Of a stretch of 64,000 bases of DNA, positions 1 to 64,000 are shown piece by piece. Origin of the DNA: Minisyncoccota bacterium. GTDB taxonomy: Bacteria > Patescibacteriota > Minisyncoccia > Phycocordibacterales > Phycocordibacteraceae. A model generated the notes under the pieces. The model was not told the DNA's origin. It made no database searches and was given only the letters and a program-made list of their open reading frames with translations. The translations under genes were made by a program, and so were the position numbers. The stretch's first letter is position 1, and each line of letters begins with the position of its first letter. The stretch spans positions 356,930-420,929 of the forward strand of contig JAGORR010000001.1 in the NCBI GenBank assembly GCA_018062765.1. The letters are read 5' to 3'.

Positions 1-793
1 TCCGTGCTAAATATACCGCCTGATTCCGATAGGTACATAGAGAAGGCCTCGGTCGTCCGAAGACGAGCCGAGGCCCCGAAGTCTCTGCTATGTTTTCCCT
101 TTGCCGCGCGAAACTCACGCGCGACTCACAACAACTTAGATTGCGCTTTCGAGCCCAGCCTATGGTTCTCGTATGCGAGTTCCTAGCGTCTGGGTGAATC
201 GTCAGCCACCTCCTTTCTAGTTTGGGATCAGGCGATCAGATCATGGCGCCGGCCGATTTCTAACGGACGGACAAGCTGCGGTGCCAGGTCATGGTGACCT
301 CCCTTTTGGTGGAACACATCGTGGGGCGTCGCGCCCCGAGAACAGCCGAGACCTGTGCGTTGGGACGTATCCCGCCGCGCGTCTGGCGGTAGGAAGACTA
401 TACACGAAGCCTAAAAAATGTCAAGCACCCAAGAACGTGTCGAAATAACACGCCGCCGGCAAGCCTTTCCCAAGAACGCAGGGAAGTGCTCGCCGACGGC
501 GCTGGCTGAAATCAAATCAGCCTGGAAGGCGGTCGGTGCCGCGGGTCACTATTCGAGCGTACGTCGCTCTCGGTGATCGCGGTAGGCGGCATTCGTCGGA
601 AGCCCTGTCCCGAAGAAAGCCATCCCATCCAAAGATCTAGCCATATCGCCCTCGATGTTGCTATCGAAACGCAGGTCCCAGAGAAGGAGCTCAGGTCACT
701 CGGTACTCGTCAGATGCTCTCGTCTGGTCCTGCAGTCGTATCTACGCACGTAGAGGGAGCGTATGCAAGCTGCTGCTGTGTACGAAAAAGATA

Positions 794-817
794 GGGCCCT
801 GCACTGAGGCAGGGCCC
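794..817 (+). terminator. Perfect 9-bp GC hairpin (GGGCCCTGC-actgag-GCAGGGCCC) at the end of an ORF-poor region; no clear U-tract
   Basis: Inverted repeat read directly from the sequence; nothing upstream encodes a recognisable protein. Confidence 0.3.
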
Positions 818-893
818 GGAGTTGGCTGCGCCGATACTAAGGGGTTCGGGCTGGGTGGCGCAGCTATAGGAAGCTATCACCAGGCCTTCATTT

Positions 894-1556
894 TTGCTAT
901 ACTTCCTATACACAATGGTCATTACGCACCACGGCGGGCAGTGCTTCAAGGTCACGTTCGGGGACCTGACGCTTGCCTTCGACCCCATCTCAAAGTCAGG
1001 TACGCTGCCGCCGGTCAAATTCGGTGCGGATCTCGCGATCATCTCCCGCAACCACCCTGACATGAATGGCGCCGCGGAGGTGACCTATGGCGAGCGCGAA
1101 CCGTTTTTGATAAACGGTCCCGGCGAGTACGAACGCGCCGGAGTCGCGGTGCGCGGCTTTTTGACCAAGAGCCAGTACGGGCTTCCGAAGGGTCAGGCGG
1201 ATGCGATAAACACGATGTATTCGGTCGAGCTCGAGGATATGAATCTCGTCTTTCTAGGAGCGCTCTCCTCCACCGAGCTTCCTGCTGAGGCGCGCGAGGC
1301 GATAGATGAGATCGACATCCTATTCGTGCCGGTCGGCGGCGATGGGGTGTTGACGCCGGTCGAGGCGAACAAGCTCGCGGTCTCCCTAGAGCCCCACATC
1401 ATCATTCCTATGCACTGGAGCGGGATGGGAGAAACTAAGGCGCTCGATGCCTTCCTCAAGGAAGAGGGTGGAGAAGCTGAGAAGGTCGAGAAGCTCACCG
1501 TGCGCAAGAAGGACGTCGCCGGAAAGGACGGTGCTATCATCGTCATAACCCCGTAG
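894..1556 (+). CDS. MBL-fold metal-dependent hydrolase (UPF0173-like)
   Basis: 220-aa ORF; N-terminal motif VITHHGGQCFKV...GDLTLAFDP is typical of the UPF0173 / beta-lactamase fold; codon-dense with no internal stops. Confidence 0.55.
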   Translation: MLYFLYTMVITHHGGQCFKVTFGDLTLAFDPISKSGTLPPVKFGADLAIISRNHPDMNGAAEVTYGEREPFLINGPGEYERAGVAVRGFLTKSQYGLPKGQADAINTMYSVELEDMNLVFLGALSSTELPAEAREAIDEIDILFVPVGGDGVLTPVEANKLAVSLEPHIIIPMHWSGMGETKALDAFLKEEGGEAEKVEKLTVRKKDVAGKDGAIIVITP

Positions 1557-1558
1557 GT

Positions 1559-1879
1559 ATGAAGGAATACCTGGACTCACTTAGAAAGAAGCCGAAGGCG
1601 GTGCGCGAGCGCATCGCGATAGGCGCGTCGCTCGGCACTTCCGGCGTCATCGCCTTGGGCTGGCTTATGGTCATGATTTTCGTAACACCCTATGGGGGTG
1701 CTCCCGCTCCGTCCGAGGAGTTCAATGCATCTCTTTCTGAAACGCGCTCTTCTTTTACGGACGTGCTTGCTGGCGCGGGCGCTGCAGGCGCGACGACGAC
1801 GCGCGCAAGCGGCGTCGAGATCGTCGACACGACGCCGAATAAGCCCGCGGACGCGACGCCGTCCGCTATCGCGTTCTAG
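1559..1879 (+). CDS. Small membrane protein, hypothetical
   Basis: 106-aa ORF with one hydrophobic helix (GVIALGWLMVMIFV); starts 3 nt after the upstream gene and lies directly upstream of gyrA. Confidence 0.4.
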   Translation: MKEYLDSLRKKPKAVRERIAIGASLGTSGVIALGWLMVMIFVTPYGGAPAPSEEFNASLSETRSSFTDVLAGAGAAGATTTRASGVEIVDTTPNKPADATPSAIAF

Positions 1880-1888
1880 ATCCTGACT

Positions 1889-4360
1889 ATGGCAAAAGCT
1901 AAGGAGCCTGAAGCAGGAGGGGAAGCCGCGCCGGTACAGCGCGTCATACAGCAGTCGATTACGGGCGAGATGCGCACGTCGTATCTCGACTACGCGATGT
2001 CCGTCATTACCTCGCGCGCCCTGCCTGATGTGCGTGATGGCCTCAAGCCGGTGCATCGCCGCATCCTCTTTACGATGCGCGAAGCAGGCCTCACGCCGTC
2101 CGCAAAGTTCCGTAAGTCAGCGACGGTGGTCGGAGACGTGCTCGGTAAGTATCACCCTCATGGCGACGTCGCCGTCTACGACTCCATGGCTAAGATGGCG
2201 CAGGATTTCTCATACCGGTATCCGCTTGTCATGGGTCAGGGAAACTTCGGATCCATCGATGGCGATTCTCCTGCTGCCTACCGTTATACGGAGGCGAAGA
2301 TGTCGCGCCTTTCCGACGAGCTTCTCGCAGACCTCGAGAAGGACACGGTGACCTGGGGCGCCAACTACGACAACACCCGACAGGAACCGAAGGTGCTTCC
2401 GGCGGCGCTCCCGAATCTTCTTTTGAACGGAACGTTGGGCATCGCTGTTGGTATGGCGACCAACATCCCGCCGCATAACCTGAAGGAGGTGGTAGATGCG
2501 ACCGTGCACCTTATCGATGAGCCGGAGGCGACAACCGATGACCTCCTGGGAATCGTGAAGGGTCCTGACTTCCCTTTGGGCGGCATCGCATTCAATCAGG
2601 CAGACATCAAGCACGCGTACGCTAACGGCAAGGGCGGCGTTGTCGTGCGCGGCGAGGCAGAGATTGTCGAGGACAAGAAGGGAAGCCACATCGTGATCAC
2701 TTCTATTCCGTATCGCGTTAACAAGGCAGAACTCATCACGCGCATCGCGGAGTTGGTGCAGGAGAAGAAGCTCGAGGGCGTCCGCGACCTTCGCGATGAG
2801 TCAGCGGCAGACATTCGCGTCGTTGTCGAGCTTAAGGGCACTGCACACCCGCAGGCGGTATTAAACGCTCTCTATAAGCACACGGAATTGGAGTCCACCT
2901 TCCACTACAACATGCTGGCGCTCGTCGACGGTGTGCCGCAGACGCTGTCCTTGAAGGGTATGCTCGAGCACTTCATCGAGCACCGCAGGGAGGTGGTGAA
3001 GCGTCGCACGGAGTACGACCTCCGGAAGGCCGAGGAGCGCGAGCATATCCTCTTGGGACTCTCGAAAGCGCTCGATCATATCGACGAGGTCATCGCCATA
3101 ATCAAGAAATCAGCGGACGTTGCTGCGGCTTCCTTGGCGCTCCAGAAGAAGTTCGCGTTCTCGCAGATACAGGCGGCAGCGATTCTCGAGATGCGCCTTT
3201 CGAAGCTTGCAGGCCTCGAGCGCAAGAAGATTGAGGATGAGCTTGCGGAGGTCCAGGCGCTCATCAAGAAGCTCAAAGAGATTCTCTCCTCCGCGAAGAA
3301 GATTCTCGCGGTGGTGAAGGCCGAGCTCGTCGCTATCGGCGAGAAGTACGGAGATGATCGCCGTACGAAGATCGTGAAGGGCGGAGTGAAGAACATCTCG
3401 GTCGAGGACATGGTTCCCGACGAGGAGAGCGTCTTGGTCATCACCGCAGGCGGCTATGTGAAGCGCACTAACCCATCAGAGTACAAGGCGCAGAAGCGCG
3501 GTGGCGTTGGTGTTATCGATATGTCTACCAAAGAAGAGGATGTGGTGACCCACTTCCTTTCTACTTCGGCGCACTCCGACCTTCTCTTCTTCACGAATCT
3601 CGGCAAGGCGTACCAGACCAAGATGTACGACATCCCAGAAGGAAGGCGCGCAACGAAGGGGAAGTCCATCATGAACTTCCTGCCTTTTGCAGCCGAGGAG
3701 AAGGCGACATCAGTGCTTGCGGTTCCAAAGGGCGCCGAGCGGGATGCCTTGTCTGTGTTCTTCGTGACCGAGCAGGGCGTCGTGAAGAAAGTTGCTGCCA
3801 AGTCATTCGCTGACGTGCGCAAGTCCGGCATCATCGCGATAAACCTCAAGGGCGGAGATAAGCTCGTCTCCGCGCACTTGGCCTCCGAGGGGGATACCAT
3901 TTCCATAGTGACCGCGAAGGGGCAATCGATACGGTTTGCGGCAGACGACGTGCGCGAGATGGGGCGCACGGCGGCGGGTGTGCGCGGCATGTCTGTGAAG
4001 AAGGGAGACTCGGTAGTTTCCGCAGAAGTCATTCCAGCTGCGGACGAGAAGCACGCAGCGCTCCTCGTCGTCATGGCCAAAGGGTATGGCAAACACACAT
4101 CTATCGATGAGTACAAAATTCAGGGACGCGGTGGATCGGGTATTAAGACCGCAGAGGTGACCGGCAAGACTGGTGAGATTATCGGCGCGAAGGTTCTCAC
4201 GGGTGAATTTAAGGAGGATGAAATCGTCGTCATCTCGAAGAAAGGCCAGGTCATCCGCACGAAGGTGGGGGAGATTTCGAGCCTTGGACGCGCGACGCAG
4301 GGGGTACGCATTATGAAGTTGCGAGAGGGAGATGCCATCGCCTCCATGGTGGCGTTGTAA
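1889..4360 (+). CDS. gyrA: DNA gyrase subunit A
   Basis: 823 aa; N-terminal [26 protein letters not shown] active-site region and a C-terminal beta-pinwheel repeat region. Confidence 0.95.
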
Positions 4361-4581
4361 ACCGCGGATAAGGGTCATCTGCGTCGTTTCTCATTCCGGT
4401 GCTCGCTCACCGTATTTCAATACGGCTCGCTTCGCTCCTCATTCGTGCCTCGCATCTGAACCCTTCTTCACGGTTTATTGAGTGACTTAGTATCTGCTTC
4501 CAATTTTCGCCAAAATTCCTGTGGCGTTGCGCTTTATAGGTGTCGGGCTACACTCGAGAACGGAAAGAAAGGAGGGCCCCA

Positions 4582-5238
4582 ATGGACCTCGATGCACTTA
4601 AGGAACGTTTCTTCAGGCTCTGGCATTTCTCAGACGCCAAGCAGGTCATCTGGAACGATGTGATCGCTCGTTATGGTGAGAAGCATCGCTTCTACCACAC
4701 GCTCGAACATATCGGCCACTGTCTCACGGAGTTCGATATCGCCCGCAAGTATCTCACGCTTCCGCGCGCGACCGACTGGGCGGCTATCGAGCACGCGCTC
4801 TGGTTCCACGACATCGTCTACAGCACGACGTCGTCCGGTAACGAGGAGAAGAGCGCGGAGTACGCCTATCGCGAGCTTCGCGGCATGGACATGCCGGTGC
4901 TGTTCTGTGATCAGGTGAAGCGGCTCATTCTCGTGACGAAGCTGCATCTGCCGCAGGCTCCCGACGAAGAGGTGATGTGCGACATCGACCTCGCCATCCT
5001 CGGGCAGCCTCGGCTGCGTTTCTCGCAGTACGAGGAATACATCAAGTTCGAATACGGAGTCGAGCCGCACGTTTTTTCCGCCGGCCGCGCGAAATTCCTC
5101 GTCGGTATGCTGAAGCGGCGACCCATCTTCTCGACGAGCCTCTTCCAACATGCGTACGAGCTCCATGCGCGCGCGAACATGGCTCTCTCCCTGCATCAGT
5201 GCGAGATAGATGTCGACATGCATGAGAATGCCGCCTGA
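4582..5238 (+). CDS. HD-superfamily phosphohydrolase (COG4339-like)
   Basis: HTLEHIGH...WFHDIVY His/Asp motifs; RBS AAAGGAGG lies 5 nt upstream of the ATG at 4582, so the track ORF start at 4540 is probably too long. Confidence 0.55.
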   Translation: MDLDALKERFFRLWHFSDAKQVIWNDVIARYGEKHRFYHTLEHIGHCLTEFDIARKYLTLPRATDWAAIEHALWFHDIVYSTTSSGNEEKSAEYAYRELRGMDMPVLFCDQVKRLILVTKLHLPQAPDEEVMCDIDLAILGQPRLRFSQYEEYIKFEYGVEPHVFSAGRAKFLVGMLKRRPIFSTSLFQHAYELHARANMALSLHQCEIDVDMHENAA

Positions 5239-5257
5239 CAACGAGTGTGACGACTGT

Positions 5258-5284
5258 AAGCGGGACGCTTAGGCGTCCCGTTTT
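5258..5284. terminator. Bidirectional intrinsic terminator (GGGACGC-ttag-GCGTCCC + TTTT) between convergent genes
   Basis: Hairpin plus T-tract read from the sequence. Confidence 0.5.
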
Positions 5285-5935
5285 CTATTTGCTACGGAGC
5301 GCAAGCAAGGAGAGGATGCCGGAGAACGCACCAGCGGACAGTAGTCCGTGCCACAGGAAGTGAGTGCCCATTGTTATGTACTCGCATGCCCACAAATCGA
5401 TAGACCGGAACAGGAGCGCGGATAGGGCGAGCACGAGTGCAAGGATGCCAAGGAGAGCGGCGCGTCCGGATACTCGATAGCTCCTCCACGTGAGTAAAAG
5501 CCCAAGGAGGACAACCGGAATTGCGACGCCTGCGAAAAAAGGTAGTTCAGGGAAGGTGGCATCGACCAGGAGTGCCGAGAGGTATTGGAGCGCGAGAAAT
5601 GCGACAAACATGAGGCCGGCGCCGAGCCATCCGTAGAACGTGCGAGCCCAAAAATATACGAAGAACAGTAGGAATAGAAGTCCTGGTGTCGTGTCGAAGG
5701 CAAGTGCCCACGGGGTGCGCAGTCCGTGCCATAGTAGGCTCCCAACGCCGTTCGTGACTAAGAGAATGCCAAGTACCCAGAGATCGTACGCGCGCGGTGC
5801 GCGGCGGTACACAAGGTAGAGTGCGAGGAGTCCGAACGCGACAATGATGAGGTTGGACCATGTATTCCATGTTTCCGCAGGGAACGCGGTTAACACATCT
5901 GGCGTCTCACAATACTGCGGACCGAAAGGGTACAT
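5285..5935 (-). CDS. Polytopic membrane protein, ceramidase-like
   Basis: 216 aa with about 7 predicted TM helices; ETWNTWSNL motif resembles the alkaline ceramidase family. Confidence 0.4.
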   Translation of the reverse strand: MYPFGPQYCETPDVLTAFPAETWNTWSNLIIVAFGLLALYLVYRRAPRAYDLWVLGILLVTNGVGSLLWHGLRTPWALAFDTTPGLLFLLFFVYFWARTFYGWLGAGLMFVAFLALQYLSALLVDATFPELPFFAGVAIPVVLLGLLLTWRSYRVSGRAALLGILALVLALSALLFRSIDLWACEYITMGTHFLWHGLLSAGAFSGILSLLALRSK

Positions 5936-5987
5936 GCGCCTAGTTTAGCAAATCGCTATTCCTCGACCTCCTTGCTCTCTCCTAGTT

Positions 5988-6025
5988 TGCTCCATCTCGG
6001 TGCCTATAGGCACCGAGATGGAGCA
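5988..6025. repeat. 38-bp perfect palindrome TGCTCCATCTCGGTGCC-TATA-GGCACCGAGATGGAGCA (copy 1 of 2)
   Basis: Second copy at 62403-62440 with a symmetric t>c / a>g change; the CT-rich upstream flank is also similar in both. Confidence 0.8.
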
Positions 6026-6175
6026 AAGAAGTTCACGGCATATCACGTTGTTACATGTACTAGCTCGCGTTTGCGCGCAAAAGCTCGCGCGCACCCAATA
6101 GTACTCACATCCTGTTCCTACTCTCCCCAAAAACCGACGACCCAAGGCAGATGCGTGCTATTTTTATACATATAT

Positions 6176-6712
6176 ATGTCATTCGCGGACCCGCGAGAGA
6201 ATGTTCTGCAGATAGGCCTTCATGACGGCATGAAGGTGGGAGACTTGGGCGCTGGATCGGGTCACTACGCGCTTGCTGCAGCTGGCGCCGTCGGAGACAC
6301 CGGTCGCGTGTACGCGATCGATGTCCAGGAGGAAGTCGTCATGCATATAAGGGACGCGGCACATCGCGCAGGGCTCAAGAATGTCGAGACGATATGGGGA
6401 GACTTCGAACGCCCTGGCGGCACCAAGCTTAAGGACGGAGTCCTCGATGCTGCCATACTCTCGAATGTCATGTTCCAGGTGGAGCATCATACGAGCGCGA
6501 TCTCGGAGGTGAAGCGCATCGTGCATCCTGGCGGAAAGGTGCTTGTCATCGACTGGGCGGGTTCCTACGGGCACTTGGGGCCTCATCCGGACCAGGTCGT
6601 TCCTGAGTCAGAAGCAGAGCGATTGTTTATACAGGCAGGATTCCACAAGGCGAAGAGTTTTCGCGCAGGTCCCCATCACTACGGTATCCTGTTTACGACA
6701 CCCGCCTCATGA
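6176..6712 (+). CDS. Class I SAM-dependent methyltransferase
   Basis: VGDLGAGSGHYAL SAM-binding motif I; start placed at the MSFADP Met at 6176, because the upstream part of the track ORF overlaps the palindrome and promoter region. Confidence 0.65.
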   Translation: MSFADPRENVLQIGLHDGMKVGDLGAGSGHYALAAAGAVGDTGRVYAIDVQEEVVMHIRDAAHRAGLKNVETIWGDFERPGGTKLKDGVLDAAILSNVMFQVEHHTSAISEVKRIVHPGGKVLVIDWAGSYGHLGPHPDQVVPESEAERLFIQAGFHKAKSFRAGPHHYGILFTTPAS

Positions 6713-8007
6713 TGCCGAACCTGAACATTCGTCCGTTCCAACTCATCGTGATCTCCGTCTTCGGAGTACTGGCGCTCGTAGGTGTGTTCGTGTTCGCCAC
6801 CTACGAGCGCAACGCAACAGGAAGCACGAGTGCGGGCAAAGTAGTTATCTGGGGCATTATCCCCGAGCGCGAGATGCAGGGGGCGATGGAGGAGCTGACG
6901 CGAAACAGCGACTATCGCAACGTGTCGTATCTGTACGTGCGGCCCGAAGCATTCGCTTCAGAGCTTGCGAACGCGCTTGCTGAGGGTAATGGCCCCGATC
7001 TGGTACTTATCTCCCAAGAGGAGCTCGCAAGCCAAGAGTCGAAGCTCTCGCTCATCTCTTTCAAGTCCGTTCCGGAAAGGACGTATCGTGATATGTACGC
7101 CACCATATTCGAGATATTCCTTACGAATGAGGGCACATACGGATTCCCGCTCGCGCTCGACCCTATGGTCATGTATTACAATCGACAAACGCTCGCGAAC
7201 GCAGGCATCGCGACGCCGCCCACAACCTGGGCCGGGATACGCGGTCTCGTGGACACGCTTACGAGCCGGCAAGGGGATACTGTCGCGAAGTCGGCAATAC
7301 CCTTCGGGAGCTACGGGAACGTGGATAATGCGCGCGGAATTATCTCGACCCTGTTCTTGCAGGCAGGCTCGCGTCTCTCCGAGCGAGGCACGAGCGGCAT
7401 ACGCGCCACATTCACTAGCGACGCGGGTGGAGGAAGCCCGGTCCAATCCGCTCTTCTCTTTTATGCAGAGTTCGCTGACCCGGTGAAGCCGTTTTATACT
7501 TGGAACAGCGCGCGCGAATCGTCCCGACAAGCGTTTCTTTCTGGAACCTTGGCGTTCTACCCGGGCTACGCGTCGGAGGCGCGTTCCCTAGCCGCAGCAA
7601 ACCCTAATCTCGACTTTGATATGGCGCGCATGCCGCAGCCGGAGGCAGGCGGCACTAAGGCGGTGTACGCGAAAGCATACGCGCTCGCGATAACCAAGGT
7701 ATCGCGCAATTACCACGGGGCATTCTCTGCAGCGCTCGGGCTTACGGAGGCCCGCATAATGTCGCTTGCTGCGCAGAGTGCCGGTCTAGCACCTGCCATG
7801 CGCACCCTGATAGCGAAGCCGCCCGCGGACCTCTACTCACCGGTCTTCTATCCGGATGCGCTCATTGCGCGCGGTTGGCTCTCCCCAGCGCCCTCCGTCA
7901 CGGACGGCATCTTCGCTGGTATGATGCAGAACGTGACTTCAGGACGCTTTACTATCGCGCAAGCAATCAAGTATGCGTCAGATTCCATCGACGCGTCGTT
8001 AAGGTAA
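6709..8007 (+). CDS. Membrane-anchored extracellular solute-binding protein (ABC-type SBP family 1-like)
   Basis: 432 aa; N-terminal TM anchor then a periplasmic-binding-protein-like sequence; ATGA overlap with the upstream gene; no cognate permease or ATPase adjacent. Confidence 0.45.
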   Translation: MMPNLNIRPFQLIVISVFGVLALVGVFVFATYERNATGSTSAGKVVIWGIIPEREMQGAMEELTRNSDYRNVSYLYVRPEAFASELANALAEGNGPDLVLISQEELASQESKLSLISFKSVPERTYRDMYATIFEIFLTNEGTYGFPLALDPMVMYYNRQTLANAGIATPPTTWAGIRGLVDTLTSRQGDTVAKSAIPFGSYGNVDNARGIISTLFLQAGSRLSERGTSGIRATFTSDAGGGSPVQSALLFYAEFADPVKPFYTWNSARESSRQAFLSGTLAFYPGYASEARSLAAANPNLDFDMARMPQPEAGGTKAVYAKAYALAITKVSRNYHGAFSAALGLTEARIMSLAAQSAGLAPAMRTLIAKPPADLYSPVFYPDALIARGWLSPAPSVTDGIFAGMMQNVTSGRFTIAQAIKYASDSIDASLR

Positions 8008-8011
8008 GGCA

Positions 8012-8464
8012 ATGAAACGCACAGCCATCTTCGTTTCTGCACTCTTGCTGACTCTTTCAGCGATGTCCGCCCCAGTGTACGCGCAGGACATGAATCTTGG
8101 GGGTGGAGCGACCGGTAACGCTAGTACCAATCTCGGCGGAGGTCCGTCAGGTAACGGTACCAATCTGGGGGGAGGCTCTCAGGGGTGCGGATTCCTTTTG
8201 AATCCACTCGACAACGAGTGCAATAGCGACATGACGCTCAATGATCTCCTTAGCAAAATATTGAACGTCATCGTCCAGATAGGTGTAGTCGTGCTCACTA
8301 TGATGCTCGTCTACGTTGGTTTTCTCTTTGTCACTGCCCAAGGGAACCCGGAAAATCTTTCCAAGGCCCGGAGCGCACTCATATGGACGATAATCGGCGG
8401 CTTCCTCGTGCTTGGCGCGAGCGTCATTGCAGAGGCGGTTAAGTCGACGGTTGAAGCGCTCTGA
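8012..8464 (+). CDS. TrbC/VirB2-type pilin-like protein (paralog 1 of 5)
   Basis: Signal peptide, Gly/Asn-rich low-complexity segment, then two TM helices separated by NPENLSKARSAL; the same motif occurs in the 22412 and 23928 proteins. Confidence 0.6.
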   Translation: MKRTAIFVSALLLTLSAMSAPVYAQDMNLGGGATGNASTNLGGGPSGNGTNLGGGSQGCGFLLNPLDNECNSDMTLNDLLSKILNVIVQIGVVVLTMMLVYVGFLFVTAQGNPENLSKARSALIWTIIGGFLVLGASVIAEAVKSTVEAL

Positions 8465-8465
8465 T

Positions 8466-8738
8466 ATGGACGGCGAGGAGGTTATCGTCGTGGGACAGAA
8501 AGGCACCTTCGCCTCGATGGTGTACAAGTTCACCGGCTTCATTGACTCCAGTATTATCCCGTTATTGTTTGCGGCCGCATTCCTCGCGATGCTGGTGGGC
8601 ATATTTCGCTATTTCATGATTCCGGGCGAGGAGAATTTGCAGAAGGGTCGCCAGTTTTTGCTGTGGGGCGGTATCGCTTTTGTGTTCATGTTCCTTATCT
8701 GGGGGCTCGTAAACCTACTCCTCGATTCGGTATTCTAG
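8466..8738 (+). CDS. TrbC/VirB2-type pilin-like protein (paralog 2)
   Basis: 90 aa; two TM helices flanking EENLQKGRQFLLWGGIAFVFMFLIWGLVNLL; ATG lies 1 nt after the paralog-1 stop. Confidence 0.55.
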   Translation: MDGEEVIVVGQKGTFASMVYKFTGFIDSSIIPLLFAAAFLAMLVGIFRYFMIPGEENLQKGRQFLLWGGIAFVFMFLIWGLVNLLLDSVF

Positions 8739-8786
8739 CTGTTTATAAGTACACATAGCCTGGCTCAGTACTGATACGCTAAACGT

Positions 8787-9215
8787 ATGAAAAAGACATT
8801 CTCCGCCCTATTGTTTTCACTAGCGCTCATGTTCACACTTACACCGTCCATTGCCTTTGCGCAGGGCCAGCAGCAGCCGCAACCTGATCAGCAGGGCACG
8901 GGTGAGTCACAGCCGAGCGAGCTCGAGCTTCGTATCGGATGGCTTCTCGACTTCGTCGATGGGTACGTCATTCCGCTCATATTCGGACTCGCATTCGTCG
9001 TATTCATCTGGTTCGTGTTCGTGTACTTCATCCTTGGCGGAGCTGAGGAAGAGCAGCGCGCTAAAGGAAAGCAGTTCCTGTTGTGGAGTCTTATTGGGTT
9101 CGTACTCATGCTCTCCTTGTGGGGTATCGTGAACCTGCTTCAGAACACCATAGGATTCGATAATAACTCCAAGCCGTGTCTGCCGGTGTTCGAACAGGAC
9201 AACGAAGACTGCTAA
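8787..9215 (+). CDS. TrbC/VirB2-type pilin-like protein (paralog 3)
   Basis: Signal peptide, Gln/Pro-rich region, two TM helices with EEQRAKGKQFLLWSLIGFVLMLSLWGIVNLL. Confidence 0.6.
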   Translation: MKKTFSALLFSLALMFTLTPSIAFAQGQQQPQPDQQGTGESQPSELELRIGWLLDFVDGYVIPLIFGLAFVVFIWFVFVYFILGGAEEEQRAKGKQFLLWSLIGFVLMLSLWGIVNLLQNTIGFDNNSKPCLPVFEQDNEDC

Positions 9216-9299
9216 TGCGGTTGTCCCCACAGTGCACCCCATACGATTGACTTCGCGCCAAAGCCGCTTACCCTTAGTACATATCCGCTTACCACTGCT

Positions 9300-9689
9300 A
9301 TGAAGAAAATTCTCTTGCTCGTCGCTCTGTTCACCATCCCGGCCATTGCGTTCGCGCAGTTTGGCGAAGGCGGTAATAATCAGGACCTTGGCGATCTCGG
9401 TCAGGAGTTCACTGACATCATCAATAACATCGCGGTTCCGCTTATCTTCGCGCTCGCGTTCGTCATCTTTATTTGGGGAGTATTCAAGTACTTCATTCTT
9501 GGTGGCGGAGACGAGGAGGCTCGCGAGAAAGGTCGCGACCTCATGATTTGGGGACTTCTGGGATTCTTCTTCATGATTTCAGTCTGGGGACTCGTGAATC
9601 TCGTCGTGAACACCATCGACCTGGAGCAAAGCGGAGCACCGGACGAAAATGACTTGCCGGACGCTCCGGGAGTCAGGGACTCGAACTAA
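9300..9689 (+). CDS. TrbC/VirB2-type pilin-like protein (paralog 4)
   Basis: Signal peptide, two TM helices with EEAREKGRDLMIWGLLGFFFMISVWGLVNLV. Confidence 0.6.
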   Translation: MKKILLLVALFTIPAIAFAQFGEGGNNQDLGDLGQEFTDIINNIAVPLIFALAFVIFIWGVFKYFILGGGDEEAREKGRDLMIWGLLGFFFMISVWGLVNLVVNTIDLEQSGAPDENDLPDAPGVRDSN

Positions 9690-9705
9690 CTCATAGTGTA
9701 GGCGA

Positions 9706-9730
9706 AAAGACCCGCTCGGCGGGTCTTTTG
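9706..9730 (+). terminator. Intrinsic terminator AAAAGACCCGC-tcg-GCGGGTCTTTT
   Basis: Hairpin plus T-tract after paralog 4. Confidence 0.6.
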
Positions 9731-9783
9731 CTATCCCCGATTAGTACGTGCCATAGATGAGTGCGGATATATACTGAACAGTA

Positions 9784-10053
9784 ATGAACGAAAGAGTAGA
9801 GATACCGCTTCTTGAGGGCATCAAAACGCAGATAGTGAATCCCATCATCACGCTTCTAGCGCTTGGAGCATTTGTAATGTTTCTTTGGGGTCTCGTCGTA
9901 TTCATATGGAATGCCGGGGATGCGGAGGCGCAGTCGACGGGGAAGCGCGTCATGCTGTGGGGTGTCATTGGGCTTGTTGTCATATTCGGTGCGTGGAGCA
10001 TTGTGGAGCTTATCGGAAGCACGATAGGGGTAGACCCAAATCAGTACCGGTAA
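9784..10053 (+). CDS. TrbC/VirB2-type pilin-like protein (paralog 5)
   Basis: 89 aa; two TM helices with AEAQSTGKRVMLWGVIGLVVIFGAWSIVELI. Confidence 0.55.
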   Translation: MNERVEIPLLEGIKTQIVNPIITLLALGAFVMFLWGLVVFIWNAGDAEAQSTGKRVMLWGVIGLVVIFGAWSIVELIGSTIGVDPNQYR

Positions 10054-10103
10054 AGAAGAAGGCCGCCGTCACCATCAGGTGCGGCGGCCTCAAGAGGAAA
10101 GAA

Positions 10104-10610
10104 CTAGTTCGGACCTTCTATCCAGTAATGGAAGACGAAGGGTTCTGCTGTAGAGCTTCGGATGCGAAATCCATCAGCAAACTCGCAGCCTTCTGCTGTC
10201 CAGTTGATCCAGGCTTCATGCACGTAGCACTGGGCCTCGTAGCCGCTCGTCTCTAGCACGTGAAGATCAGCGGCAGGGCAGTTTCTCGGCATCCAAAGCT
10301 CGGGAGCATGCGACCAGTCGTCTGGGGACGACTTGGCCGGAGCTATTCGCGCCTGGGGTCTCGTCTCGCCACTTGGCTTGCCGCAGATTGTTGGCACGTT
10401 TAAGCGCTCATCTTGAGACGAACTTCTGTAGCCACGCTCATTTGTAGCCTGCGTCGGATTCGATTCACCCCAAAACTGGAAGTGGTAGCCTAAGAATCCG
10501 AGCACGCTCAGAGCGATCGTAACCCAAAGCGCAATGTCCCACATGAAGGAATTGCCGCTCTTCTTCGCCTCACCAGGCGAGCCTGCTGAGGGTGTAGCGT
10601 GAGATGCCAC
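10104..10610 (-). CDS. Membrane-anchored hypothetical protein with a Cys-containing C-terminal domain
   Basis: 168 aa; one TM helix (WDIALWVTIALSVLGFLGY); directly downstream of the SPFH gene on the same strand. Confidence 0.4.
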   Translation of the reverse strand: MASHATPSAGSPGEAKKSGNSFMWDIALWVTIALSVLGFLGYHFQFWGESNPTQATNERGYRSSSQDERLNVPTICGKPSGETRPQARIAPAKSSPDDWSHAPELWMPRNCPAADLHVLETSGYEAQCYVHEAWINWTAEGCEFADGFRIRSSTAEPFVFHYWIEGPN

Positions 10611-10621
10611 AAGTTACTCCT

Positions 10622-11860
10622 TCAGATGTTCTTGGTTGCATTATGGCCGACAGCGGCGTCGAGAAGGCTGTTGCCGCTCGACTGCACGATGACCTTTTTT
10701 GCAGTCCCGCGCCGGGCTTGTACCCGGTCGAGAGCCTCGGTCAAGGTCATGATAGACTCCTTTGTTTTTTCAGAAGACTTTTCGGACGCCGCGACGAGCT
10801 TGAGCGCTTGCTCGAGTTCGGCATCGCTGTCCTTATCCTCGGCACGCTTCTCTGCGTCTTCCGCTGCGGCCTTGTTCTGTGCCAGTAGCATCACAGCATC
10901 TGGAGTGAGACGCGCGACGTTGAATCGCGTGATCTTAACACCAAGCTGCCGTACGTCACCGACACCGTTCGCAACCGCAGTGTTGAGGAAGAACTCAATC
11001 TCCTTCTCAACCTCGCGTTGCGCGGCGCGCTGCTCCTTCGCTTCGAGGCCCGCGCCTGCCTCAAGGAAGTAGGCTACGGGGTCGTCGATCGCTTTAAGCG
11101 TTCCGTCCTGAGTCTTCGCCTCGTAGTTCGTGGCAGTGATACCGAGACGTTTGATCTGCGCTTCGTCGACTTTCCCGCTTGCGTCGCGAGGAAGCTCAGC
11201 CATCTTGGTGTTCGCGATCATCGTGATGAGCTGAACGGATAGTGGAAGCTTGAGGAACAGGAACTGCTCCCAGGTATGGAAGAGTGCTGCACCACGCATG
11301 GCCTCCTTCGTCATGCCTTCAACGATGCTTCGGACGCCGTTCATGAGGCCGCTCTTGATCAACTCCTTCATGCGCTGAGGCCCGATCGGTCTTCCGCTGT
11401 CGTCCTTGGCTTCATGGTCTGGCTCGATCGTAAGATCGACCTTCACATCCACGGAACCGCCCGCGGTCTGTTTGCCCTCCTTGTCGGTCGCCTTGCAGGT
11501 GACCGAGAATGGGGCAAATTCGACATCGAGACGGGTTACGTCAATTGGTATCAGGCCGATTTCAAACGGCAGGTAGTCTGCCGTCATGTAGTCGCCTGGT
11601 CCGACGAGGATGTCCTGCGGTTCGCCATAGCAAGTCACCAAGGCGACATGCTGCGGCTTGGCAGAGACGTTCGTTTTCCAGCCCATCTTCACCATGAGGA
11701 TTCCGAGAGTGGCAAAGCTGACACCCATGAGGTAGTTCCCGTCGACTCGGTAGGCGAGAAACGCACAGAGCGCGCCGACCGCCATAAGTATGACGGCGAT
11801 GCGCCACAACTTCGAACTGAAGTCAGGACCGACTATGTATTGGCTTACAAGGTTCTTCAT
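10622..11860 (-). CDS. SPFH/band-7 (stomatin/flotillin-like) domain protein
   Basis: 412 aa; N-terminal TM helix, SPFH-like core and a Glu/Ala/Lys-rich coiled-coil C-terminus. Confidence 0.6.
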   Translation of the reverse strand: MKNLVSQYIVGPDFSSKLWRIAVILMAVGALCAFLAYRVDGNYLMGVSFATLGILMVKMGWKTNVSAKPQHVALVTCYGEPQDILVGPGDYMTADYLPFEIGLIPIDVTRLDVEFAPFSVTCKATDKEGKQTAGGSVDVKVDLTIEPDHEAKDDSGRPIGPQRMKELIKSGLMNGVRSIVEGMTKEAMRGAALFHTWEQFLFLKLPLSVQLITMIANTKMAELPRDASGKVDEAQIKRLGITATNYEAKTQDGTLKAIDDPVAYFLEAGAGLEAKEQRAAQREVEKEIEFFLNTAVANGVGDVRQLGVKITRFNVARLTPDAVMLLAQNKAAAEDAEKRAEDKDSDAELEQALKLVAASEKSSEKTKESIMTLTEALDRVQARRGTAKKVIVQSSGNSLLDAAVGHNATKNI

Positions 11861-11898
11861 TCCTATGACCCTCCTGGTCGTTAAGGTTCCCTGTATGT

Positions 11899-11927
11899 AT
11901 TATACACCACAGCCCACACAATGTCAA
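11899..11927 (-). promoter_or_regulatory. Consensus sigma70-type promoter (TTGACA-17 nt-TATAAT) upstream of the SPFH gene
   Basis: Reverse complement of plus 11922-11927 is TTGACA and of 11899-11904 is TATAAT, with a 17-nt spacer. Confidence 0.5.
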
Positions 11928-11974
11928 GCGTCAAATCAAGAAAAGAGCTCATAGGTACGGGCTCGTTTGTCGAT

Positions 11975-12100
11975 TGCTGGGGGAGGGCTTGGTCAGGCGC
12001 TCATTCGTCGCCGTCGCTCCTCACTCCGCCTGACCACCCTCGCGTGACAGACTTTGCTAAGTCTGTAGACCGCGCTCGGTTTCAAGTCTCCACCCCATGC
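11975..12100 (-). repeat. tRNA-Leu-associated structured repeat unit (copy u2, minus orientation)
   Basis: 5' end GCATGGGGTGGAGACTTGAAAC (reverse complement of a T-loop-like GTTCAAGTCTCC); hairpin ACAGACTT-AGCA-AAGTCTGT; 3' end CCAAGCCCTCCCCCAGCA mimics the tRNA-Leu 3' end. Confidence 0.6.
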
Positions 12101-12128
12101 CATTGCGGCTGCTTGCGCAGCCTTTATG

Positions 12129-12252
12129 TGCTGGGGAGGGCTTGGCGAAGCGTCTGCCGATCGTCGTCACTCCCGGCTCCGCTCGGCCCTGCTCGCACGA
12201 CACGGCGTGCTCGCCGCGTAGACCGTGCTTGCGTTCAAGTCTCCACCCATGC
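12129..12252 (-). repeat. tRNA-Leu-associated structured repeat unit (copy u1, minus orientation)
   Basis: Same architecture as u2; hairpin CGCGGCG-AGCA-CGCCGTG; 3' end CCAAGCCCTCCCCAGCA. Confidence 0.6.
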
Positions 12253-12282
12253 CTCTGCGCCAGGCTTGTGTCTGGTTACGTG

Positions 12283-12364
12283 TGCTGGGGAGGAGACTTG
12301 AACTCCTAACCCGTGAGGGACATGGTCCTAAGCCATGCGCGTATACCAATTCCGCCACCCCAGC
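12283..12364 (-). tRNA. tRNA-Leu (anticodon TAG), class II with a long variable arm
   Basis: Manual fold: acceptor GCTGGGG/CCCCAGC, D stem GCG/CGC, anticodon stem CATGG/CCATG with loop CTTAGGA, T arm AGGAG-TTCAAGT-CTCCT, discriminator A. Confidence 0.8.
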
Positions 12365-12406
12365 GTCCTTCACAGAATACTACGATTTGTTATATTGCGT
12401 TCTGTC

Positions 12407-12479
12407 GCGCCTATAGCTCAGTTGGTAGAGCAGATCCCTCTTAAGGATAAGGTCCCTGGTTCGAGCCCAGGTAGGCGCA
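12407..12479 (+). tRNA. tRNA-Lys (anticodon CTT)
   Basis: Manual fold: acceptor GCGCCTA/TAGGCGC, D arm GCTC-AGTTGGTA-GAGC, anticodon loop CTCTTAA, T arm CCTGG-TTCGAGC-CCAGG. Confidence 0.85.
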
Positions 12480-12486
12480 CTAACAC

Positions 12487-12517
12487 GAAAAAGTCCTGGT
12501 CTGCACCAGGACTTTTC
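12487..12517 (+). terminator. Intrinsic terminator after tRNA-Lys (AAAAGTCCTGGT-ctgc-ACCAGGACTTTT)
   Basis: Perfect 12-bp stem plus U-tract. Confidence 0.65.
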
Positions 12518-12725
12518 GGTTAGTGCGCGACGGAACCATGTTTTGCGAGCGCGCAAAACCGGTGAGCCAGGGTCGTAGCCTGAAGTGAGTGTCGACGAGC
12601 TTCAGGGCTATGACCACGTGCGAGGCACAGCGATGTTTTGTCTGCAGATAAAACCACGAGCCGGGATAGCGGAATTTCATGAATAATGACTAATGAAATA
12701 TCCGTGACCACAAATTGCAAAACGT

Positions 12726-13562
12726 TTAGATACCAGCGTACTTTCTGAATCGTCCAATTAGGTCAGTCGTGAGGGTCCCTGGCTTACCGCTGCCTACCTT
12801 ACGGTCATCGATGCGGATGACCGGCACTACGTCCTTGAACGACGAGGTGATAAACACCTCATCAGCGTTCCAAACGTCGTCCATGCTGACTGCGCGCTCT
12901 TCGGTCTTGTAACCGGCTTCAGCCGCAAGCTCTAGGATGACCTTCCTGGTAATGCCATGCAATACGCCCTCCTTCGCCGTGATAACCACTTTGTCCTTCA
13001 CGATGAACGCGTTTGATGTCGAGCACTCGAGCATGTTGCCGTTTGCGTGGTACAGGATTTCGAGTGCGTTCGCGGCTCGTCGCTTAGGCTGTAGCATCAC
13101 CGCATTTATGTAATTGATGGTCTTGTACTCCGGCATCATGCGCTGGTGCTCGCTCGTGATGAGAGAAACGCCATCAGTAAACACTTCGGGCGCAAGCACA
13201 AATGCCGGCTCGCAATTTATGAAGAATGTCTCGCGTCCAGGAACGTGCTCAAGCCCTCCGAGCGCTTCTCCGCCAGTAAGAACGACACGTACGGTTGCGC
13301 GCGTATCTGGTGAGTTGCGCTTGGCGATCTCTATCAGGGCAGCCTCAAACGCGTCGCGCTCGATAGGAATGGTAAGGGAGAGGGCAGCCGCTGACTTCAG
13401 TAACCGCTGCCAGTGGTCTTCGAAGCGAAACGGCTTTCCGCCAATGACCGTAATGCCCTCATAGACACCGTAGGAGCGTAGGACGCCGAGATCGAGGATG
13501 CCCACCTTCGCCTCCTGAAGCGGAAGAAATGCCCCATTAAGAAAGGCGACAGGCTCGTTCAT
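12726..13562 (-). CDS. Aminotransferase class IV (branched-chain or D-amino-acid aminotransferase family)
   Basis: Fold-type IV PLP-enzyme-like sequence; start set at MNEPVAFLNG (13562), because the upstream part of the track ORF is antisense to tRNA-Leu(TAA). Confidence 0.6.
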   Translation of the reverse strand: MNEPVAFLNGAFLPLQEAKVGILDLGVLRSYGVYEGITVIGGKPFRFEDHWQRLLKSAAALSLTIPIERDAFEAALIEIAKRNSPDTRATVRVVLTGGEALGGLEHVPGRETFFINCEPAFVLAPEVFTDGVSLITSEHQRMMPEYKTINYINAVMLQPKRRAANALEILYHANGNMLECSTSNAFIVKDKVVITAKEGVLHGITRKVILELAAEAGYKTEERAVSMDDVWNADEVFITSSFKDVVPVIRIDDRKVGSGKPGTLTTDLIGRFRKYAGI

Positions 13563-13625
13563 CGGAGGATTATAACAGCAGTAATGTGTTATGGGTTTCT
13601 CGATATATGCTAGAACTAGTCGTAC

Positions 13626-13708
13626 GCCAGGGTGATGGAACGGTAGACATAGGGGACTTAAAATCCCCAGCTGTAACAAGCGTGTGGGTTCGACTCCCAC
13701 CCCTGGTA
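13626..13708 (+). tRNA. tRNA-Leu (anticodon TAA), class II
   Basis: Acceptor GCCAGGG/CCCTGGT (G1-U72), anticodon stem GGGGA/TCCCC with loop CTTAAAA, long variable arm, T arm GTGGG-TTCGACT-CCCAC. Confidence 0.8.
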
Positions 13709-13738
13709 CTCGGTAGGGCGTGATAGGATTCTGCCATC

Positions 13739-13810
13739 GGCCCGATGGTGAAGTGGTAACACGGGGGACTGCAAATCCTCTATGCGCGGGTTCAATTCCC
13801 GCTCGGGCCT
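13739..13810 (+). tRNA. tRNA-Cys (anticodon GCA)
   Basis: Acceptor GGCCCGA/TCGGGCC, anticodon loop CTGCAAA, T arm GCGGG-TTCAATT-CCCGC, discriminator U as is typical of tRNA-Cys. Confidence 0.8.
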
Positions 13811-13872
13811 CAAATTGGACGCGCAGCGTCTAATAGCGGGAATTGAAGGCCGTAGCTATATCGTGCGAGCAC

Positions 13873-13918
13873 GCACGATTGCGAGGCGGGGTCACGAATA
13901 AGGTCTGCTCGACGGAGC
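13873..13918. terminator. Long bidirectional terminator hairpin (GGTCACGAATAAGGTCTGCTC-gacg-GAGCAGACCTTATTCGTGACC)
   Basis: 21-bp perfect inverted repeat between the tRNA pair and the convergent rbfA gene. Confidence 0.6.
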
Positions 13919-13949
13919 AGACCTTATTCGTGACCAGTACCGCTCTGTC

Positions 13950-14303
13950 TTAAATTTGGTTCCCTAACTCATCCATTCGCTGACGGTTCTTCTCCCCAGC
14001 ATCGTGCTCAAACTTTACAGACGGAATGGCGCGCAGACGGGACTTCTGCTTGAGGAAGGTCCGGAATTCATCGCGGTTGCGATTTAAGAAATCTAGCGCG
14101 TAGGGAAGGGCGGTGTCAGGGAACACGGTGACGAACAAGGTGGCGCGGTCACCTCTTGAGGAGAGTACTGCGCGTGTCACCGTTATAAGCGATGTGTTAT
14201 TCGATTCGCGCGCAATAAACTCAGCCGCTAGATGCGCTACCTGCTCCTCGGCGCGCTCGCCGTGATGATTTGCCTTGCCGCCCCCGGTAAATGGAAGGCT
14301 CAT
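13950..14303 (-). CDS. rbfA: Ribosome-binding factor A
   Basis: 117 aa; sits downstream of infB with an ATGA overlap, which is the conserved infB-rbfA synteny; RbfA-like size and sequence character. Confidence 0.6.
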   Translation of the reverse strand: MSLPFTGGGKANHHGERAEEQVAHLAAEFIARESNNTSLITVTRAVLSSRGDRATLFVTVFPDTALPYALDFLNRNRDEFRTFLKQKSRLRAIPSVKFEHDAGEKNRQRMDELGNQI

Positions 14304-15802
14304 GCTATATCCGTGCGAAAAGCTGCGACAACATCCCCGCCCTGCACCTCCGCCTTTGTCTCTATCTGCATACCAAAATCTCCTTCTACCTTAATCTCCG
14401 AGACATCCGCTCGTGCCTGCTGGAGGTTTACAATCTTTCCACGACCAATTTCTTCGTCCTGACGAAGTATCTTCACGAGCGCATTGAGAGCGAGCGTACC
14501 GGACACATGCTTTGCTCCGACAACCTTTTTCGTAGAGGTTGCACTGAAGACTTTAAGCAGTTTCGCCTCGCCGGTGACAGTCTCAACGTTTATTTTTGGC
14601 GTACGCTCGATTAGAAGTGCTTCTACACGCTCCTTGAGCTCGTAAATAATAGTAAATGTTTCTATGAGAACGCCAGAGCGCTCGGCGACATCGCGCGCAG
14701 CTGCATCGACGCTTACGGAGAACCCAATAACGACGCCTCCTGATGCTTGCGCGGTCTTTACGTCCGCTTCACCCACCGCGCCAATGCCCGTCTGGATGAT
14801 ACGGATAGCCGCACGCTCATGAGTAATCTTCGCGAGCTCGTGCTTGATTGCTTCTATGCTCCCCGTTACATCAGCCTTAATAACGAGTGCGAGGGTAGTG
14901 ATGCTGTCGTTTGTCTCCACATTCGCTGCTTGCTCCTTCTTGGCCTCGGCATTGAACGCCGTGGCAAGCGCCTCTGCGTCTTTGCGGGACTTTGCGGAGG
15001 AAAAGGGCGTGCCTGCAGGCGGAAGGATGGAAAACCCGGATATGCGTGCGGGCGCCGAGGGGAGTGCTGCATCGACGCGCTTTCCGGCGAAGTTCTCAAT
15101 AAATCGCACTGGTGCGTATGCGCCTCCTGCGACTACAAACGAGCCTGACGAGAGCGTGCCATCCTTGACTATCAAGGTCGCGGAAAGTCCCTGCTTAGGG
15201 TCCTGCGTGGATTCGAGAACGAATCCGGAGGCAGGAGCGTCCGCGTCAGCGGAAAGCTCTGCAAGGTCTGCGGTAAGAAGCACGAGATCCAAAAGTTCAG
15301 GCACGCCCACACCAGACTTTGAAGAGACGCCCGCGTATGGAATATCTCCGCCGAGTCCTTCGAGGTAGACACCGTTCTCAAGAAGCGATGACTTTGCGCG
15401 CTCCGCGTCAGCACCATTCTTATCAATCTTCGTGAGCGCGACGACGAACGGTGTCTTCGCCTCCTGAATCGACGCAAGTGCCTCCAGCGTCTGTGGCTTT
15501 ACGCCTTCATCGGCTGCGACGACGAGGATTGCGACATCAGCTACCGCAGCGCCGCGCGCGCGAAGCGCACGGAATGCCTCATGACCTGGGGTGTCGAGAA
15601 AGGTGATTTTGCGCACAGCGCCCTCGTGCTCGTGTAGAGCCTCGTATGCGGACACGTGTTGCGTGATGCCGCCTGCCTCGCCTGCGGTAACGTTCGCCTT
15701 ACGGATGTAGTCAAGCAAGGATGATTTGCCGTGGTCGATGTGACCCATAACAGCAACGATGGGAGGGCGTGGGGAGGCGGCCATATTCGCCGATTTCATC
15801 AC
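14300..15802 (-). CDS. infB: Translation initiation factor IF-2 (short form, 500 aa)
   Basis: G1 motif AVMGHIDHGKSSLLD, DTPGHEAF, and domain II/IV-like C-terminus; lacks the long N-terminal extension. Confidence 0.85.
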   Translation of the reverse strand: MMKSANMAASPRPPIVAVMGHIDHGKSSLLDYIRKANVTAGEAGGITQHVSAYEALHEHEGAVRKITFLDTPGHEAFRALRARGAAVADVAILVVAADEGVKPQTLEALASIQEAKTPFVVALTKIDKNGADAERAKSSLLENGVYLEGLGGDIPYAGVSSKSGVGVPELLDLVLLTADLAELSADADAPASGFVLESTQDPKQGLSATLIVKDGTLSSGSFVVAGGAYAPVRFIENFAGKRVDAALPSAPARISGFSILPPAGTPFSSAKSRKDAEALATAFNAEAKKEQAANVETNDSITTLALVIKADVTGSIEAIKHELAKITHERAAIRIIQTGIGAVGEADVKTAQASGGVVIGFSVSVDAAARDVAERSGVLIETFTIIYELKERVEALLIERTPKINVETVTGEAKLLKVFSATSTKKVVGAKHVSGTLALNALVKILRQDEEIGRGKIVNLQQARADVSEIKVEGDFGMQIETKAEVQGGDVVAAFRTDIA

Positions 15803-15842
15803 GAAAATCGCCTTTTTGCAATGTTTTTTATATAGTGCGCAT

Positions 15843-17006
15843 ATGTTCAGGAACCTGTTTCAGAAGAAGCGAACGTATCTCGACTACGCAGCGAGCGCAC
15901 CGGCGTCGGTGCGGGCACTGCACGCACATGGAGAGGCGCTGCAGCTTGTCGGGAACCCGTCGTCCCCGCATACGGAAGGCCGTGCCGCAAAATCGCTTCT
16001 TGAGGGTGCGCGTACGCGCGTTGCGCGGGTGCTTTCGGTTAAATCGGACGATGTCATCTTTACCTCAGGTGCGACCGAGGCGAACAATATCGCGATTCAA
16101 GGGAACGTAATGTCCGCAAAAAGGCGAGGCGCCGCAGCGCCGCATGTTCTTTACCTCCCTAGCGCGCACGCTTCGGTCATTGAAACACTCAAATCTCTCT
16201 CACAATGGGGGGTGGTCATGGAACCGCTCGCGATACGAGACGGAGAAATCGATATAGAATATCTGAAGAAGCAGCTACGGCCAGATACCGTGCTCGTCGT
16301 GGTAGATATGGTGTGCGGGGAGACAGGAACGCTTTGGAATACGCGCGAAGTCGCACTTGCGCTTCGTGACACGAGCGCAAAGCTTCTCGTTGACGCGAGT
16401 CAGGCACCTTATACAGAGCAGATGGAGCGCACGCGCATTGCAGGTGACATCATTGTGCTCGATGCACAGAAGATTGGGGGCGTGCGGGGTACAGGTGTCC
16501 TTATTGCGCCGCGTATGCTCGGACTCATCCCGTATGCACATGGCGGCGGGCAGGAACGCGGGCTTTCACCTGGTACTGAGAACGTCGCAGGTGCAGTGGC
16601 TTTTGCGATAGCGCTCGAAGACGCTGAGCGCGAACGGGAGTCGCGGGTCACCGAATGGGAGCGAATGCGCAATGTGGTGATGGACGCCATAGCTGCCATT
16701 CCTGTTATCGAGATAAACGAAGGGAAGAAGCGTTCGCCACGCATACTCAATCTGTCGCTTCGTGGCCGCGATACCGATTATCTTGTCGCGCTTCTGGATG
16801 AAGCAGGATTCGCTGTTTCGACCAAAAGCGCCTGCGAATCCGATTCATCGCAAGGCTCGCGTGCAGTCACTGCTCTAACGCAGGACGAGGCGCGGGCGAC
16901 GTCGACGCTCCGTATCTCCTGGGGACCAGGCGTATCGATGCATGACCTGACACGTTTCGTTATCGCGCTCAAAAAGACCGTCGTATTCCTTGACGCATCC
17001 TTGTAG
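15843..17006 (+). CDS. Cysteine desulfurase / class V aminotransferase (IscS/NifS-like)
   Basis: YLDYAASAP...SGATEANN N-terminal pattern of IscS/NifS; start set at MFRNLF (15843). Confidence 0.7.
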   Translation: MFRNLFQKKRTYLDYAASAPASVRALHAHGEALQLVGNPSSPHTEGRAAKSLLEGARTRVARVLSVKSDDVIFTSGATEANNIAIQGNVMSAKRRGAAAPHVLYLPSAHASVIETLKSLSQWGVVMEPLAIRDGEIDIEYLKKQLRPDTVLVVVDMVCGETGTLWNTREVALALRDTSAKLLVDASQAPYTEQMERTRIAGDIIVLDAQKIGGVRGTGVLIAPRMLGLIPYAHGGGQERGLSPGTENVAGAVAFAIALEDAERERESRVTEWERMRNVVMDAIAAIPVIEINEGKKRSPRILNLSLRGRDTDYLVALLDEAGFAVSTKSACESDSSQGSRAVTALTQDEARATSTLRISWGPGVSMHDLTRFVIALKKTVVFLDASL

Positions 17007-17035
17007 CCATACCAGCCCCGGAGTATCCTAGATGC

Positions 17036-17758
17036 ATGGACATAGACGATCTCTCCAAATCACAGCTCCTGCTCTTGACGCTCCTCGTGAACTTCGTGAT
17101 GTCGATTGCAACCGGAATCGTAACCGTCTCGCTTCTTGATGAGGCACCTCCTGTTATCACGCAGACGGTGAACCGTATCGTCGAACACACGGTCGAGACT
17201 GTGGCTCCCGCTGTTGTCACGCCGGGAAAGCCACAACCGTCGGAGGAGGACCGTCTCGTCTCGGCCGTCGCGGTTGCAAACGCACGGACGGTATTCCTTT
17301 ATGATAAGTCGACAACGACTCCGGCTATCGCGCGCGGCATGTATCTCCCTACCTCGCGTAGCGCGGTATTCGTCACGGACGAGGCGCTTCCGAACGAAGC
17401 TATCGTCGGTTTCGCAAACGGCGCCTCTTCGCCAGTGTCTCTTACGCGCAAGAACGGGTCGCTCATGCTCTATGGATTCTCCGATAACGCGGCACTCCCG
17501 CCCGCAACGGCAGCGAATCCCGTCCCATCGTCATCGCTCAAGCAGGGACAGGCAGTAATAGCGATACGCGCCGACGGAAGCGCGGTGACCGGCATCGTAT
17601 CCAAGGTGGACGCCGGTAGCGTGACGACTACGCTTCCAGAAACCACGCGCGGTAGCGGAGCCGTGGATCTTTCAGGTCGGGTCGTCGGCATCTCAACGGG
17701 TGCGGCGAGCACGTACATCGGTGCAGAGAGCATTACGTCGATACTCGAAGCGCAATAG
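17036..17758 (+). CDS. Membrane-anchored hypothetical protein with a possible degenerate trypsin-like domain
   Basis: 240 aa; N-terminal TM helix; C-terminal GSGAVDLSGRVVGI sits where S1 proteases have GNSGGPL..G.VIGI, so the catalytic Ser motif looks degenerate. Confidence 0.35.
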   Translation: MDIDDLSKSQLLLLTLLVNFVMSIATGIVTVSLLDEAPPVITQTVNRIVEHTVETVAPAVVTPGKPQPSEEDRLVSAVAVANARTVFLYDKSTTTPAIARGMYLPTSRSAVFVTDEALPNEAIVGFANGASSPVSLTRKNGSLMLYGFSDNAALPPATAANPVPSSSLKQGQAVIAIRADGSAVTGIVSKVDAGSVTTTLPETTRGSGAVDLSGRVVGISTGAASTYIGAESITSILEAQ

Positions 17759-17847
17759 CACGCTCCGTGCTATACTTTCAGTAACGCGGATGAATCTGGC
17801 ATCCGGGCGGTAAGGATAGCTAGGCGTTCGCGTCTTCTTCTAAAGCC

Positions 17848-20532
17848 ATGCCTCCCTTTAAGAATTTCACGACCAAGGCCAAGGAAGCGATACGCAAGGC
17901 CCATGAACTCGCCATTGAGCGCGGGCAGAATCACGTTTCCCCGCTACATCTTTTGACGGCGCTCATCCATCAGGAAGAGAGTCTTGTCTTTTCTATACTC
18001 GACCGCCTCGACATCGACACGATGCTTCTTGCGGATACTCTTCTTGAAACCTTGGAGGCGCCAGAGACTTCGAGCGTACTTTCGCCTTCCTATCAGCTGT
18101 ATCTCACTCCCGACCTCGCGCAGGCCTTGGAGGCCTCTGGCAAGGTTGCGGCACGCATGAATGATGCGTTCGTGGGCACTGAGCATCTTTTCGTTGCGCT
18201 TCTTGAGCACCCGGGCCCAGCCTCTGATGTGCTTGCACGCTTCAAAATAGACGAAGAGACGGTCGAAAGCGTGCTTAAGGAGTTGAAGAGCATGAAGGAA
18301 GGGCAGGGCGCGGAACCAAAGCGTTTCAAGGCGCTTGCCAAGTACACCAGGAATCTGACGAAGCTCGCCTCTGAGAATGCGCTCGACCCGGTTATTGGAC
18401 GCGATCAGGAAATAAACCGCGTCATCCAGATATTGTCGCGCCGCACGAAGAACAATCCAGTCCTTATCGGCGAAGCGGGGGTCGGAAAGACCGCGCTCGC
18501 GGAAGGACTCGCGTCAAGAATCGCGAGCGGGGACGTGCCGGAATCGCTCCGTAATAAGGAGCTCCTTTCCCTTGACCTCGGGCTTCTTATCGCCGGGACA
18601 AAGTACCGAGGCGAGTTCGAGGAGCGAATGAAGAACGTGATGAAGGAGGTGGAGAAGGCCGACGGAAAAGTCATCCTTTTCGTCGACGAGCTTCATACCT
18701 TGGTCGGAGCTGGCGCCGCTGAAGGTGCGATGGATGCATCGAACATGCTGAAGCCCGCACTGGCGCGTGGAGAGATACGCGTTATTGGCGCAACTACCCT
18801 GAAGGAGTATCAGAAGTACATAGAGAAGGATACGGCACTCACCCGCCGCTTCCAGCCTATTTTCGTACAGGAGCCGAGCCCCGAGGATGCTATCGCGATA
18901 CTGCGTGGCTTACGCGATAAATATGAGCTATTCCATGGCGTGCGCATCACGGACGGCGCGATTGTAAACGCAGTAGAACTCTCCAGCCGCTACATAAGCG
19001 ACCGTTTTCTTCCGGACAAGGCGATAGATCTTATTGATGAGGCCGCCTCGGGTCTCCGTATTGCGCTTGAGAACAAACCGCCTCTTCTTGAGGAGACTGA
19101 CCGTAAGATTCGCCGGCTTGAGATTGAACGCCAAGCGCTTGAAAAGGACGAGGACGGGGATCGTGCGAAAGAAATTAAGGAGCGCATAAAGTCTATCGAT
19201 ACCGAGGTTGCGGACCTGCGTGAGAAGACGGCGGAGCTCGAACTTAAGTGGAAGAACGAGAAAGAGGTACTCGATGGCATTCGAAAGGCTAAGACCGAGC
19301 TTGAGAAGCTTAGGAATCAAGCGGAGAACGCGGAAGCGCTCGCTGACCTTGGCACTGCTGCGGAAATTCGCTACGGCAAGATTCCTGCGTGGGAAAAAGA
19401 TCTTGAGACTAAGATGAAGCGCTTGAAGTCGCTTCAGAAGTCTCGCCGCGTGCTGAACGAAGAGGTAACTGAGCAGGAGATAGCGAGCGTGGTTTCGCGG
19501 TGGACCGGCGTCCCAGTCTCTAAGATGCTTGAGGAAGAGGCAGCAAAACTCGCACGCATGGATGACGCATTGAAGTCCGCGGTTATCGGTCAGGAAAAGG
19601 CAGTGCTTGCGGTGACGGACGCGGTGAAGCGCTCCCGCGTTGGCATCGCTGACCCTAACCGTCCTATCGGCTCGTTCCTCTTCCTTGGCCCAACCGGCGT
19701 CGGTAAGACGGAGCTTTCGCGGCGACTTGCGGAATTTATGTTCAACGACACAGACGCACTGGTGCGCGTTGATATGTCTGAGTTCATGGAGAAACACTCG
19801 ATTGCGAAGCTCATCGGCGCGCCGCCAGGCTACGTGGGTTACGAGGAGTCGGGAAGCCTGACTGAACGCATTCGTCATCGTCCGTATGCGGTCGTACTCT
19901 TTGACGAGGTCGAGAAAGCACATCCGGAGGTGTTCAACATTCTCCTCCAGGTTCTCGACTCGGGGCACCTTACCGATGGCAAAGGACGTAAAGTTAATTT
20001 CAAGAATACGATTATCGTCCTCACCTCGAACATCGGCGCGGAGTTCATGGACCGCATGTCCACGATGGGCTTTGGTGTATCGGGTGCTGACGACGCCGCG
20101 AAATACGAGCAGATAAAGGAGAAGGTGATGGGCGCCTTGAAAGATCATTTCCGTCCGGAGTTCCTCAATCGTCTCGATGATATCGTCATGTTCGATGTGC
20201 TCTCCAAAGCAGCGCTCGCGGACATCGTAGAGAAGCAGGTAGAGGAGGTAATTGCGCGCCTTGGCGGGAAGCGCATCACGCTCGCGCTCTCGCCCGAGAT
20301 TCGCGCATGGCTTGCGGAAAAGGGATACAACCCGCAATACGGCGCACGCCCCCTAAAGCGCCTCATCCAGGACAAAATACTGACGCCTATCGCGACCCTG
20401 ATGGTAGGCCAAGGCATCATGGAAGGCGGGTCTGTCGTCGTGACGCTTAAGAACGGCGAGCCGTCGTTTGAGGTCCGCAAGAACGCGCCGCGTGGCGGGC
20501 ACCGGGCTGCCGCGACCGCTCACGCGGCCTAA
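17848..20532 (+). CDS. clpB: ATP-dependent chaperone ClpB
   Basis: 894 aa; Clp N domain, two AAA+ modules (GEAGVGKTA and GPTGVGKTE Walker A motifs) and a coiled-coil middle domain. Confidence 0.95.
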
Positions 20533-20568
20533 ATTGCCGAAAAAAGGCCTTCCTGCTATAGTTTTCGC

Positions 20569-20724
20569 ATGTCACAGGACCACCTCATAAAGCTGAAGTC
20601 CACGAAGTCCGACTACGTGTACTTCACCCGCAAGAACCGCAAGCAGGTTGAGCGGAAGCTTGAATACATCAAATTCGACCCGACGCTTCGCAAGCGGGTC
20701 GCTTTCAAGGAGGCGAAGAAATAG
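20569..20724 (+). CDS. rpmG: 50S ribosomal protein L33
   Basis: 51-aa ORF missed by the >=60-aa track: MSQDHLIKLKSTKSDYVYFTRKNRKQVERKLEYIKFDPTLRKRVAFKEAKK matches the L33 pattern Y.T.KN.R....KLE..K.DP..RK.V..KE.K; followed by a terminator. Confidence 0.75.
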   Translation: MSQDHLIKLKSTKSDYVYFTRKNRKQVERKLEYIKFDPTLRKRVAFKEAKK

Positions 20725-20730
20725 ATTCTA

Positions 20731-20758
20731 CCGAAACCGCCCGAAAGGGCGGTTTTGC
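20731..20758 (+). terminator. Intrinsic terminator AAACCGCCC-gaaa-GGGCGGTTTT after rpmG
   Basis: Hairpin plus U-tract. Confidence 0.65.
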
Positions 20759-20859
20759 ATTACTCAGGCCAGCTTGACGAGGGGTCTTTCATGCAGCAGA
20801 GTGCGCACGGACCAGATACCGGATTCCCCGGTCACATCATCTGGCAGAGAGAGGTTCGA

Positions 20860-21342
20860 ATGAATTTCTGGCAAAAGCTTGGGATCGCGGTCGGTGCGCT
20901 TCTCGTCCTCACGATGCTCGGCTACGGCTTCTTCCGCGCCGGTTTCGTCGGCAAGGTCGAGAACTACGAGATCGGTTACGTCTTCCATCCGCTCTCAGGT
21001 GAAATCGAACGGCTCGATCGGCCCGGCTACCATCTGATGCTGCCGTGGGATAACCTCGGCGTCATCGACAAGCGCCCGATGCAGGTTTGCATCGCCGCGA
21101 ACAAACGCGTCCTCAACTGCAAGTTAGTGCAGTTCAACCCGAGCGAGGAGGGACTCAAGACGTTCCTCAGCTGGCACGGCGTCGACTACGCGAGCGGGAC
21201 AGTCGCCTCGGCCGGCTCGGGATCCCCTCTCGCGGAGATCCTGATGAGCTATGCATACGACGGGTCGGGGAAGACCTATCCCTTCCTCACGGTCATCCGC
21301 GAGATGAAGGGGATAGATGCTGACGCGGCATCCGTGCAATGA
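20860..21342 (+). CDS. Membrane-anchored SPFH-N-terminal-like protein (paralog A)
   Basis: 160 aa; N-terminal TM helix; VENYEIGYVFHPLSGEIERLDRPGYHLMLPW resembles the start of the SPFH domain; RBS GAGAGG; paralogous to the next gene. Confidence 0.4.
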   Translation: MNFWQKLGIAVGALLVLTMLGYGFFRAGFVGKVENYEIGYVFHPLSGEIERLDRPGYHLMLPWDNLGVIDKRPMQVCIAANKRVLNCKLVQFNPSEEGLKTFLSWHGVDYASGTVASAGSGSPLAEILMSYAYDGSGKTYPFLTVIREMKGIDADAASVQ

Positions 21343-21791
21343 GGACCGTCGCGTACGCAACCCTCATGGGCCTCGCGATTGCGCTCGCTTCGTTCTATCT
21401 GCTCTGCGTGAACTATCTGGGTGCGAACGAGCGCGGACTTGCCTACGACGTGTTCTCGGGCGAGCTCTTCTTGCAGGAGCAGCCGGGCATCCAAGTGACC
21501 CCGCCGTGGATCTTCACGACGAGAATCGACCTGGAGCCGAATAAGGTGTGCGTCACTTCGACGGCGCATGCCCGGTTCAACTGCAGGCTTGTCCAGTTCA
21601 TACCGGAGGAATACCGTGCGTTCCTCGAGGTCGAAGGGTGGCGCTGGTATTGGTGGAGCAATCGCATCTCCTTCAACTGGGGGTACGACGACGAGTACCG
21701 AGGGTTCCGCGACGTGCTGCGCGGCTATGCACTCTCCGGCCAGGACTACCCGTTCATCCGCGTTCTCGAGGAGTTCGAAGAAGGAGCCTGA
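21339..21791 (+). CDS. Membrane-anchored SPFH-N-terminal-like protein (paralog B)
   Basis: 150 aa; ATGA overlap with paralog A; shares ...N(C)KLVQF.P.E... with paralog A. Confidence 0.4.
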   Translation: MRTVAYATLMGLAIALASFYLLCVNYLGANERGLAYDVFSGELFLQEQPGIQVTPPWIFTTRIDLEPNKVCVTSTAHARFNCRLVQFIPEEYRAFLEVEGWRWYWWSNRISFNWGYDDEYRGFRDVLRGYALSGQDYPFIRVLEEFEEGA

Positions 21792-21796
21792 ATACC

Positions 21797-21835
21797 GACC
21801 CGCCACGCCCTTTGGGCCTGGCGGGTCATTCTTTT
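21797..21835 (+). terminator. Terminator hairpin GACCCGCCA...GGCGGGTC + ATTCTTTT
   Basis: Read from the sequence. Confidence 0.45.
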
Positions 21836-21895
21836 GGTGCGAGCACCAAGGCAACGTAGGCGTATACTGAAACAGGACAAGCGAAGGAGGTCCAC

Positions 21896-22096
21896 ATGTC
21901 ACGCACTAAGGGAGTCGACCTGCCGACTCATCTGCAGGAACTCGCTGACCGCATCGACGCGAACGATGACTCGTTCGGGAATCCTATGAAGCTCAAGTTT
22001 GCTTCGGAAGATCGTGTCGATCTACGCCAGCAGATGTTTGAGGCCGGGTACACCGTCGACGAAGTCGATGCGGTAACTGGAAGTAACTGCGATTAA
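21896..22096 (+). CDS. Small acidic hypothetical protein (66 aa)
   Basis: Strong RBS GAAGGAGG 6 nt upstream of the ATG; followed by a hairpin terminator at 22105-22130. Confidence 0.5.
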   Translation: MSRTKGVDLPTHLQELADRIDANDDSFGNPMKLKFASEDRVDLRQQMFEAGYTVDEVDAVTGSNCD

Positions 22097-22198
22097 CCAC
22101 CGATAGCCAGCAGCTGCTGGCTATCGTCTTTATATGGGTGCGGCTCCCAGGTGGTCACAAATACTTCCGCGTCGACACTTGGAAGTTTCGCGACCCCG

Positions 22199-22239
22199 CC
22201 AAAAAGGAAAAACCTGGAGCAGTCCAGGTTTTTCCTTTT
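22199..22239. terminator. Bidirectional terminator AAAAAGGAAAAACCTGG-agcag-TCCAGGTTTTTCCTTTTT
   Basis: 17-bp stem flanked by A/T tracts, immediately 3' of the minus-strand tRNA-Trp. Confidence 0.6.
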
Positions 22240-22313
22240 TGGCGGGCCCAGTAGGAATCGGACCTACGCTAACGGTTTTGGAGACCGTTGTACTACCACT
22301 ATACGATGGACCC
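22240..22313 (-). tRNA. tRNA-Trp (anticodon CCA), CCA end encoded
   Basis: Minus-strand fold: acceptor GGGTCCA/TGGGCCC, anticodon stem ACGGT/ACCGT with loop CTCCAAA, T arm GTAGG-TCCGATT-CCTAC, discriminator G + CCA. Confidence 0.8.
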
Positions 22314-22411
22314 GTTGTGCAAATGGCGAGCTACCTCTAGACGATACCAGAGGCGCGTTCGTGGGGAAAGCAGCACGCACTAGCCATTATTGAAGCTACA
22401 ATCAAAGCCAC

Positions 22412-23368
22412 ATGCGCCGCTTGGCACTTTACCTCCTCGCAGCTTCTCTCATACCGCTTGCCGCGGCGGCACAAGGGCTTCCGTCAGGCTCAATCATCCC
22501 GGACCTCGATGAGGGAGATCAGAACCTGCGCACGTGCGCTGCAGGTTGGAAGGCGGTTCTCATAATATCGGGAGGGTTCCTAGAGCTCGCAATTTACATC
22601 GCGATGCTTATCGCCGTTCTCGTTATCGTCTATGCAGGGATTATATTCCTGTTTAATGCGACAAACCCCGAGAACCTGTCGAAAGGGAAAAAGATTCTTG
22701 GAAACGCGGCGATTGGTCTTCTTATTACGCTTTGCGCATGGCTACTTGTGAATACGGTGCTCACAAGCCTGGGCGCAGGAGACATCGCAAGCCGCACAAG
22801 CGTCATAGGTTCAGGCGGCTCGCTCTGTATCACGATACAACCTCCGCAATCTCAAATACCAACCAGTCAGGAAGTAGCTGCCGGTTTGCCACTGGCACCA
22901 CCTCCTCGAGGTACCGGCTCGTGTGACCCGATTGCTGTGCGCGCAGCCGCAGCGGCCGGTGGGTACCAAATCTCGGAGCGAGAGGCGAACACATTTGCCT
23001 GCCTTGCAGGTCCCGAGAGCTCGTGCGGCGCAAATGTCGATGGTGCGACGACGCCTTCTGGGCAGCGTACGAGTGCAGCGGGTCCGTGGCAGAACATTCT
23101 TGGTTTTAAGGATAAGTGCCACTCACTCAACATCCCCGCCTGTGGCAACTTGCAGTGTCACCAGGCATTTTCAGGCGGAGTGGAGAAGTCTGATCCGGCC
23201 TCGAGAGCTCTCGCTGCCAAGTGTCGTCAGGCACTTGCAAACCTTACGTGCGCTGCCGCCGCAGCCGTGTGTCTTAATAACGCGAGCGGAAACGACTTCA
23301 GCGACTGGACTGCGGATTCGCGCAGCTCGAAACAGAAGAAGTGTATTCGCGACCATGCGGGGCTCTAG
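22412..23368 (+). CDS. Pilin-domain protein (TrbC/VirB2-like two-TM module) with a C-terminal Cys-rich extracellular domain
   Basis: 318 aa; signal peptide; TM-NPENLSKGKKIL-TM module like the paralogs at 8012 and 23928; about 200-aa C-terminal region with at least 14 Cys. Confidence 0.5.
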   Translation: MRRLALYLLAASLIPLAAAAQGLPSGSIIPDLDEGDQNLRTCAAGWKAVLIISGGFLELAIYIAMLIAVLVIVYAGIIFLFNATNPENLSKGKKILGNAAIGLLITLCAWLLVNTVLTSLGAGDIASRTSVIGSGGSLCITIQPPQSQIPTSQEVAAGLPLAPPPRGTGSCDPIAVRAAAAAGGYQISEREANTFACLAGPESSCGANVDGATTPSGQRTSAAGPWQNILGFKDKCHSLNIPACGNLQCHQAFSGGVEKSDPASRALAAKCRQALANLTCAAAAAVCLNNASGNDFSDWTADSRSSKQKKCIRDHAGL

Positions 23369-23383
23369 CGCTATACTTTACCT

Positions 23384-23926
23384 ATGAGCCGAACAGCCTT
23401 TTGGATACTCGCACTCGCATCGGTTGGGCTTTTGGCTGCTGGCACACTTTTCTATCTCAATTTGAATCCTGAGCCGGAAGCTCCTCCCATGGTAACTCCT
23501 GACCCATTTGGGAGTACTAACGATGGCGTAATTATTACGGCCGTGGGCGGGGAGGACATACGCGCTCGTGACTTCGTTAACGATGGCGAGACTGAACCTG
23601 ATCCCGGTAATCCCGGAACGTACTTCCTTGCCGGTTATTTCGGCTACTGCGACGGGGACGAGGAGTGTGAACCTATTGCAACAAGCGACTTCAACATTAA
23701 GTACGATAGCAAGATTGATGCCTTCACGATCGGTCTTGCCACCGAGCCGATAGGTGAAGTTAGGAAGCGTGCAGAAGCATTTCTAATGAAGAAGCTCGGG
23801 ATTGGGGAAAATGATATGTGTGCACTCAATTACTATGTCGGCACTTCGTATTGGGTAAATGAAACTTACTCGGGAGGTAATCTTGGGTGGAGTTTCTGTC
23901 CCGGCTCCATAGCACTTCCTGACTAG
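23384..23926 (+). CDS. Secreted/anchored hypothetical protein
   Basis: 180 aa; N-terminal hydrophobic signal/anchor; no recognisable domain. Confidence 0.4.
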   Translation: MSRTAFWILALASVGLLAAGTLFYLNLNPEPEAPPMVTPDPFGSTNDGVIITAVGGEDIRARDFVNDGETEPDPGNPGTYFLAGYFGYCDGDEECEPIATSDFNIKYDSKIDAFTIGLATEPIGEVRKRAEAFLMKKLGIGENDMCALNYYVGTSYWVNETYSGGNLGWSFCPGSIALPD

Positions 23927-23927
23927 T

Positions 23928-24839
23928 ATGCGACGTACTACGACATTGCTCCTGCTTCTCCCGTTGCTACTTACAGCTATGCCCGCGCATGCGCAGTTCA
24001 CCGAGGGCTGGACCATCGTCCCGGCAGCGTGCCATTCGTGCCCTGCGGCTTGGGTTTGCGTACTTGAGATGCTCAACAATCTGGTGACGCTCATCATGAC
24101 CATCGCGGTCTTAATCGTCGTACTCGTCATCACCTACGCCGGCATCCTGCTTGTGTTTACTGCGACGAACCCCGAGAACAAGAGCAAAGCAAAAAGCATG
24201 CTTATTAATGCTGCGGTAGGTCTCGTCATCGCTCTTGGCGCGTGGCTCATCATCGATAAGGTCCTCGAGTCTTTGGGTGCGGGCGGTATAGACGAGACAA
24301 CGCGCGTTATTGGTACCGGTGGCAGCGCATGTGTTGTTGCTCAGGATCCGATCACTGAGCCGCCTGAGGGAACGGATCCATCGCCTATTACTCCCGGTCC
24401 TGGCGGTGGAGGCAGCGGCGCTAATTGCCCGGTCCCGGCGGCGTCCGGGATGGTGGCATTCCCTGCGGAGGCTACAAGCGGTGAAACTGAATACGCAACA
24501 CCGAGTACGGTCGAGAACTTCCTTGCGATGCGCGCCGCAGCGCTTGCCGATGGAATTGACATTAAGGTGACTGACGGATATCGGTCCGAAGCCGAACAGG
24601 TTCAGTTATGGTATCGCTACAATCAGGACACGAGCCAAGTCGCAAGGCCGTGTACGCTAGGTGGCAGCGGTTCAAACCACAACTCAGGTGTCGCTCTGGA
24701 CCTCACCGTCGGCTGTAGAAAGACAGATAGTTCCTGTGATAGCGCCCAATACCGATGGCTTAAAGCAAATGGTTCTCAGTGGGGCTTCAACAACAATTTG
24801 CCTACCGATACGGTGCACTGGTCACCATCGGGTCGCTAG
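23928..24839 (+). CDS. Fusion of a pilin-type two-TM module with an M15 (VanY-like) D-Ala-D-Ala carboxypeptidase domain
   Basis: N-terminus TM-NPENKSKAKSML-TM; C-terminus contains ...DGYRSEAEQVQLW...SNHNSGVALDL, the hallmark Zn-peptidase M15 motifs (SxHxxGxAxD). Confidence 0.55.
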   Translation: MRRTTTLLLLLPLLLTAMPAHAQFTEGWTIVPAACHSCPAAWVCVLEMLNNLVTLIMTIAVLIVVLVITYAGILLVFTATNPENKSKAKSMLINAAVGLVIALGAWLIIDKVLESLGAGGIDETTRVIGTGGSACVVAQDPITEPPEGTDPSPITPGPGGGGSGANCPVPAASGMVAFPAEATSGETEYATPSTVENFLAMRAAALADGIDIKVTDGYRSEAEQVQLWYRYNQDTSQVARPCTLGGSGSNHNSGVALDLTVGCRKTDSSCDSAQYRWLKANGSQWGFNNNLPTDTVHWSPSGR

Positions 24840-25687
24840 ACAAGCGCAGAAAGCTTTCGAAGCCACGCCTTCTGACGGCGCGCATACTGCCATAGCTTCG
24901 CGTTAAGGGAAGGGAGAAGTGATGCTTCCTCGCGCTCACCACGCAGATACTCGCCGACAATGCGGTACTCAAGTCCGAGCTCGTTAAGGCGTGCATCACC
25001 CACGCGCTCGCGTGTTCGCCGTACTTCCTCGATGAGTCCCTTCTCGAGCGCCTCCTCAAGACGCGCCTCTATGCGAGGCTTCAATTCCTCAGCCTCCGGG
25101 TTCAGCACTATCCATTCGACTTCGTACTTCTCGGTCAGTGATTCGCGCTCAGGCACCGAGCCCTTGGCTTCGATGATTTCCAGAGCGCGCAAGAGCCGAC
25201 GGCGATTCTTTGGGTCAAGCTCCACAGCTCGCCGCGGGTCTAGTTTCTGAAGTCTAGCGAAGAGTTCTTCGCTAGAAACATCGGCCAGTTCTGACTGAAG
25301 CGCTGGGTTTGTGGGAACTGCTTCTGGTATGCCGCGCAGAAGCGCGTCGAAATAGAAGTGCGTGCCGCCGGCAAGAATTGGAATCTTCCCTCGCGCGTGG
25401 ATATCTTCAATAAAACGCGTCGCATCATCCCGAAAGTCGCCGGCGCTGTAGGAGTCCTCCGGTTCCCGTATGTCGATGAGGTGATGGGGAACGCCACGCA
25501 TCTCTTCCGGCCGAATCTTTTCCGTGCCGATATCAAGCGTTCGATAGACTTGGCGTGAATCGACGGAAATGATTTCGCCCCCTCTCTTAAGAGCTTCATC
25601 GACTGCGCGCGCGGTCTTGCCGCTTGCGGTCGGACCCGCAACGAGAATAAGCCGTATTTTGGCGCTCATAGGGCGAAATGCTATCAT
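24836..25687 (-). CDS. miaA: tRNA dimethylallyltransferase
   Basis: P-loop GPTASGKT near the N-terminus; IPP-transferase-like length and sequence. Confidence 0.85.
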   Translation of the reverse strand: MIAFRPMSAKIRLILVAGPTASGKTARAVDEALKRGGEIISVDSRQVYRTLDIGTEKIRPEEMRGVPHHLIDIREPEDSYSAGDFRDDATRFIEDIHARGKIPILAGGTHFYFDALLRGIPEAVPTNPALQSELADVSSEELFARLQKLDPRRAVELDPKNRRRLLRALEIIEAKGSVPERESLTEKYEVEWIVLNPEAEELKPRIEARLEEALEKGLIEEVRRTRERVGDARLNELGLEYRIVGEYLRGEREEASLLPSLNAKLWQYARRQKAWLRKLSALV

Positions 25688-25723
25688 GTGCCCACCTATT
25701 TACTAGCTAGCGGCTAATCTACT

Positions 25724-26386
25724 ATGGCAAAAGACACCAAGAGCAATTACTGCGAGCACTGTGGTAACTTCCACGACGAAGCAAAGGAGTATTCGTTGAA
25801 CGTGAAAGTGGGTGAGGCCGTCCCGGACTACGAGTTCGAGGTGTTTCAGAATAACGAAGCAAAGACGATGAGTTTCTCATCGCTTCGCGGAAAGTGGGTG
25901 GTAGTTGCATTCTACCCAGCAGACTTTACGTTCGTCTGCCCGACGGAGCTTGAGGAGCTCGCTGCGCTCTATCCGAAGTTCAAGGAGCTCAATGCGGAGG
26001 TTATTTCTGTCTCCTCCGACACGGTGCACAGCCATAAGGCATGGCACGATACTTCACCTTCCATCAAGAAGATTGAGTATCCGATGGCCGCAGACCCGTC
26101 AGGAAAGCTTGGCTACGCGTTTGGCGTACTCATCGAAGGTGGCGAGGCTGAGTTCACTCCGGATGAAGGGCTCTCAATGCGCGGAACCTTCATCATCGAT
26201 CCTTCCGGCATACTTCGTTCGATGGAAATCAACGACAACAGCATGGGGCGCAAGGGTGCGGAGACGCTCCGCAAACTCCAGATGGCGCAGTATGTCGAGA
26301 CGCATAAGGGGCAGGTATGTCCCGCAAGTTGGGAGCCGGGCGGCGACACCTTAGAGCCCGGCATGGATCTCGTCGGTAAGATATAG
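25724..26386 (+). CDS. Peroxiredoxin (AhpC/TSA, typical 2-Cys) with a short N-terminal CxxC extension
   Basis: FYPADFTFVCPTE peroxidatic-Cys motif; N-terminal YCEHCGNFHDE precedes the Prx domain. Confidence 0.85.
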   Translation: MAKDTKSNYCEHCGNFHDEAKEYSLNVKVGEAVPDYEFEVFQNNEAKTMSFSSLRGKWVVVAFYPADFTFVCPTELEELAALYPKFKELNAEVISVSSDTVHSHKAWHDTSPSIKKIEYPMAADPSGKLGYAFGVLIEGGEAEFTPDEGLSMRGTFIIDPSGILRSMEINDNSMGRKGAETLRKLQMAQYVETHKGQVCPASWEPGGDTLEPGMDLVGKI

Positions 26387-26483
26387 CAATCAGCAACCCG
26401 CCATAGTGCGGGTTGCGCATTTACCTGACTCAGCCTAGATTCGGATGGGGGTGCATGCTGCACCCGAACGGCTAGGAGGCCAA

Positions 26484-27245
26484 ATGACCGACAATACCGA
26501 GTACGACCTGCACGGATACGAGCCAGGGCATGACGATACGCCGCTCGTACTTCTAGAGAAAGCAGGAGGATTTTACGAATGTCCGCGCGATGCTGATGGC
26601 AAGCGCATCGGACCGCTTGTTGGCTACGCGGGGAAGTACGGATCCGACGAGCTCCAGTACGTCGGCGATGTCTATGCGAATTTCGGGAAGCTCGAGCGAT
26701 GGCCACATCTGGTCGAATCGATCGTCGATACGACGGACCTGATCGCGCTCTACGAATATCCGATTGACGTGATCTGCGGCGTCCCTGAAGGCGGCCGTAC
26801 GCTCGGTCAAGAAGTGGCTCGTCAGCTGCGCTCTGCGTTCGTCTATCCGGTCAAATCCATCGTGAAGCCCGCGACCGAGACGCACCGACAGGAAGAAGCG
26901 CTGGTCTTCAGTCGCGAAGAGCCGTGGGCCGGTCATCGGGTCTGGATATCGGAAGATGTCGTCAATAACATGACGAACACCGAAGAGACCATCGCCGGCA
27001 TCGAAGCATTCGGTGCAACTGTCGAGGGCATCTGCTGTTTCTTGAATCGTTCGGAAACGAACGATCACGAGTACACCACGAGGTCGGGTCGCACGATACC
27101 TATCGTCTATGCGGTCAGGAAGACCTACTCGCAGTGGCAGCAGGATGACCCTGCGGTCGCCCTCGATATGCAGTCGGGAAATTTCGCCTTGAAGCCGAAG
27201 AAGGAGTGGTCGCGCCTCATGAGCGCCATGAATGCCGCTCGCTAA
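26484..27245 (+). CDS. Type I phosphoribosyltransferase, probably orotate PRTase-like
   Basis: PRPP-binding-like hydrophobic stretch VWISEDVVNNMTNT; adjacent to pyrF; start set at MTDNTEYDL. Confidence 0.45.
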   Translation: MTDNTEYDLHGYEPGHDDTPLVLLEKAGGFYECPRDADGKRIGPLVGYAGKYGSDELQYVGDVYANFGKLERWPHLVESIVDTTDLIALYEYPIDVICGVPEGGRTLGQEVARQLRSAFVYPVKSIVKPATETHRQEEALVFSREEPWAGHRVWISEDVVNNMTNTEETIAGIEAFGATVEGICCFLNRSETNDHEYTTRSGRTIPIVYAVRKTYSQWQQDDPAVALDMQSGNFALKPKKEWSRLMSAMNAAR

Positions 27246-27297
27246 GATAAACGATAAAGGCCGCGCGTGTAAACGCGCGGCCTTCTACGTTGCAAGC

Positions 27298-28059
27298 CTA
27301 AAGATCGCCAAGGTGCTTGCGATACTCCAGGTACCGTTCTTGAGGGTTCGCATGCGACAGATAGTCGCGGCCGATAATCGTGACTGTCGCGCCGCTCTCG
27401 TAGGCGAACAGAGTTGTCTCGATGTTCTTCTGGTCATGTGCATTGCCGCCCGGAAGACGTGTTCCAGGAACAACAGTCCGAAGGTCGGGGAACTTCTCCG
27501 AGATCTCCCTCACTTCGTTCGCAGCACAGACGACGCCCCAGAGTCCGGATTCGAGTGCGAAACCGGCAAGCTGCAGCACCTTCTCAAGGCGCCGCATGCC
27601 GTACATCTCGACGCACTGCCGGTCGCTGAGCGAAGTCGGCACGGTAACGCCCAGGATGCCGAAGTCGGTACCGCCGTTGTCATCGAAGGCCTTCACTGCC
27701 GCGCGCATCATCTCCCTCCCGCCGGTAGTGTGGACGGTGATGAGAGAAGCGCCCGCTCTCGTGAACTTCGCGACGCTGTTTGCGACCGTGTTAGGTATGT
27801 CGTGCAGCTTTGGGTCTGCGAAGACATGTCCGTACTCTTTCAGAATCTCGATGAGCGTCGTAGCACCTACTTCGCCGATGAGCGCGTCATTTACCTTGAC
27901 GCCGAGGAAACGCTCCTTGTTGTCGGATGCCACCGATATCGCGGTGCCAAGAGACATCCCGTCGAGCGCGAGAAACGCAGACTCATGCAGGCGAAACACA
28001 CGTGTCGATTCGGTCACAGTGACCTCCCAAGGCTCAGAATTGAGCCATTCCGGACGCAC
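27298..28059 (-). CDS. pyrF: Orotidine 5'-phosphate decarboxylase
   Basis: KLHDIPNTV active-site motif (K.HDIPNT) and an N-terminal LALDG...KVND segment. Confidence 0.8.
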   Translation of the reverse strand: MRPEWLNSEPWEVTVTESTRVFRLHESAFLALDGMSLGTAISVASDNKERFLGVKVNDALIGEVGATTLIEILKEYGHVFADPKLHDIPNTVANSVAKFTRAGASLITVHTTGGREMMRAAVKAFDDNGGTDFGILGVTVPTSLSDRQCVEMYGMRRLEKVLQLAGFALESGLWGVVCAANEVREISEKFPDLRTVVPGTRLPGGNAHDQKNIETTLFAYESGATVTIIGRDYLSHANPQERYLEYRKHLGDL

Positions 28060-28115
28060 CCTACCACAGAGACTACATTCTCAAAAACCGAGGAGTGACG
28101 TAGGATGTGAGCTAC

Positions 28116-28196
28116 GCCGGGGTGGCGAAATGGTAAACGCAGAGGATTCAAAACCCTCCGCCGCAAGGCTTGAGAGTTCAAGTCTCTCCCCCGGCA
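28116..28196 (+). tRNA. tRNA-Leu (anticodon CAA), class II
   Basis: Acceptor GCCGGGG/CCCCGGC, D stem GCG/CGC, anticodon loop TTCAAAA, 13-nt variable arm, T arm GAGAG-TTCAAGT-CTCTC, discriminator A. Confidence 0.8.
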
Positions 28197-28216
28197 CAAA
28201 GCGCGAAGCGCGCATG

Positions 28217-28364
28217 GTCGGGGAGTACCCTGCCTGCGCAGGGTACGTGAGAGACTTGAACGCCGGAGCGATGATTCGTCAGCAGACGAATCCGCGAGGC
28301 AAGGCTATGAAAATTCTCGAGTGACGGCGAGAGAATTATTCCTGGCCAAGCCTTCCCCGGCACA
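28217..28364 (+). repeat. tRNA-Leu-associated structured repeat unit (copy B, plus orientation)
   Basis: 5' GTCGGGG pairs with 3' CCCCGGC-A (acceptor-like); internal GAGAGACTTGAACGCCGGAGCGATG; hairpin GATTCGTC-AGCA-GACGAATC; 3' end CCAAGCCTTCCCCGGCACA. Confidence 0.6.
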
Positions 28365-28385
28365 TGAAGCACGCGCAGCGTGCGA

Positions 28386-28511
28386 AGGGCTCGTGGGTGG
28401 GACTTGAACGCCGGAGCGATGCTTCATCAGCAGATGAAGCCGTGAGCTGGGGTCGCGGAAAATGCCATGTGACGACATGGCATTTATTCGCGACCAAGCC
28501 ACCCCGGCACG
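28386..28511 (+). repeat. tRNA-Leu-associated structured repeat unit (copy C, plus orientation)
   Basis: GGGACTTGAACGCCGGAGCGATG; hairpin GCTTCATC-AGCA-GATGAAGC, which is compensatory relative to copy B; second hairpin ATGCCATGT-gacg-ACATGGCAT; 3' end CCAAGCCACCCCGGCACG. Confidence 0.55.
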
Positions 28512-28555
28512 TGACAAATATGTTGCGCGCATAAGCGCATGCTAAAATCCTTCAC

Positions 28556-29575
28556 ATGACAGAGCCGATGCGATCAGTAGAGCCGACACGATACGACTCC
28601 GTGTATTGGGTCGATACTGACAAGGTCAAACCGAATCCCTATCAGCCCCGGAAGGAGTTCGACGAAGAGCGTCTGAAGTCGCTTGCAGAAAGTATTCGCC
28701 AGTACGGGATACTGCAGCCCTTGACCGTAACACGCGTCGAGATAGCGCGCATGGATGGAGGACTCGCGACCGAGTACGAGCTCATCGCTGGAGAGCGCCG
28801 GCTCCGTGCCTCGAAGCTTATCGGTCTCAAGCAGGTACCGGTCGTTATTCGTATCGGAGAAGAATCAGGCAAGGTAAAGCTCGAGCTTGCCATCATCGAG
28901 AACCTGCAGCGTGAGGACCTTAACGCAATCGACCGAGCGCAGGCACTGAACCAGCTCGTAAAGGAGTTCGATCTCTCTCATGCGGAAGTGGGTGAAAAGA
29001 TAGGACGCTCGCGTGAGTATGTCTCGAACTCCATCCGTCTGTTGGCGCTCCCGCCGCAAGTGCAGCAGGCTGTCGTCAATCGCGAGCTTTCCGAGGGGCA
29101 TGCCCGGGCACTCCTCATGATCGCCGATAAGCCGGTTGAGATGGAAACTCTGTTCAAGGAAATTGTCCTTAAGAAAACGTCTGTGCGCCACGTCGAGCAG
29201 ATGGTGCGTCGACTTGCACAGGACAAGATTCGCAAGCACGACAAGACACCAGAGATGATGGCGCTCGAGAAGTCGCTTACGGAAACCCTAGGTACGCGCG
29301 TCCTCATCGAGAATCGCCCGCAAGGCGGACGTCTCCTCATCGAGTTTTTCTCGCCAGAGGACCTTTCCAATATAGTCTCTCAGCTTGCGACGAAGGAGGA
29401 TACTTCTTTCGGAGAGCCGGGAGCACCAGAGGTGTCCGCAACTTCCCATATCGAACATGCGAACACGTCTCAGATTACGGATGAGGTAGCAACAACTCCG
29501 CTAGCAGCACCAGCACCAGCATCAACAGCAGCAGAGCAGGATGATCTTGATTCCATCAAGAACTTCAGCGTCTAG
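28556..29575 (+). CDS. parB: ParB/Spo0J-family partition protein
   Basis: ParB N-terminal box (LIAGERRLRAS), HTH region and a C-terminal dimerisation region; no parA adjacent. Confidence 0.85.
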   Translation: MTEPMRSVEPTRYDSVYWVDTDKVKPNPYQPRKEFDEERLKSLAESIRQYGILQPLTVTRVEIARMDGGLATEYELIAGERRLRASKLIGLKQVPVVIRIGEESGKVKLELAIIENLQREDLNAIDRAQALNQLVKEFDLSHAEVGEKIGRSREYVSNSIRLLALPPQVQQAVVNRELSEGHARALLMIADKPVEMETLFKEIVLKKTSVRHVEQMVRRLAQDKIRKHDKTPEMMALEKSLTETLGTRVLIENRPQGGRLLIEFFSPEDLSNIVSQLATKEDTSFGEPGAPEVSATSHIEHANTSQITDEVATTPLAAPAPASTAAEQDDLDSIKNFSV

Positions 29576-29582
29576 CGCGTGC

Positions 29583-29692
29583 GTCAAAAAAGCCCCGATA
29601 CTTTGTCACGCATCACTCGAAAACGCTCAACGTACAGATGCGTACGCCTCGCATTTTCTCGATCGCGCTCCTTGTCTCAGGGCTTTTTTGAC
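29583..29692. terminator. Long-range inverted repeat GTCAAAAAAGCCC...(84 nt)...GGGCTTTTTTGAC between convergent parB and rel; likely a bidirectional terminator
   Basis: 13-bp perfect inverted repeat with A6/T6 tracts; internal small hairpin CGTAC-agatgc-GTACG. Confidence 0.5.
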
Positions 29693-29705
29693 AGCACGCG
29701 AGATC

Positions 29706-31352
29706 CTAACGGCGCGTTTTCGGAAGTATCCGCTTTTTCGCGCGCCTCCTCGGTACTGCCGCTTCCGCGACCTTGTGCTCCTTATCGGCGACTTGTAGCC
29801 GAATGTGGCGCTTCGCGAGAGAGGTCTTCGCATACTCGAGCCACTTTTTCGTTGGATGTGCTGAGTCTCGCGTCATAATTTCAACCTGATCTCCGTTACG
29901 AAGCTTCGTATCAAGAGATACAAGCTTGCCGTTAATCTTTGCGCCATTCATGTGGTTACCGAGGTCCGAATGTATAGCGTACGCAAAATCGACAGGGGTA
30001 GATTCGTACGGAAGGTCGATTGCATCGCCTCTCGGAGTGAATACAAATACGCGGTGTGAGAAGAAGTCCTCTTTGAGTCCTTCGATGAATTCTTCTGAGC
30101 CCTCAATTCCTGCGTGACCATCACGTAAATCTCTAAGCCACTGCGGGGTGTCTTTTATTTCTACTGGCGATGTGCCAGGAGCCGTCGGTTTCTTGGAATA
30201 GCGAAGTAGGGACGGAATGAGTCCGCGTATCCAGGAAAGTGAAAGCCGCTCAAATGCGCTCTTCTGACTTGCCGCGTCTAGTTTCTCGATACCCTTACCG
30301 AGCTGCTTGTAGGAAAGGTGTGAAGCGATACCGAACTGCGCGCGCTGGTGCATCTCCTCTGTGCGTACCTGCATCTCTACGATTCCCGCTTCAGCAGTGA
30401 GTGTCGTCGTATGGAGGGACTGATAACCGTTCGGCTTGGGGAACGCGATGTAGTCCTTGAACTCGCCCGGCAATGGTTTCCATAAGGAGTGGATGACACC
30501 AAGCGCCAAGTAACAGTCATCTACCGTAGGCACGATGACGCGAAGCGCCGCTATGTCGTGAATCTTTGTGATGTCGTCATGCTTTCGCTTCAACTTCTGG
30601 TGCAGACTCCAGAGACCCTTTGTGCGAATCTCGGTCTTGAACTTCGTGACGCCGCGCTTGGCGAGCTCTTTTTGGAGCGCTTTCTGTATACGTGCGAGTC
30701 CCTCCTCGTTCTCTTTGGTCTTGAGCTTCCTTACTTCTACCGCGTGCGCATAGGCGTCCGGGTCCACGTAGGGGAATGCCATATCTTCTAACTGCTTTTT
30801 TATACGTCCCATGCCAAGTCGGTCGGCAATCGGTGCGTATATTTCCAACGTCTCCATCGCGATGCGCTTACGCTTCTCCTCAGGCACATGCTCGATAGTC
30901 GTCATGTTATGGAAACGGTCGAGAAGCTTCACGATGAGTACGCGGATATCAGCAGAAGTAGCGACCAAGAGGCGTCTAAGGCTCTCTGCATGACGCTCGG
31001 CGCCCCGATACTTGTGCTTCCCGAGCTTCGTCACTCCTTCGACAAGAAAAAGGACTTCCTTGCCAAACTCGCGCTCGACTTCTTCGGATGTGGCCTTCGC
31101 GTCTTCGATTGAATCATGTAAAAGACCTGCGGCTATCGCAGGTGCATCCATGCCAAACTCCGCTAAATGCTTCGCGACAGCGGATGGGTGTACGAAATAC
31201 GGCTCACCGGAATAGCGCGCGTGTCCCTCATGCGCTCTCTTTCCAAACTCGTACGCTTTTGTGATAAGGGCGATGTCCTCTGCAGAGGGACTTCGCATGG
31301 CTGCCACAATCTCTTTGGCGCTCGTCACGGCTACAGCATACCAAATCGGCAC
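29706..31352 (-). CDS. rel: Bifunctional (p)ppGpp synthetase/hydrolase (RelA/SpoT homolog), 548 aa
   Basis: N-terminal HD domain (HD...LLHDSIED), RelA/SpoT synthetase region and a TGS-like C-terminus; shorter than canonical Rel. Confidence 0.85.
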   Translation of the reverse strand: MPIWYAVAVTSAKEIVAAMRSPSAEDIALITKAYEFGKRAHEGHARYSGEPYFVHPSAVAKHLAEFGMDAPAIAAGLLHDSIEDAKATSEEVEREFGKEVLFLVEGVTKLGKHKYRGAERHAESLRRLLVATSADIRVLIVKLLDRFHNMTTIEHVPEEKRKRIAMETLEIYAPIADRLGMGRIKKQLEDMAFPYVDPDAYAHAVEVRKLKTKENEEGLARIQKALQKELAKRGVTKFKTEIRTKGLWSLHQKLKRKHDDITKIHDIAALRVIVPTVDDCYLALGVIHSLWKPLPGEFKDYIAFPKPNGYQSLHTTTLTAEAGIVEMQVRTEEMHQRAQFGIASHLSYKQLGKGIEKLDAASQKSAFERLSLSWIRGLIPSLLRYSKKPTAPGTSPVEIKDTPQWLRDLRDGHAGIEGSEEFIEGLKEDFFSHRVFVFTPRGDAIDLPYESTPVDFAYAIHSDLGNHMNGAKINGKLVSLDTKLRNGDQVEIMTRDSAHPTKKWLEYAKTSLAKRHIRLQVADKEHKVAEAAVPRRRAKKRILPKTRR

Positions 31353-31373
31353 TCTCGACGACAGAATGCGAAG

Positions 31374-33803
31374 TTACTTGAGGTATTCGAGTGCCTCGAC
31401 AACAGAAAGCGAGTGAGGAGAAACGCTTTCGGGAATGTAGATGCGCCGCAGACCCTTCTTAAGGAAATGACCCTGCTTTGACTTATAGAGAATGACTGTC
31501 TTTCCGGTGCGCGGATGCTTACCCAGTTCCTTCATGCTCTCAACGCCGCGTGGCGGCTTCTTCGGCTCCTTGATGAGCGCGAGCGCGTGCTCGAGAGTGA
31601 TTGTATAAGGGTCCAGAGGCGCCTTTAACGAACGAAACTCGCCATCATGGACTACGAACGGGCCGAATCGACCGACTCCCGACGAAATCATCTTCCCGGT
31701 GTCGGGGTTCACGCCAAGTTCTCGCGGAAGCGATAGCCACTTCACCGCGTCGGCAAGGGTGATGGTAGCGAGGTCAGTTCCAGGAGGGACGCTGGCGCGC
31801 TTCGCTTCAATCTTCACCTTCTTAGGTTTTTTGGCTCGCGCCGGTTTCTTCGCTGCTTTTCTCTTCTTGGGTTTCTCTTCTTCCTTGGGCTCCTCAGTCA
31901 GGCTGTCAGCTACCAGCTCTGAGCTAACAGCTTGTTTCAATGGCATCTCCACATACGGGCCGAAGCGTCCGGTTTTGATGTATACGGGCATCCCGGTGTC
32001 CGGGTGCGTGCCGATAGGCTCATCCGGACGTATCTCGGTTCCATCCTCGCCGCGCGCACCTTCGCACTCCGGGTAGCGCTTGCAGCTCATGAATACACCA
32101 CCACGCCCGAGCTTGAATTCCATCGCGCTCTCACAGTCAGGGCAATGGAACTTCTCAGGGACGTCACCCAGCGAAGTCGCTTTCGGCAGATCCTCCTTCG
32201 CATCGACCGCTTTCCTGAACGGCTTATAGAATTCCGCGAGCGTCTTCTCGTACTCGCGTTCGCCGCGCGCTATCTCGTCGAGCTCGTCCTCCATCTCAGC
32301 CGTGAATGAATCGCTGATGTACTCGGCAAAATGCTCCTCGAGCCACCCCGACACCACCATGCCGGTAGCCGTAGGCATCAAGGTACGTCCTTCCTTGAGA
32401 GCATACTCGCGGTCCTGGATTGTCTTCATGATGGACGCGTACGTCGATGGGCGGCCGATGCCGCGCTTCTCAAGCTCCTTCACAAGCCCTGCCTCGGTGT
32501 AGCGGTTGGGCGGCTCCGTCTGCTTCTCGGTCCCTTCGAGAGACTTCAACTCGACGACCTCTCCCTCAGCGAGCTTCGGAAGCTCCACGTCCTCACCGCG
32601 CGCTTTGGTGTCGAGCGCGAGCCATCCAGGGAAGGTAACGCGGGAGCCGTTCGCGGTAAACGCAGGTACACCCGGCGTCGCAACCGATACGCTCGTGCGC
32701 AACACCTTGGCTGCTGCCATCTGGCTCGCAAGCGCACGCGTACGGATGAGCTCATAGAGATTCGCCTCATCGGTCGTCGAGCCGGCTTTCTCGCGCGCAG
32801 GGTCAGTCGGGCGCACTGCCTCGTGCGCTTCCTGAGCATTCTTCGACTTGGTCTTGTATTCCCGACGGTCGACGTACTCCTTGCCGAACTTCCTCTCGAC
32901 GATGCTGAGTATCGCGTTTACGGCATCCTTGCCTAGATTCACGGAGTCCGTGCGCATGTAGGTGATGTGACCGGCTTCATAGAGCTTCTGCGCGGCGCGC
33001 ATGGTGCGTGATGGCGAGAATCCGAGACGCGTAGAAGCAACCTGTTGCAGGGTGGAGGTCGTGAACGGCGGACGGGGATTACGATCCTCCGCACGCTCTA
33101 CGACCTTTGCGACAGACCATGCGCCTGCCTTGCCTGCAGCCAGGAGCTTGTCCGCTTCCTCGCGTGTCTTCGGCTCTTCGGAACAGGTCGCGGAGAATTC
33201 CCCGCTCTTCGCCTTGAAAAGTGCGGAGAGCACGAAATACGTCACCGGAACGAATGCCTGGATCTCGCGCTCGCGCTCGGCGAGTATGCGAAGCGCAGGG
33301 GACTGCACGCGGCCGGCGGAGAGCCCGTAGCGCACTTTCTTCCAGATAAGGCCCGAGAGGTCGTACCCCACGATGCGGTCGAGGACGCGGCGCGCCTCCT
33401 GCGCCTTTCTGAGGTCCTCATCTATATGGCGCGGGTGCGTAAGCGCTTCCTCAATGGCCGCCTTGGTGATCTCATGGAATACGACGCGCTTAGGGTGTTT
33501 CAGTCCAACCGCCTCCTTTATATGCCACGAGATGGCCTCGCCCTCGCGATCGGGGTCGGTCGCAAGGTATATCTCATCCGCCTTCGCAGCAGCCCGTCTG
33601 ATGCGTTCGATAACGTCGAGCTTTCCAGGGGAAATGATGTAGTGAGGACGGAATCCCTTCTCGATATCTATAGCGTTCTTGTCGCTTTTCGGGAGGTCAC
33701 GCACGTGACCCACGGAGGCAAGCACCTCGTATTCCTTACCGAGGTACTGCTGTATGGTGCGCGCTTTCGCGGGCGACTCGACTATGAGCAGCTTCTTCGC
33801 CAT
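31374..33803 (-). CDS. topA: DNA topoisomerase I
   Basis: TOPRIM N-terminus MAKKLLIVESPAKARTI; C-terminal Zn-ribbon-like repeats and a Lys-rich tail. Confidence 0.95.
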   Translation of the reverse strand: MAKKLLIVESPAKARTIQQYLGKEYEVLASVGHVRDLPKSDKNAIDIEKGFRPHYIISPGKLDVIERIRRAAAKADEIYLATDPDREGEAISWHIKEAVGLKHPKRVVFHEITKAAIEEALTHPRHIDEDLRKAQEARRVLDRIVGYDLSGLIWKKVRYGLSAGRVQSPALRILAEREREIQAFVPVTYFVLSALFKAKSGEFSATCSEEPKTREEADKLLAAGKAGAWSVAKVVERAEDRNPRPPFTTSTLQQVASTRLGFSPSRTMRAAQKLYEAGHITYMRTDSVNLGKDAVNAILSIVERKFGKEYVDRREYKTKSKNAQEAHEAVRPTDPAREKAGSTTDEANLYELIRTRALASQMAAAKVLRTSVSVATPGVPAFTANGSRVTFPGWLALDTKARGEDVELPKLAEGEVVELKSLEGTEKQTEPPNRYTEAGLVKELEKRGIGRPSTYASIMKTIQDREYALKEGRTLMPTATGMVVSGWLEEHFAEYISDSFTAEMEDELDEIARGEREYEKTLAEFYKPFRKAVDAKEDLPKATSLGDVPEKFHCPDCESAMEFKLGRGGVFMSCKRYPECEGARGEDGTEIRPDEPIGTHPDTGMPVYIKTGRFGPYVEMPLKQAVSSELVADSLTEEPKEEEKPKKRKAAKKPARAKKPKKVKIEAKRASVPPGTDLATITLADAVKWLSLPRELGVNPDTGKMISSGVGRFGPFVVHDGEFRSLKAPLDPYTITLEHALALIKEPKKPPRGVESMKELGKHPRTGKTVILYKSKQGHFLKKGLRRIYIPESVSPHSLSVVEALEYLK

Positions 33804-33864
33804 TCAGTCAGTCATAACGCGACACTATATATATGGTCAAGCATCGAATATGCGATGAAGGCGA

Positions 33865-34722
33865 CTACACGCGTCTCCACAGGCCGAATTCCTCACGGAC
33901 GAAGCCATTCAATTCGAGTGATGCGAGCGCGGAAAGCGCACGACCGGCTGGAAGGCTCGTAGCACGCAACAGGTCATCGCGGGACAACGGCTCAACTAGG
34001 GCGTCATGCATGACACGCTCATCATCGGACATCGCCTGCGAGGGCGAAGCGAGAGCAGAACGTTCCTGTATGCCGAGAACCTCAAGGATATGGGCAGGCT
34101 CAGAGACGAGTACGGCACCAAGGCGTATGAAAAGGTGCGCCCCAAATCCGCCTGGGTCGCCGATGCGGTAGGGAACGCAGAGCAGGTCGCGGTTATAGTC
34201 GGTCGCGAGCCTTGCGGTAATGAGCGTCCCGGACTTTTCACCGGCTTCGATGATCAGAGTCCCCGCGGACATTCCCGCCATGATGCGGTTACGAGACGGG
34301 AAGAACTCGGGGCGAGCAAGCGTACCTGGTGCGTGCTCCGAAAGAAGTGCTCCTCCCGAGCCCAGTATCCGCTTCGCGAGCGCTTGATTAGTCACGGGCG
34401 CTATCGAATCATCATCTATCGCGGAGCCTGGTATGGCGATCGTATGGAGTCCGGTACGGAGCGCTGCCTCGTGCGCGCAGGCGTCTGCACCCAATGCAAG
34501 ACCCGAGACGATGGATACGGGATAGCCGCGAAGCCCTGTGATCAGTTTCGTGCATGCTTCGCGCCCGTACGAGGAAAGCGCGCGGGAACCGACGACTGCG
34601 AGATATGTCGTACCTTCCGGCGCGAGCGTGCCGCGCAGCCAGAGCGAAGGCGGCGCATCAGGAATCTCCCGGAGCAGCGCCGGATATTCGCTTGCTTCAA
34701 GTTGTCGCAAGCCCTCCGCCAT
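33865..34722 (-). CDS. dprA: DNA processing protein DprA (Smf)
   Basis: Rossmann-like DprA core (AVVGSR...); conserved dprA-topA synteny. Confidence 0.8.
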   Translation of the reverse strand: MAEGLRQLEASEYPALLREIPDAPPSLWLRGTLAPEGTTYLAVVGSRALSSYGREACTKLITGLRGYPVSIVSGLALGADACAHEAALRTGLHTIAIPGSAIDDDSIAPVTNQALAKRILGSGGALLSEHAPGTLARPEFFPSRNRIMAGMSAGTLIIEAGEKSGTLITARLATDYNRDLLCVPYRIGDPGGFGAHLFIRLGAVLVSEPAHILEVLGIQERSALASPSQAMSDDERVMHDALVEPLSRDDLLRATSLPAGRALSALASLELNGFVREEFGLWRRV

Positions 34723-34742
34723 ACTATGCTGGCTAAGTATAT

Positions 34743-36059
34743 ATGCTGGATATCCACTTCATCCGCGAGAATGCTGACATCGTGAAGATGGCAGCCCAGA
34801 AGAAGAAGGTCGATGTCGATATCGATCGCCTCCTCGTCGTCGACGAAGAACGAAAGGCGATACGACAGCAATTGGACGACAAGCGCGCCGAGCAGAACCG
34901 AGCATCCGGACGAATCTCGCTTGCGGGCGGTGAGGAGCGCTCGAAACTCATAGAGTCCATGCAGCACCTGAAGGAGGGTATGAAGGAGCTCGAGGAGCAG
35001 TTCACTAAGGCGACCGAGGAGTGGACGAAGCTCATGCTCGCGGTCCCTAATCTCCCGTCTCCGGACACTCCGGAGGGCGAGGACGAGGCAGGTAACAAAG
35101 TGGTGCGCGAGTGGGGTAAGCCGACTGCGTTTTCGTTCGCACCCAAGGCGCACTGGGATATCGGTCGCGACCTCGACATCATCGATACCGATACCGCAGG
35201 CGCGGTTTCCGGCGCGCGGTTCTCATACCTTAAGGGTGACCTCGCGATGATGCAGTTCGCGCTCATCCAATTCGCGATGAAGACGCTCACTTCGCGAGAA
35301 ACTTTGGAGAAGATAGCGCAGGAGGCAGGGCTTGAGGTGGACACGCGCCCGTTCGTGCCGGTCATCCCGCCCGTGATGGTGCGCGCAGAGGTCGCCGGCC
35401 GCATGGCACGCCTGCATCCTTTGGACGAGCGCTACTACTTTGAGAAGGACGACATCCTCCTGGTCGGGAGCGCCGAGCATACCCTGGGTCCTATACACAT
35501 GGACCAGATTCTCGAGGACGAGCGGCTGCCGATACGGTATGTCGGCTATTCGACCGCATTCCGGCGCGAAGCCGGTGCTGCCGGGAAGGACACGCGCGGG
35601 ATACTGCGCCAGCATCAGTTCGATAAGATAGAGATGGAGAGCTTCACCAGGCCCGAGGACGGATACAAGGAGCAGGATTTCTTCGTCGCGATACAGGAAT
35701 ACCTCATGCGTTCCCTGGAGCTCCCGCACCAGACGTTGATCGTCTGCACTGGCGATATGGGAAAGCCCGATCAGCGGCAGTTCGATATCAATACGTGGAT
35801 GCCGGGACAGGATACCTATCGCGAGACGCACACTTCCGACTACATGGGAAGCTATCAGGCGCGTCGCCTCAATACGCGCGTCAGGCTCGCGTCCGGCGAT
35901 ACGACGCCGGTGCATATGAACGACGCCACCGCATTCGCCATCGGCCGTACCCTTATAGCGATACTCGAGAACTACCAGCAGGAGGACGGGAGCGTGCGCG
36001 TTCCGACGGTACTCGTTCCTTATGTCGGCAAAGAGATCCTGGGACATAACGCCGGGTAA
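34743..36059 (+). CDS. serS: Seryl-tRNA synthetase
   Basis: N-terminal coiled-coil arm and class II aaRS core motifs; 438 aa. Confidence 0.9.
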   Translation: MLDIHFIRENADIVKMAAQKKKVDVDIDRLLVVDEERKAIRQQLDDKRAEQNRASGRISLAGGEERSKLIESMQHLKEGMKELEEQFTKATEEWTKLMLAVPNLPSPDTPEGEDEAGNKVVREWGKPTAFSFAPKAHWDIGRDLDIIDTDTAGAVSGARFSYLKGDLAMMQFALIQFAMKTLTSRETLEKIAQEAGLEVDTRPFVPVIPPVMVRAEVAGRMARLHPLDERYYFEKDDILLVGSAEHTLGPIHMDQILEDERLPIRYVGYSTAFRREAGAAGKDTRGILRQHQFDKIEMESFTRPEDGYKEQDFFVAIQEYLMRSLELPHQTLIVCTGDMGKPDQRQFDINTWMPGQDTYRETHTSDYMGSYQARRLNTRVRLASGDTTPVHMNDATAFAIGRTLIAILENYQQEDGSVRVPTVLVPYVGKEILGHNAG

Positions 36060-36930
36060 GAAGAGCGCGTCCGCTGGCGCGTCTTCACGCAGACCCGCGC
36101 CGAAAGCGGGCAAACGTGTCGATACCTCCGTGCCTTTGCGGGCGCGCAGGAAGCGAGCCCGTAATCGCTCGCTCGTCATAGCGTGCGTCGTCCTCGCGCT
36201 TCTTGCGGGAGGTGCGATCTACGCGCTTAATCATCCGTCGCTACGCATACGGACGATCGAGACGGATGGCGCGCACAAGCTCGAGATGGAAGCGATAGCG
36301 AAAACCGCCATGGGGGGTACGTTCATCGGCGTGATACCGCAGGACTCGATACTCTTTTTCTCACAGCACGAGATACGCTCCTCGATACTCGCGAAGCTTC
36401 CGGATGTTTCCGCGCTCTCCATACAACGCACCGGGCTTTCCTCGATACGCATCTCGGCGGTCGAACGCGCGGAGGCCTTCTCATGGTGCGGAGTTTCAGC
36501 GGCCCTTCCCGCCGCAGGATGCTACGAGGCCGATGGCGAGGGGTTTATCTACCGGCTCCGAGAGAGTGCTACTACATTGCTGCGTATCTATGCGCCCCTT
36601 GCAGACGGCGACACGGAGCCGGTGGGTGCGACCGTGGAAGCCGCGCGACAGGTACCCTTCGCGCTCCAGCTCGTACGCGCTATAGAGTCCTTGGGTGCTG
36701 GCGTCGAGTCTGTGGAGCTGCGGGGAGATGAGGCAGATCTCTATGTATACGGCAGCCGCTCCCGCATCACGTATATCCTCGGGCAGGAGGCCGCGGCAGC
36801 GGCCCTCGCTGCGAGCGTGATGCCGACGATCTCCATGACGGATGGGTCCATCGACTACCTGGATCTCCGCTTCGAGGGGAAGGCATACGTGAGCCGCAGG
36901 CAATCCCCAGTAGACAACGCCGCAGAGTGA
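36022..36930 (+). CDS. FtsQ/DivIB-like cell-division protein (basic cytoplasmic tail, TM helix, POTRA-like region)
   Basis: 302 aa; KRARNRSLVIACVVLALLAGGAIY TM helix, then ...LRIRTIETDGAHKLEMEAI...ISAVERAEAFSW, which is POTRA/FtsQ-like; the ATG at 36022 overlaps the serS 3' end by 38 nt, so the true start is uncertain. Confidence 0.45.
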   Translation: MSAKRSWDITPGKKSASAGASSRRPAPKAGKRVDTSVPLRARRKRARNRSLVIACVVLALLAGGAIYALNHPSLRIRTIETDGAHKLEMEAIAKTAMGGTFIGVIPQDSILFFSQHEIRSSILAKLPDVSALSIQRTGLSSIRISAVERAEAFSWCGVSAALPAAGCYEADGEGFIYRLRESATTLLRIYAPLADGDTEPVGATVEAARQVPFALQLVRAIESLGAGVESVELRGDEADLYVYGSRSRITYILGQEAAAAALAASVMPTISMTDGSIDYLDLRFEGKAYVSRRQSPVDNAAE

Positions 36931-36945
36931 TATAAGACTTTACGT

Positions 36946-37947
36946 ATGGATTCCTTCTGGAGCCGGCTGCCACGGCCCTTTTTCGTGCTCGCCCCTATGG
37001 CGGACGTGACCGACGCAGCCTTCCGCTCACTCATCGCGGAGAAGGGCGCGCCGCACGTAACCTGGACCGAGTTCGTCTCGGCTGACGGCCTCTATCACAC
37101 GCGCGAGCCGCGCAGCGATGGTTCCGTCGTGTACGCCTCGGACGCTGAGAATCCGCTCATCCGGGACCTCCGCTTCACGGAGGGCGAGCGACCCATCGTC
37201 GCACAGCTCTTCTCCGCAAAGCCGGAAATGATGAGATACGGTGCGAAGCTGTGCGCGGAGCTCGGATTCGATGGTATCGATATCAATATGGGTTGCCCGG
37301 ATAAGACCATCGAGAAGCAGGGCTGCGGCGCGGCGATGATCAAGGACCCGGCACTTGCTGCGAGCGTTCTTGAGGCTGCACGCGAGGGCGCTCGAGAAGG
37401 GAGGGCAGGCGGATTGCCGGTCTCCGTAAAGACCCGTATCGGATACAGCCGCGAAGACATCGACGGCTGGATACGTCATGCCATAACCATGCGTCCTGAT
37501 GCTCTTACGGTGCATCTGCGTACACGCAAAGAGATGTCCTTAGTGCCCGCGCACTGGGAGCTGATGCCGCGTATCGTTGCGCTGCGTGATGAAATAGCGC
37601 CCGGGATGCCAATCATCGGAAACGGGGATGCGGAGGATCTGGATGATGCGCGAAAAAAAGCAGAAGCGTCCGGATGCGATGGCGTCATGCTCGGCCGAGG
37701 TATATTCGGCAATCCATGGCTGTTTTCAGGCAGGAATCTCGCTGATATTCCTCTCGACGAGAGGCTAGCAGCACTCGTCGAGCTCGCCAAGCGCTTCGAG
37801 ACGCTCGCACCCCGAAAATCATTCCACATACTAAAGAAGCACGTAAAAGCGTTCGTAAAGGATTTCGATGGGGCGGCCGAATTGCGCGGCAAGCTCATGC
37901 AAACGGAAACTGCGGCAGAACTCGAGAACGTCGCTGGTACGCTATAA
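36946..37947 (+). CDS. tRNA-dihydrouridine synthase
   Basis: FVLAPMADVTDAAFR N-terminal Dus motif; TIM-barrel flavoenzyme length. Confidence 0.85.
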   Translation: MDSFWSRLPRPFFVLAPMADVTDAAFRSLIAEKGAPHVTWTEFVSADGLYHTREPRSDGSVVYASDAENPLIRDLRFTEGERPIVAQLFSAKPEMMRYGAKLCAELGFDGIDINMGCPDKTIEKQGCGAAMIKDPALAASVLEAAREGAREGRAGGLPVSVKTRIGYSREDIDGWIRHAITMRPDALTVHLRTRKEMSLVPAHWELMPRIVALRDEIAPGMPIIGNGDAEDLDDARKKAEASGCDGVMLGRGIFGNPWLFSGRNLADIPLDERLAALVELAKRFETLAPRKSFHILKKHVKAFVKDFDGAAELRGKLMQTETAAELENVAGTL

Positions 37948-37959
37948 TCGGGGCACGCT

Positions 37960-39003
37960 ATGGCAGAACTCTCCTTGTATCGTCGCTACCGTCCGCAGTC
38001 CTTCAAAGAAGTCATGGGGCAGGAGCATATTACGGGGACTCTTGAAAGTCAGGTCGAGGGTAAGACGTTCGCGCACGCGTACCTGTTTGCCGGCTCTAGG
38101 GGTTTGGGAAAGACGTCCATAGCGCGCATTTTCGCTCGCGAACTAGGTGCGGATGAGCGCGACATAAGGGAGATCGACGCAGCAAGCCACAACGGCGTCG
38201 ATCACATCCGCGCGCTTTCAGAAGAGGTGTACACGATGCCGTTCTCCTCGCCCTATAAGGTCTACATACTGGATGAGGCGCACATGCTCTCTAAGAACGC
38301 ATGGAATGCGTTTCTGAAGACTTTGGAGGAGCCGCCCGCGCACGCGGTTTTCATCCTCGCGACGACAGAGCTCGAGAAAGTACCGGAGACCGTAAAATCC
38401 CGGTGCCAGGTGTTCGAGTTCAGGAAGCCATCTAAAGGTGCGCTCGCAAAGCTCGTGGCGTCGGTCGCGAAGAAGGAGGGGTACCAGATAGAGACTGCAG
38501 CAGCAGACCTCGTCGCCATGCTCGCCGACGGTTCGTACCGTGATTCACTCTCGGTACTCGAGCGCGTCCTCGCTTCCGCGAGCGACAGGAGCATCACGCT
38601 TTCAGAGACTGAGAAGGTCACGGGAGCTCCGAAGCGCGAGCTCGTGGCAACGCTTGCCGCAGCGCTCGGCAAAGGGGACGCTGGCGAAGCGCTCGCCACG
38701 CTTAGAAGGGCATCAGAAGGGGACGTAGATATGTCGCTTTACCTCGATCTTCTGCTCGAATACGTGCGCGCAACGCTGCTCGTTCGTTACGCACCGACGC
38801 TCCGCAAGGTGATAGAGGAGGAGCAGGGGGGCGATGCGTACGCGGGAATCCTCGCGCTCGCTGAAGACAAGGACTCGAAGCTGACGCACGACGTCCTGAA
38901 AGCACTCCTTGAAGCAGCCTCCCAGATGCGGTACGCGAGCGTGCCTGCGCTACCCCTGGAGCTTGCGATACTCGGGCTTTTTGCAGGCAGCAGAGAGTTA
39001 TAA
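37960..39003 (+). CDS. dnaX: DNA polymerase III subunit gamma/tau (short, 347 aa) or delta-prime-like clamp-loader subunit
   Basis: YRPQSF...GQEH...AYLFAGSRGLGKTS Walker A, DEAHML Walker B, SRC-like TVKSRCQVFEF. Confidence 0.7.
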   Translation: MAELSLYRRYRPQSFKEVMGQEHITGTLESQVEGKTFAHAYLFAGSRGLGKTSIARIFARELGADERDIREIDAASHNGVDHIRALSEEVYTMPFSSPYKVYILDEAHMLSKNAWNAFLKTLEEPPAHAVFILATTELEKVPETVKSRCQVFEFRKPSKGALAKLVASVAKKEGYQIETAAADLVAMLADGSYRDSLSVLERVLASASDRSITLSETEKVTGAPKRELVATLAAALGKGDAGEALATLRRASEGDVDMSLYLDLLLEYVRATLLVRYAPTLRKVIEEEQGGDAYAGILALAEDKDSKLTHDVLKALLEAASQMRYASVPALPLELAILGLFAGSREL

Positions 39004-39013
39004 TCAAAACACC

Positions 39014-39328
39014 ATGCAGAAAAGGATACTGCTCATAGAAGTGCTCCTGACGCTTGCGGTTAACTCGTTGCTTCTCATCAACCTGCCATACCTCACTGAT
39101 TCATACCCAGACTTAGCTGCGCTCGCTGGCGCGGTAATCTTGTTTGCTTTCCTTTCGGTGATCAACATAACGATGATCATCCGTTCGTTTGTGAATAAGG
39201 AAGCAAATAACCGCAAGGCGTATGTACTGGCATTGATCGTTACATTCCTGCTCGGCCCAGTATTGATGTATTTCATGCTCGACACGTTCGGTAGCTGGAT
39301 CATGGAGGTGAGCGCGTCCCTCGTTTAA
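39014..39328 (+). CDS. Small polytopic membrane protein, hypothetical
   Basis: 104 aa from the MQKRILL Met; 3 predicted TM helices. Confidence 0.4.
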   Translation: MQKRILLIEVLLTLAVNSLLLINLPYLTDSYPDLAALAGAVILFAFLSVINITMIIRSFVNKEANNRKAYVLALIVTFLLGPVLMYFMLDTFGSWIMEVSASLV

Positions 39329-39372
39329 TCAAGTCTTTTCAATTTTCGTAACCGTTGTATCGTTAGAGTCAT

Positions 39373-39443
39373 TGGGGGGTCGTCTAATGGTAGGACAGAG
39401 GCCTTTGAAGCCTTTAATTTTGGTTCGACTCCAAGCCCCCCAG
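39373..39443 (+). tRNA. tRNA-Gln (anticodon TTG)
   Basis: Acceptor TGGGGGG/CCCCCCA, anticodon stem GAGGC/GCCTT with loop CTTTGAA, T arm TTTGG-TTCGACT-CCAAG, discriminator G. Confidence 0.8.
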
Positions 39444-39538
39444 CCAACTTGAGCGAGGTTCTTGCGTCCGAGACGCATTGAACTAAGCCAAGACTCCATT
39501 CAGAAAAGGCATACCGGCTGAGAGTCGCATTCAGAACG

Positions 39539-39563
39539 AAAAACCGCCCTAGGGCGGTTTTTC
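39539..39563 (+). terminator. Intrinsic terminator AAAAACCGCCC-ta-GGGCGGTTTTT
   Basis: Hairpin plus U-tract; a TATAAT-like -10 box at 39573-39578 precedes the next gene. Confidence 0.65.
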
Positions 39564-39585
39564 GTTTGCGCGTTATAATTGGATT

Positions 39586-40233
39586 ATGAAGGTTACGAAA
39601 TTCGCCCATTCCTGTCTCCTCATCGAAACCGATGAAGTTCGTATCCTTACCGATCTGGGCTCTTGGAATACTGGGGTTCCAGATATATCCGATCTCAATG
39701 CAGTTCTTATAACCCACGAACATGCGGATCATTTCGAGCCAGAGAAGCTCAAGGTTGTTCTAGAGAAGAACCCCGAAGCGAAGGTTATAACTCATGCGGC
39801 TGTAGGCTCGAAGCTCGAGGAAGTGGGAATCGCCTATACCACTATCGAGCCAGGGCAGAACATCGACGTAAACGACGTTTCTATTGAAAGCTACGGAACT
39901 GACCATGCGATTATCTACGGCGATACTTCACCTTGCCGCAACACGGGCTACCTCATTGCCGGAAAGCTATTTATTCCAGGTGATGCGCTTCATGATGTGC
40001 CACCAAAACAGGTTGAGATTCTTGCGCTCCCAACAGGGGGCCCATGGCTGAAGATCTCAGAAGCTATCGACTACGGTAAGGCAATAAAACCGAAGATTAC
40101 ATTTCCAATACACGACGCGATGTATACCGATGCATACAAGCAAACTAGTATTCCTCGCTGGATCGGGACGCAGCTTGAGGCGAACGGAACTAAGTTTATA
40201 AACATGGCGGATAACTCCACTGAAGAATTCTAG
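39586..40233 (+). CDS. MBL-fold metallo-hydrolase
   Basis: HEHADH metal-binding motif (H.H.DH). Confidence 0.7.
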   Translation: MKVTKFAHSCLLIETDEVRILTDLGSWNTGVPDISDLNAVLITHEHADHFEPEKLKVVLEKNPEAKVITHAAVGSKLEEVGIAYTTIEPGQNIDVNDVSIESYGTDHAIIYGDTSPCRNTGYLIAGKLFIPGDALHDVPPKQVEILALPTGGPWLKISEAIDYGKAIKPKITFPIHDAMYTDAYKQTSIPRWIGTQLEANGTKFINMADNSTEEF

Positions 40234-40384
40234 ACATGAAACTCTTTCTAGCTTCGTCAGCAGATAAGACTCTTTCAGAATTAGAAAAAGTTTGCCCTAA
40301 GATTGGGAAGAGGGTTCTATTCAGGAACCGCCCATAGGGGCCGCGTGTCTGGTACATCGGCGAAGGCTCGCTTAGAATGCACGA

Positions 40385-40783
40385 ATGGCGACAAAAGCGA
40401 CGATTCGTACTCCGGAAACAGAGGCCAGGTACGCGGCAGAGCGGAGCAGACGCCCTGCGGACTACGGGTGTCCTCTCTGTAAGGCAGAGACGGTGAAGGA
40501 TTTCACCCATTGGAGGATCGTGCGCAATGATTTCCCGTACGACCTTATTGCGAAGCAGCACGACATGATCCTCTCCAAGAGGCACGTGACGGAGCATGAG
40601 CTCACGGAGGAAGAGAAAGCAGAGTACGCGACTATCAAGGACGGATATGCCCAGGAGCAGGGATATAACTACATCGCTGAAGCGACGCATGACGCGAAAT
40701 CCGTACCTGCGCACCACCACGTACATCTCATAACGCTGCGGGACGATAACTGGGAGAGGATAGCTTCACCGGCAGTTCATTAA
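40385..40783 (+). CDS. Hypothetical protein, possibly HIT-like nucleotide hydrolase/transferase fold
   Basis: 132 aa; CPLC pair and a His-rich C-terminus (HHHVHL); assignment is weak. Confidence 0.3.
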   Translation: MATKATIRTPETEARYAAERSRRPADYGCPLCKAETVKDFTHWRIVRNDFPYDLIAKQHDMILSKRHVTEHELTEEEKAEYATIKDGYAQEQGYNYIAEATHDAKSVPAHHHVHLITLRDDNWERIASPAVH

Positions 40784-40884
40784 GCACGCGGTACAAGTAG
40801 CTGCTGAGTCGTGGTGCGTTGCGGCGTCAACCGACGGCGCGCGTAGTACGATTAAGACGCGCCTTATCAGGAATCACTTCACCC

Positions 40885-41037
40885 ATGCTTTACACCATCG
40901 CGACCATCCTGCTGATCCTCTGGATCCTAGGATTCGTGACCGGCTACACCATAGGGAATTTCATCCATATTCTCCTCGTGATTGCCGTGATCATGATCCT
41001 CATCCGTCTCATCCGCGGAGAGAACCCCATCGCCTGA
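40885..41037 (+). CDS. Small two-TM membrane protein (lmo0937-like family)
   Basis: 50 aa: MLYTIATILLILWILGFVTGYTIGNFIHILLVIAVIMILIRLIRGENPIA. Confidence 0.5.
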   Translation: MLYTIATILLILWILGFVTGYTIGNFIHILLVIAVIMILIRLIRGENPIA

Positions 41038-41067
41038 CCTTTACCCGTACCCACTAGCATTATCCTC

Positions 41068-41250
41068 ATGAACCAAGGCAACAGCACCACCAACGTCATA
41101 CTCGTACTCCTCTTAGTCGCTGTCGTAGGCCTCGGTGTCTGGTACTTCGCGTACCGCACACCTGTTGAAGAGTCGTCAGACGCCGGGATTAACATCGAAC
41201 TTGATGGCGGCGGAAGCGGAGAGTCCGACGGAACTGACACAACCTTCTAG
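41068..41250 (+). CDS. Small membrane protein, hypothetical
   Basis: 60 aa; one TM helix (VILVLLLVAVVGLGVWYFAY) and an acidic Gly-rich tail. Confidence 0.4.
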   Translation: MNQGNSTTNVILVLLLVAVVGLGVWYFAYRTPVEESSDAGINIELDGGGSGESDGTDTTF

Positions 41251-41271
41251 CGAGCGAGGTGCTCTAAGCGC

Positions 41272-41544
41272 ATGGATGACTTTCTCAAGATGGACGTGTT
41301 CTTCGTTGTCGCGACGGGGAGCATGCTCATCCTCAGCGCGTTCGCCGCAATCATCCTTTGGCGCATCGCGCGTATCCTCAAGGAAGTAGAGCGCGTAACC
41401 CGTGAGGTCGCGGCCGAGAGCGAGCTCATCCGCGCGGATATAGAGGACTTCAGAGGTCGCGTTCGCACTGGGAAGGCGACATTCCGCTCATTCATGCGGC
41501 TTATCGGGAACCTCGGGAAACATGGACGAAGCAAGGACGATTAG
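41272..41544 (+). CDS. Hypothetical membrane-anchored protein
   Basis: 90 aa; N-terminal TM helix followed by a charged helical region. Confidence 0.4.
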   Translation: MDDFLKMDVFFVVATGSMLILSAFAAIILWRIARILKEVERVTREVAAESELIRADIEDFRGRVRTGKATFRSFMRLIGNLGKHGRSKDD

Positions 41545-41561
41545 CGGCTAAGCATACGCAC

Positions 41562-41960
41562 ATGGATAAGAAAACCACCCAAGCACTTGAGATCGGCGCA
41601 GGCGTCGCGGCCGCAGCGGCGATAGTCGGTGCCGGTTATTACTTCTACGCGAGTCCGGAAGCGAAGAAGCATCGGCAAGCGGCTTCGAAGTGGGCTACCG
41701 GTCTTAAGCGGTCGGTTATCAAGGAAGCGAAGAAGCTCGGGAAGCTCGACGCTAAATCAATCGCTCGCATCGTCGACGATGCGGCTATGGCATACGAGGA
41801 TGCAAGAAACCTCAAGAAGTCGGACCTCACAGCAGCGATGAAGGAGCTGAAGTCGAACTGGAAGCTGGTTGCGGCAGAGGCTGGGGCCGGTGCTACTGGC
41901 GCAGCAAGGACTGCCGTGAAGCGGGCGGCGCCTAGGAAGTCTGCAAAGAAGAGATCATAG
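41562..41960 (+). CDS. Hypothetical protein (Ala/Lys-rich)
   Basis: 132 aa; N-terminal TM/Ala-rich segment. Confidence 0.4.
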   Translation: MDKKTTQALEIGAGVAAAAAIVGAGYYFYASPEAKKHRQAASKWATGLKRSVIKEAKKLGKLDAKSIARIVDDAAMAYEDARNLKKSDLTAAMKELKSNWKLVAAEAGAGATGAARTAVKRAAPRKSAKKRS

Positions 41961-41963
41961 CGC

Positions 41964-42296
41964 ATGAACATACTCATCCGTTGGCTGCTGTTCGCTCTCG
42001 CTATCTACGTATCTGCATATGTCGTGCCGGACGTGGAGACGACCGTGCCCGCCGCCTTCGTGCTCGCGATCGTACTGGGCCTCATCAATGCGTTCCTGAA
42101 GCCGATTCTCGTGCTTCTGACGCTCCCCATAACGATCGTCACGCTCGGTCTCTTCGCGCTCGTCCTCAACGCACTCCTCGTCATGCTCGCGGACGCCATC
42201 GTGCCTGGGTTCGAGACAGCTGGATTCATTTCAGCGCTCCTGTTCTCAATCGTGCTTGCGCTGGTCGGCTATGTACTGAAGCGCTTCGATGATTAA
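41964..42296 (+). CDS. Phage-holin-4-2 / DUF360 family membrane protein
   Basis: 110 aa; 3-4 TM helices; sequence pattern typical of the DUF360 family. Confidence 0.5.
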   Translation: MNILIRWLLFALAIYVSAYVVPDVETTVPAAFVLAIVLGLINAFLKPILVLLTLPITIVTLGLFALVLNALLVMLADAIVPGFETAGFISALLFSIVLALVGYVLKRFDD

Positions 42297-42356
42297 GTGC
42301 TATAGTCCCCGACAGGCTCAGGTTCCTTCCTGAAGCGGACAAGCAAGGGGGTATAG

Positions 42357-42902
42357 ATGGTCACTAAGCCACGTGCCTGGGGTGTAAAAGCACCTGCGGC
42401 AGAGCCAGGCACGGATACGAAACTCAAAGTTCTCATTCTGGTAAAGAAGGGGTGCGACGATCTGGCTCGAGCAGTGAAAATGGAGCTCGAACAGTTCGGC
42501 ATCGCATACGGATGCGTGCCCTTGAAGTCCAGCACCGGGTGCGGTGCTGCCTCGAGCATAGTGCGCACCTGCCCGGAGAGCGGTTACGGCGCGATTATCG
42601 TCATCTCAGGCGACTCCGTCCACGAAGCACACATGCTCACGCGAGCGAGCGTCGTGCCCATGTGCCTGGTGCTCAACACCGGAGGCAGGTCAGCTAAGCA
42701 TTGGTTGCGCTCCATGTCGGACCTGATTGGCGTTGAGGTCGGAAGCGGCATACCGGTCTTTCTCTCGGGTGATCCGCATGATGACCTAACCGCAGCAGGG
42801 AACGCGGCGCTCCACGCCGCGAAGTGCCTCGCGCTCCACGACCAAAAGCTGCGCAAACGCATCTACATGCTCATCGTAGAGGGTTCTCCAGCTTCGATAT
42901 GA
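42357..42902 (+). CDS. Hypothetical protein, possible PurE/AIR-carboxylase-like flavodoxin fold
   Basis: 181 aa; KVLILVKKGCDDL...AIIVISGDS...PVFLSGDP alternation resembles the PurE-class fold; weak. Confidence 0.25.
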   Translation: MVTKPRAWGVKAPAAEPGTDTKLKVLILVKKGCDDLARAVKMELEQFGIAYGCVPLKSSTGCGAASSIVRTCPESGYGAIIVISGDSVHEAHMLTRASVVPMCLVLNTGGRSAKHWLRSMSDLIGVEVGSGIPVFLSGDPHDDLTAAGNAALHAAKCLALHDQKLRKRIYMLIVEGSPASI

Positions 42903-42989
42903 CATCGCGCGCCGCACGCTCTGTGCGGCGCGTTCCTTTATCCCTCATCGCGAGGCATGGTGCTCTACGCGTAGCCTATACTAGAGCGC

Positions 42990-45731
42990 ATGGAGGGAAC
43001 ACGGCAGCTTACGACTCCCGAGGAGGAGCTTGCCTACTTGCGTGCGCAAGTAGAGGAGAAAGAACGCGAGCTCGCGGGGCGCGCGCAGGAAGCACCGCGC
43101 AACACTCTCGTGCACGAGCGTATCCTTCATCACCGGCGCGAGATGCCAGAGACGGTGCTCGCTCCGTCCTACAAGCTACCTGAAGCTGAAGTGGAAGGCA
43201 TCGCGCTGGATCTCGATCCGGATGATAACGACGCAACGATGGCGGAACTTCAGGGAATCATGGAGGAGAAGGGTATCAAGAATGCGCTCTCGGTCCTTGA
43301 AAAGCTCCGGAATCCGCATCTCGATGACGACTTCCATCGATTCCTGGTGCAGTACGTCGTCGCTGGAATGCAGGTGAAGGGGCTCGGGGAACGGGAACCA
43401 GCATGGAAGGCGCTCCACATGACTCTCTACGAGGTCATCCTTCCGGAGCCCGGCAAGGACTCGGACGCGCGAGAGAAGACCTTGAAGGAACTCATCTCCT
43501 CGATGGAGCAGTTCTATGCAGGCATGCTCTCGGTGGGGGATGCGAGCGCGAGCGAGCCGGGCTATTTCTCGATGGAGCTCGCTGTTCCCGCTAATCGTCC
43601 GGAGCTCCTTTTCTATGTCGCTGTGCCTAACGGCAAGCGCGCGCTCTTTGAGCAGCAGCTCTTGGCAACCTTTCCGAACGCGAACATTCGTCCGCAGCCG
43701 AACGATTACAACATATTCAGCGAGGATGGCGTTGCCGTAGGCGCCTCTGCGACGCTAGCTGACAAAGGCGTGCTTCCTCTCAAGGATTATGCTGATTTCG
43801 ACTACGACCCGTTGAATACGGTTCTGGGTGCCTTCGCGAAGATCGAGAAGGCGAGCGAGGGAGCGGCGCTCCAAGTCATCATCGAGCGCGATACGCACCA
43901 CCTGGAACATTACCGCCGGATACTCGGAGCGCTCCGTCGCGGCGAATCGAAGGATCGTGCGCTCTCGATGCCGGAGACATTCGTGGGCGAGGCCGCGCGC
44001 GAGATCGGGTCAGCGCTCTTCCCGGGCTCACGCAAATGGGAGAACGAAGTTGAGAAGAGAGCCGAAAGGAAAGATGGGAACCAGGCTTTGATTGAGCAGA
44101 TAGAGAAGAAGATCGCAGCTCCCATCGTAAAGACGACGCTCCGTCTCATGGTGTCCTCGCCGACCCACACCCGCGCGGAGTCAGGGCTCGCGGACCTTGA
44201 GGCGGCATTCAATCAGTTCACCAACACCGTAGGCAACAAAATCAACTGGAATCGGTTCTCAGGCACCAAGGTACAGAGCCTTTTCCATGCATTCTCTTAC
44301 CGTTTGCCGGCGAAGGACGCGATACCGCTTTCTCTTCGAGAGGTCACGAGCCTCTACCACTTCCCGCCCGAGGGCATCAGCTCTACGCCGCAACTCCGGC
44401 AGTCGCGCTTCACTGCGGCCGCTGCGCCCTTGGATCTCCCTGACTCGGGGACGTATCTCGGGGATAACGAGTTCCGCGGACGGAAGACTGCGGCATTCCT
44501 GTCGCCGGAGGACCGCATGCGGCACCTCTATGTCGTCGGACAGACGGGAACCGGTAAGTCGGTATTCATGAGGAATCTCGCCATACAGGACATCAAGGCA
44601 GGGAACGGCGTCTGCTTCATCGACCCCCACGGGAACGACATCCTCGATATCCTCGCGGCTGTACCTCCCGAGAGATACGAGGATGTCATCTATTTCGATC
44701 CGGCGAACCTGGCGCGTCCGTTCGGCCTCAACTTGCTTGAATACGATGCGAGCCGCCCAGAGCAGAAAACCTTCATCGTTAATGAGATCCTCGCGATATT
44801 CCGCCGCCTCTACGGGGACGTGCCGGAGTCGATGGGTCCTGCGTTCGAGCAGTACTTCCGCAACTCAACCCTCCTGGTGATGGAGGACCCGGCATCGGGC
44901 TCGACCTTACTCGATATCGCGCGAGTCCTTTCGAACAAGGAGTTCCGCGACCTGAAACTCTCGCGAAGTAATAATCCGGTCATAAACCAGTTCTGGAACG
45001 AGATAGCGACGAAGGCTGAAGGAGAGGCATCGCTTCAAAACATCGTTCCGTACATCACTAACAAGTTCGATGACTTCACCGCGAACGACTTCATGCGGCC
45101 AATCGTCGGGCAGCAGGAATCCTCGTTCAAATTCCGTGAGGTGATGGACAACAAGAAGATACTCCTTGTGAACCTCTCTAAAGGAAGGCTCGGGGAACGA
45201 AACGCCAACCTCCTGGGCCTCATCCTCGTCGGGAAGATATTCATGGCTGCGCTCTCTCGTGCAGATAACCCGAGGGCAGACTACGCGCCGTTCTACCTCT
45301 ATATCGACGAATTCCAGAACATAACTACGGACTCCATACCGGGAATCCTCTCCGAGGCTCGCAAATACCGGCTTTCGCTTACCATGGCGCACCAGTTTCT
45401 GGCGCAGGTGGATGAGAAGGTGCGGGATGCCGTGTTCGGGAACGTCGGCTCCATGGCCGTGTTCCGCGTCGGCGAGGAAGATGGCGAGTACTTCGAGAAG
45501 CAGTTCGCGCCGGTGTTCTCCGCGCTCGATTTCGTGAACATAGAGAATTACAACGCGTACGTCAGACTCCTTGCGCGCGGCGTGCCGCAGAAGCCATTCA
45601 ATATAAAGACGCCGCCACCGGCCGCCACGAACCCTGCGCAGGTGGACGACCTCAGAGAGCTCTCAGCACTCGTCTACGGCCGCGACCGTACACAGGTGGA
45701 AAACCTTATCAGAAGCAGGTACATGTCATAA
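42990..45731 (+). CDS. Large P-loop NTPase, T4SS-type (VirB4/TraC/TraD-like) or HerA/DUF87-like, with an N-terminal ~480-aa domain of unknown function
   Basis: 913 aa; Walker A GQTGTGKSVF and Walker B LYIDEFQN in the C-terminal half; no N-terminal TM helices. Confidence 0.5.
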   Translation: MEGTRQLTTPEEELAYLRAQVEEKERELAGRAQEAPRNTLVHERILHHRREMPETVLAPSYKLPEAEVEGIALDLDPDDNDATMAELQGIMEEKGIKNALSVLEKLRNPHLDDDFHRFLVQYVVAGMQVKGLGEREPAWKALHMTLYEVILPEPGKDSDAREKTLKELISSMEQFYAGMLSVGDASASEPGYFSMELAVPANRPELLFYVAVPNGKRALFEQQLLATFPNANIRPQPNDYNIFSEDGVAVGASATLADKGVLPLKDYADFDYDPLNTVLGAFAKIEKASEGAALQVIIERDTHHLEHYRRILGALRRGESKDRALSMPETFVGEAAREIGSALFPGSRKWENEVEKRAERKDGNQALIEQIEKKIAAPIVKTTLRLMVSSPTHTRAESGLADLEAAFNQFTNTVGNKINWNRFSGTKVQSLFHAFSYRLPAKDAIPLSLREVTSLYHFPPEGISSTPQLRQSRFTAAAAPLDLPDSGTYLGDNEFRGRKTAAFLSPEDRMRHLYVVGQTGTGKSVFMRNLAIQDIKAGNGVCFIDPHGNDILDILAAVPPERYEDVIYFDPANLARPFGLNLLEYDASRPEQKTFIVNEILAIFRRLYGDVPESMGPAFEQYFRNSTLLVMEDPASGSTLLDIARVLSNKEFRDLKLSRSNNPVINQFWNEIATKAEGEASLQNIVPYITNKFDDFTANDFMRPIVGQQESSFKFREVMDNKKILLVNLSKGRLGERNANLLGLILVGKIFMAALSRADNPRADYAPFYLYIDEFQNITTDSIPGILSEARKYRLSLTMAHQFLAQVDEKVRDAVFGNVGSMAVFRVGEEDGEYFEKQFAPVFSALDFVNIENYNAYVRLLARGVPQKPFNIKTPPPAATNPAQVDDLRELSALVYGRDRTQVENLIRSRYMS

Positions 45732-45743
45732 TCACAGCTATAT

Positions 45744-48700
45744 ATGGCAGGCGAGGGTCCAGGAAACGGTAATGGCAGCAAGCTCGCGGAGCAGCTTGCG
45801 AAACTCGTCGAGCAGAAAGGCCTTCAAGGGATGGCAGTCGCTGATGCTGGTGAGGAACAGGTGCCTGCTCAAGTTGCCACCCCCGCTGTTGTTGAACAGC
45901 ATGAAGTGCCCGTTTCCAGCTACGATGAGGCAGCGGTCTCGAAAGCGCACAAGCGATTCACCGCGCTCATAAGGGGGCTTGAGAAACACCCCGAGATACA
46001 GGTACGTCCTGATGCGCTTGCGAGCCTGAAGACGGCATTCGATGCTATGGGTAAGGCAAAAGGCAGGCTGAAGGCTATGGATGACGCGAATGAAGTGAAT
46101 CACGAACGCCGTAAGAAACAGTTGGATATCATCCAGGCATCGTTTTCCGTGATATTCGGAGAAATCGGAAACGAAGTATCCGAAGGGCTGCGCCCGGTCG
46201 ATGGGACTGCGACAGGAAGGAACGAGGCCACTTCGCGCGACGAAGTGGATACGCGCTACTATCCGCTCGCAGATGAGATTTTCGCAAAGGGGTATAACCC
46301 GAATGAGCTCGAATCGTGGCGAAACATCGCTAAGCGAGTCAAAAGGCCGATTCCAGGAAAGCCTTACAACCCGGGGATATCGCTTACTGATCGCGAGATA
46401 CGCGCGGTTCGCGCCGAACTTGCCAAACTCGAGCAGAAGGACCCGATAGTGCTTCCGACTAAAGCTGCGTCAGAACCAGCACCGCAAGTGCCGCGCGAGC
46501 GGGCACGAAAGCCAAAGCGATCGGAAAAGGATCGCGAGTCACGCGCGATTCGCGATGAACCAAGCATATACGACTCACCTGGCCCGATGCGCCGTACCGA
46601 CATGGACCGCATTGATCCTGCGGTCGTATCAGGGGTAGTTGGAACGTTTGACACGAATGCTCCTGATACGGTTACGGAGCCTTCTGGAGCGGATGCCGCC
46701 TCTGAACTCGACGTCGAGCCTGCTATTCACGACAGCACGCCGAGGCTCCCTGCGGATAAGTTCAAGGATGCGACCCCGAAGAGCGTACGCGAGAGTCTGC
46801 GCCGTTCGATACTGAGTATCAAAGAGCTGCCGCCTACGGAAATGCCAGCCGGGGCTATCGATACCTTGCCGCCTGACCTCGGGTTGAGAACCACTACTCC
46901 CGCAAGAGCGGAAGCGCTGAGGTCCGTAGTCACCCCGCCCGGATCGATAGACACGCTTCCTCCGGTCATCGATACTGCGCCGCAAGCATCTGCAGCCCCA
47001 GAGCCTGTGCTGGTTGCGGAGGTAGATCCGGACGCCGCTGATGCGGCACTTGCGCACGCCGTGTTCCCGAGTGCGTCAACGGAAGGTGTAGCAAATCTTC
47101 CCGCAGTGGTGAATTCGGAAGCTACGCCTACATGGCAGCCGCTCTCGGAGCAAGGTCTCACGCAAGAAGAACTTGTGCATCGGCGTGCTGAGCGCCGTGT
47201 GCAGATTGGCGTCGAGGCTGGCCTTACACAGGAGCTTGGCGACATGTACAACGCACGCGAAGCGTACCTCACTGCGTACCGGGCATTTTATGCGAATAAC
47301 AACCTGGCTGCGCGCGCTGCAGTACAGGCAACGAATTCCACCGAGTGGCAGAACTTGAAGCGACTTGAGGCTGCCTCGGCGACAGCAAGCCTTGCATACC
47401 AGCAAGCACTCGAGCGTTCCGCGACGGAACGGCTAACGGCTAACGCGCCTGAGCGCGAGGCGCTGCTACGTGCAAAGGGAGAGGCCAGGTACCTACTTCT
47501 TGTCGGCGTCGGCTGGAATGCGCCGCGGTACGAAGACGGCCGGCTGATGTCTAAAGAGGACTACGTGAACCAGTACATGACGCAGTACCAGGGCCGCGTA
47601 CTCGATCGCTACATGTCTACTATTGCGTGGCGCGAAGTCACAGCCGGGAACGAGAACGCACGCATCGAGACTCGTGCGGAGGCGCTAGGAGCAAAACAAC
47701 GCAACGTCTTCGATAGGATGCGCTCGTTGGTCCAGGCAACGAACCAGGGACTCGAACGGACGCTTACTCCGACGGGCGCTCGCGCATTCCGTATCGTCGC
47801 AGCTGCGGGCGTCGGTACCGTGCTTGGCGGGTGGGCAGCAGGTGCGATGCGTGGTGCCTCGGTTATCGCAGGTATGCTCACTGGCTCCACCGCGGGTGCG
47901 GCAGCAGGCTCCTTGTTCCAGCGTCTCGTGGGTGCGCGCCGGGCAGCTGCCGTTGATACTGTGCGACACTCGCGTATCACAAGTGCCGCAGACTTAACAG
48001 CGGCAGCTGCTGCGTTCCGCAAGGGTGACGCTGCGCAAATAGCAGCTACGCGAAGGCGTTGGGAGATGGGCGTCGCGCTCGGCGTCGCCTTCCTTACGGC
48101 ACGTTCTATGCCGGGACTAGAGCCCGTCGTTACTAGCTCCCTTAGCGATTTGAGGCGCATCGGCGGAGAGATTATGGGAACAGGCGAGAGCGCCGGCGCG
48201 ACAGCGGCCGTACCCACTGGTGGCGAGTCAGCGTCGCCTTCGTCAGCGGTCACGGGAGGCGCTGGCGGCAGTGAAGGCCAGTCTGCGCCTGTCGCCGGGG
48301 GTGAGAGCGGTACGGGAAGCGGAGCACCAAGAGCAGGCGGTGAAGGCTCCGGGGGCGCAGCTCCGCTCGACTCATCCGTGCCGCCACCTGCGAACAATCC
48401 AGGCCCTGCGGGGAGTCCCTTCGGACGCATTCCGGTACCGACGGATTCCGTTCCGCAGGCGGACGCTATCGGGGGATTCGCTCGTGAGTCGGCGATAATC
48501 TCGGGCGGTAACGGAGGTGACGCCGTGTCGAGTGAAGGACTCGACGATATGCGCGCAGTTGCGGCCGAAGTGCGCGGCACCTCGACAGAATACGTGGCAC
48601 GTTCAGGTGACGGCGGCATTAAGCTCGTCGAAGGTCTCCAGCAGCAGCTTGCGCGCGAGGGCATCACTGAGACGACACCAGGCATTTCAGCTATGACGCG

Positions 48701-49547
48701 TGAGATAGCATCGGCTGATACGAATGCGGAAGCCGAGGCAGTCGCGAAGAAATACGGACTCTACAAGCCAGGGGTCACCGATGAGAGTGCAGCAATCGGT
48801 AAGGAAGCTCGAATCAGGATAGACGGAGAGAAGCTCGTGCTTACGGACGCAAAAGGCGAGGCAGTTTTCATAGACGAGAAGAATCCATATAGCGGAAAGA
48901 TGTTTGATAGCAATCCACCACCTCCTGTTCGTGAGATTCCACCGGAAACAAGGGCTTCCGGTGAACGCGTAGCTCCAAGTGAGGCGCCACCACCTGCTCA
49001 AAGAGAAGTAGTCTCGAGCGCAGGACAAGAGCAGATAGTTCCAAGAGAGGAGCCTCCTCGAGTAGCTGGTCAAACGAAGTCCTATTGGGACATGACAGAA
49101 GTCGAGAAGACGCAGCACCTGAACCGACTCTCGATAGCGGACGCGCGACAGGCACGTCTCGATTGGGAGGACTACGCACGTAAGTATGACGCGTATCTCG
49201 AAGAGGTGGCACGCGAGAGGGGAGTTCCTGCAGCCGCGGTTGTGGGAAGTGCTCCCGTCGCGTCCCCCGCTGCCATCGAACGCGATCTTCAACCGGTACG
49301 TGTAGACGCCTCACCAACGCCTGCGTCAGAACCTGCGCCTTCGGCGGCAAAACCCGCACCAGAGCCAGTTCGTCCTGTACCGTCTCCGGAAGGACCACCG
49401 CGCGATACCATTTCTACCGACGAAGCGATCCGTCAATTCGGCGATCCGCAGGCAGCGGCGTCACGAGGAGCAACGCCGACGCCAGCAGCGAGCGAGTCGA
49501 TAACCACGGACGAGGCTATTAACCAGCTTCGTGCGCAGAAGAAGTAA
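45744..49547 (+). CDS. Giant low-complexity protein (1267 aa; Ala/Glu/Pro/Gly-rich; central Gly-rich hydrophobic segment; Pro-rich C-terminus)
   Basis: Single uninterrupted ORF starting 13 nt after the ATPase gene; the internal antisense ORFs are GC-artefacts. Confidence 0.5.
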   Translation: MAGEGPGNGNGSKLAEQLAKLVEQKGLQGMAVADAGEEQVPAQVATPAVVEQHEVPVSSYDEAAVSKAHKRFTALIRGLEKHPEIQVRPDALASLKTAFDAMGKAKGRLKAMDDANEVNHERRKKQLDIIQASFSVIFGEIGNEVSEGLRPVDGTATGRNEATSRDEVDTRYYPLADEIFAKGYNPNELESWRNIAKRVKRPIPGKPYNPGISLTDREIRAVRAELAKLEQKDPIVLPTKAASEPAPQVPRERARKPKRSEKDRESRAIRDEPSIYDSPGPMRRTDMDRIDPAVVSGVVGTFDTNAPDTVTEPSGADAASELDVEPAIHDSTPRLPADKFKDATPKSVRESLRRSILSIKELPPTEMPAGAIDTLPPDLGLRTTTPARAEALRSVVTPPGSIDTLPPVIDTAPQASAAPEPVLVAEVDPDAADAALAHAVFPSASTEGVANLPAVVNSEATPTWQPLSEQGLTQEELVHRRAERRVQIGVEAGLTQELGDMYNAREAYLTAYRAFYANNNLAARAAVQATNSTEWQNLKRLEAASATASLAYQQALERSATERLTANAPEREALLRAKGEARYLLLVGVGWNAPRYEDGRLMSKEDYVNQYMTQYQGRVLDRYMSTIAWREVTAGNENARIETRAEALGAKQRNVFDRMRSLVQATNQGLERTLTPTGARAFRIVAAAGVGTVLGGWAAGAMRGASVIAGMLTGSTAGAAAGSLFQRLVGARRAAAVDTVRHSRITSAADLTAAAAAFRKGDAAQIAATRRRWEMGVALGVAFLTARSMPGLEPVVTSSLSDLRRIGGEIMGTGESAGATAAVPTGGESASPSSAVTGGAGGSEGQSAPVAGGESGTGSGAPRAGGEGSGGAAPLDSSVPPPANNPGPAGSPFGRIPVPTDSVPQADAIGGFARESAIISGGNGGDAVSSEGLDDMRAVAAEVRGTSTEYVARSGDGGIKLVEGLQQQLAREGITETTPGISAMTREIASADTNAEAEAVAKKYGLYKPGVTDESAAIGKEARIRIDGEKLVLTDAKGEAVFIDEKNPYSGKMFDSNPPPPVREIPPETRASGERVAPSEAPPPAQREVVSSAGQEQIVPREEPPRVAGQTKSYWDMTEVEKTQHLNRLSIADARQARLDWEDYARKYDAYLEEVARERGVPAAAVVGSAPVASPAAIERDLQPVRVDASPTPASEPAPSAAKPAPEPVRPVPSPEGPPRDTISTDEAIRQFGDPQAAASRGATPTPAASESITTDEAINQLRAQKK

Positions 49548-49574
49548 TAGTTTCGCATTGTAACAACCTGAAGT

Positions 49575-49859
49575 ATGGATACTCACACAAACGGAGCACT
49601 CGATATCGGCTCGCTTCCACCCGATGAGCAGGAGGAGGTTCTCCTTACTGCCGGAGACCTTATCATGAAGGAATCCCTAGTGCGGCTCGCGGAGCAGATG
49701 GATGATGCGACCGCAACCGAATTCGATGCGCTCCTCACTAAGGGCGCGAGCGAAGAAGAGATAGCAGCCTTCATACAGACTCGTGTGCCTGGTGCGGACG
49801 TTGCTATGAAGGGCTCCGTTGACGATGTGCAGGGTGCTATACTCGGGGACAAGCCTTAA
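49575..49859 (+). CDS. Small acidic hypothetical protein
   Basis: 94 aa; no recognisable domain. Confidence 0.35.
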   Translation: MDTHTNGALDIGSLPPDEQEEVLLTAGDLIMKESLVRLAEQMDDATATEFDALLTKGASEEEIAAFIQTRVPGADVAMKGSVDDVQGAILGDKP

Positions 49860-49871
49860 TACACATAGCGT

Positions 49872-50363
49872 ATGAATGTCACTGGTACCGGAGTAGCTGT
49901 CGCCCTCGCGGTCGTCTTTGCTCTCGGATTCCTGTTCTTCGGCCCCGCCATACTTACTCCGTCAGCAGTCATTTCTCCCCCTGTCACTATGAATTCAGAA
50001 GAAAACCTAGCAGCTTACGCAGATGTGCTGCCGACCGAGCTCACCGTAACCGATCTGAGTGTCGGGGAAGGCGCTGAGGCTGCGAGCGGCGACCTTATCT
50101 CCGTGAATTACATAGGAGCGTTCCCGGATAACACGATATTCGATGCGTCCGCAAGCCACGGCGGCCCCTTCACGTTCCGTCTTGGCGTGGATTCAGTCAT
50201 CCAAGGATGGCAGAAGGGACTCGTCGGGATGAAGGAGGGAGGTACGCGTATCCTTATCATTCCACCCCATGAGGGATACGGACCTGACGGATACGGCTCC
50301 ATTCCGCCAAACGCGACGCTCATCTTCAAGGTCGAACTCGTAAAAGTTGAAAAAGCTCAGTAG
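49872..50363 (+). CDS. FKBP-type peptidyl-prolyl cis-trans isomerase (secreted or anchored)
   Basis: N-terminal hydrophobic segment; FKBP core GDLISVNYIG...IQGWQKGLVGMKEGG...ATLIFKVELV. Confidence 0.85.
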   Translation: MNVTGTGVAVALAVVFALGFLFFGPAILTPSAVISPPVTMNSEENLAAYADVLPTELTVTDLSVGEGAEAASGDLISVNYIGAFPDNTIFDASASHGGPFTFRLGVDSVIQGWQKGLVGMKEGGTRILIIPPHEGYGPDGYGSIPPNATLIFKVELVKVEKAQ

Positions 50364-50380
50364 CTTTCGAACATAGTATA

Positions 50381-50409
50381 AAAAGTAAGCGCCGGAGATT
50401 TCTCTCCGG
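50381..50409. terminator. Bidirectional terminator AAGCGCCGGAGA-tttct-CTCCGGCGCTT
   Basis: Hairpin between convergent genes. Confidence 0.55.
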
Positions 50410-50446
50410 CGCTTGTAGTTTCCCACGAAGGGATGGTTGTCTCGGT

Positions 50447-51175
50447 TCAGTCCCGGATGGGATCCTGATACCGCTGTTCGACCTGGACTAGGCGGCCGTT
50501 CGCTTCGACGTAGCCGACGAAGGACGGGCACCATTCTCCCATCGCGTCGAGCCAGATGTCGTTCTGGGCGAACCAGAACCGCGACATGGCGAGCCACATG
50601 CTGTTCTGCATGTCGTACCCATCCAACATCGTGTTGTACATCATCTGGTTGGAGAGCGACGGAATCACACTGCCCAAGAGGTAGGTGGCGCCATAGTCGG
50701 CACCAAACGCACTCCAGGCCTGGATTCCGCCGGCAACCACCGAGCCGATGGTCACGATGTTGCTCGTGTCGCGCTGGGACTTGGCCTTCAGCTGGAAGGC
50801 CTCGATGTGATCCGCCTGACGGCGGAGCTCAGCGAGCCACAGGCGCTGCAACTCGATGCGGCCACAGGCGCGCACCACCTGCGGGATGTGATACCGCAGG
50901 TCGCGTTCGCCGAACTGTTCTATCGCGTAGCGGGTCGACAGGAAGGTCTGACGACCCAAGTCGTCAGTCTTTTCGGTCAGAGGCGCGATGTTCGGGGGCA
51001 GATTGCCCTCGTAGTACATGCCACGACCATCGAGGTTCGCATGGATCGACGCGTTCTGGACGCGCGCTTCGAAGTCAGCCGTCCGTTCCAGTGGTGCGAT
51101 TCCCTGACGGGAAGCGCATGCGCTGAGCGGAACGACGATCGCCATGGCGAGTGCCACGGCACGGAAGATACGCAT
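50447..51175 (-). CDS. Lipoprotein, hypothetical (lipobox LSAC)
   Basis: 242 aa; signal peptide plus Cys; RBS GAGGAGGG; paralogous to the disrupted gene at 51370-51729. Confidence 0.6.
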   Translation of the reverse strand: MRIFRAVALAMAIVVPLSACASRQGIAPLERTADFEARVQNASIHANLDGRGMYYEGNLPPNIAPLTEKTDDLGRQTFLSTRYAIEQFGERDLRYHIPQVVRACGRIELQRLWLAELRRQADHIEAFQLKAKSQRDTSNIVTIGSVVAGGIQAWSAFGADYGATYLLGSVIPSLSNQMMYNTMLDGYDMQNSMWLAMSRFWFAQNDIWLDAMGEWCPSFVGYVEANGRLVQVEQRYQDPIRD

Positions 51176-51266
51176 GTCAGTGCCCTCCTCGGGCGTTTCA
51201 GTTGATTGGTTTCAGTTTCGGAAGGGAATTGGCTCAGATGAGCCTCCTCCGGCACTCCTGCAGTCA

Positions 51267-51294
51267 AATATACATGATTATAGTAGCTTGTCAA
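51267..51294 (-). promoter_or_regulatory. Consensus sigma70-type promoter (TTGACA-16 nt-TATATT) for the lipoprotein gene
   Basis: Reverse complement of plus 51289-51294 is TTGACA and of 51267-51272 is TATATT. Confidence 0.5.
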
Positions 51295-51316
51295 GCTCAT
51301 GATCGTCGCTGGAAAA

Positions 51317-51354
51317 GTAAAAGGCGCCGAGGGGTTTCCTCGGCGCCTTGTTTG
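51317..51354. terminator. Terminator hairpin GGCGCCGAGG-ggtttc-CTCGGCGCC flanked by A/T tracts
   Basis: Read from the sequence. Confidence 0.55.
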
Positions 51355-51369
51355 CGCGGCTGTCGTCGC

Positions 51370-51729
51370 TTATTCGTCGACGATGGCGCCGTGCTTGTCG
51401 ATCCACATGGTGAAGAGCGAGCACCAGGCGGCCATCTCGCCGAGCTGCGTGTGCTGCCTGTCGCCGAACCAGAACCGGTTCAGCTAATGCCAATGCGCGT
51501 TCTGTGCGCATTCCTGCTTCATCGCGGCGACGCGGATGCGGACGGCGTTCTCGCCGAACGTGGCGCTCGCGGCATCGGTTCGGACGAAGAGCAGGCGGCC
51601 GAGGTCATCGGTCTGCACGGTCGCCGGCAGGATGTTCGGCGGCAACGGGCCTTCATAGGTCGGAGCCGCCGAAGAACAGCCGATCAGCATGAGCGCACAG
51701 GCGGCGCTTAACAACAGTTTGCGGGCCAT
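51370..51729 (-). pseudogene. Lipoprotein paralog (lipobox LIGC) interrupted by an in-frame TAG at plus 51484-51486
   Basis: MARKLLLSAACALMLIGCSS...QNAHWH-TAG-LNRFWFGDRQHTQLGEMAAWCSLFTMWIDKHGAIVDE; both halves align with the 50447-51175 protein (YEGPLPPNI..TDDLGR; RFWF..W..MGEWC); strong RBS GAAGGAGG. Confidence 0.6.
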
Positions 51730-51880
51730 AAGGCCTCCTTCAGGCTTGGGTTGCCGGGCACTTGTGCCCGTGGTCTTAGAACGTAAAACCGTGAGTGATA
51801 ATGAACTTATTACTGAATATGTCAAGTCTTCATGGCAGTCGCGGCTTGCCGTTTACGCCCGTCGCCCGTAGGCTTTTTAG

Positions 51881-53101
51881 ATGTCAGCCATCTTGTTTTC
51901 CATAGGTTCGCGTTCACCGCGCTCGAAGGCGCGTGCAGGAACGCTCACGACGCCGCATGGTGTCATCGAGACGCCCGCCTTCGTACCGGTAGGAACCAAG
52001 GCGAACGTGAAAGGCATCCTGCCGGAAACGCTAACGGCCATAGGAGCTCAGGTCGTTCTTGCTAATACCTACCACCTGTATCTCACGCCCGGCGAGGCTG
52101 TCGTAGAGCAGGCGGGAGGACTCGGGCAGTTCATGAACTGGAGCGGCCCTACGATGACGGACTCAGGCGGGTTTCAGGTGTTCTCTTTAGGTGTAGCGTT
52201 TGGAAAGACCATATCGAAGTTCGTGAAAGGCGAGGAGCCTGCCGAAGACGGGGTGGCGGTGTACGACGAGGGCGTCGCTTCGCAACACGGCCAGCTTGCG
52301 GTCATCGATGAGGAAGGCGTTACCTTCACCTCGCACTACGACGGTACCTTGCATCGCTTCACGCCGGAACGCTCGGTAGAGATTCAGCAACGACTTGGCG
52401 CAGACATGTTCTTCGCGTTCGATGAGTTCAAATCACCGACCGCGCCCTACGAGGAGCAAAAGGACTCGATGAATAGGACGCACCGCTGGGCGGAGCGCTC
52501 CCTTAAGGCGCATCGGCAGAATATCGCCGCGCGCGAGCGCCAGGCGATATTCGGCATCGTGCAGGGCGGGCGTCACGAAGACCTGCGGAAGGAATCCGCT
52601 AGAGAAATTGCCTCACTCGGATTCGACGGTATCGGCATCGGCGGCTCCTTCAGCAAGGAGGACATGCGAGGAGCGCTTCAAGCCGCGGTAAACGAATTGC
52701 CCGAAGAGCTACCCAAGCACTTCCTCGGGATAGGCGAGCCCGGCGATATCCTGGAGGGTATCGCTAACGGGATGGACCTCTTCGACTGTGTGGCGGCTAC
52801 CCGCATCGGCCGCCATGGCTCCATCTATACGAAGCGCGGGATACTTCACCTCCGGAATGGTTCCTTTAAGAACGACTTCTCGCCGCTTGACCCGGAGACG
52901 GTGATTCCGGGCACGGAAGGCTTCACACGCGCATACGTCTCGCACCTGACGCGAAGCGGGGAGCTACTCGGCTCCATGCTGTGCTCGATGCATAACGTCG
53001 GATTCATCCTTCAGCTCGTGGATGAAGCGCGACGTGCGATACAGGATGGTCGCTTCGAAGCATTTCGTGAGGAGTTTGTACGCAACTACTACAGCAATTG
53101 A
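51881..53101 (+). CDS. tgt: Queuine tRNA-ribosyltransferase
   Basis: TPHGVIETPAFVPVGT...LANTYHL N-terminal Tgt motifs; 406 aa. Confidence 0.85.
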   Translation: MSAILFSIGSRSPRSKARAGTLTTPHGVIETPAFVPVGTKANVKGILPETLTAIGAQVVLANTYHLYLTPGEAVVEQAGGLGQFMNWSGPTMTDSGGFQVFSLGVAFGKTISKFVKGEEPAEDGVAVYDEGVASQHGQLAVIDEEGVTFTSHYDGTLHRFTPERSVEIQQRLGADMFFAFDEFKSPTAPYEEQKDSMNRTHRWAERSLKAHRQNIAARERQAIFGIVQGGRHEDLRKESAREIASLGFDGIGIGGSFSKEDMRGALQAAVNELPEELPKHFLGIGEPGDILEGIANGMDLFDCVAATRIGRHGSIYTKRGILHLRNGSFKNDFSPLDPETVIPGTEGFTRAYVSHLTRSGELLGSMLCSMHNVGFILQLVDEARRAIQDGRFEAFREEFVRNYYSN

Positions 53102-53152
53102 CATATGCCTTGATTAGTGGTATACAGTACTCAGTCAGCTAAGGAGGTACAG

Positions 53153-53260
53153 ATGGTTGCGAACGATAATTTTGCGTACGGCAAATGGAAGCGTCGCGTG
53201 TGGTGGGTAGCCGGCATCCTTGCAGCGATCGGAGCGATCGTCTACGCGATGTCGACGTGA
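53153..53260 (+). CDS. 35-aa single-TM membrane peptide (MVANDNFAYGKWKRRVWWVAGILAAIGAIVYAMST)
   Basis: Strong RBS AAGGAGG 6 nt upstream; followed by terminator GGCGGCAGTCA-tttt-GACTGCCGC+TTTTT at about 53279-53307; missed by the >=60-aa ORF filter. Confidence 0.45.
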   Translation: MVANDNFAYGKWKRRVWWVAGILAAIGAIVYAMST

Positions 53261-53351
53261 GCCCGCCGATCAGGCGAAGGGCGGCAGTCATTTTGACTGC
53301 CGCTTTTTCTACATCCGCGGGCTGGCGCGTAAAGTGCTAGAATGTCCTGTC

Positions 53352-55418
53352 ATGGCGAATTTCAAGCTCCATACGCCCTTTCCGCCGGCTGGCGATCAGC
53401 CTGCGGCTATCAGCGCGCTCACCAAGGGGCTTAAGAACGGTCTCGAACACCAGACCTTGCTCGGCGTAACCGGCTCCGGAAAGACGTTCACCTGCGCAAA
53501 CGTCATCGCGAATTATGATAAGCCGACACTCGTCCTCGCGCACAACAAGACGCTTGCCGCGCAGCTCGCGCAGGAGTACCGCGAATTCTTCCCGGATAAC
53601 GCGGTGCACTTCTTCGTTTCGTACTATGACTACTACCAGCCGGAGGCATACATCGCGCACTCTGATACCTACATAGAGAAGGAGGCGCAGATAAACGCCG
53701 AGATAGATCGCCTAAGGCATGCTGCGACGCAGGCGCTTTTGACACGCAAGGATGTCATCATTGTGGCGTCCGTTTCAGCTATATACGGCCTCGGCTCGCC
53801 GGAAGAGTACGAGAAGGTGCATGTGAAGCTCGAGAAGGGAAAGGAGATAGAGGGCGGCCGGGCGGGACTTATCCGCAAGCTCATACGCATCTATTTCGAG
53901 CGCACGAACGCGGACCTTGAGCCTGGAAAGATCCGCGCCGTAGGGAACGCGGTGGAGTTCATGCCGGTCAACGAACGCTCTATATACCGGGTACGCTTCG
54001 ACGGGGATGTCGTCGCGGAGATCGAATGCCTCGACCCGGTATCCCGCGCGAAGTCGACTTCCGTGGACTCTGCGTTCATATTCCCGGCCAAGCACTTCGT
54101 ATCAGACGAGGAGGACAGAAACCGGGCAATCGAGGACATTAAGCTCGAGCTCGACGAGCACTTGGCGAAGCTGAAGCGCGAGGGCAAGGACCTCGAGGCG
54201 GAGCGCATGAAGCGCCGCACGCTTCATGATCTCGCTCTCATAAAGGAGATCGGCTATACGACGGGCATCGAAAACTACTCGCGTCACTTCGACGGCAGAA
54301 AGCCGGGAGAGCCGCCGCATACGCTGCTCTCCTACTTTCCACACAAGAAGGACGGTTCCGCGGATTTCCTCACGGTGATAGACGAGTCCCACGTAACCGT
54401 CTCGCAGATAGGCGGCATGTTCGCGGGTGACCGAAGTCGCAAAGATAACCTCGTTGAATACGGTTTCCGGCTGCCTTCGGCACGCGACAATCGTCCTTTG
54501 ATGTTCGAGGAATTCGAAAAGCGCATCGGACAAGTCATCTACACGTCTGCAACGCCAGGAAATTATGAACGTGAGCACTCGGTGGCACCTAGCGGCCAGG
54601 TTGTGGAGCAGATCATCCGTCCGACGGGCCTTATCGACCCGGAATTGGTCATACGGCCGGTCACCGAGGAAAAGGATTTCCCGGGGCAGGTGAAGGACTT
54701 TATCGCAGAGTCCGAGATTGTCATCAAGCGCGGCGGGCGTGCGCTTGCGACGACCCTCACCAAGCAGATGGCAGAGGACCTTGCGACGTTCCTGCGCGAG
54801 AAGGGAATCAAAGCCGAGTATCTTCACTCGGACATAAAGACCATCGACCGTATCGAGATACTCACGGCGTTCCGTAAGGGAACGTTCGACATACTGGTCG
54901 GCGTCAATCTCCTTCGAGAGGGGCTCGACCTGCCGGAAGTAGAGCTCGTTGGCATTCTCGACGCCGATAAGGAGGGATTCCTGCGCTCCGAGACCTCCCT
55001 CATCCAGACCATCGGACGCGCAGCGCGTAACGTTCTGGGGCGTGTGATTTTGTATGCGGATCAGATGACAGGGTCGCTTGAGAAGGCGATAGGGGAAACC
55101 AACCGACGTCGCGCGATTCAGGTTGCCTATAACGAGAAGCACGGCATAACGCCGCTTTCCATAAAAAAAGAGATTCGTGATATCGCTGAGTCGATACGCA
55201 CCGAGCATCAGAAGACAGTAGATTCGCTCCTCTCACTCGACGCAATCATGTATCGGGACGACCCAGAGGCGTTCGTGAAGGACAAGCGACAGCAGATGGC
55301 AGAGGCGGTGGAGTCCCTGGACTTCGAGACCGCAGCCCTCATCCGGGACGAGCTCTACGTGCTTGAAGGAAACGGCCCGGTTAAGAAAGCACGACCGAGA
55401 AATCGTCGTGGGCGGTAG
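53352..55418 (+). CDS. uvrB: Excinuclease ABC subunit B
   Basis: GVTGSGKTF Walker A, helicase motifs and a C-terminal UvrB/UvrC-interaction region; start set at MANFKLH (a TAGAAT -10-like box lies 10 nt upstream, so the mRNA is possibly leaderless). Confidence 0.9.
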   Translation: MANFKLHTPFPPAGDQPAAISALTKGLKNGLEHQTLLGVTGSGKTFTCANVIANYDKPTLVLAHNKTLAAQLAQEYREFFPDNAVHFFVSYYDYYQPEAYIAHSDTYIEKEAQINAEIDRLRHAATQALLTRKDVIIVASVSAIYGLGSPEEYEKVHVKLEKGKEIEGGRAGLIRKLIRIYFERTNADLEPGKIRAVGNAVEFMPVNERSIYRVRFDGDVVAEIECLDPVSRAKSTSVDSAFIFPAKHFVSDEEDRNRAIEDIKLELDEHLAKLKREGKDLEAERMKRRTLHDLALIKEIGYTTGIENYSRHFDGRKPGEPPHTLLSYFPHKKDGSADFLTVIDESHVTVSQIGGMFAGDRSRKDNLVEYGFRLPSARDNRPLMFEEFEKRIGQVIYTSATPGNYEREHSVAPSGQVVEQIIRPTGLIDPELVIRPVTEEKDFPGQVKDFIAESEIVIKRGGRALATTLTKQMAEDLATFLREKGIKAEYLHSDIKTIDRIEILTAFRKGTFDILVGVNLLREGLDLPEVELVGILDADKEGFLRSETSLIQTIGRAARNVLGRVILYADQMTGSLEKAIGETNRRRAIQVAYNEKHGITPLSIKKEIRDIAESIRTEHQKTVDSLLSLDAIMYRDDPEAFVKDKRQQMAEAVESLDFETAALIRDELYVLEGNGPVKKARPRNRRGR

Positions 55419-55487
55419 CTATTGACAGATATGTGTTTAGGTGCTATTATGCACATCAGCAATCACGCTAGCGGGTAGGAGATCCCA

Positions 55488-55901
55488 ATGCGGCAGTTCG
55501 TTTCCATGTCACTCGTTCTCGGCACTCTCTGCCTTTGTCTCGGGCTCGTTGCCTGCGGCGGGGCCCCTGGCGAACGCACCGTTCGCCGCGAATACGACGC
55601 ACTCATCGACTCTGTGAAGAACGAGGTCGGCTGGGCGGTCACGAAAGAGTCGCCGCGTCTGGAGAATCACGGAAAGGCGTCGATCGTCGCCGACAACGGC
55701 AACGGGCGCTGGATCGTGAAGACCGACGAGACGATCGCGATCGAGTTCTGGGACAATACGTTCTCAGAGCCGTACGATCAGCTCGAGATTCGCGAGGACG
55801 GCACCTGCGGCGATACACCCCAGGTTTGCATGTTCTTCAAAACCGAAGAGCTCGAGCGCGTCTATCGCACGCTCGACGACATGCTCATACATCGGTCCTG
55901 A
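55488..55901 (+). CDS. Lipoprotein, hypothetical (lipobox LVAC)
   Basis: 137 aa; followed by terminator AACCTCCCC-tgcatatc-TGGGGAGGTT (55921-55947). Confidence 0.5.
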   Translation: MRQFVSMSLVLGTLCLCLGLVACGGAPGERTVRREYDALIDSVKNEVGWAVTKESPRLENHGKASIVADNGNGRWIVKTDETIAIEFWDNTFSEPYDQLEIREDGTCGDTPQVCMFFKTEELERVYRTLDDMLIHRS

Positions 55902-55975
55902 GGTCCAGTGCCGAACTTCCAACCTCCCCTGCATATCTGGGGAGGTTTCGTTTATATATTGCTATCATTCAGGTA

Positions 55976-57004
55976 ATGCCTCTGGCGCTCTTGTTCTTCG
56001 TGTCTTATGTCATCCTAGCCGCCGTAGCTGCTGGCTCGGTCTGGTACTCGGTCATGGTGCAGGGCCATCCGCTATACGAGGCCGGTTCTACCGCTGTTGC
56101 CGCGGTCATCGTCCTTGCGCCGCTTTTCATATACTTATGGCTCACGATTGCGAAGCCGATGCGCGCTCTGAGAAGGGCGATGGCTGCATTCGCACAGGAC
56201 GGCACGCGACTCCCGTTCACGGTCCCGTCCTCCGCGCCGACAGATGTACGCTCATTGGCGCAATCGCTCTCAGCCTTGATCGAGGGCGTCGAGAAGCTGC
56301 ACAAGCGAGATGCGGAAGTGTCCCGCGTGAAGTCCGATTTCATCTCGACAGCCGCCCATCAGCTCCGGACCCCTTTGACCGGCATCCGCTGGGCGCTTGA
56401 AGCCCTAGAGAAGGACAACATCACGGAGGAACAGCGCTCCCTGGTAAAGAGCGCGACGGATAAGAGTCATGAGCTCGTCGCTATCGTCGGGACCCTGCTC
56501 GACATCTCTTCCATCGAATCAGGGAAGTACAAGTACAAGTTCGAGCTGGTGAATATCGATGCGCTTGCGGCCGAGGTCATCGCGGATCTGAAGCCACTCG
56601 CTGAGATGCGGAGCGTGTCATTGTCCCTGATGCACGCGACCGTCGCTGTGCCGAGCGTGAACGCGGACCGAGAGCGTATGAAGTGGGTCGTAACGAACCT
56701 CATCGAGAACGCAATACGGTACACGCCCTCCGGCGGAAGCGTTACCGCGGCGATGGACGTAGCTCCCGGCCGGGTGTACCTCATGGTGCGCGACACCGGC
56801 ATAGGCATCGCGCCAGAGGACAAGGGGAACATCTTCGAACGCTTCTATCGCGCGCAGAACGCGGTGGCCAAAGAGAATCAGGGCAACGGACTCGGTCTCT
56901 ATATCGCCCGCACCATCGCGACCGACCACGGCGGAGACCTGAATTTCACCCAGAACAAGGAGGGGCCAGGAACGACTTTCACCCTCTCCTTGCCGGCCGC
57001 ATAG
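55976..57004 (+). CDS. Sensor histidine kinase (two TM helices, HisKA, HATPase_c)
   Basis: H-box SDFISTAAHQLRTPLT, N-box NLIENAIRYT, G-boxes DTGIGI / GNGLGL; start set at MPLALLFF, because the upstream part of the track ORF is a different-frame artefact over the lipoprotein gene. Confidence 0.8.
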   Translation: MPLALLFFVSYVILAAVAAGSVWYSVMVQGHPLYEAGSTAVAAVIVLAPLFIYLWLTIAKPMRALRRAMAAFAQDGTRLPFTVPSSAPTDVRSLAQSLSALIEGVEKLHKRDAEVSRVKSDFISTAAHQLRTPLTGIRWALEALEKDNITEEQRSLVKSATDKSHELVAIVGTLLDISSIESGKYKYKFELVNIDALAAEVIADLKPLAEMRSVSLSLMHATVAVPSVNADRERMKWVVTNLIENAIRYTPSGGSVTAAMDVAPGRVYLMVRDTGIGIAPEDKGNIFERFYRAQNAVAKENQGNGLGLYIARTIATDHGGDLNFTQNKEGPGTTFTLSLPAA

Positions 57005-57023
57005 CCGTGCTATCCTAGCCTCC

Positions 57024-57404
57024 ATGACCGACACCAAATTCCTCCTCGTCGTCGAGGACGACCCCATCCTTAAGAACCTCCTAGGGCATACGTTTGCGGG
57101 GAAGTACCAGACCCTGTACGCATCCGACGGTAACGAGGCTATGTCGCTCTTCGAGCAATACCGGCCTGCTATGGTCCTTCTCGACCTCATGCTCCCAGCG
57201 ATGGACGGATTCGCCGTTCTCGAGACTATCCGCAAGCGACCGGATGAGGCAGGGAAGACGCCTATCATCGTCGTTTCGAATCTCGGACAGGAGAAAGATA
57301 AAGAGCGCGCGAAACAGCTTGGTGCTACCGAGTACCTGGTGAAGGCGGAGAATTCCGTGGAGGAGATAGTCGCACGGATGGAGAAGGTGCTCGGTTCTGC
57401 GTAA
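57024..57404 (+). CDS. Stand-alone response-regulator receiver domain (CheY-like)
   Basis: LLVVEDD...LDLMLP (phospho-acceptor Asp)...VVSNLG...K; 126 aa with no output domain. Confidence 0.8.
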   Translation: MTDTKFLLVVEDDPILKNLLGHTFAGKYQTLYASDGNEAMSLFEQYRPAMVLLDLMLPAMDGFAVLETIRKRPDEAGKTPIIVVSNLGQEKDKERAKQLGATEYLVKAENSVEEIVARMEKVLGSA

Positions 57405-57649
57405 CGGTACTGCAGCAGGTGCATATACGGAGTACACGTCAGCTCCTCCAGCGAGGAGCTGCGACTCTCTCGGCCTAGCAAATCCGCTCGCAGCTGCCCT
57501 ACAGCTCGCGGATTGCCATGCTGCTGCGGCCTGCGACGCCTCCTCCTGTGCACCTGCTTCCGTCACCTTCTATGTCAATCCTCGCTAGGAAAGGGTCGAT
57601 TTGATAGTATGTCTGGTGACCCTGTGCCTCCATGCGCGGGCGCAAATCT

Positions 57650-60298
57650 ATGGCAAGCAAGGCAAAAAAGGACGAGCATCACGCACGGGGAGCTGATTGG
57701 CTCACCGTTAAGGGTGCGCGTACCCATAACCTCAAGAACATATCGGTAAAGATGCCTCGTGGCGCGATGAGCGTCATCACAGGACTCTCCGGCTCCGGAA
57801 AGTCTTCTCTCGCTTTCGATACGATATTCGCCGAAGGGCAGCGTCGCTACGTCGAGTCGCTCTCCGCGTACGCGCGCCAATTCCTCAATCAGATGGGGAA
57901 GCCGGATGTTGACGAGATTACCGGCCTCTCGCCCGCTATTTCCATAGATCAGAAGAGTCGCTCGAATAACCCGCGCTCGACGGTGGCGACCATCACCGAG
58001 ATTTACGACTACCTGCGCGTCCTTTATGCGCGCGCGGGGCAGCCCTACTGCGTGAATCACGACGTACCCATCGTGAAGCTTTCAAAAGAGGAGATGGTGA
58101 AGATCGTCATGATGCGCCTTTCCGCCAGAGGCGAAGCTGGAGGCAAGGAGAAGGTGATGGGAGTTGCGGTCGATGCGCGGCAGGTAGCCGTTATGGCGCC
58201 GGTCGTTGTTGGTCGCAAGGGAGAGTACTACCAGCTTCTCTACGACCTCTTGGGTAAGGGTTACGAAAAAGTCGTAGTCGACGGAAAGACGCAGTCCTTG
58301 CGCGAGAAGATCGTGCTCGATCGGAACAAGCGGCATGACATCGACGCTCTGGTCGATACTATTTACCTTTCGGAATTCGAGAAGAACCCGAGCGCCGCGC
58401 GTGAGCGCCTGTCGGAAGCGCTTGAACTCGCGCTTAAGGAAGCGGACGGTCTGGTAAAGATTCGCCACGCAGACGGTACGACCGAGACCCTATCCTCGAA
58501 ATTCATCTGTCCAGAGGACGGTGCCTCGTTCCCTGAAGTCGAGCCTCGTCTGTTCTCGTTCAATAGTCCGTATGGTGCATGTCCCATATGTAACGGACTC
58601 GGTACCGAGTCTCTTTTCTCAGATGAGGTTTGCTCTACGTGCGAGGGAGCGCGCCTGCGTCCCGAAGCGCTCCGTGTCTTCCTGAAGGGTAAGGTCAAAA
58701 AGGGTGAAAACCCGCTTGGAAAGAACATTGTCGACTTCACGTCGATGTCGATACGCGACGCGAAGGAATTCGTCGACTCCTTGGAGTTCTCGGAACTGAA
58801 GACAGAGATCGCCGCGCCTATCGTCCGCGAAATAGACGGACGCCTGAAGTTCATGCTTGATGTCGGCCTTGATTACCTCTCGCTCTCGCGCACCGCGGCG
58901 ACGTTATCTGGTGGCGAGGCGCAGCGTATCCGTTTGGCGTCACAGCTTGGCACCGGTCTTGTGGGCGCACTCTATGTGCTTGATGAGCCCACTATAGGTC
59001 TTCATCAGCGCGATAACGACCGACTCATAAAGACCTTGGTATCTCTTAAGGAGCTCGGGAACACCATCATCGTCGTTGAGCACGACGAGGACACTATTTA
59101 CGCATCTGATTACCTCATCGATATCGGACCAGGAGCCGGAACCCATGGCGGGCAGGTAGTGGTCTCCGGCTGGCTTGAAGATCTCTTAACCGCAAAGACG
59201 AACGAAAGCGGGTCATCAACGCTTGCGTATCTTCGAGAGGAGAACGAGATTCCGGTTCCGGAGGAACGTCGCACAAGCGAGAAGGGAGCCATTAAGATCC
59301 GCGGCGCGACTCTGCATAACCTCGTGAATCAGAATGTTGATATTCCGCTTGGAAAGCTCGTGGGTATCACCGGCGTATCGGGCTCCGGGAAGTCTACGTT
59401 TCTGTATGACGTGCTTCATAAGAACGTCGCTGCAAAGTACTCAAGGCGTCAGTCTGAGGCGGTGCACGCGGCAAGCATTACCGGCACGGAGTACCTTTCC
59501 CGTGTCGTTCTCATTGACCAGTCCGCGATAGGCCGTACGCCACGCTCTAACCCCGCGACCTATACGGGCGCGTTTACGCACATACGCGATCTGTTCTCGG
59601 CGACGCCCGAGGCACGCGCACGCGGATGGAAGCCAGGCCGGTTCTCGTTCAACGTTCCGGGTGGCCGCTGCGAGGCATGCCAGGGCAACGGCATGGTAGC
59701 GGTGGAGATGCACTTCCTGCCGACCGTCTATGTCGTGTGTGACGTATGCGAGGGAAAGCGATTCATGAAAGAGACCCTAGACGTCACCTTCCGCGGTAAG
59801 AACATCCACGAAGTGCTCGGGCTCACCATCGAGGACGCGGTGGCGTTCTTCAAGGATATTCCGGCAATCGAGGATCGTCTCGCGACCTTGGTATCTACGG
59901 GACTCGGATACCTCACGCTGGGGCAGTCCGCGACAACGCTGTCCGGAGGCGAGGCGCAGCGCGTGAAGATTGCCACGGAGTTCTATCGTCCTATCACGAT
60001 GAAGACGCTTTACTTGCTTGATGAGCCAACGGTGGGGCTTCATTACGATGACGTACGCCGCCTCGTCGAGATCCTCCAGGAATTGGTACGACGCGGAAAC
60101 ACCGTAGTCGTCATCGAGCATAACCTCGACGTCATCAAGTGCGCTGACTACCTCATCGACTTCGGTCCTGAGGGTGGCGCCGGTGGCGGGAAGGTCGTCG
60201 CTAGAGGAACGCCGGAGGAAGTTTCCAATACTGAAGGCTCTCATACCGGCTACTACCTCAAGAAGGTCCTTGCTCGCAAAATAAAGCGGCCCAAGTAA
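57650..60298 (+). CDS. uvrA: Excinuclease ABC subunit A
   Basis: Two ABC ATPase modules ([10 protein letters not shown] and GVSGSGKST) and Zn-finger CxxC pairs; an alternative start 18 nt upstream at 57632. Confidence 0.9.
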
Positions 60299-60409
60299 TC
60301 GGACAGACTAAGGTGCGAAGTAGAAAACGACTGTTGGTGTTGCGCAAGGCGCTCGGAAGCTGCTAGTCTTAAATCTTCAGAAGCTCTCCATACGAAAAGG
60401 ACCTGTGCG

Positions 60410-60913
60410 ATGAAGGGAACTCGAACGCTAGAAGAACTCCTCGAGCGACACAAGATGCCGAAGCGTCCGCGCTGGGATGCGGAGCGGCCGCTGTACTACG
60501 TGCAACCGACTCCTCCCAAGGATTGCGGGCCGTGGAAGATGAACCGATGGTTCCCCACGGTGAATTCGATATGCGAGCCGTTGCTCGGGCACAGCGTGCG
60601 CGACCGAGCGACAGGGAAGATCGACGGAGTACGCTACCCGCCCATGGCCGCGAAGTACCGGATGTATCGCGAGGCGCTCGAGCTTGTAGCCGTAACCGGC
60701 AACCGTTCGGAACTCCTTACGATAGCCGTCTATCGCCGGAACGTGAGCCTCGGGAATCTCGAGCTCGACAAGCTCCTGGTGGCGCTCGGCGACCGGTTTG
60801 CGGATACGCCCTGGGAACTCATACAGGTGCGTATGCCGCACGGCACGTGGGTGGAGGCCCAGTGCATGCTGCGCGCGAACGAAGCGCGAGCCGTACTCAT
60901 CGCTGCCCAATAG
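60410..60913 (+). CDS. Hypothetical protein between uvrA and uvrC
   Basis: 167 aa; no recognisable motif. Confidence 0.35.
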   Translation: MKGTRTLEELLERHKMPKRPRWDAERPLYYVQPTPPKDCGPWKMNRWFPTVNSICEPLLGHSVRDRATGKIDGVRYPPMAAKYRMYREALELVAVTGNRSELLTIAVYRRNVSLGNLELDKLLVALGDRFADTPWELIQVRMPHGTWVEAQCMLRANEARAVLIAAQ

Positions 60914-60980
60914 ACCGCGAACCCGACCTAGGTTGGGTTCGCTTCTTTCCAATGACCGATTGAGCGCGTACGATTTACCC

Positions 60981-62279
60981 ATGATTCGCGACGACCTCAA
61001 GAAATTCGACCTTCCGGATGTCCCTGGGGTCTATCTCTTTTCCGCGGGGAAGGGGTCAGCGAAGCGCATTCTCTACGTAGGAAAGGCGACGTCCTTGCGG
61101 GATCGCGTGCGTTCCTATTTCGATGACGACCTTATTGCGACCCGGGGCCCGCGGCTTGTCGATATGGTGACGAAGGCGGACCGGGTGTCGTTTGAAACGA
61201 CGCCCACCGTGCTTGAGGCGCTGGTGCGCGAGGCTGCACTCATACGCGAGTATCTGCCGCCGGCCAATAGCGAGGGCAAGGATGATAAGTCGTTCCTGTA
61301 CGCGGTGGTAACCGATGAGGATGTGCCTCGTGTGCTCCCAGTGCGCGCTACCGCTATTGATATGGCTGCGAAGACGATATCCGAGCCGCAGGAAGTGGGC
61401 GTACGGAGCATTCACGGACCGTTTACCTCCGGGTACCAGCTTCGAACCGGCCTTGGCCTCATACGGAAGATATTTCCGTTTTTTGATACGGCGCAGCCAA
61501 TCATCCTGGTCGATGGACGGACGACGCTCGCGACCACCAATAAGCATCAGAAGGCGAAAGTAGAATTTAACAGGCAGATAGGTCAGTACCCGCGCGAGTT
61601 CGATCGGAAGTCCTACATGCGCTCGATACGGAACATCGAGCTATTTCTCTCCGGCGAGACGAAGGCGCTCCGGCGCAAGCTCGAAAAGTATATGAAGGAA
61701 GCGGCGGACGAGGAGCGCTTCGAGGATGCAGGCGAGGCGCGCCGGCAGCTATTCTCGCTCGACCACATACAGGATGTGTCGCTCATCAAGGCGGAGCGCA
61801 CGGAAGACAAGGCGTCTCCGCGTATAGAGGCATACGACACCGCGCATATCTCTGGTACGAATGCGATAGGCGTTATGACGGTTCTCGACTCAGGGCTCCC
61901 GGTAAAGCGGGACTATCGCACTTTCCGCATACGCGGGAAAGGCGGGAAGTCCCTAAACGATGACATCGCCTCCATGCGCGAGATCCTCGCGCGCCGCTTC
62001 AATCACCCGGAATGGCCGTACCCGCGCGCTATCGTGGTGGATGGCGGAAAGACGCATAGGAAGCAGGCAGAGTCGCTTCTCGCGGAGCTCGGCATAGGTA
62101 TCCCGGTACTCGCAGTCGTAAAGGACGAGCGCCACCGCCCGCGCGAGGTGCTCGGGATGAAGCCGGGATTTGCCGAGCAGGGCATTACTCCGGCGGATGC
62201 GGTGCTCGCAAATAGTGAAGCACATCGCTTCTCCCTGCGGCGCCATCGCGAAGCGCGCTCAAGAAGCCTGCGCAAGTAA
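60981..62279 (+). CDS. uvrC: Excinuclease ABC subunit C (short, 432 aa)
   Basis: N-terminal GIY-YIG (PGVYLF...YVGKA) and a UvrBC-like region; C-terminus shorter than canonical UvrC. Confidence 0.75.
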   Translation: MIRDDLKKFDLPDVPGVYLFSAGKGSAKRILYVGKATSLRDRVRSYFDDDLIATRGPRLVDMVTKADRVSFETTPTVLEALVREAALIREYLPPANSEGKDDKSFLYAVVTDEDVPRVLPVRATAIDMAAKTISEPQEVGVRSIHGPFTSGYQLRTGLGLIRKIFPFFDTAQPIILVDGRTTLATTNKHQKAKVEFNRQIGQYPREFDRKSYMRSIRNIELFLSGETKALRRKLEKYMKEAADEERFEDAGEARRQLFSLDHIQDVSLIKAERTEDKASPRIEAYDTAHISGTNAIGVMTVLDSGLPVKRDYRTFRIRGKGGKSLNDDIASMREILARRFNHPEWPYPRAIVVDGGKTHRKQAESLLAELGIGIPVLAVVKDERHRPREVLGMKPGFAEQGITPADAVLANSEAHRFSLRRHREARSRSLRK

Positions 62280-62402
62280 AAGAGTATTCCCGTTTGCGTA
62301 TGAGTTGCCTCGGGTGCTAGCTGCCCTGGTTGGTCGTGCGTTGCCCGGCAGCGCGTATCAAGCAGCCCGCTTCAGAACTTCTCTTTCCTCCTTACTTTCA
62401 CT

Positions 62403-62440
62403 TGCTCCATCCCGGTGCCTATAGGCACCGGGATGGAGCA
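62403..62440. repeat. 38-bp perfect palindrome TGCTCCATCCCGGTGCC-TATA-GGCACCGGGATGGAGCA (copy 2 of 2)
   Basis: Same element as 5988-6025, with a symmetric compensatory change. Confidence 0.8.
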
Positions 62441-62557
62441 ATGCATAAATAGGGCATATATGTGCGAGTCATACATACACGAGCGGTACATATGATGCGG
62501 TGGGAGTTGAAATGGTGTGCTGAAACTTGAGTGCAGGAGCTGCGTTATACTTTGCAT

Positions 62558-63526
62558 ATGCAAGGCACGGTAGTAGGAGTTCTGCGCGGCGGCCCGTCTC
62601 GCGAGCATGAGGTATCGCTTAAGTCAGGCGCTGCAATGCTCGCGCATCTGCCCGCTGATCACTACACCGTCCGCGACCTCTATATAGACAAGCGGGGAGT
62701 CTGGCATGACCGCGGGAGGGAAGTAGAGCCCATGAATGCGCTACGTTCCATCGATGTCGCCCTCTTGGGACTTCACGGGGAGTACGGAGAAGACGGACAG
62801 GTGCAGCGCCTTTTGGAGAATGCCGGGGTGCCCTATGCGGGGTCAGACTCCTTCTCTTCGCATGTAGCGATGCACAAGGCGATGACGAAGCACAGAGCGC
62901 GCGAGGCGGGCTTCCAGCTTGCGCGCGACGTGTACATCGAATCGGTAGACGGGGTGGAGGCCGGGGTGCATGACGCGATACGCGCATTTCATCAGCCGGT
63001 CGTGGTAAAGCCTGTGGGCTGGGGCTCGTCGGTGGGTGTTTCCATAGTTGCGGGTTATCAGCCTGTGCACGATGTCGTTGTGACCTTGTTTGAGGAGGGG
63101 GCTTCAGGTGTCCTTATCGAGGAACGCATCGTTGGTACAGAAGCGACTGTAGGAGTGGTCGAGAATCTTCGTGGAGAGGAGTTGTACCTATTGCCCGCAA
63201 TCGAAATCGTGCCACCACCACGCGACTTTTTTTCATACGACGCTAAATACTCGGGTTCTTCAAACGAGGTTTGCCCAGGACGCTTCTCTTCGGACGTGTC
63301 AGCGGAGTTGCGACGTCTCGCAGGCGAGGCGCACCGCATTCTAGGACTACGTCACTACTCGCGGTCTGACTTCATCGTGGCGCCCTCGGGCATTTACTAT
63401 CTTGAGACGAATACGCTCCCCGGCCTGACTTCCGAGTCACTCATGCCAAAGGGTCTTGCTGCCGTCGGCGTGTCGTTCCCTGAGTTCCTCCATCACCTCG
63501 TCGGGCTCGCAAAGCATGCGGTATGA
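62558..63526 (+). CDS. ddl: D-alanine--D-alanine ligase
   Basis: ATP-grasp ligase pattern (GxxGEDG, HGxxGEDGxxQ-like, C-terminal NxxPG); start at MQGTVVGVL. Confidence 0.8.
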   Translation: MQGTVVGVLRGGPSREHEVSLKSGAAMLAHLPADHYTVRDLYIDKRGVWHDRGREVEPMNALRSIDVALLGLHGEYGEDGQVQRLLENAGVPYAGSDSFSSHVAMHKAMTKHRAREAGFQLARDVYIESVDGVEAGVHDAIRAFHQPVVVKPVGWGSSVGVSIVAGYQPVHDVVVTLFEEGASGVLIEERIVGTEATVGVVENLRGEELYLLPAIEIVPPPRDFFSYDAKYSGSSNEVCPGRFSSDVSAELRRLAGEAHRILGLRHYSRSDFIVAPSGIYYLETNTLPGLTSESLMPKGLAAVGVSFPEFLHHLVGLAKHAV

Positions 63527-63852
63527 GCGAGCTCGCTAGGCGCAAGTGCGTTCCGTGCGAGGGGGATTTCCCTGCGCTTACGAAGGCGCAGGCAGGGGAT
63601 TTCCTCCCGCATGTTCCGGGTTGGGAAATGAACGTAGAAGCCAAGGAGATTTCGCGAGACTATACGTTCCCGGACTTTGCCGAAGCGCTCGCATTCGTCG
63701 ACAAGGTCGGTGCGCTTGCAGAGGAGGAAGGTCACCACCCCGATATTGTCTTGTCCTGGGGAAAGGTCGGCATCCGCCTTTCCACCCATGCTGTGAAGGG
63801 CCTCTCCGAGAACGACTTCATTCTCGCAGCCAAAATCGATCTACTCGACTAG
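63523..63852 (+). CDS. Pterin-4a-carbinolamine dehydratase (PCD/DCoH)
   Basis: EEEGHHPD active-site motif; 109 aa; ATGA overlap with ddl. Confidence 0.8.
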   Translation: MSELARRKCVPCEGDFPALTKAQAGDFLPHVPGWEMNVEAKEISRDYTFPDFAEALAFVDKVGALAEEEGHHPDIVLSWGKVGIRLSTHAVKGLSENDFILAAKIDLLD

Positions 63853-63913
63853 TGGTGAAAAGGGGTTGGCGAGAAAACGGCGATAGGGTAAAGTTCTACC
63901 TGTCCCTATATAT

Positions 63914-63986
63914 GGGCCGTTAGCTCAGTTGGTAGAGCACCTCATTTGCAATGAGGGGGTCGCAGGTTCGAATCCTGTACGGTCCA
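63914..63986 (+). tRNA. tRNA-Ala (anticodon TGC)
   Basis: Acceptor GGGCCGT/ACGGTCC (G3-U70 present), D arm GCTC-AGTTGGTA-GAGC, anticodon loop TTTGCAA, T arm GCAGG-TTCGAAT-CCTGT. Confidence 0.85.
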
Positions 63987-64000
63987 CAATCAGCCAGGCG

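Follow-up and report, generated by a model that had tools for sequence, protein, structure and literature searches.

VirB1-type wall hydrolases of single-membrane T4SS are represented by PrgK (pCF10), TraG (pIP501) and CwlT (ICEBs1) (PMC12857230, PMC12102498). For Patescibacteria the most complete survey, that of 2025, registered VirB2-like pilins in 1,948 assemblies together with few VirB1 homologues and came to the conclusion that pilus biogenesis may not need a hydrolase of this type; arrays of 2–11 pilin genes were found in 383 assemblies (PMC12102498). A pilus has so far not been observed for these T4SS (PMC12857230). In Southlakia epibionticum, the one species tested, T4SS and an array of VirB2-like pilins are essential on the host (PMC10633639), and the function has been called “completely unknown” (PMC11665869). 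The T4SS cluster of this bacterium (SEML1_0006–0019) encodes SEML1_0006, which is lysozyme-like, SEML1_0007, the C-terminal part of which has the Hedgehog/DD-peptidase (M15) fold, and six PF18895 pilins (0014–0019), all these enzymes and pilins being essential for epibiotic growth (PMC10633639). Published surveys, PMC12102498 among them, make no mention of pilin fusions and treat VirB2 matches as small pilins.

Here we describe a cassette of three genes, designated A, B and C, two of which encode putative wall hydrolase domains fused to VirB2-like pilin modules. It resembles VirB1-type hydrolases in being envelope-associated and in pairing a glycan-cleaving domain (SLT or muramidase there) with a peptidase domain, both activities being predicted in our case. 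Unlike PrgK, TraG and CwlT, it has the two activities split over two proteins, a peptidase of the M15 family instead of CHAP, NlpC/P60 or LytM, a VirB2-like pilin hairpin as the anchor instead of a single TM helix or lipid, and genes that lie outside the T4SS cluster. With the cluster of Southlakia, which belongs to the same phylum, it shares the set of lysozyme-like and M15-fold enzymes and PF18895 pilins, but there the enzymes are separate proteins of 643 and 1113 aa encoded beside VirB4, with small pilins that stand alone, whereas here the enzyme domains are fused to pilin modules and located away from the ATPase. The combination of pilin and hydrolase domains is catalogued in databases; no description of a pilin-hydrolase cassette was found in the literature searched.

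Organization and conservation of the cassette

The window, that is the whole stretch of 64,000 nucleotides under analysis, originates from a CPR/Patescibacteria MAG, an origin that the preliminary description of this DNA had considered; the sequence of protein A coincides with that of NCBI KBC38_00240, encoded in a Ca. Pacebacteria MAG (100% identity). All three ORFs were found on the plus strand exactly where this description had placed them: A at positions 22412–23368 (318 aa), B at 23384–23926 (180 aa) and C at 23928–24839 (303 aa), with a gap of 15 nt (CGCTATACTTTACCT) between A and B and of 1 nt between B and C. The strings quoted in it are present as well, FNATNPENLSKGKKILGNAA in A and VFTATNPENKSKAKSMLINA, TDGYRSEAEQV and SGSNHNSGVALDL in C. 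The predicted products of A and C are built on one plan, comprising a signal peptide, a VirB2-like pilin hairpin and a flexible linker, followed by a Cys-rich lysozyme-like (SLT_3-family) domain in A and by an M15 (VanY-type) zinc peptidase in C, while B has an N-terminal membrane anchor and a conserved extracytoplasmic domain of ~120 aa from an orphan family. Scanning of the region 22000–25200 revealed no sigma-70-like promoter, and terminator-like sites were no more frequent there than expected by chance, with the exception of one hairpin. A strong hairpin at 22101–22126 lies upstream of the tRNA-Trp gene.

Many genomes encode homologues of A, B and C (identity from 23% to 100%) in an unchanged order, and for this reason the three ORFs are considered real genes rather than chance ones. 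The succession of pilin with lysozyme-like domain, B, and pilin with a second C-terminal domain was registered in 43 of the 75 species-level loci. The cassette is usually placed between ClpB and miaA/ParB: as flanking genes in 81 loci, miaA was found in 71, ParB in 50 and ClpB in 47, and the conserved synteny runs as ClpB, cassette, miaA, ParB, RelA, TopA. The most divergent locus (L006) combines pilin+SLT, B, pilin+VanY and pilin+Peptidase_M15_4 in another genomic context, and preservation of the composition in different surroundings implies that these genes travel together. In some relatives (L003, L011 and L018) C is present alone, with neither A nor B. The fusion of PF18895 with PF02557 observed in C is common to about 75 protein clusters and can be followed in related genomes down to 34% identity. 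Its conservation is, therefore, confirmed, but the architecture, initially taken for unusual, is common rather than rare within the clade.

In related cassettes the third gene may carry domains other than VanY, which can be divided by sequence into three types, all having an H...D...H motif. In Pfam they matched nothing except weak Peptidase_M15_3/Hedgehog in L072, no significant counterpart was found among PDB profiles (Sonic hedgehog with E~1 for type T2, MurNAc-L-Ala amidase with E=0.019 for type T3), and alignment with the VanY profile by hhalign gave only P=4e-4. In view of these results, the domains are not claimed here as M15 enzymes.

Protein B, previously reported as a secreted hypothetical one, has a lone hydrophobic TM-like segment at the N-terminus (residues 4–27), and its hydropathy points rather to a signal-anchored membrane protein than to free secretion. 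Its homologues were found in all syntenic loci (23–56% identity), and 54 homologues share R127, E131, C146, S170 and C172. No match to B was found in Pfam, NCBIfam and PHROG, nor in PDB, which was searched with profiles of 8 and of 28 sequences. To the preliminary description one can add that B, as judged by sequence comparison, is a conserved part of the gene unit.

Pilin modules and enzyme domains of A and C

The N-terminal parts of A and C had been reported as two-TM modules of the pilin type. In Pfam searches both exceed the cut-off of T4SS_pilin (PF18895, 26.6 bits), scoring 36.8 bits (4.2e-9) for A and 43.8 bits (2.7e-11) for C, and C also matches TrbC (7e-4), which agrees with the report and disfavors a generic anchor. 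In A the module occupies positions 22544–22783 of the plus strand (residues ~45–124) and has two TM helices with the loop NPENLSKGKK between them; in C it spans 24048–24284 on the same strand (residues ~41–119) with the loop NPENKSKAK. The two modules are 46% identical (E=4e-29), and their homologues have invariant Gly/Trp positions. Hydropathy profiles start with signal-like N-termini followed by long hydrophobic helices 46–86 and 94–114 in A and 41–82 and 89–117 in C, while AF2 models place helices at 46–81 and 86–119 in A and at 42–77 and 82–118 in C (mean pLDDT of the latter model is 83.6). Linkers were modelled as flexible, with pLDDT <50 (residues 129–167 in A). Inspected by eye, the signal peptides are likely to be cleaved after AAA or AHA. 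The signal peptide, two long hydrophobic helices and short charged loop reproduce the layout of free VirB2/TrbC/PF18895 pilins, to the Pfam family of which both modules belong. Unlike these pilins, which are small (~70–120 aa in the mature form) and have no further domain, A and C comprise 300–320 aa and carry an enzyme domain of ~145–150 aa after the hairpin.

The M15 domain of C (24408–24836, plus strand, residues ~161–303) matched VanY (PF02557, cut-off 25 bits) with 50.9 bits (E=1.8e-13) over residues 191–294, and the profile search in PDB returned LdcB (4ox3, 8.9e-10) and Ply500 (1.1e-9). In the AF2 model this domain has pLDDT mostly >92, and Foldseek aligned it with probability 1.00 to VanXYc (4mus, 1.1e-6), BaLdcB (4jid/4mph, 2.2e-6), VanY-B (5hnm, 3.9e-6) and Ply500 (2vo9, 5.8e-5); the structure of LysB4 endolysin was also matched. 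By sequence and model, C carries, therefore, an M15/VanY zinc peptidase with the predicted Hedgehog/DD-peptidase fold of the VanXY/LdcB kind, as the preliminary description had proposed. Two observations had been named there as fatal for the proposal, namely the lack of an M15/VanY profile match and an ordinary signal-anchor with no pilin similarity at the N-terminus; neither was made.

The metal site of C is intact and fits H-x6-D ... H with a conserved Arg: none of the 41 sequences compared deviates at R219 or at the zinc ligands H251, D258 and H297, and at least 90% of them keep D294, the candidate for the catalytic base. This last position is occupied by Asp (D294-T-V-H297) and not by Glu of the E-x-x-H motif as in VanY/LdcB of M15B. 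Asp at this position is the state in the M15C endolysin Ply500. With LdcB, VanY/VanXY and Ply500/LysB4 the protein shares the fold, GYRS...Q, the zinc motif SxHxxGxAxD and the final xxH ligand, its SNHNSGVALD being closer to SNHNYGVAVD of Ply500 than to SEHQTGLAMD of LdcB, but none of these characterised enzymes has a pilin module. The original designation “D-Ala-D-Ala carboxypeptidase” can be retained only as a family label. The motifs are as similar to those of Ply500, an L-Ala-D-Glu endopeptidase, as to those of LdcB. The bond cut by C could be that of a DD- or LD-carboxypeptidase or of an L-Ala-D-Glu endopeptidase.

In A the pilin module is followed by a Cys-rich domain (22913–23359, plus strand, residues ~168–316), which was also noticed earlier, but with at least 14 Cys instead of the actual 13 in the whole protein and 11 after residue 119. 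It contains the catalytic candidate Glu202-Ser203, a GxxQ motif (G224, Q227) and 10 conserved Cys. The domain of the window protein itself had no Pfam match even at E up to 10, being under every lysozyme threshold, and the search of PDB with Foldseek gave no neighbour of the confidently modelled C-terminal domain (AF2, pLDDT ~92), in which E202 closes helix 189–203 with short strands after it. With the profile of its family 480 clusters at 50% identity were retrieved, fusion to T4SS_pilin being the rule in this family; among 71 distant members 64 have T4SS_pilin, 18 reach SLT_3 (best 8.4e-10) and 2 match SLT, while one relative (P0093) scored 27.5 bits against the cut-off of 27. The counterpart of A in L005 matches SLT_3, Destabilase and SLT, and the gene in the position of A in L006 carries a canonical SLT (2e-26). 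All 71 diverse homologues have E202 and Q227, and at least 90% of them have S203 and G224. When the family profile was compared with PDB, human C-type lysozyme was found (E=1e-3), the score of the alignment being 18.9 bits versus at most 12.6 in ~5000 shuffles. C197, E202, Q227, C244 and C249 of A fall on C30, E35, Q58, C77 and C81 of this enzyme, i.e. E202 is aligned to its Glu35. By hhalign the domain aligned with two C-type lysozymes at P=3.9e-4 and in the catalytic core only, and its profile aligned with the single SLT-bearing protein of L006 insignificantly (E=0.16). Like SLT_3 and C-type lysozyme, the family has the catalytic Glu-Ser and the downstream G-x-x-Q-I; unlike C-type lysozyme, A has Ala at the position of Asp53. 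Taken together with the invariant Glu-Ser motif, this makes the Cys-rich region of A a probable divergent lysozyme-like domain of the SLT_3 family (PF18896), i.e. probably a wall hydrolase domain in its own right, which goes beyond what was reported earlier. The single catalytic Glu points to a lytic transglycosylase or to a muramidase lacking the second Asp as the more likely activity.

Possible functions of the cassette

One can assume that A and C operate as a membrane-tethered pair, a glycan cleaver and a stem-peptide peptidase, which does the job of VirB1-type hydrolases such as PrgK, TraG and CwlT and is targeted by its pilin modules to the sites where VirB2-like pilins are assembled. 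We estimate the chances of this assumption as about even. According to it, A, B and C would form one conserved operon encoding a wall-cutting set of two enzymes located at the outside of the cytoplasmic membrane. The lysozyme-like domain of A would cleave glycan strands, and the zinc peptidase of C would cut or trim peptide stems. Both proteins are supposed to be exported by cleavable signal peptides and anchored by VirB2-type two-helix hairpins; the short Lys-rich NPEN loop would point into the cytoplasm, and a disordered linker of ~25–40 residues would carry the enzyme on the outside. B may be a partner of the two anchored in the membrane, perhaps acting in regulation or as a scaffold. The pilin module would then be more than an anchor, as A and C may share the membrane pool and assembly pathway with free VirB2-like pilins. 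If the enzymes enter this pathway, we propose, the wall would be opened only where a pilus or channel is being built.

Candidates for assembly partners are available in the window. Five tandem genes of free-standing T4SS_pilin proteins (8012–10053, plus strand, ORFs of 89–150 aa) were detected by local HMM matches, with Pfam T4SS_pilin values of 2.3e-9 and 4.2e-11 and an NCBIfam assignment as pilin-like conjugal transfer protein. A VirD4/TraD/TrwB-like ATPase of 913 aa (42990–45731, plus strand) has weak matches only: Pfam DUF87 and TraG-D_C, TrwB in PDB (2.5e-4), and TraD (3e-10) and VirD4-like CD1115 (3e-8) in NCBIfam. The array is 12 kb and the ATPase 18 kb away from the cassette. An ORF of 1267 aa after the ATPase was considered as VirB6 or a hydrolase and rejected, having no TM segments, no family and low complexity. 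The five free pilins and the ATPase, along with pilin and enzyme domains scoring above cut-offs and conservation of the unit, are consistent with the VirB1-type role. The membrane-associated glycan-cleaving and peptidase activities typical of the VirB1 class can also be predicted from the domains, and the pairing of hydrolases with PF18895 pilins in Southlakia may be viewed as an independent parallel.

The genomic position does not favor this role. Cassette genes were never found inside a T4SS locus or beside T4SS components: none of the 81 loci had a homologue of the window's ATPase within ~6 kb of the cassette, and no T4SS Pfam families were found within 8–10 kb of it in L001, L003, L005 and L006. 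Furthermore, C, if it is a carboxypeptidase of the LdcB/VanY type, would only trim the stems and open no holes, the lysozyme-like assignment of A relies on sequence profiles, and entry of A and C into the pilus is a supposition. Strictly conserved housekeeping synteny, away from T4SS ATPases, fits a vertically inherited core function of the envelope, and A and C may be autolysins engaged in wall turnover or division, for which the pilin-derived hairpin is merely an anchor with no working link to T4SS or pilus. LdcB and VanY, which trim the peptidoglycan of the cell itself, are among the best matches of C, and its solitary occurrence in three relatives points the same way. The organism encodes Ddl and so makes its own D-Ala-D-Ala precursors, which speaks for autolysins and, in the VirB1-type role as well, for the cell's own wall as the probable target. 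For an autolysin, however, a single-pass anchor would suffice, yet the full module of signal peptide and hairpin is kept, together with the motifs specific to the pilin family, in two paralogues and across hundreds of clusters. Recurrence of lysozyme-like, M15-fold and PF18895 proteins in the essential T4SS cluster of Southlakia and preservation of the cassette composition outside its usual context in L006 are also at variance with turnover enzymes, and we consider this explanation, the main alternative, rather unlikely, though not negligible.

A and C may also be minor pilins that co-polymerise with free ones and expose their enzymes on the surface or tip of the pilus for digestion of the host or prey wall. 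Their pilin modules are bona fide members of the family, and the position of the enzyme after the second helix on a flexible linker allows it to sit outside the filament. In VirB2/TraA pili the termini face outwards, and F-pilin displays short fusions at its C-terminus, in line with such an arrangement. The motifs SNHNxGVAxD and DxxH of C correspond to the wall-lytic endolysin Ply500 as well as to carboxypeptidases, and endolysin PHROGs are matched by its peptidase domain (~1e-7). The requirement for T4SS and pilin arrays in epibiotic growth of Patescibacteria (PMC10633639) is also compatible with minor pilins of this kind. However, a globular domain of 150 aa cannot be packed on every subunit of a homopolymer and sparse incorporation would be required, the genomic context is a housekeeping one and a pilus has not been observed, making such pilins improbable. 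It is just as doubtful that an enzyme-armed filament locally dissolves the host wall and gives the T4SS conduit access to the membrane of the host, with B holding the enzymes inactive until assembly. Finally, a prophage-derived lysis cassette with holin-like or SAR-type two-TM modules, A and C as endolysins and B as a spanin- or holin-like protein, which two muralytic enzymes with a small membrane protein superficially resemble and which the PHROG, Ply500 and LysB4 matches of C might suggest, is effectively refuted by flanks free of phage genes (L001, L003, L005, L006), a chromosomal position that is the same in the majority of the 75 species-level loci, the lack of meaningful PHROG matches for A and B, a weak match to one viral contig only, limited to the peptidase domain, and N-terminal modules with similarity to T4SS_pilin and TrbC instead of holin families.

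Significance for T4SS of Patescibacteria

Patescibacteria account for a large part of the diversity of bacteria. If A and C are autolysins, the finding would be of narrower interest, as an example of the pilin hairpin reused as an anchor. If they arm the pilus, they would give cells with minimal genomes a mechanism of breaching their hosts and would explain what the essential pilin arrays are for. With the VirB1-type role, breaching of the wall would be coupled directly to the pathway in which pilins are assembled. The small number of VirB1 homologues registered in 2025 could be explained by the presence of hydrolase domains in pilin fusions, and it would be possible to go through the existing VirB2 catalogues again in search of such proteins. 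The cassette supplies small and defined candidate enzymes with key residues E202 in A and H251, D258, D294 and H297 in C, and offers a testable alternative to the conclusion of the survey, namely that in Paceibacteria wall-cutting domains may be built into pilin paralogues.

The three-gene cassette and its genomic setting

The cassette is formed by three genes of the + strand, A (22412–23368, 318 aa), B (23384–23926, 180 aa) and C (23928–24839, 303 aa), with 15 nt between A and B and 1 nt between B and C. All three ORFs lie where the preliminary description placed them, and every motif quoted there was found in the sequence; its sole factual slip was the number of cysteines in A, put at 14 or more, which is actually 13, 11 of them beyond residue 119. 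A and B are identical (100%) to NCBI entries KBC38_00240 and KBC38_00245 of a “Candidatus Pacebacteria bacterium” MAG. At the downstream end the stop codon of C overlaps that of convergent miaA (24836–25687, IPPT 3e-66), and upstream of the cassette there are a gene for tRNA-Trp (22240–22313, minus strand) and a strong hairpin (22101–22126). Housekeeping genes, gyrA, ClpB, ParB, RelA/SpoT, TopA, DprA, UvrB/C and Ddl among them, fill the window, the G+C content of which is about 57%. Two overlapping genes just upstream of the cassette (20755–21342 and 21339–21791, both +) encode small membrane-anchored paralogues (29% identity, E = 2e-14), for which neither a family match nor homologues in the fetched loci (phmmer) were found; two small genes also occupy this position in the related locus L003.

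Twelve kb upstream of the cassette five tandem free-standing genes of the T4SS_pilin family (8012–10053, +) encode divergent products of 150, 108, 142, 129 and 89 aa. This is the type of VirB2 array reported for Patescibacteria, and the NPEN hairpin loop of its first pilin is common to A and C. Directly after the array, on the opposite strand (10104–11860), two membrane-anchored proteins of 168 and 412 aa without a family are encoded. An ATPase of 913 aa with weak similarity to VirD4/TraD/TrwB (42990–45731, +) was registered 18 kb downstream of the cassette. It is followed after 12 nt by an ORF of 1267 aa (45744–49547, +), Ala/Pro/Glu-rich and of low complexity, in which no TM segment and no family match were detected. 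Elsewhere in the window a Phage_holin_4_2 family protein (41964–42296, +, 2e-29) is surrounded by non-phage genes, and a ceramidase-family membrane protein (5285–5935, minus strand; PF05875, 9e-14) is unexpected in a lineage noted for reduced metabolism.

Predicted enzymatic domains attached to pilin modules

Significant Pfam matches to T4SS_pilin were obtained for both A (4.2e-9) and C (residues 47–109, 2.7e-11), the latter also matching TrbC (7e-4), and the two pilin modules are 46% identical (E = 4e-29). Residues 191–294 of C belong to VanY (1.8e-13). In the AF2 model of this protein (mean pLDDT 83.6) a signal helix is followed by a two-helix hairpin (42–77, 82–118), a linker disordered at 131–154 (pLDDT < 50) and a compact alpha/beta domain, mostly above 92. 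Foldseek matched it with VanXYc, BaLdcB, VanY-B, LdcB, Ply500, VanX and LysB4 (best E about 1e-6, probability 1.00). A 41-sequence family alignment shows no substitution at R219, H251, D258 or H297, and D294 is kept in at least 90% of the sequences; this is the M15 zinc site (H-x6-D...H) plus its Arg. Assignment of C to the M15/VanY family was thus justified, while “D-Ala-D-Ala carboxypeptidase”, the activity named in the preliminary description, should be read as a mere family label. Compared with PDB sequences, the family profile matches LdcB/YodJ (8.9e-10) and Ply500 (1.1e-9), a Listeria phage L-Ala-D-Glu peptidase, near-equally; the zinc motif SNHNSGVALD is nearer to SNHNYGVAVD of Ply500 than to SEHQTGLAMD of LdcB, and the final motif is D-x-x-H instead of E-x-x-H of VanY/LdcB. 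The enzyme could either trim or cut peptide stems.

Since the last 150 residues of A had no Pfam match, the family of its homologues was analysed. In 22 homologues E202-S203, G224 and Q227 are invariant, the “AFSGG” motif is conserved and 10 cysteines are kept at 91% or more. When the profile of this domain was compared with all PDB sequences, C-type lysozymes were the sole matches (best E = 1e-3), E202 being aligned with their catalytic Glu35. In the alignment with the family HMM C197, E202, Q227, C244 and C249 of A coincide with C30, E35, Q58, C77 and C81 of human lysozyme, which scored 18.9 bits, compared with at most 12.6 bits for about 5000 shuffles. Because the best PDB sequence match is an animal C-type lysozyme and the catalytic Glu coincides together with three Cys positions, this family may be a bacterial relative of C-type lysozymes, even though Foldseek found no fold match in PDB. 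Asp53, the second catalytic residue of lysozyme, pairs with Ala in A, which suggests single-Glu chemistry like that of lytic transglycosylases.

When 1.84 billion representative proteins were searched exhaustively with the domain profile, 480 clusters were found at E ≤ 1e-3, and in nearly all of them the domain forms the C-terminal part of a protein 300–350 aa long. Among 71 more distant members E202 and Q227 are still invariant; T4SS_pilin was matched by 64, SLT_3 (the “lysozyme like domain” of Pfam) by 18 (best 8.4e-10) and SLT by 2. The gene in position A encodes a canonical SLT (2e-26) in locus L006 and SLT_3 + Destabilase + SLT in L005. In four long proteins (P0121, P0123, P0125 and P0126, 540–724 aa) the C-terminal lysozyme-like domain is preceded by 380–570 extra residues.

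Protein B has a single N-terminal hydrophobic segment (4–27) and a conserved C-terminal domain, where 54 homologues share invariant C146 and C172, with R127, E131 and S170 conserved at 96–98%. Its homologues are present in all syntenic loci, including the most distant one (23% identity), and searches of Pfam, NCBIfam, PHROGs and PDB profiles revealed neither a family nor a solved relative. The fixed place between two enzyme genes, and only this, suggests that B may be a regulator or scaffold.

Conservation of the cassette in related genomes

The PF18895+PF02557 fusion was found in about 75 clusters (90% identity level) with identities of 34–99%, and those with names belong to Patescibacteria or Paceibacterota. 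Among 75 loci taken at species level from representative genomes of GTDB, scanning with local HMMs revealed the order [pilin+lysozyme-like]-[B]-[pilin+X] in 43; the others are mostly truncated by contig ends or have a single fusion only. In 15 cassettes X is VanY, and in 28 it is another domain of about 180 aa, represented by three sequence types (SCHYGG...AVDFGD...HLHVS, SH..GYKID...E..HWD and CH..GTCID...HFS), each with an H...D...H pattern and many cysteines. HMM and profile comparison assigned no family to any of them; examples are L033:5944–6843, L036:5947–6849 and L039:7566–8465. The order is permuted in L021:5797–8324 (pilin+VanY, pilin+lysozyme-like, B), and one pilin+VanY protein (P0058, 382 aa) has an additional match to the thrombospondin type 3 repeat (PF02412).

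In L006 the set consists of pilin+SLT, B, pilin+VanY and pilin+Peptidase_M15_4 and resides in an unrelated neighbourhood, which indicates that these genes travel together. Outside this locus the cassette keeps one position, with miaA in the flanks of 71 of 81 loci, ParB in those of 50, ClpB of 47 and RelA of 46; a homologue of the VirD4-like ATPase was found in none of the 81. A full cassette is also present on a contig labelled as “Bacillota bacterium” MAG (L069, JBLNCF010000017.1), and the records of many other loci bear the label “uncultured Candidatus Saccharibacteria”. Both labels may be unreliable; the latter is doubted because miaA adjoins the cassette as in Paceibacteria (19 of 20 loci listed within L007–L040).

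Possible VirB1-like role at the site of pilin assembly

Based on the family features and the positive-inside rule one can assume that cleavage of the signal peptide leaves the mature N-terminus of A and C outside, helix 1 runs inward, the Lys-rich NPEN loop is cytoplasmic and helix 2 runs outward. The linker and the enzyme domain would then be extracytoplasmic, which agrees with many conserved cysteines, and a glycan cleaver (A) would sit with a stem peptidase (C) on the external side of the membrane. A VirB1-equivalent role, in which the pilin module would direct these enzymes to the place where pilins assemble and to which we give an even chance, is favoured by two parallels. VirB1-type hydrolases of T4SS in single-membrane (Gram-positive-type) bacteria, such as PrgK and TraG, are typified by the pairing of glycosidase-type and peptidase-type domains (PMC12102498, PMC12857230), which is seen in A and C as well. 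In the essential T4SS cluster of Southlakia epibionticum six PF18895 pilins are encoded next to a lysozyme-like protein and a protein of Hedgehog/DD-peptidase fold (PMC10633639 supplement), as separate genes, whereas here hydrolase and pilin are fused in one protein. Fusion in one lineage combined with gene clustering in another is classic evidence for a functional link.

The chief rival, that A and C are housekeeping autolysins with a borrowed pilin anchor, is supported by the housekeeping synteny of the cassette and the LdcB similarity of C and is held to be less likely. A bolder version, where the pilus would present the enzymes on its surface so that they breach the host wall, seems rather unlikely. 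A phage lysis cassette was rejected, since the flanks of L001, L003, L005 and L006, as well as PHROG and viral-contig searches, speak against it.

Full-text searches yielded two papers that cite PF18895, both without a description of a pilin–hydrolase fusion, and none that cites PF18896. The combination of domains is, however, already visible in database annotations, where NCBI names are “pilin” and “D-alanyl-D-alanine carboxypeptidase family protein”, so that the cassette is a newly recognised conserved arrangement of known components and not a new kind of component. In a 2025 survey of 3,035 genomes, which searched VirB2 (PF18895/PF04956) and VirB1 profiles separately, VirB1 was missing from most VirB2-bearing genomes (PMC12102498), and the arrangement described here bears on this gap.

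Follow-up and report, generated by a model that had tools for sequence, protein, structure and literature searches.

The window, i.e., the whole stretch of 64,000 nucleotides that was analysed, contains a tRNA-Leu(CAA) gene at positions 28116-28197 of the plus strand, which was called by ARAGORN and by the Rfam tRNA model (55 bits) and which anchors two repeat units, B and C, lying behind it on the same strand. A first-pass annotation had placed B at 28217-28364 and C at 28386-28511, and the units were located as claimed; the covariance models set their limits at 28243-28368 (124 and 121 bits) and 28391-28515 (111 and 104 bits), respectively. The strings quoted in that annotation were all found as well, namely GAGAGACTTGAACGCCGGAGCGATG, the hairpins GATTCGTC-AGCA-GACGAATC and GCTTCATC-AGCA-GATGAAGC, TACCCTG..CAGGGTA, ATGCCATGT-gacg-ACATGGCAT, and CCAAGCC..CCCCGGCAC.

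The last ~22 nt of the tRNA gene, GTTCAAGTCTCTCCCCCGGCAC, are the source of copies within both units. Between the tRNA and unit B lies a spacer hairpin, GCGCG-AAG-CGCGC (28201-28213, plus strand), which is evident from the sequence and the fold of the spacer and carries no T-run; in most other genomes, a terminator-like hairpin occupies this position. Unit B itself, also on the plus strand, starts with X', GTCGGGG (28217-28223), an inverted copy of the tRNA acceptor 3' strand CCCCGGC with one G-U pair. It is followed in the 5' flank by an accessory hairpin, Ha, with a CUGC loop (GTACCCTGC-CTGC-GCAGGGTAC, 28225-28246), and then by the anti-T box GAGAGACTTGAAC (28249-28261). This box forms the 5' strand of the closing stem P1 and is a 13-nt exact inverted match, being the reverse complement of the T-loop and T-stem 3' strand GTTCAAGTCTCTC of tRNA-Leu(CAA). 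The interior comprises P2 (28262-28300), a hairpin with an AGCA loop and a GGA/GA internal loop, and P3 (28303-28347), a long hairpin with the apex GAGTGACGGCGA. The unit is closed by T'/X, CCAAGCCTTCCCCGGCACA (28346-28364), which provides the 3' strand of P1/P0 and directly copies the tRNA 3' end (10 nt exact). The acceptor-like closure suggested for B is real in that GTCGGGG pairs with CCCCGGC in its minimum-energy fold.

A second spacer hairpin, GCACGC-GCA-GCGTGC (28369-28383, plus strand), was read from the sequence of the B-C interval. Unit C, likewise on the plus strand, consists of the 5' box GGGTGGGACTTGAAC, P2, P3, and CCAAGCCACCCCGGCAC. The T-stem that its clamp fits is that of the tRNA-Leu(CAA) type found in the relative L029 (GTGGG/CCCAC), not that of the tRNA-Leu(CAA) of the window. 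Since B and C are only 71% identical, neither is reported by Tandem Repeats Finder. Both fold far more stably than shuffled sequences (z = -6.2 for B and -6.0 for C). The four compensatory changes that had been counted in P2 between B and C proved to be four nucleotide changes in two compensated pairs (A-U to C-G and G-C to A-U). Similarly, the extra perfect hairpins ascribed to both units are present but are not equivalent, as that of B (28225-28246) is the accessory hairpin of the 5' flank, whereas that of C is the P3 apex, which is universal in the units.

Distribution of the units behind tRNA genes

A covariance model (R1) was built from the four units associated with tRNA-Leu and applied both to the window and to loci that pattern scans had retrieved from genome and metagenome collections; this search yielded 61 units from 41 Patescibacteria sources. 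A broader model (R2), run with filters off, gave eight credible units in the window: B, C, A1, A2, one behind tRNA-Cys, two behind tRNA-Lys, and one behind tRNA-Trp. A further match at 1751-1852 was weak (E = 0.03) and was taken as chance.

The other Leu locus is anchored by tRNA-Leu(TAG) on the minus strand (12282-12364; ARAGORN and Rfam), with unit A1 behind it (12123-12251, minus strand; 134 and 105 bits) and A2 in tandem with A1 (11970-12098, minus strand; 127 and 97 bits). The unit behind tRNA-Cys(GCA) (13739-13811) lies at 13831-13956 on the plus strand (68 and 95.5 bits), and its 5' box GCGGGAATTGAA mirrors the T-loop TTCAATTCCCGC of that tRNA. The first-pass annotation had noted that tRNA-Leu(TAA) lacks a unit; tRNA-Cys lies directly 3' of tRNA-Leu(TAA), and it is this tRNA-Cys that carries the unit. 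Behind tRNA-Lys(CTT) (12407-12480), two degenerate units occupy 12529-12728 of the plus strand (66 bits and 21.6 bits), with a long terminator-like hairpin upstream whose base includes the tRNA 3' end. Finally, tRNA-Trp (22240-22313) is associated with a P3-only remnant at 22135-22256 on the minus strand (34 bits), which is preceded by a perfect 24-bp palindrome (22195-22246) that takes in the tRNA 3' end CCCGCCA. A fuller state of this site is seen in the relative L028, where two units are present, and the remnant in the window is a deletion within such a two-unit array. Altogether, five of the six tRNA transcription units with a 3' flank inside the window carry one or two elements behind them. 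Pairwise identity among the copies in the window is only 65-71%, which indicates that there has been no recent burst.

Across all loci, a unit is ~125 nt in length (~150-180 nt with its flanks) and non-coding, and a same-strand tRNA lies directly upstream for ~50 of 62 units. The first unit starts 19-73 nt from the tRNA and a second one at about 160-250 nt. At least 13 tRNA species are occupied, including Leu (TAG, CAA, GAG, CAG), Val, Asp, His, Arg (GCG, TCT), Met, Cys, Lys, and Trp. Several units that appeared to be orphans sit behind the 3' exons of tRNA genes that are split by an intron; PMC13011429 describes genes of this kind and accounts for the split tRNA-Asp/Asn genes that precede some of these units. 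The genuine genome matches all belong to Patescibacteria MAGs, which are labelled as Nomurabacteria, Adlerbacteria, Paceibacterota, or "Saccharibacteria".

Searches for a known identity were carried out at several levels. In Rfam 15, neither gathering nor permissive thresholds gave a family for the window units and eight other loci, and the mascRNA model reached only 17 bits and was placed on the tRNA itself. The strict pattern had no match in IMG/VR, and the covariance model confirmed none of the 142 distinct loci retrieved there with two relaxed patterns. Phage and plasmid records, searched with BLAST, gave no match to the units, and no description of the element was found in the literature searched. 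Thus, the elements apparently represent an undescribed family of the Patescibacteria (CPR) that is located behind many tRNA genes.

Conserved fold, folded strand, and transcription

RNAalifold of the four Leu units gave a three-way junction composed of the closing stem P1, the P2 hairpin with its AGCA loop, and the long P3 hairpin with a GYGACGRC apex. These units have a common geometry (GACTTGAA, 60-63 nt, GYGACGRC, 17 nt, CCAAGCC), and the pattern GACTTGAA-N55-70-GYGACGRC-N14-20-CCAAGCC is matched in the window only by the four of them, with none expected from 100 shuffles. Among 59 distinct units, standard pairs fill 93.0% of the pair cells compared with 66.3% after shuffling (0 of 500 shuffles reached the observed value), and both-sided changes occur in 36 of 38 pairs; these counts rest on an alignment fitted to the covariance model, and independent MAFFT/RNAalifold results agree with them in direction. 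When partner columns were slid as a control, pairing fell to 35-39%. The proposal of a real repeat family, co-oriented with the tRNA and conserved in a covarying structure, was borne out. A kissing contact between the loop of the accessory hairpin (often CUGC) and the P2 loop (AGCA) was also considered but dropped, as it showed no covariation.

Several features identify the strand that folds. G-U and U-G pairs outnumber A-C and C-A pairs (114 vs 37), and one G-U pair in lower P3 is kept in 41 of the 59 units. The sense strand is predicted to fold more stably than the antisense strand in 56 of the 59 units (mean difference 7.5 kcal/mol, p = 6e-11), and purines make up 74% of the unpaired positions. 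The folded strand is the tRNA-sense strand, which most likely folds as RNA read through from the tRNA.

With regard to transcription, no promoter was predicted between the tRNA and the units in the window, and the spacer hairpins between tRNA and unit at its Leu loci have no T-run. A hairpin that resembles an intrinsic terminator, T-run included, separates the tRNA from the unit at 30 of 43 loci; this argues against efficient co-transcription of the two there. On the other hand, the unit of L036 in a tRNA-Asp/tRNA-Thr cluster ends ~9 nt before tRNA-Thr and must therefore be transcribed there. The earlier alternative of a co-transcribed structured RNA draws support of its own from the L036 unit and the folding bias of the sense strand, and the hairpins in front of most units speak against it. 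Folding of a tRNA-unit co-transcript predicts a swap, in which the 3' half of the tRNA may pair with the anti-tRNA box and the 5' acceptor strand with the terminal copy in the unit. The module itself was rejected as an intrinsic terminator because P2 and P3 lack T-runs, and a cis-regulatory leader or riboswitch was rejected because the genes that follow the units are not of one class (ParB, a 412-aa protein without Pfam match, a MiaA-like gene, tRNA-Thr, and others). The neighbouring genes are housekeeping genes that encode a class IV aminotransferase, RbfA, IF-2, ClpB, MiaA, peroxiredoxin, PyrF, ParB, and RelA/SpoT.

Arms copied from the tRNA and turnover of the units

Both arms of a unit derive from the final ~20 nt of the adjacent tRNA gene. 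The 3' arm copies this stretch directly, with slight alterations; it covers the tRNA from about position 61 until just past the discriminator, with an exact match of typically 10-17 nt and up to 20 nt. The 5' arm carries the stretch in inverted form and comprises the T-loop, the T-stem 3' strand, the acceptor 3' strand, and sometimes the trailer. The terminal copy of the tRNA 3' end and the imperfect inverted repeats that close the units, both of which had been anticipated, are thus genuine. Unusual T-loops are tracked by the 5' box, such as TTCAATT of the tRNA-Cys in the window, TTCGAGT of a tRNA-Leu(GAG), and TGCAAGT, TGCAATT, and TGCAAAT of tRNA-Met.

This flank tailoring was quantified with an exact-match control, as a gapped-alignment control was too permissive. 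An exact inverted copy of at least 7 nt of the 14-nt tRNA tail was found in 56% of units against their own tRNA and in 4% against other tRNA types; the corresponding values for the direct copy are 60% and 3%. In addition, 21 of the 44 tRNAs followed by a unit have the inverted copy X', compared with 3 of the 37 that lack a unit. The inverted copy often extends into the non-tRNA trailer, which indicates that genomic DNA, not the mature CCA end, was copied; in L004, for example, the clamp pairing TTTGCGCGAGAG/CTCTCGCGCAAA passes the discriminator into the trailer. A primer-binding site of the retroviral type was rejected on similar grounds, because the inverted copy follows the genomic trailer (e.g., ...GCGCAAA) and not CCA. 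Terminal inverted repeats, which are a criterion for MITEs, are present in the form of the P0/P1 clamp, e.g., GGGACTTG/CAAGCCC plus the acceptor-strand copies, and are specific to the locus and not constant in the family. The length of the direct repeat of the tRNA end is variable, ranging from 10-20 nt to 36 nt and, at the longest, at least 59 nt.

Comparison of relatives revealed a site polymorphism. In the orthologous interval PyrF/tRNA-Leu(CAA)/ParB, the number of units is 0 in L028, 0 in L029, 1 in L030, and 2 in the window. L028 has a ParB that is 81% identical and a gap of only 51 nt between the tRNA and ParB, and L029 has an 80% identical ParB and an inverted tRNA. In L030 (ParB 77% identical), the single unit lies between perfect 36-nt copies of the tRNA end and its trailer. 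A search for empty sites in relatives had been proposed in the first-pass annotation, and it has now produced two, as tRNA-Leu(CAA) stands without units in L028 and L029. The same holds for the Met(i) site, which is occupied in L036 and L031 and empty in L013 and L015. Same-strain contigs from other samples were identical and showed no insertion polymorphism.

Evidence for tandem duplication and for possible movement was also obtained. In L070, the perfect repeat of a tandem pair measures at least 59 nt, up to the edge of the compared span, and marks a recent tandem duplication. Modules that are 94-95% identical were found behind tRNA-Asp in L015 and an initiator-type tRNA-Met in L031, and, within L031, behind tRNA-Met (Met(e)) and at an orphan site. 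In each case of near-identical modules at different sites, the 5' box was retailored to the local tRNA. The earlier suggestion of serial MITE-like or integrative insertion at the tRNA 3' end is favoured by the 0/0/1/2 series, whereas neither a transposase nor an integrase lies near the units. A recombinase or a reverse transcriptase was likewise not found near them, and no related autonomous transposase was detected in 9.7-31.3 kb of the window or beside the syntenic loci.

Origin of the family and comparison with known systems

The reading that we prefer, with a probability of roughly 45%, is that of a dispensable, structure-constrained tRNA-tail element of Patescibacteria, which is duplicative or mobile and is probably read through as RNA. 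A conserved two-hairpin module (P2/P3) is closed by inverted and direct arms that match the adjacent tRNA end. The direct repeat of this end would allow unequal exchange, giving rise to 0, 1, or 2 copies and to decay products, and the module can be re-installed behind other tRNAs with new arms derived from the target. Spread may proceed by copying or recombination through complementarity or identity to the tRNA 3' end, with the unit acting as a folded mimic of the target or as a guide. The arms might be formed by folded single-strand recombination, in which a stem mimics the target, as in CTX-phage attP and integron attC; template switching at a hairpin and guide-like pairing are further candidates. 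The effect on the host would be neutral or, at most, that of a generic structured tail on the tRNA transcript.

The alternative that the units are host-functional non-coding RNAs is less probable and yet remains a serious rival, because the folding signals of the sense strand are strong. According to this proposal, the units are co-transcribed with the tRNA, the clamp mimics an acceptor/T-arm minihelix, and RNase P, RNase Z, and perhaps the CCA-adding enzyme release a stable RNA of ~125 nt for tRNA metabolism. Such an RNA could, for instance, act as a decoy or sponge that captures factors or fragments with an affinity for the 3' half of tRNAs, and the turnover between loci would reflect duplication and gene conversion of the ordinary kind. 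Strong covariation, together with purine-rich loops and a G-U pair that are conserved, is expected of a host-functional RNA and argues against a mobile-DNA reading. The bias towards the sense strand, the fixed orientation and spacing behind tRNAs, the lack of a predicted terminator or promoter between tRNA and units in the window, the unit embedded between tRNA-Asp and tRNA-Thr in L036, and the retention of the family across many Patescibacteria sources are also in its favour, as are units that terminate in CCA although the tRNA gene does not (L001, L009, and L019). However, sites are empty in close relatives and units decay, most units are preceded by terminator-like hairpins, and the clamp pairs through the discriminator into the trailer (in L004, and in L070 with its repeat of 59 nt or more), as expected of a DNA copy and not of an acceptor with a free NCCA end.

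It is also conceivable, if rather unlikely, that the ~20-nt anti-tRNA box is a guide on folded RNA or single-stranded DNA, restrained by the internal sense copy, which would pair with tRNA 3' ends and direct insertion or copying there, with P2-P3 as a scaffold for a recombinase of the host or one encoded at a distance. In this respect, the units resemble the omega RNA of IS200/IS605 and the bridge RNA of IS110 elements in having a conserved scaffold and ~20 nt that match the flank in a locus-specific manner. They differ in that no TnpB, IscB, or IS110 recombinase lies near them, the scaffold is unrelated and without Rfam match, and the guide-like segment is paired to the sense copy within the unit.

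A still less probable explanation, which we disfavour, regards each unit as a scar of an integrase-borne element, i.e., the surviving attR-side end of an island or prophage that had integrated at the tRNA T-loop/3' end and lost its interior. Tyrosine integrases that cross over in the T-loop leave just such repeats of the tRNA 3' end. Like islands and prophages of this type, the units show tandem occupancy and a direct repeat that typically starts at position 61, in the T-loop/T-stem, and stops shortly after the discriminator. Nevertheless, the units measure 125-180 nt, not kilobases, neither an integrase nor cargo lies beside any of the 61, and none was found in IMG/VR contigs or in phage or plasmid records. 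Moreover, attP arms have neither an extra inverted copy of the tRNA end nor covarying hairpins, and one module family is spread over at least 13 tRNA species, whereas an integrase usually has a single target. An intact integrase-borne tRNA island was rejected as well, since just 150-400 nt of non-coding DNA separate the repeats.

The two remaining explanations can be regarded as refuted. Decayed tRNA pseudogenes or partial tRNA duplications without a structure of their own would account for the tRNA-derived ends and the acceptor-stem-like closure of B, but this is very improbable, as only eight true tRNAs were called, ARAGORN and the Rfam tRNA model (RF00005, E up to 10) are silent on the units, and only the terminal ~20 nt are tRNA-derived, next to a module of ~85 nt that has no tRNA counterpart and covaries behind unrelated tRNAs. 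Least credible of all is the earlier suggestion of an appendage targeted or functionally coupled to leucine tRNAs, which is favoured by the best preservation of the window units on two Leu isoacceptors and was not borne out, given the occupied Cys, Lys, and Trp sites in the window, the Val, Asp, His, Arg, and Met sites elsewhere, and the bare tRNA-Leu(CAA) of L028 and L029.

To return to the preferred tRNA-tail element, it has close counterparts in the small structured intergenic repeats, such as MITEs, REP/BIME/REPIN, Rickettsia palindromic elements, and mitochondrial double-hairpin elements. The units share with them a short, non-coding, intergenic nature, closure by inverted repeats, hairpins kept by compensatory changes, variable copy number, presence or absence in relatives, and decayed copies. 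They differ in their strict anchoring at tRNA 3' ends in one orientation, in terminal inverted repeats that are taken from the adjacent tRNA and are not family-constant, and in the divergence of copies within one genome (65-71%). We know of no cognate transposase or RAYT for them.

In CTX-phage attP(+), a stem of the folded single strand reproduces the chromosomal target duplex. The units are similar to attP(+) and to integron attC in that two inverted arms with a spacer of tens of nucleotides fold into a stem on one specific strand, structure is conserved above sequence, and arrays are formed. However, the "spacer" of the units is a conserved three-way-junction module, cargo is absent, and no link to Xer or IntI was seen. 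The attC consensus R''/R' is also lacking; inspection of the consensus indicated that CTTGAAC and CCAAGCC do not fit RYYYAAC ... GTTRRRY, and with no integrase nearby the units were rejected as integron attC sites. A resemblance to plant mitochondrial t-elements and mascRNA exists in that the stem of the unit imitates an acceptor/T-arm stack beside other RNA and is a potential substrate of RNase P or RNase Z, whereas its clamp pairs past the discriminator into the trailer and there is no T-loop. The family combines traits of structured intergenic repeats with those of tRNA-targeting integrative elements, and its distinctive feature is the locus-specific, tRNA-derived clamp of inverted and direct copies.

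Whichever reading applies, the family is a clean and strongly covarying candidate for Rfam. It also poses a practical problem for annotation, because the units resemble tRNA ends, break assemblies, and yield spurious open reading frames. The genomes of Patescibacteria are very small, and the Paceibacterota-type contig from which the window is taken measures 638 kb. If the guide proposal were true, the units would be the smallest known self-targeting mobile element made of a guide plus scaffold, with the guide rewritten for each tRNA. If they are selfish, they would represent a new mode of homing for a protein-less element, in which an essential and conserved target supplies both ends of the element; if they are functional RNAs, they would be a widespread new player in the tRNA biology of a major uncultured bacterial group.

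Further units and encoded tRNA ends

Three additional groups of elements in the window, none of them listed in the first-pass annotation, belong to the same family as the units behind the tRNA-Leu genes. They lie behind tRNA-Cys (13831-13956, plus strand), tRNA-Lys (12529-12728, plus strand) and tRNA-Trp (22135-22256, minus strand), the tRNA-Lys and tRNA-Trp copies being degenerate or truncated. CCA is not encoded by the tRNA genes of the window (e.g., ends at 28196-28198 and 12282-12284). After most of these genes comes N-CA (discriminator, C, A), whose CA is included in the repeat that is copied into the units.

Predicted folds around the tRNA 3′ ends

In the lowest-energy structure predicted for a transcript of tRNA plus units (28116-28513, and 11968-12364 on the minus strand), the cloverleaf is lost: the 5′ box of the unit is predicted to pair with the 3′ half of the tRNA, and the 3′ copy of the last unit with the 5′ acceptor strand. 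Other hairpins also take in tRNA 3′ ends. A perfect 24-bp palindrome (CCCGCCAAAAAGGAAAAACCTGGA / TCCAGGTTTTTCCTTTTTGGCGGG, 22195-22246) begins its left arm with the final 7 nt of tRNA-Trp, and a comparable long hairpin at tRNA-Lys (12470-12530) includes that tRNA's own 3′ end. Such stems could be rivals of the acceptor stem or substrates of double-strand RNases. Hairpins separating the tRNA from the unit very frequently carry a CUGC tetraloop (in the contexts ACTGCT, TCTGCA, and CCTGCG), which occurs at 28234-28237 in the window and, among the compared loci, in spacer or accessory hairpins of L070, L066, L057, L036, L013, L028, L065, L068, and others; covariation between the CUGC loop and the P2 loop was looked for, and none was seen.

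Sequences preceding orphan units and a palindrome in two copies

Seemingly tRNA-less units at other loci are preceded by 3′ exons of intron-split tRNA genes (…gtgcacggcggaggttgcgggttcaagtccc…), namely at L023 (about 1030-1095), L083 (about 40-110), and L019 (about 6640-6700). These exons are consistent with the group I introns reported at position 35/36 of tRNA-Asp/Asn in Patescibacteria (PMC13011429). Three orphan units share the upstream sequence GGTTCTAAC(A/T)T... (L009, about 5590-5620; L031, about 1740-1770; L082, about 960-1000), which could correspond to the 3′ terminus of a different RNA or of an intron.

A perfect palindrome of 40-42 nt, TTGCTCCATCTCGGTGCCTATAGGCACCGAGATGGAGCAA, is present in the window in two intergenic copies 56 kb apart (5986-6027 and 62402-62441). 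Between the copies, T/A is exchanged for C/G, a compensated change that leaves both perfect, and the pair could represent an operator or a separate small repeat family.

Neighbouring genes and spurious reading frames

Small genes encoding T4SS-pilin (PF18895) and TrbC-like domains form clusters that adjoin tRNA loci in the window (22412-24836 and, by synteny with the compared locus L249, about 6100-10600); in one of them, the domain is fused to a VanY peptidase domain.

Long spurious ORFs span the tRNAs and units on the plus strand (27422-28324 and 11921-12301). Gene callers may annotate these frames as hypothetical proteins, as exemplified by a 54-aa ORF called on top of a unit at another locus (L030).

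Follow-up and report, generated by a model that had tools for sequence, protein, structure and literature searches.

A coupling-protein-like ATPase without a transmembrane domain and a giant membrane protein of an undescribed family in a four-gene operon of Paceibacteria

We analyzed a 64-kb stretch of DNA (the window) from a Paceibacteria (CPR) chromosome. It carries a four-gene operon for a motor ATPase, a giant protein, a DUF5663-like small acidic protein and a membrane-anchored FKBP. The ATPase is of a known kind with an unusual N-terminal domain; judged from its sequence, it is soluble and catalytically intact, and it is a homologue of type IV coupling proteins (T4CPs) without an accompanying relaxase. 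The giant is a member of an undescribed, hyper-divergent, Pfam-less family. It is quite possible, if short of probable, that the ATPase is a coupling ATPase without a transmembrane domain (TMD) that is tethered to the membrane by its variable N-in/C-out partner, by analogy with the proposal for TraJ-TraI of pIP501. The features of the operon are as follows.

42907..42933, plus strand: terminator-like hairpin with a 12-bp stem after the upstream gene; likely the 5' boundary of the transcription unit
42990..45731, plus strand: P0001, a 913-aa soluble T4CP-like ATPase without a TM segment
45744..49547, plus strand: P0121 (KBC38_00375, 'hypothetical protein'), the 1267-aa giant membrane protein
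49575..49859, plus strand: 94-aa acidic protein with a sub-threshold DUF5663 match
49872..50363, plus strand: FKBP-type prolyl isomerase of 163 aa, with a hydrophobic anchor at the N-terminus; the unit ends with this gene
50387..50414, no strand: hairpin with a 12-bp stem between the convergent FKBP gene and a minus-strand ORF (50447-51175); likely the 3' boundary of the unit

The gaps inside the operon measure 12, 27 and 12 nt, and a strong hairpin flanks it on either side. The 94-aa ORF scored 16.6 bits against DUF5663 (PF18908; cut-off 23.7), and its positional orthologues in the related loci L002 (weakly), L003 and L110 match this model. An orthologue of about 100 aa follows the giant in most loci. 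The neighbours of the ATPase-giant pair encode a holin-like protein, a PurE-like protein, FKBP and TGT. No VirB4, VirB6 or relaxase gene was found within the window, and no VirB3, VirB6 or VirB8 gene adjoins the ATPase.

An earlier note on this DNA had reported the 913-aa ORF with the motifs GQTGTGKS and LYIDEFQN and had placed it among NTPases of the FtsK/HerA/TraD/VirB4 type. Both motifs were located, and nearly all of their residues are unchanged among 79 homologues compared. The NCBI name of P0001 is 'type IV secretory system conjugative DNA transfer family protein'. Pfam DUF87 and TraG-D_C were above threshold (TraG-D_C, 23.4 bits against a cut-off of 22), and T4SS-DNA_transf reached 16.2 bits (cut-off 20.1). 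The best NCBIfam matches were TraD and a VirD4-like family (CD1115), all far under their cut-offs. The nearest solved sequence is TrwB, and the nucleotide-binding domain is RecA-like, of the TrwB type, with both Walker motifs intact. A match to PF26449 (DUF8128) is recorded for P0001 (precomputed on the identical protein) and for most of its homologues. An exhaustive phmmer search (E<=1e-3) gave 891 representatives. The domain organization of the ATPase is given below.

42990..43409, plus strand: aa 1-140, helical N-terminal extension with a conserved PEEELAYLR helix
43410..44459, plus strand: aa 141-490, DUF8128 core, alpha/beta, with the fold of the VirB4 N-terminal domain
44460..45731, plus strand: aa 491-913, nucleotide-binding domain with an all-helical insertion (Pfam DUF87, TraG-D_C)
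44538..44561, plus strand: Walker A GQTGTGKS, aa 517-524 (G517, Q518, T519, G520, G522 and K523 invariant)
45297..45320, plus strand: Walker B LYIDEFQN, aa 770-777 (Y771, I772, D773, E774, F775, Q776 and N777 invariant)

The N-terminal region of about 480 aa, which the earlier note could not assign, was modelled by AF2 with pLDDT 86 and pTM 0.78, and this prediction indicates that it is a real, separately folding domain. Its DUF8128 core has the VirB4 N-terminal-domain fold. No hydrophobic segment was detected in aa 1-500; a cytoplasmic domain of about 480 aa with the VirB4 N-terminal fold replaces the usual N-terminal TMD. The all-helical insertion (aa ~591-720) separates the two Walker motifs; a helical insertion is present in VirB4 as well. 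The ATPase combines a VirB4-type N-terminal alpha/beta domain with a VirB4-type C-terminal ATPase domain. However, unlike VirB4 (TrwK of R388, PDB 7o42/8rtd; C-terminal domain, PDB 4ag5), it fails the VirB4 sequence models: TIGR00929 gave 14.3 bits against a cut-off of 643, and PF03135 (CagE_TrbE_VirB), which the earlier note had proposed to search together with DUF87, gave no match.

The reading given in the earlier note is supported in part; an FtsK housekeeping paralogue was rejected. The suggested HerA-type anti-phage defence or independent DNA-translocation module is very improbable. The PADLOC matches are confined to the ATPase domain, and the HerA ones to the P-loop region. At the N-terminus lies a VirB4-like domain instead of a HAS-barrel, and there is no nuclease, NurA, Sir2 or DUF4297 partner. 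In addition, the gene keeps 61-79% identity and a fixed housekeeping context across many genomes, which sets it apart from defence islands, and the GC content is unremarkable. A HerA defence module was therefore rejected.

T4CPs without a TMD that rely on a neighbouring membrane protein are a recognised subfamily, as in TraJ-TraI of pIP501 and the TraG-TraJ pairs of IncH plasmids (PMC7434980, PMC12857230). As in these pairs, a soluble VirD4-class ATPase lies in the window beside a membrane protein with a TM hairpin; its Walker motifs are intact, and the helical insertion in its ATPase domain may correspond to the all-alpha domain of TrwB. In contrast to the TraJ-TraI type, no relaxase, oriT or T4SS gene lies near the pair, and the ATPase gene, which is chromosomal, is highly conserved and encodes the 480-aa VirB4-like domain. 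The membrane partner also differs: it lies downstream, measures 450-1350 aa across its family instead of about 100-200 aa, and is hypervariable with a large predicted extracellular part.

The single 3.8-kb ORF of the giant was confirmed 12 nt past the ATPase stop. We divided the protein into the following parts.

45770..46946, plus strand: aa ~9-400, replaceable N-terminal region, DNA unalignable with the closest relative
47238..48089, plus strand: aa 499-782, conserved module A, made up of helices, a Gly/Ala-rich TM hairpin and a third TM
47784..48131, plus strand: aa 681-796, three weakly hydrophobic segments (681-702, 704-726, 773-796) with an Arg-rich loop between
48144..48434, plus strand: aa 801-897, Gly/Ser/Pro-rich linker (26% Gly) under relaxed constraint (dN/dS 0.61)
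48435..48878, plus strand: aa 898-1045, conserved module B, a globular domain of ~100-140 aa with an invariant G-x-G
48879..49544, plus strand: aa 1046-1267, Pro-rich C-terminal tail (14.9% Pro)

The Ala/Gly/Pro/Glu-rich composition and the Pro-rich tail agree with the first description. The Gly-rich hydrophobic segment described at aa ~640-700 is present and Gly/Ala-rich; its position, however, is aa 681-796. The TM segments are only weakly hydrophobic (maximum Kyte-Doolittle 1.58). Family-wide, the K/R content is 21% in the pre-TM flank and 20.6% in the TM2-TM3 loop, and the predicted topology is N-in/C-out. Module A, with its K/R-rich flanks, was found in 29 proteins by iterated HMM (dN/dS 0.05-0.07). 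Module B was found in 34-37 proteins (dN/dS 0.05); it has no Pfam match and is predicted to be extracytoplasmic. The motif GQTKSYWDM...WEDY in the tail (module C) is common to the closest relatives only. The flanks of the replaceable region are 87-90% DNA-identical to the closest relative, whereas the region itself shows 39% aa identity in a forced alignment.

The low-complexity composition, and the mere two matches to the giant in a word-indexed search of 5.8 billion proteins, could suggest a frameshifted or chimeric ORF. However, the relative with 87-90% DNA identity has an orthologous 1256-aa ORF in the same place, and large homologous ORFs lie directly after the ATPase in dozens of genomes. 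Since the conserved modules have dN/dS of 0.05-0.12, the giant is not an artefact. Such an assembly or frameshift artefact, which the earlier note had allowed for, was ruled out on these three grounds; taken together with the FtsK paralogue, its probability is negligible.

The giant of the window had no match in the Pfam, NCBIfam, PHROG and PADLOC models, and 43 family members gave two stray single-member model matches, neither of which was significant. We found no description in the literature of this family or of its pairing with the ATPase. In the synteny check suggested for the pair, an insert of 1.4-4.4 kb lay directly after the ATPase in about 48 of the 60 related loci with a measurable slot. 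Forty-five of the ORFs in this slot form one BLAST-linked family, to which an HMM added four. PP occurs within the first 25 aa in 27 of the 49 members (background, 7.6%). The giant of the window has EGP instead, so that the short N-terminal Pro motif is weak here, and it lacks the C-terminal domain of about 70 aa that most members have.

The whole neighbourhood is collinear in the clade (holin-like protein, ATPase, giant, DUF5663, FKBP, TGT, UvrB, HisKA, RR, UvrA). Because of this, adjacency alone is weak evidence for pairing. The ATPase and the giant might then share a transcript and no interaction: the ATPase would be the coupling protein of the Patescibacteria T4SS encoded elsewhere, or exapted for another task, and the giant would be an envelope or surface protein that evolves fast and is unrelated to the motor; it might, for instance, contact a host or span the cell wall, with FKBP aiding its folding. 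This explanation is possible but rather doubtful. The conserved gene order that reaches far beyond the pair agrees with it, as do the 12 of 60 loci in which the ATPase is intact and the giant is missing, and the whole clade of ATPase relatives at 51-55% identity, which have unrelated neighbours. Furthermore, the metagenome locus L110 has giant-DUF5663-FKBP without the ATPase, and these three co-occur more faithfully than the ATPase and the giant. On the other hand, in most loci 2-12 nt separate the ATPase stop from the downstream ORF. Modules A and B were found solely directly downstream of the ATPase in about 1.4 Mb of fetched loci. A search with the module-B motif alone gave 22 metagenome loci, and the ATPase was upstream in 13 of the 14 with enough upstream sequence. 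In genomes with an empty slot, truncated mini-ORFs directly after the ATPase retain cytoplasmic motifs only, the N-terminal PP motif among them. The ATPase, moreover, has no membrane anchor of its own.

We next consider the giant, or its variable N-terminal region, as cargo exported or displayed by the motor, with the conserved motifs and modules as a recognition signal like the XVIPCD or BID domains of VirD4 substrates. A replaceable region joined to conserved modules is also seen in polymorphic effectors, and the short N-terminal motif and the C-terminal ~70-aa domain of most members are conserved. However, the variable part is N-terminal and predicted to be cytoplasmic, no toxin or enzyme domain was found in 43 members, and no immunity-like gene was evident. 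Since the giant has a conserved TM hairpin and a positive-inside pattern, a resident membrane protein is favoured, and the cargo explanation is improbable.

In the tethering model, the ATPase would assemble into a ring-shaped motor, which the downstream giant, with its predicted N-in/C-out topology, would keep at the cytoplasmic face of the membrane. For docking in the cytoplasm, the giant would offer a short Pro motif at its N-terminus, helical module A and the TM hairpin, in parallel with VirB3 and the VirB8 tails, which bind the VirB4 N-terminal domain, and with TraI as the proposed anchor of TraJ. The giant would project its linker, the conserved domain of about 100 aa and the Pro-rich tail to the cell surface, and the co-transcribed FKBP could help to fold this part. 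ATP hydrolysis may be coupled to the delivery of a putative substrate, protein or DNA, to the T4SS encoded elsewhere in the genome or through the giant. The giant would be an accessory, lineage-variable adaptor, not an obligatory subunit. Several observations speak against this model: the weak hydrophobicity of the TM segments, the missing PP motif and C-terminal domain in the giant of the window, the lack of VirB4, VirB6 and relaxase genes in the window, and the loci in which one of the two proteins occurs alone. We think it unlikely that the locus is a self-contained, T4SS-independent Paceibacteria surface module, in which the ATPase docks on the giant and uses ATP to remodel, extend or export its parts, or a passed substrate, at host contact. 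If it were, the conjugation machinery would have given rise to a new, minimal form that consists of a motor and one variable connector, and the cassette-like exchange of the N-terminal region would point to an arms race or to partner specificity.

A survey of Patescibacteria counted 5,713 T4CP homologues in 2,918 genomes, only 148 of them near virB4 (Quinonero-Coronel et al. 2025, PMC12102498). That survey leaves open the function of these thousands of homologues far from T4SS genes and without a relaxase, and the available part of it makes no mention of a DUF8128/VirB4-like domain at the N-terminus, of a missing TMD, or of a downstream giant family and its operon. It also reports that the t4cp homologue of a Saccharimonadia strain, which may belong to another subfamily, is non-essential for epibiotic growth; this, too, would speak against the tethering model. 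The ATPase-giant locus makes the question of orphan T4CP function concrete and testable. One large subfamily of the orphan ATPases is TMD-less, and in one clade its ATPase shares a transcript with an extracytoplasmic foldase and with a predicted N-in/C-out protein that diversifies rapidly and had not been described before. The VirB4-like N-terminal domain bears on the divergence of VirB4 and coupling proteins. Should the two proteins prove to interact, members of the giant family would become candidates for a surface-exposed component that confers specificity in the epibiotic lifestyle, and they would offer a handle on what orphan motors move.

Homologues on mobile elements share the DUF8128 core and the ATPase domain. 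These are Bacillus phage G gp156 (2e-34 over aa 170-878), PHROG 5156 (phrog_5156, 8.6e-65 over aa 144-907) and 'DUF87/ATP-binding' proteins of about 800 aa on Shouchella and Clostridium botulinum plasmids. All lack the aa 1-140 extension of the window ATPase. They lie among T4SS-like or relaxase genes and, unlike the window ATPase, are not followed by a giant partner. On Shouchella and Embleya plasmids, the homologue occupies the coupling-protein slot, adjoining replication-relaxation and VirB3/VirB4-like genes; in phage G, it follows a trio of VirB6-like, small TM and VirB4-like genes. phmmer linked the window ATPase to the plasmid and phage homologues in the coupling slot (3e-57 to 7e-25), but not to the VirB4-like ATPases adjoining them. 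In phage TP-84 and plasmid pCLJ, a small membrane protein overlaps the start of the ATPase homologue, and that of TP-84 gave sub-threshold TrbC/VirB2-pilin matches.

The two open reading frames that the earlier note had described were found in the window at 42990-45731 (913 aa) and 45744-49547 (1267 aa), both on the + strand and 12 nt apart. The records P0001 and P0121 (KBC38_00375) are identical to these proteins, and their source is a 638-kb 'Candidatus Pacebacteria' MAG contig. The window is a CPR/Patescibacteria chromosome, and housekeeping genes for GyrA, IF2, ClpB, TopA, SerRS, TGT, UvrB and UvrA are nearby. The genes of the unit are as follows.

42990-45731, + strand: P-loop ATPase (P0001), like a type IV coupling protein (T4CP)
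45744-49547, + strand: giant membrane protein (P0121)
49575-49859: DUF5663-like protein, 94 aa
49872-50363: membrane-anchored FKBP

The intergenic gaps inside the unit are 12, 27 and 12 nt. A strong hairpin is located 5' of the ATPase gene and a second one 3' of the FKBP gene. Since hairpins flank the unit and the internal gaps are short, the sequence suggests that the four genes form a single transcript. An assembly artefact was considered for the giant and rejected. A prophage or mobile-element origin was also rejected: the GC content is not anomalous, IMG/VR contains no close relatives, and the neighbors are housekeeping genes.

A 110-aa protein with four transmembrane (TM) segments, matching Phage_holin_4_2 (PF04020, 2e-29), is encoded at 41964-42296. 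Such a gene lies on the same strand no more than 2.5 kb 5' of the ATPase gene in 51 of the 73 loci with enough upstream sequence, often at a distance of just 55-70 nt. In the window, a PurE-like gene intervenes between the two, as does a terminator-like hairpin.

The ATPase was analyzed by sequence and by structure. Pfam detected DUF87 (aa 511-572) and TraG-D_C (aa 767-829), both weak yet above threshold, and the top NCBIfam matches, all far under their cut-offs, were TraD and the VirD4-like CD1115 family. The closest solved sequence is TrwB. More than 1,500 homologues were obtained, the best 120 being full length with 66-100% identity; in their sources they are named 'TraM recognition domain-containing' or 'type IV secretory system conjugative DNA transfer family protein'. 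They carry a precomputed match to PF26449 (DUF8128). When the N-terminal domain served as the query of an exhaustive search, 891 representatives were obtained; their full-length forms have 880-1120 aa, and forms of ~800 aa are without the first ~140 residues. Across 79 ATPase sequences there is no variation in Walker A, in Walker B or in extended parts of the C-terminal half, and no transmembrane segment was found in the ATPase. An FtsK paralogue and a HerA defence module were both rejected as identities of this protein.

In the Foldseek analysis, full-length TrwK/VirB4 ranked first (~900 aligned columns, E 2e-13). Thus, the N-terminal 480 aa, which the earlier note had left unassigned, consists of two parts: aa 1-140 are a helical extension, and aa 141-490 are a core resembling the VirB4 N-terminal domain.

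Although the architecture is VirB4-like, the sequence of the protein and its context argue for the coupling-protein lineage. Plasmid homologues detected by tblastn in Shouchella (883 aa, match beginning at aa 192) and Embleya (812 aa, 30% identity across the ATPase domain) adjoin 'replication-relaxation' proteins and are encoded 3' of separate VirB3/VirB4-like genes. Bacillus phage G (L085) possesses, in order, genes for a 6-TM protein, a small membrane protein, the VirB4-like gp155 (P-loop_TraG/AAA_10) and gp156. By phmmer, the window ATPase was joined to the plasmid and phage proteins in the equivalent slot (3e-57 to 7e-25), and no link to their VirB4-like neighbors was found. PHROG 5156, of unknown function, matches aa 144-907 (8.6e-65). 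In the Geobacillus phage TP-84 (L086) and the plasmid pCLJ, a gene for a small membrane protein (126-133 aa) shares an overlap with the 5' end of the homologue's gene; the 126-aa protein of TP-84 has sub-threshold TrbC/VirB2-pilin matches, and that of pCLJ was checked for a hydrophobic segment only. We file the ATPase as a coupling-protein homologue without a transmembrane domain (TMD) that keeps a VirB4-type N-terminal domain.

Phage G (gp153-gp156) and TP-84 are Firmicute phages with T4SS-like gene sets, and these genes carry no functional annotation in the phages.

For the giant, Pfam, NCBIfam, PHROGs and PADLOC gave no match, and no significant Pfam domain was present among 43 members of its family. 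A word-indexed homologue search with the single sequence retrieved the giant itself and one relative only, and a 30-sequence profile of its conserved modules A and B retrieved one match; the candidate lists were probably filled by low-complexity words. Because these searches failed, relatives were gathered via synteny. The distance from the ATPase gene to the downstream FKBP gene was measurable in 60 loci: an insert of 1.4-4.4 kb is present in 48 of them, and the distance is under 600 bp in the other 12. The insert is one ORF of about 450-1350 aa, usually starting 2-12 nt past the ATPase stop codon. Synteny of the pair in related genomes was a check that the earlier note had proposed. One BLAST-connected component contains 45 insert ORFs including the window giant, and HMM searches add four.

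Iterated HMMs defined two modules. Module A (aa 499-782 of the window giant) consists of a helical region and Gly/Ala-rich TM segments, which in the window giant itself are weakly hydrophobic. Module B (aa 898-1045) is a domain of ~100-140 aa with an invariant G-x-G, sometimes duplicated. By eye, it loosely recalls the beta-alpha-alpha-beta pattern of LysM, and no identity is claimed. Since the flank before the TM region and the TM2-TM3 loop are rich in K/R (21% and 20.6%), an N-in/C-out topology is predicted; the modules after the TM region would therefore be extracellular.

The fetched loci add up to about 1.4 Mb, and in them neither module A nor module B is present anywhere but immediately 3' of the ATPase gene. 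Metagenome contigs were searched independently with a module-B DNA motif, giving 22 loci. Upstream sequence was sufficient in 14 of them, and in 13 of these the ATPase gene was located 5'. The sole exception (L110; Ga0208375_1003490, 6297-10774) has a PP2C-like phosphatase gene in that place, followed by an 853-aa giant-family gene, DUF5663, FKBP and TGT. These counts are to be read with two caveats: the broader gene order is collinear throughout the clade, and 12 loci, as well as the entire clade of 51-55% identity, keep the ATPase although they have no giant. The caveats speak for the reading that ATPase and giant are merely co-transcribed and do not interact, which we regard as rather unlikely.

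Some genomes whose ATPase locus is without a giant gene (L037, L070, L023 and L034) possess a mini-ORF of 46-163 aa directly past the ATPase stop codon. It encodes an N-terminal EGPP/EGSP Pro motif and a 'TPxEWRxxLxxLI' helix, which is also found ~65 aa before the TM region in a giant subfamily (L032, L035, L039, L041, L047, L051 and L052). The mini-ORFs may be remnants or minimal adaptors. Because they keep the Pro motif and the helix, this hints that the cytoplasmic elements of the giant are what would matter to the ATPase. Neither a significant domain nor a connection to the giant family was detected for the small ORFs 3' of the ATPase gene in distant relatives (L074, L077, L082 and L020/L058).

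The best-supported reading, which we hold tentatively, is that an ATPase of the coupling-protein class, soluble and ring-shaped, is tethered to the membrane by the downstream N-in/C-out giant. The cytoplasmic part of the giant and its TM hairpin would hold the ATPase at the membrane, and its outside domains, together with the co-transcribed anchored FKBP, would connect the motor with the cell surface. Parallels for such tethering are VirB3 and the tails of VirB8, which bind the N-terminal domain of VirB4, and TraI of pIP501, proposed as the membrane anchor of the TMD-less TraJ (PMC7434980, PMC12857230). That the pair is a motor plus its cargo, with the giant as the moved protein, is considered improbable.

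The earlier note had named the pilin system as one possible setting of the pair. The pilin genes at 8787-9686 and 22412-24836 show that a T4SS is present in the organism, but nothing links them to the operon. The T4SS_pilin domain (PF18895) is present in four genes (8787-9212, 9300-9686, 22412-23365 and 23928-24836), which encode two small pilins, one 318-aa fusion and one 303-aa fusion of pilin and VanY (D-Ala-D-Ala carboxypeptidase). A 412-aa multi-TM ORF without a Pfam match (10625-11860, - strand) adjoins the first pair.

Orphan, relaxase-less T4CP homologues in Patescibacteria are already described (PMC12102498), and DUF8128 is a catalogued Pfam family. Full-text literature searches returned no paper for 'PF26449' or 'DUF8128', and no description was found of the VirB4-type DUF8128 fold, of the TMD-less ATPase architecture in this lineage, or of the giant hypervariable family and its operon. 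The present results turn an acknowledged open question on orphan T4CP homologues into a specific, testable protein pair.

The giant was compared with its closest relative, whose ATPase is 97% identical. The dN/dS was 0.05-0.12 for module A, the TM region, module B and the Pro-rich tail, whereas it was 0.61 for the Gly/Ser linker between the modules. The first ~400 codons were unalignable even as DNA, and the flanks were 87-90% identical. This looks like a cassette-like replacement of the N-terminal region and not like gradual drift; a search for tandem repeats as the source of this variability found none. For a further relative, with 79% identity in the ATPase, the identity is about 24% in the giant, 83% in TGT and 61% in FKBP. 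The sole recurrent N-terminal feature of the giants is a Pro motif, (D/G)(F/W)PP, in the first 5-18 residues. Of 49 members, 27 have it, compared with a background of 7.6%; because the sequences are related, the nominal P-value exaggerates this enrichment. The window giant has merely 'EGP' at this site.

The window further contains the following features.

12282-13811, 22240, 28116, 39373 and 63914: eight tRNA genes (Leu x3, Lys, Cys, Trp, Gln and Ala)
39537-40536: tract of ~1 kb, including an MBL-fold gene (39586-40233), with 99-100% DNA identity to the related locus L001

The MBL-fold gene has a dS of ~0 against L001, and the remaining shared region is 80-92% identical with a dS of 0.4-1.2. 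The tract looks like the product of recent recombination between two lineages; its length of ~1 kb is as seen in L001, whose sequence ends at the tract. The tRNA-Gln gene (39373-39446) is located just upstream of it.
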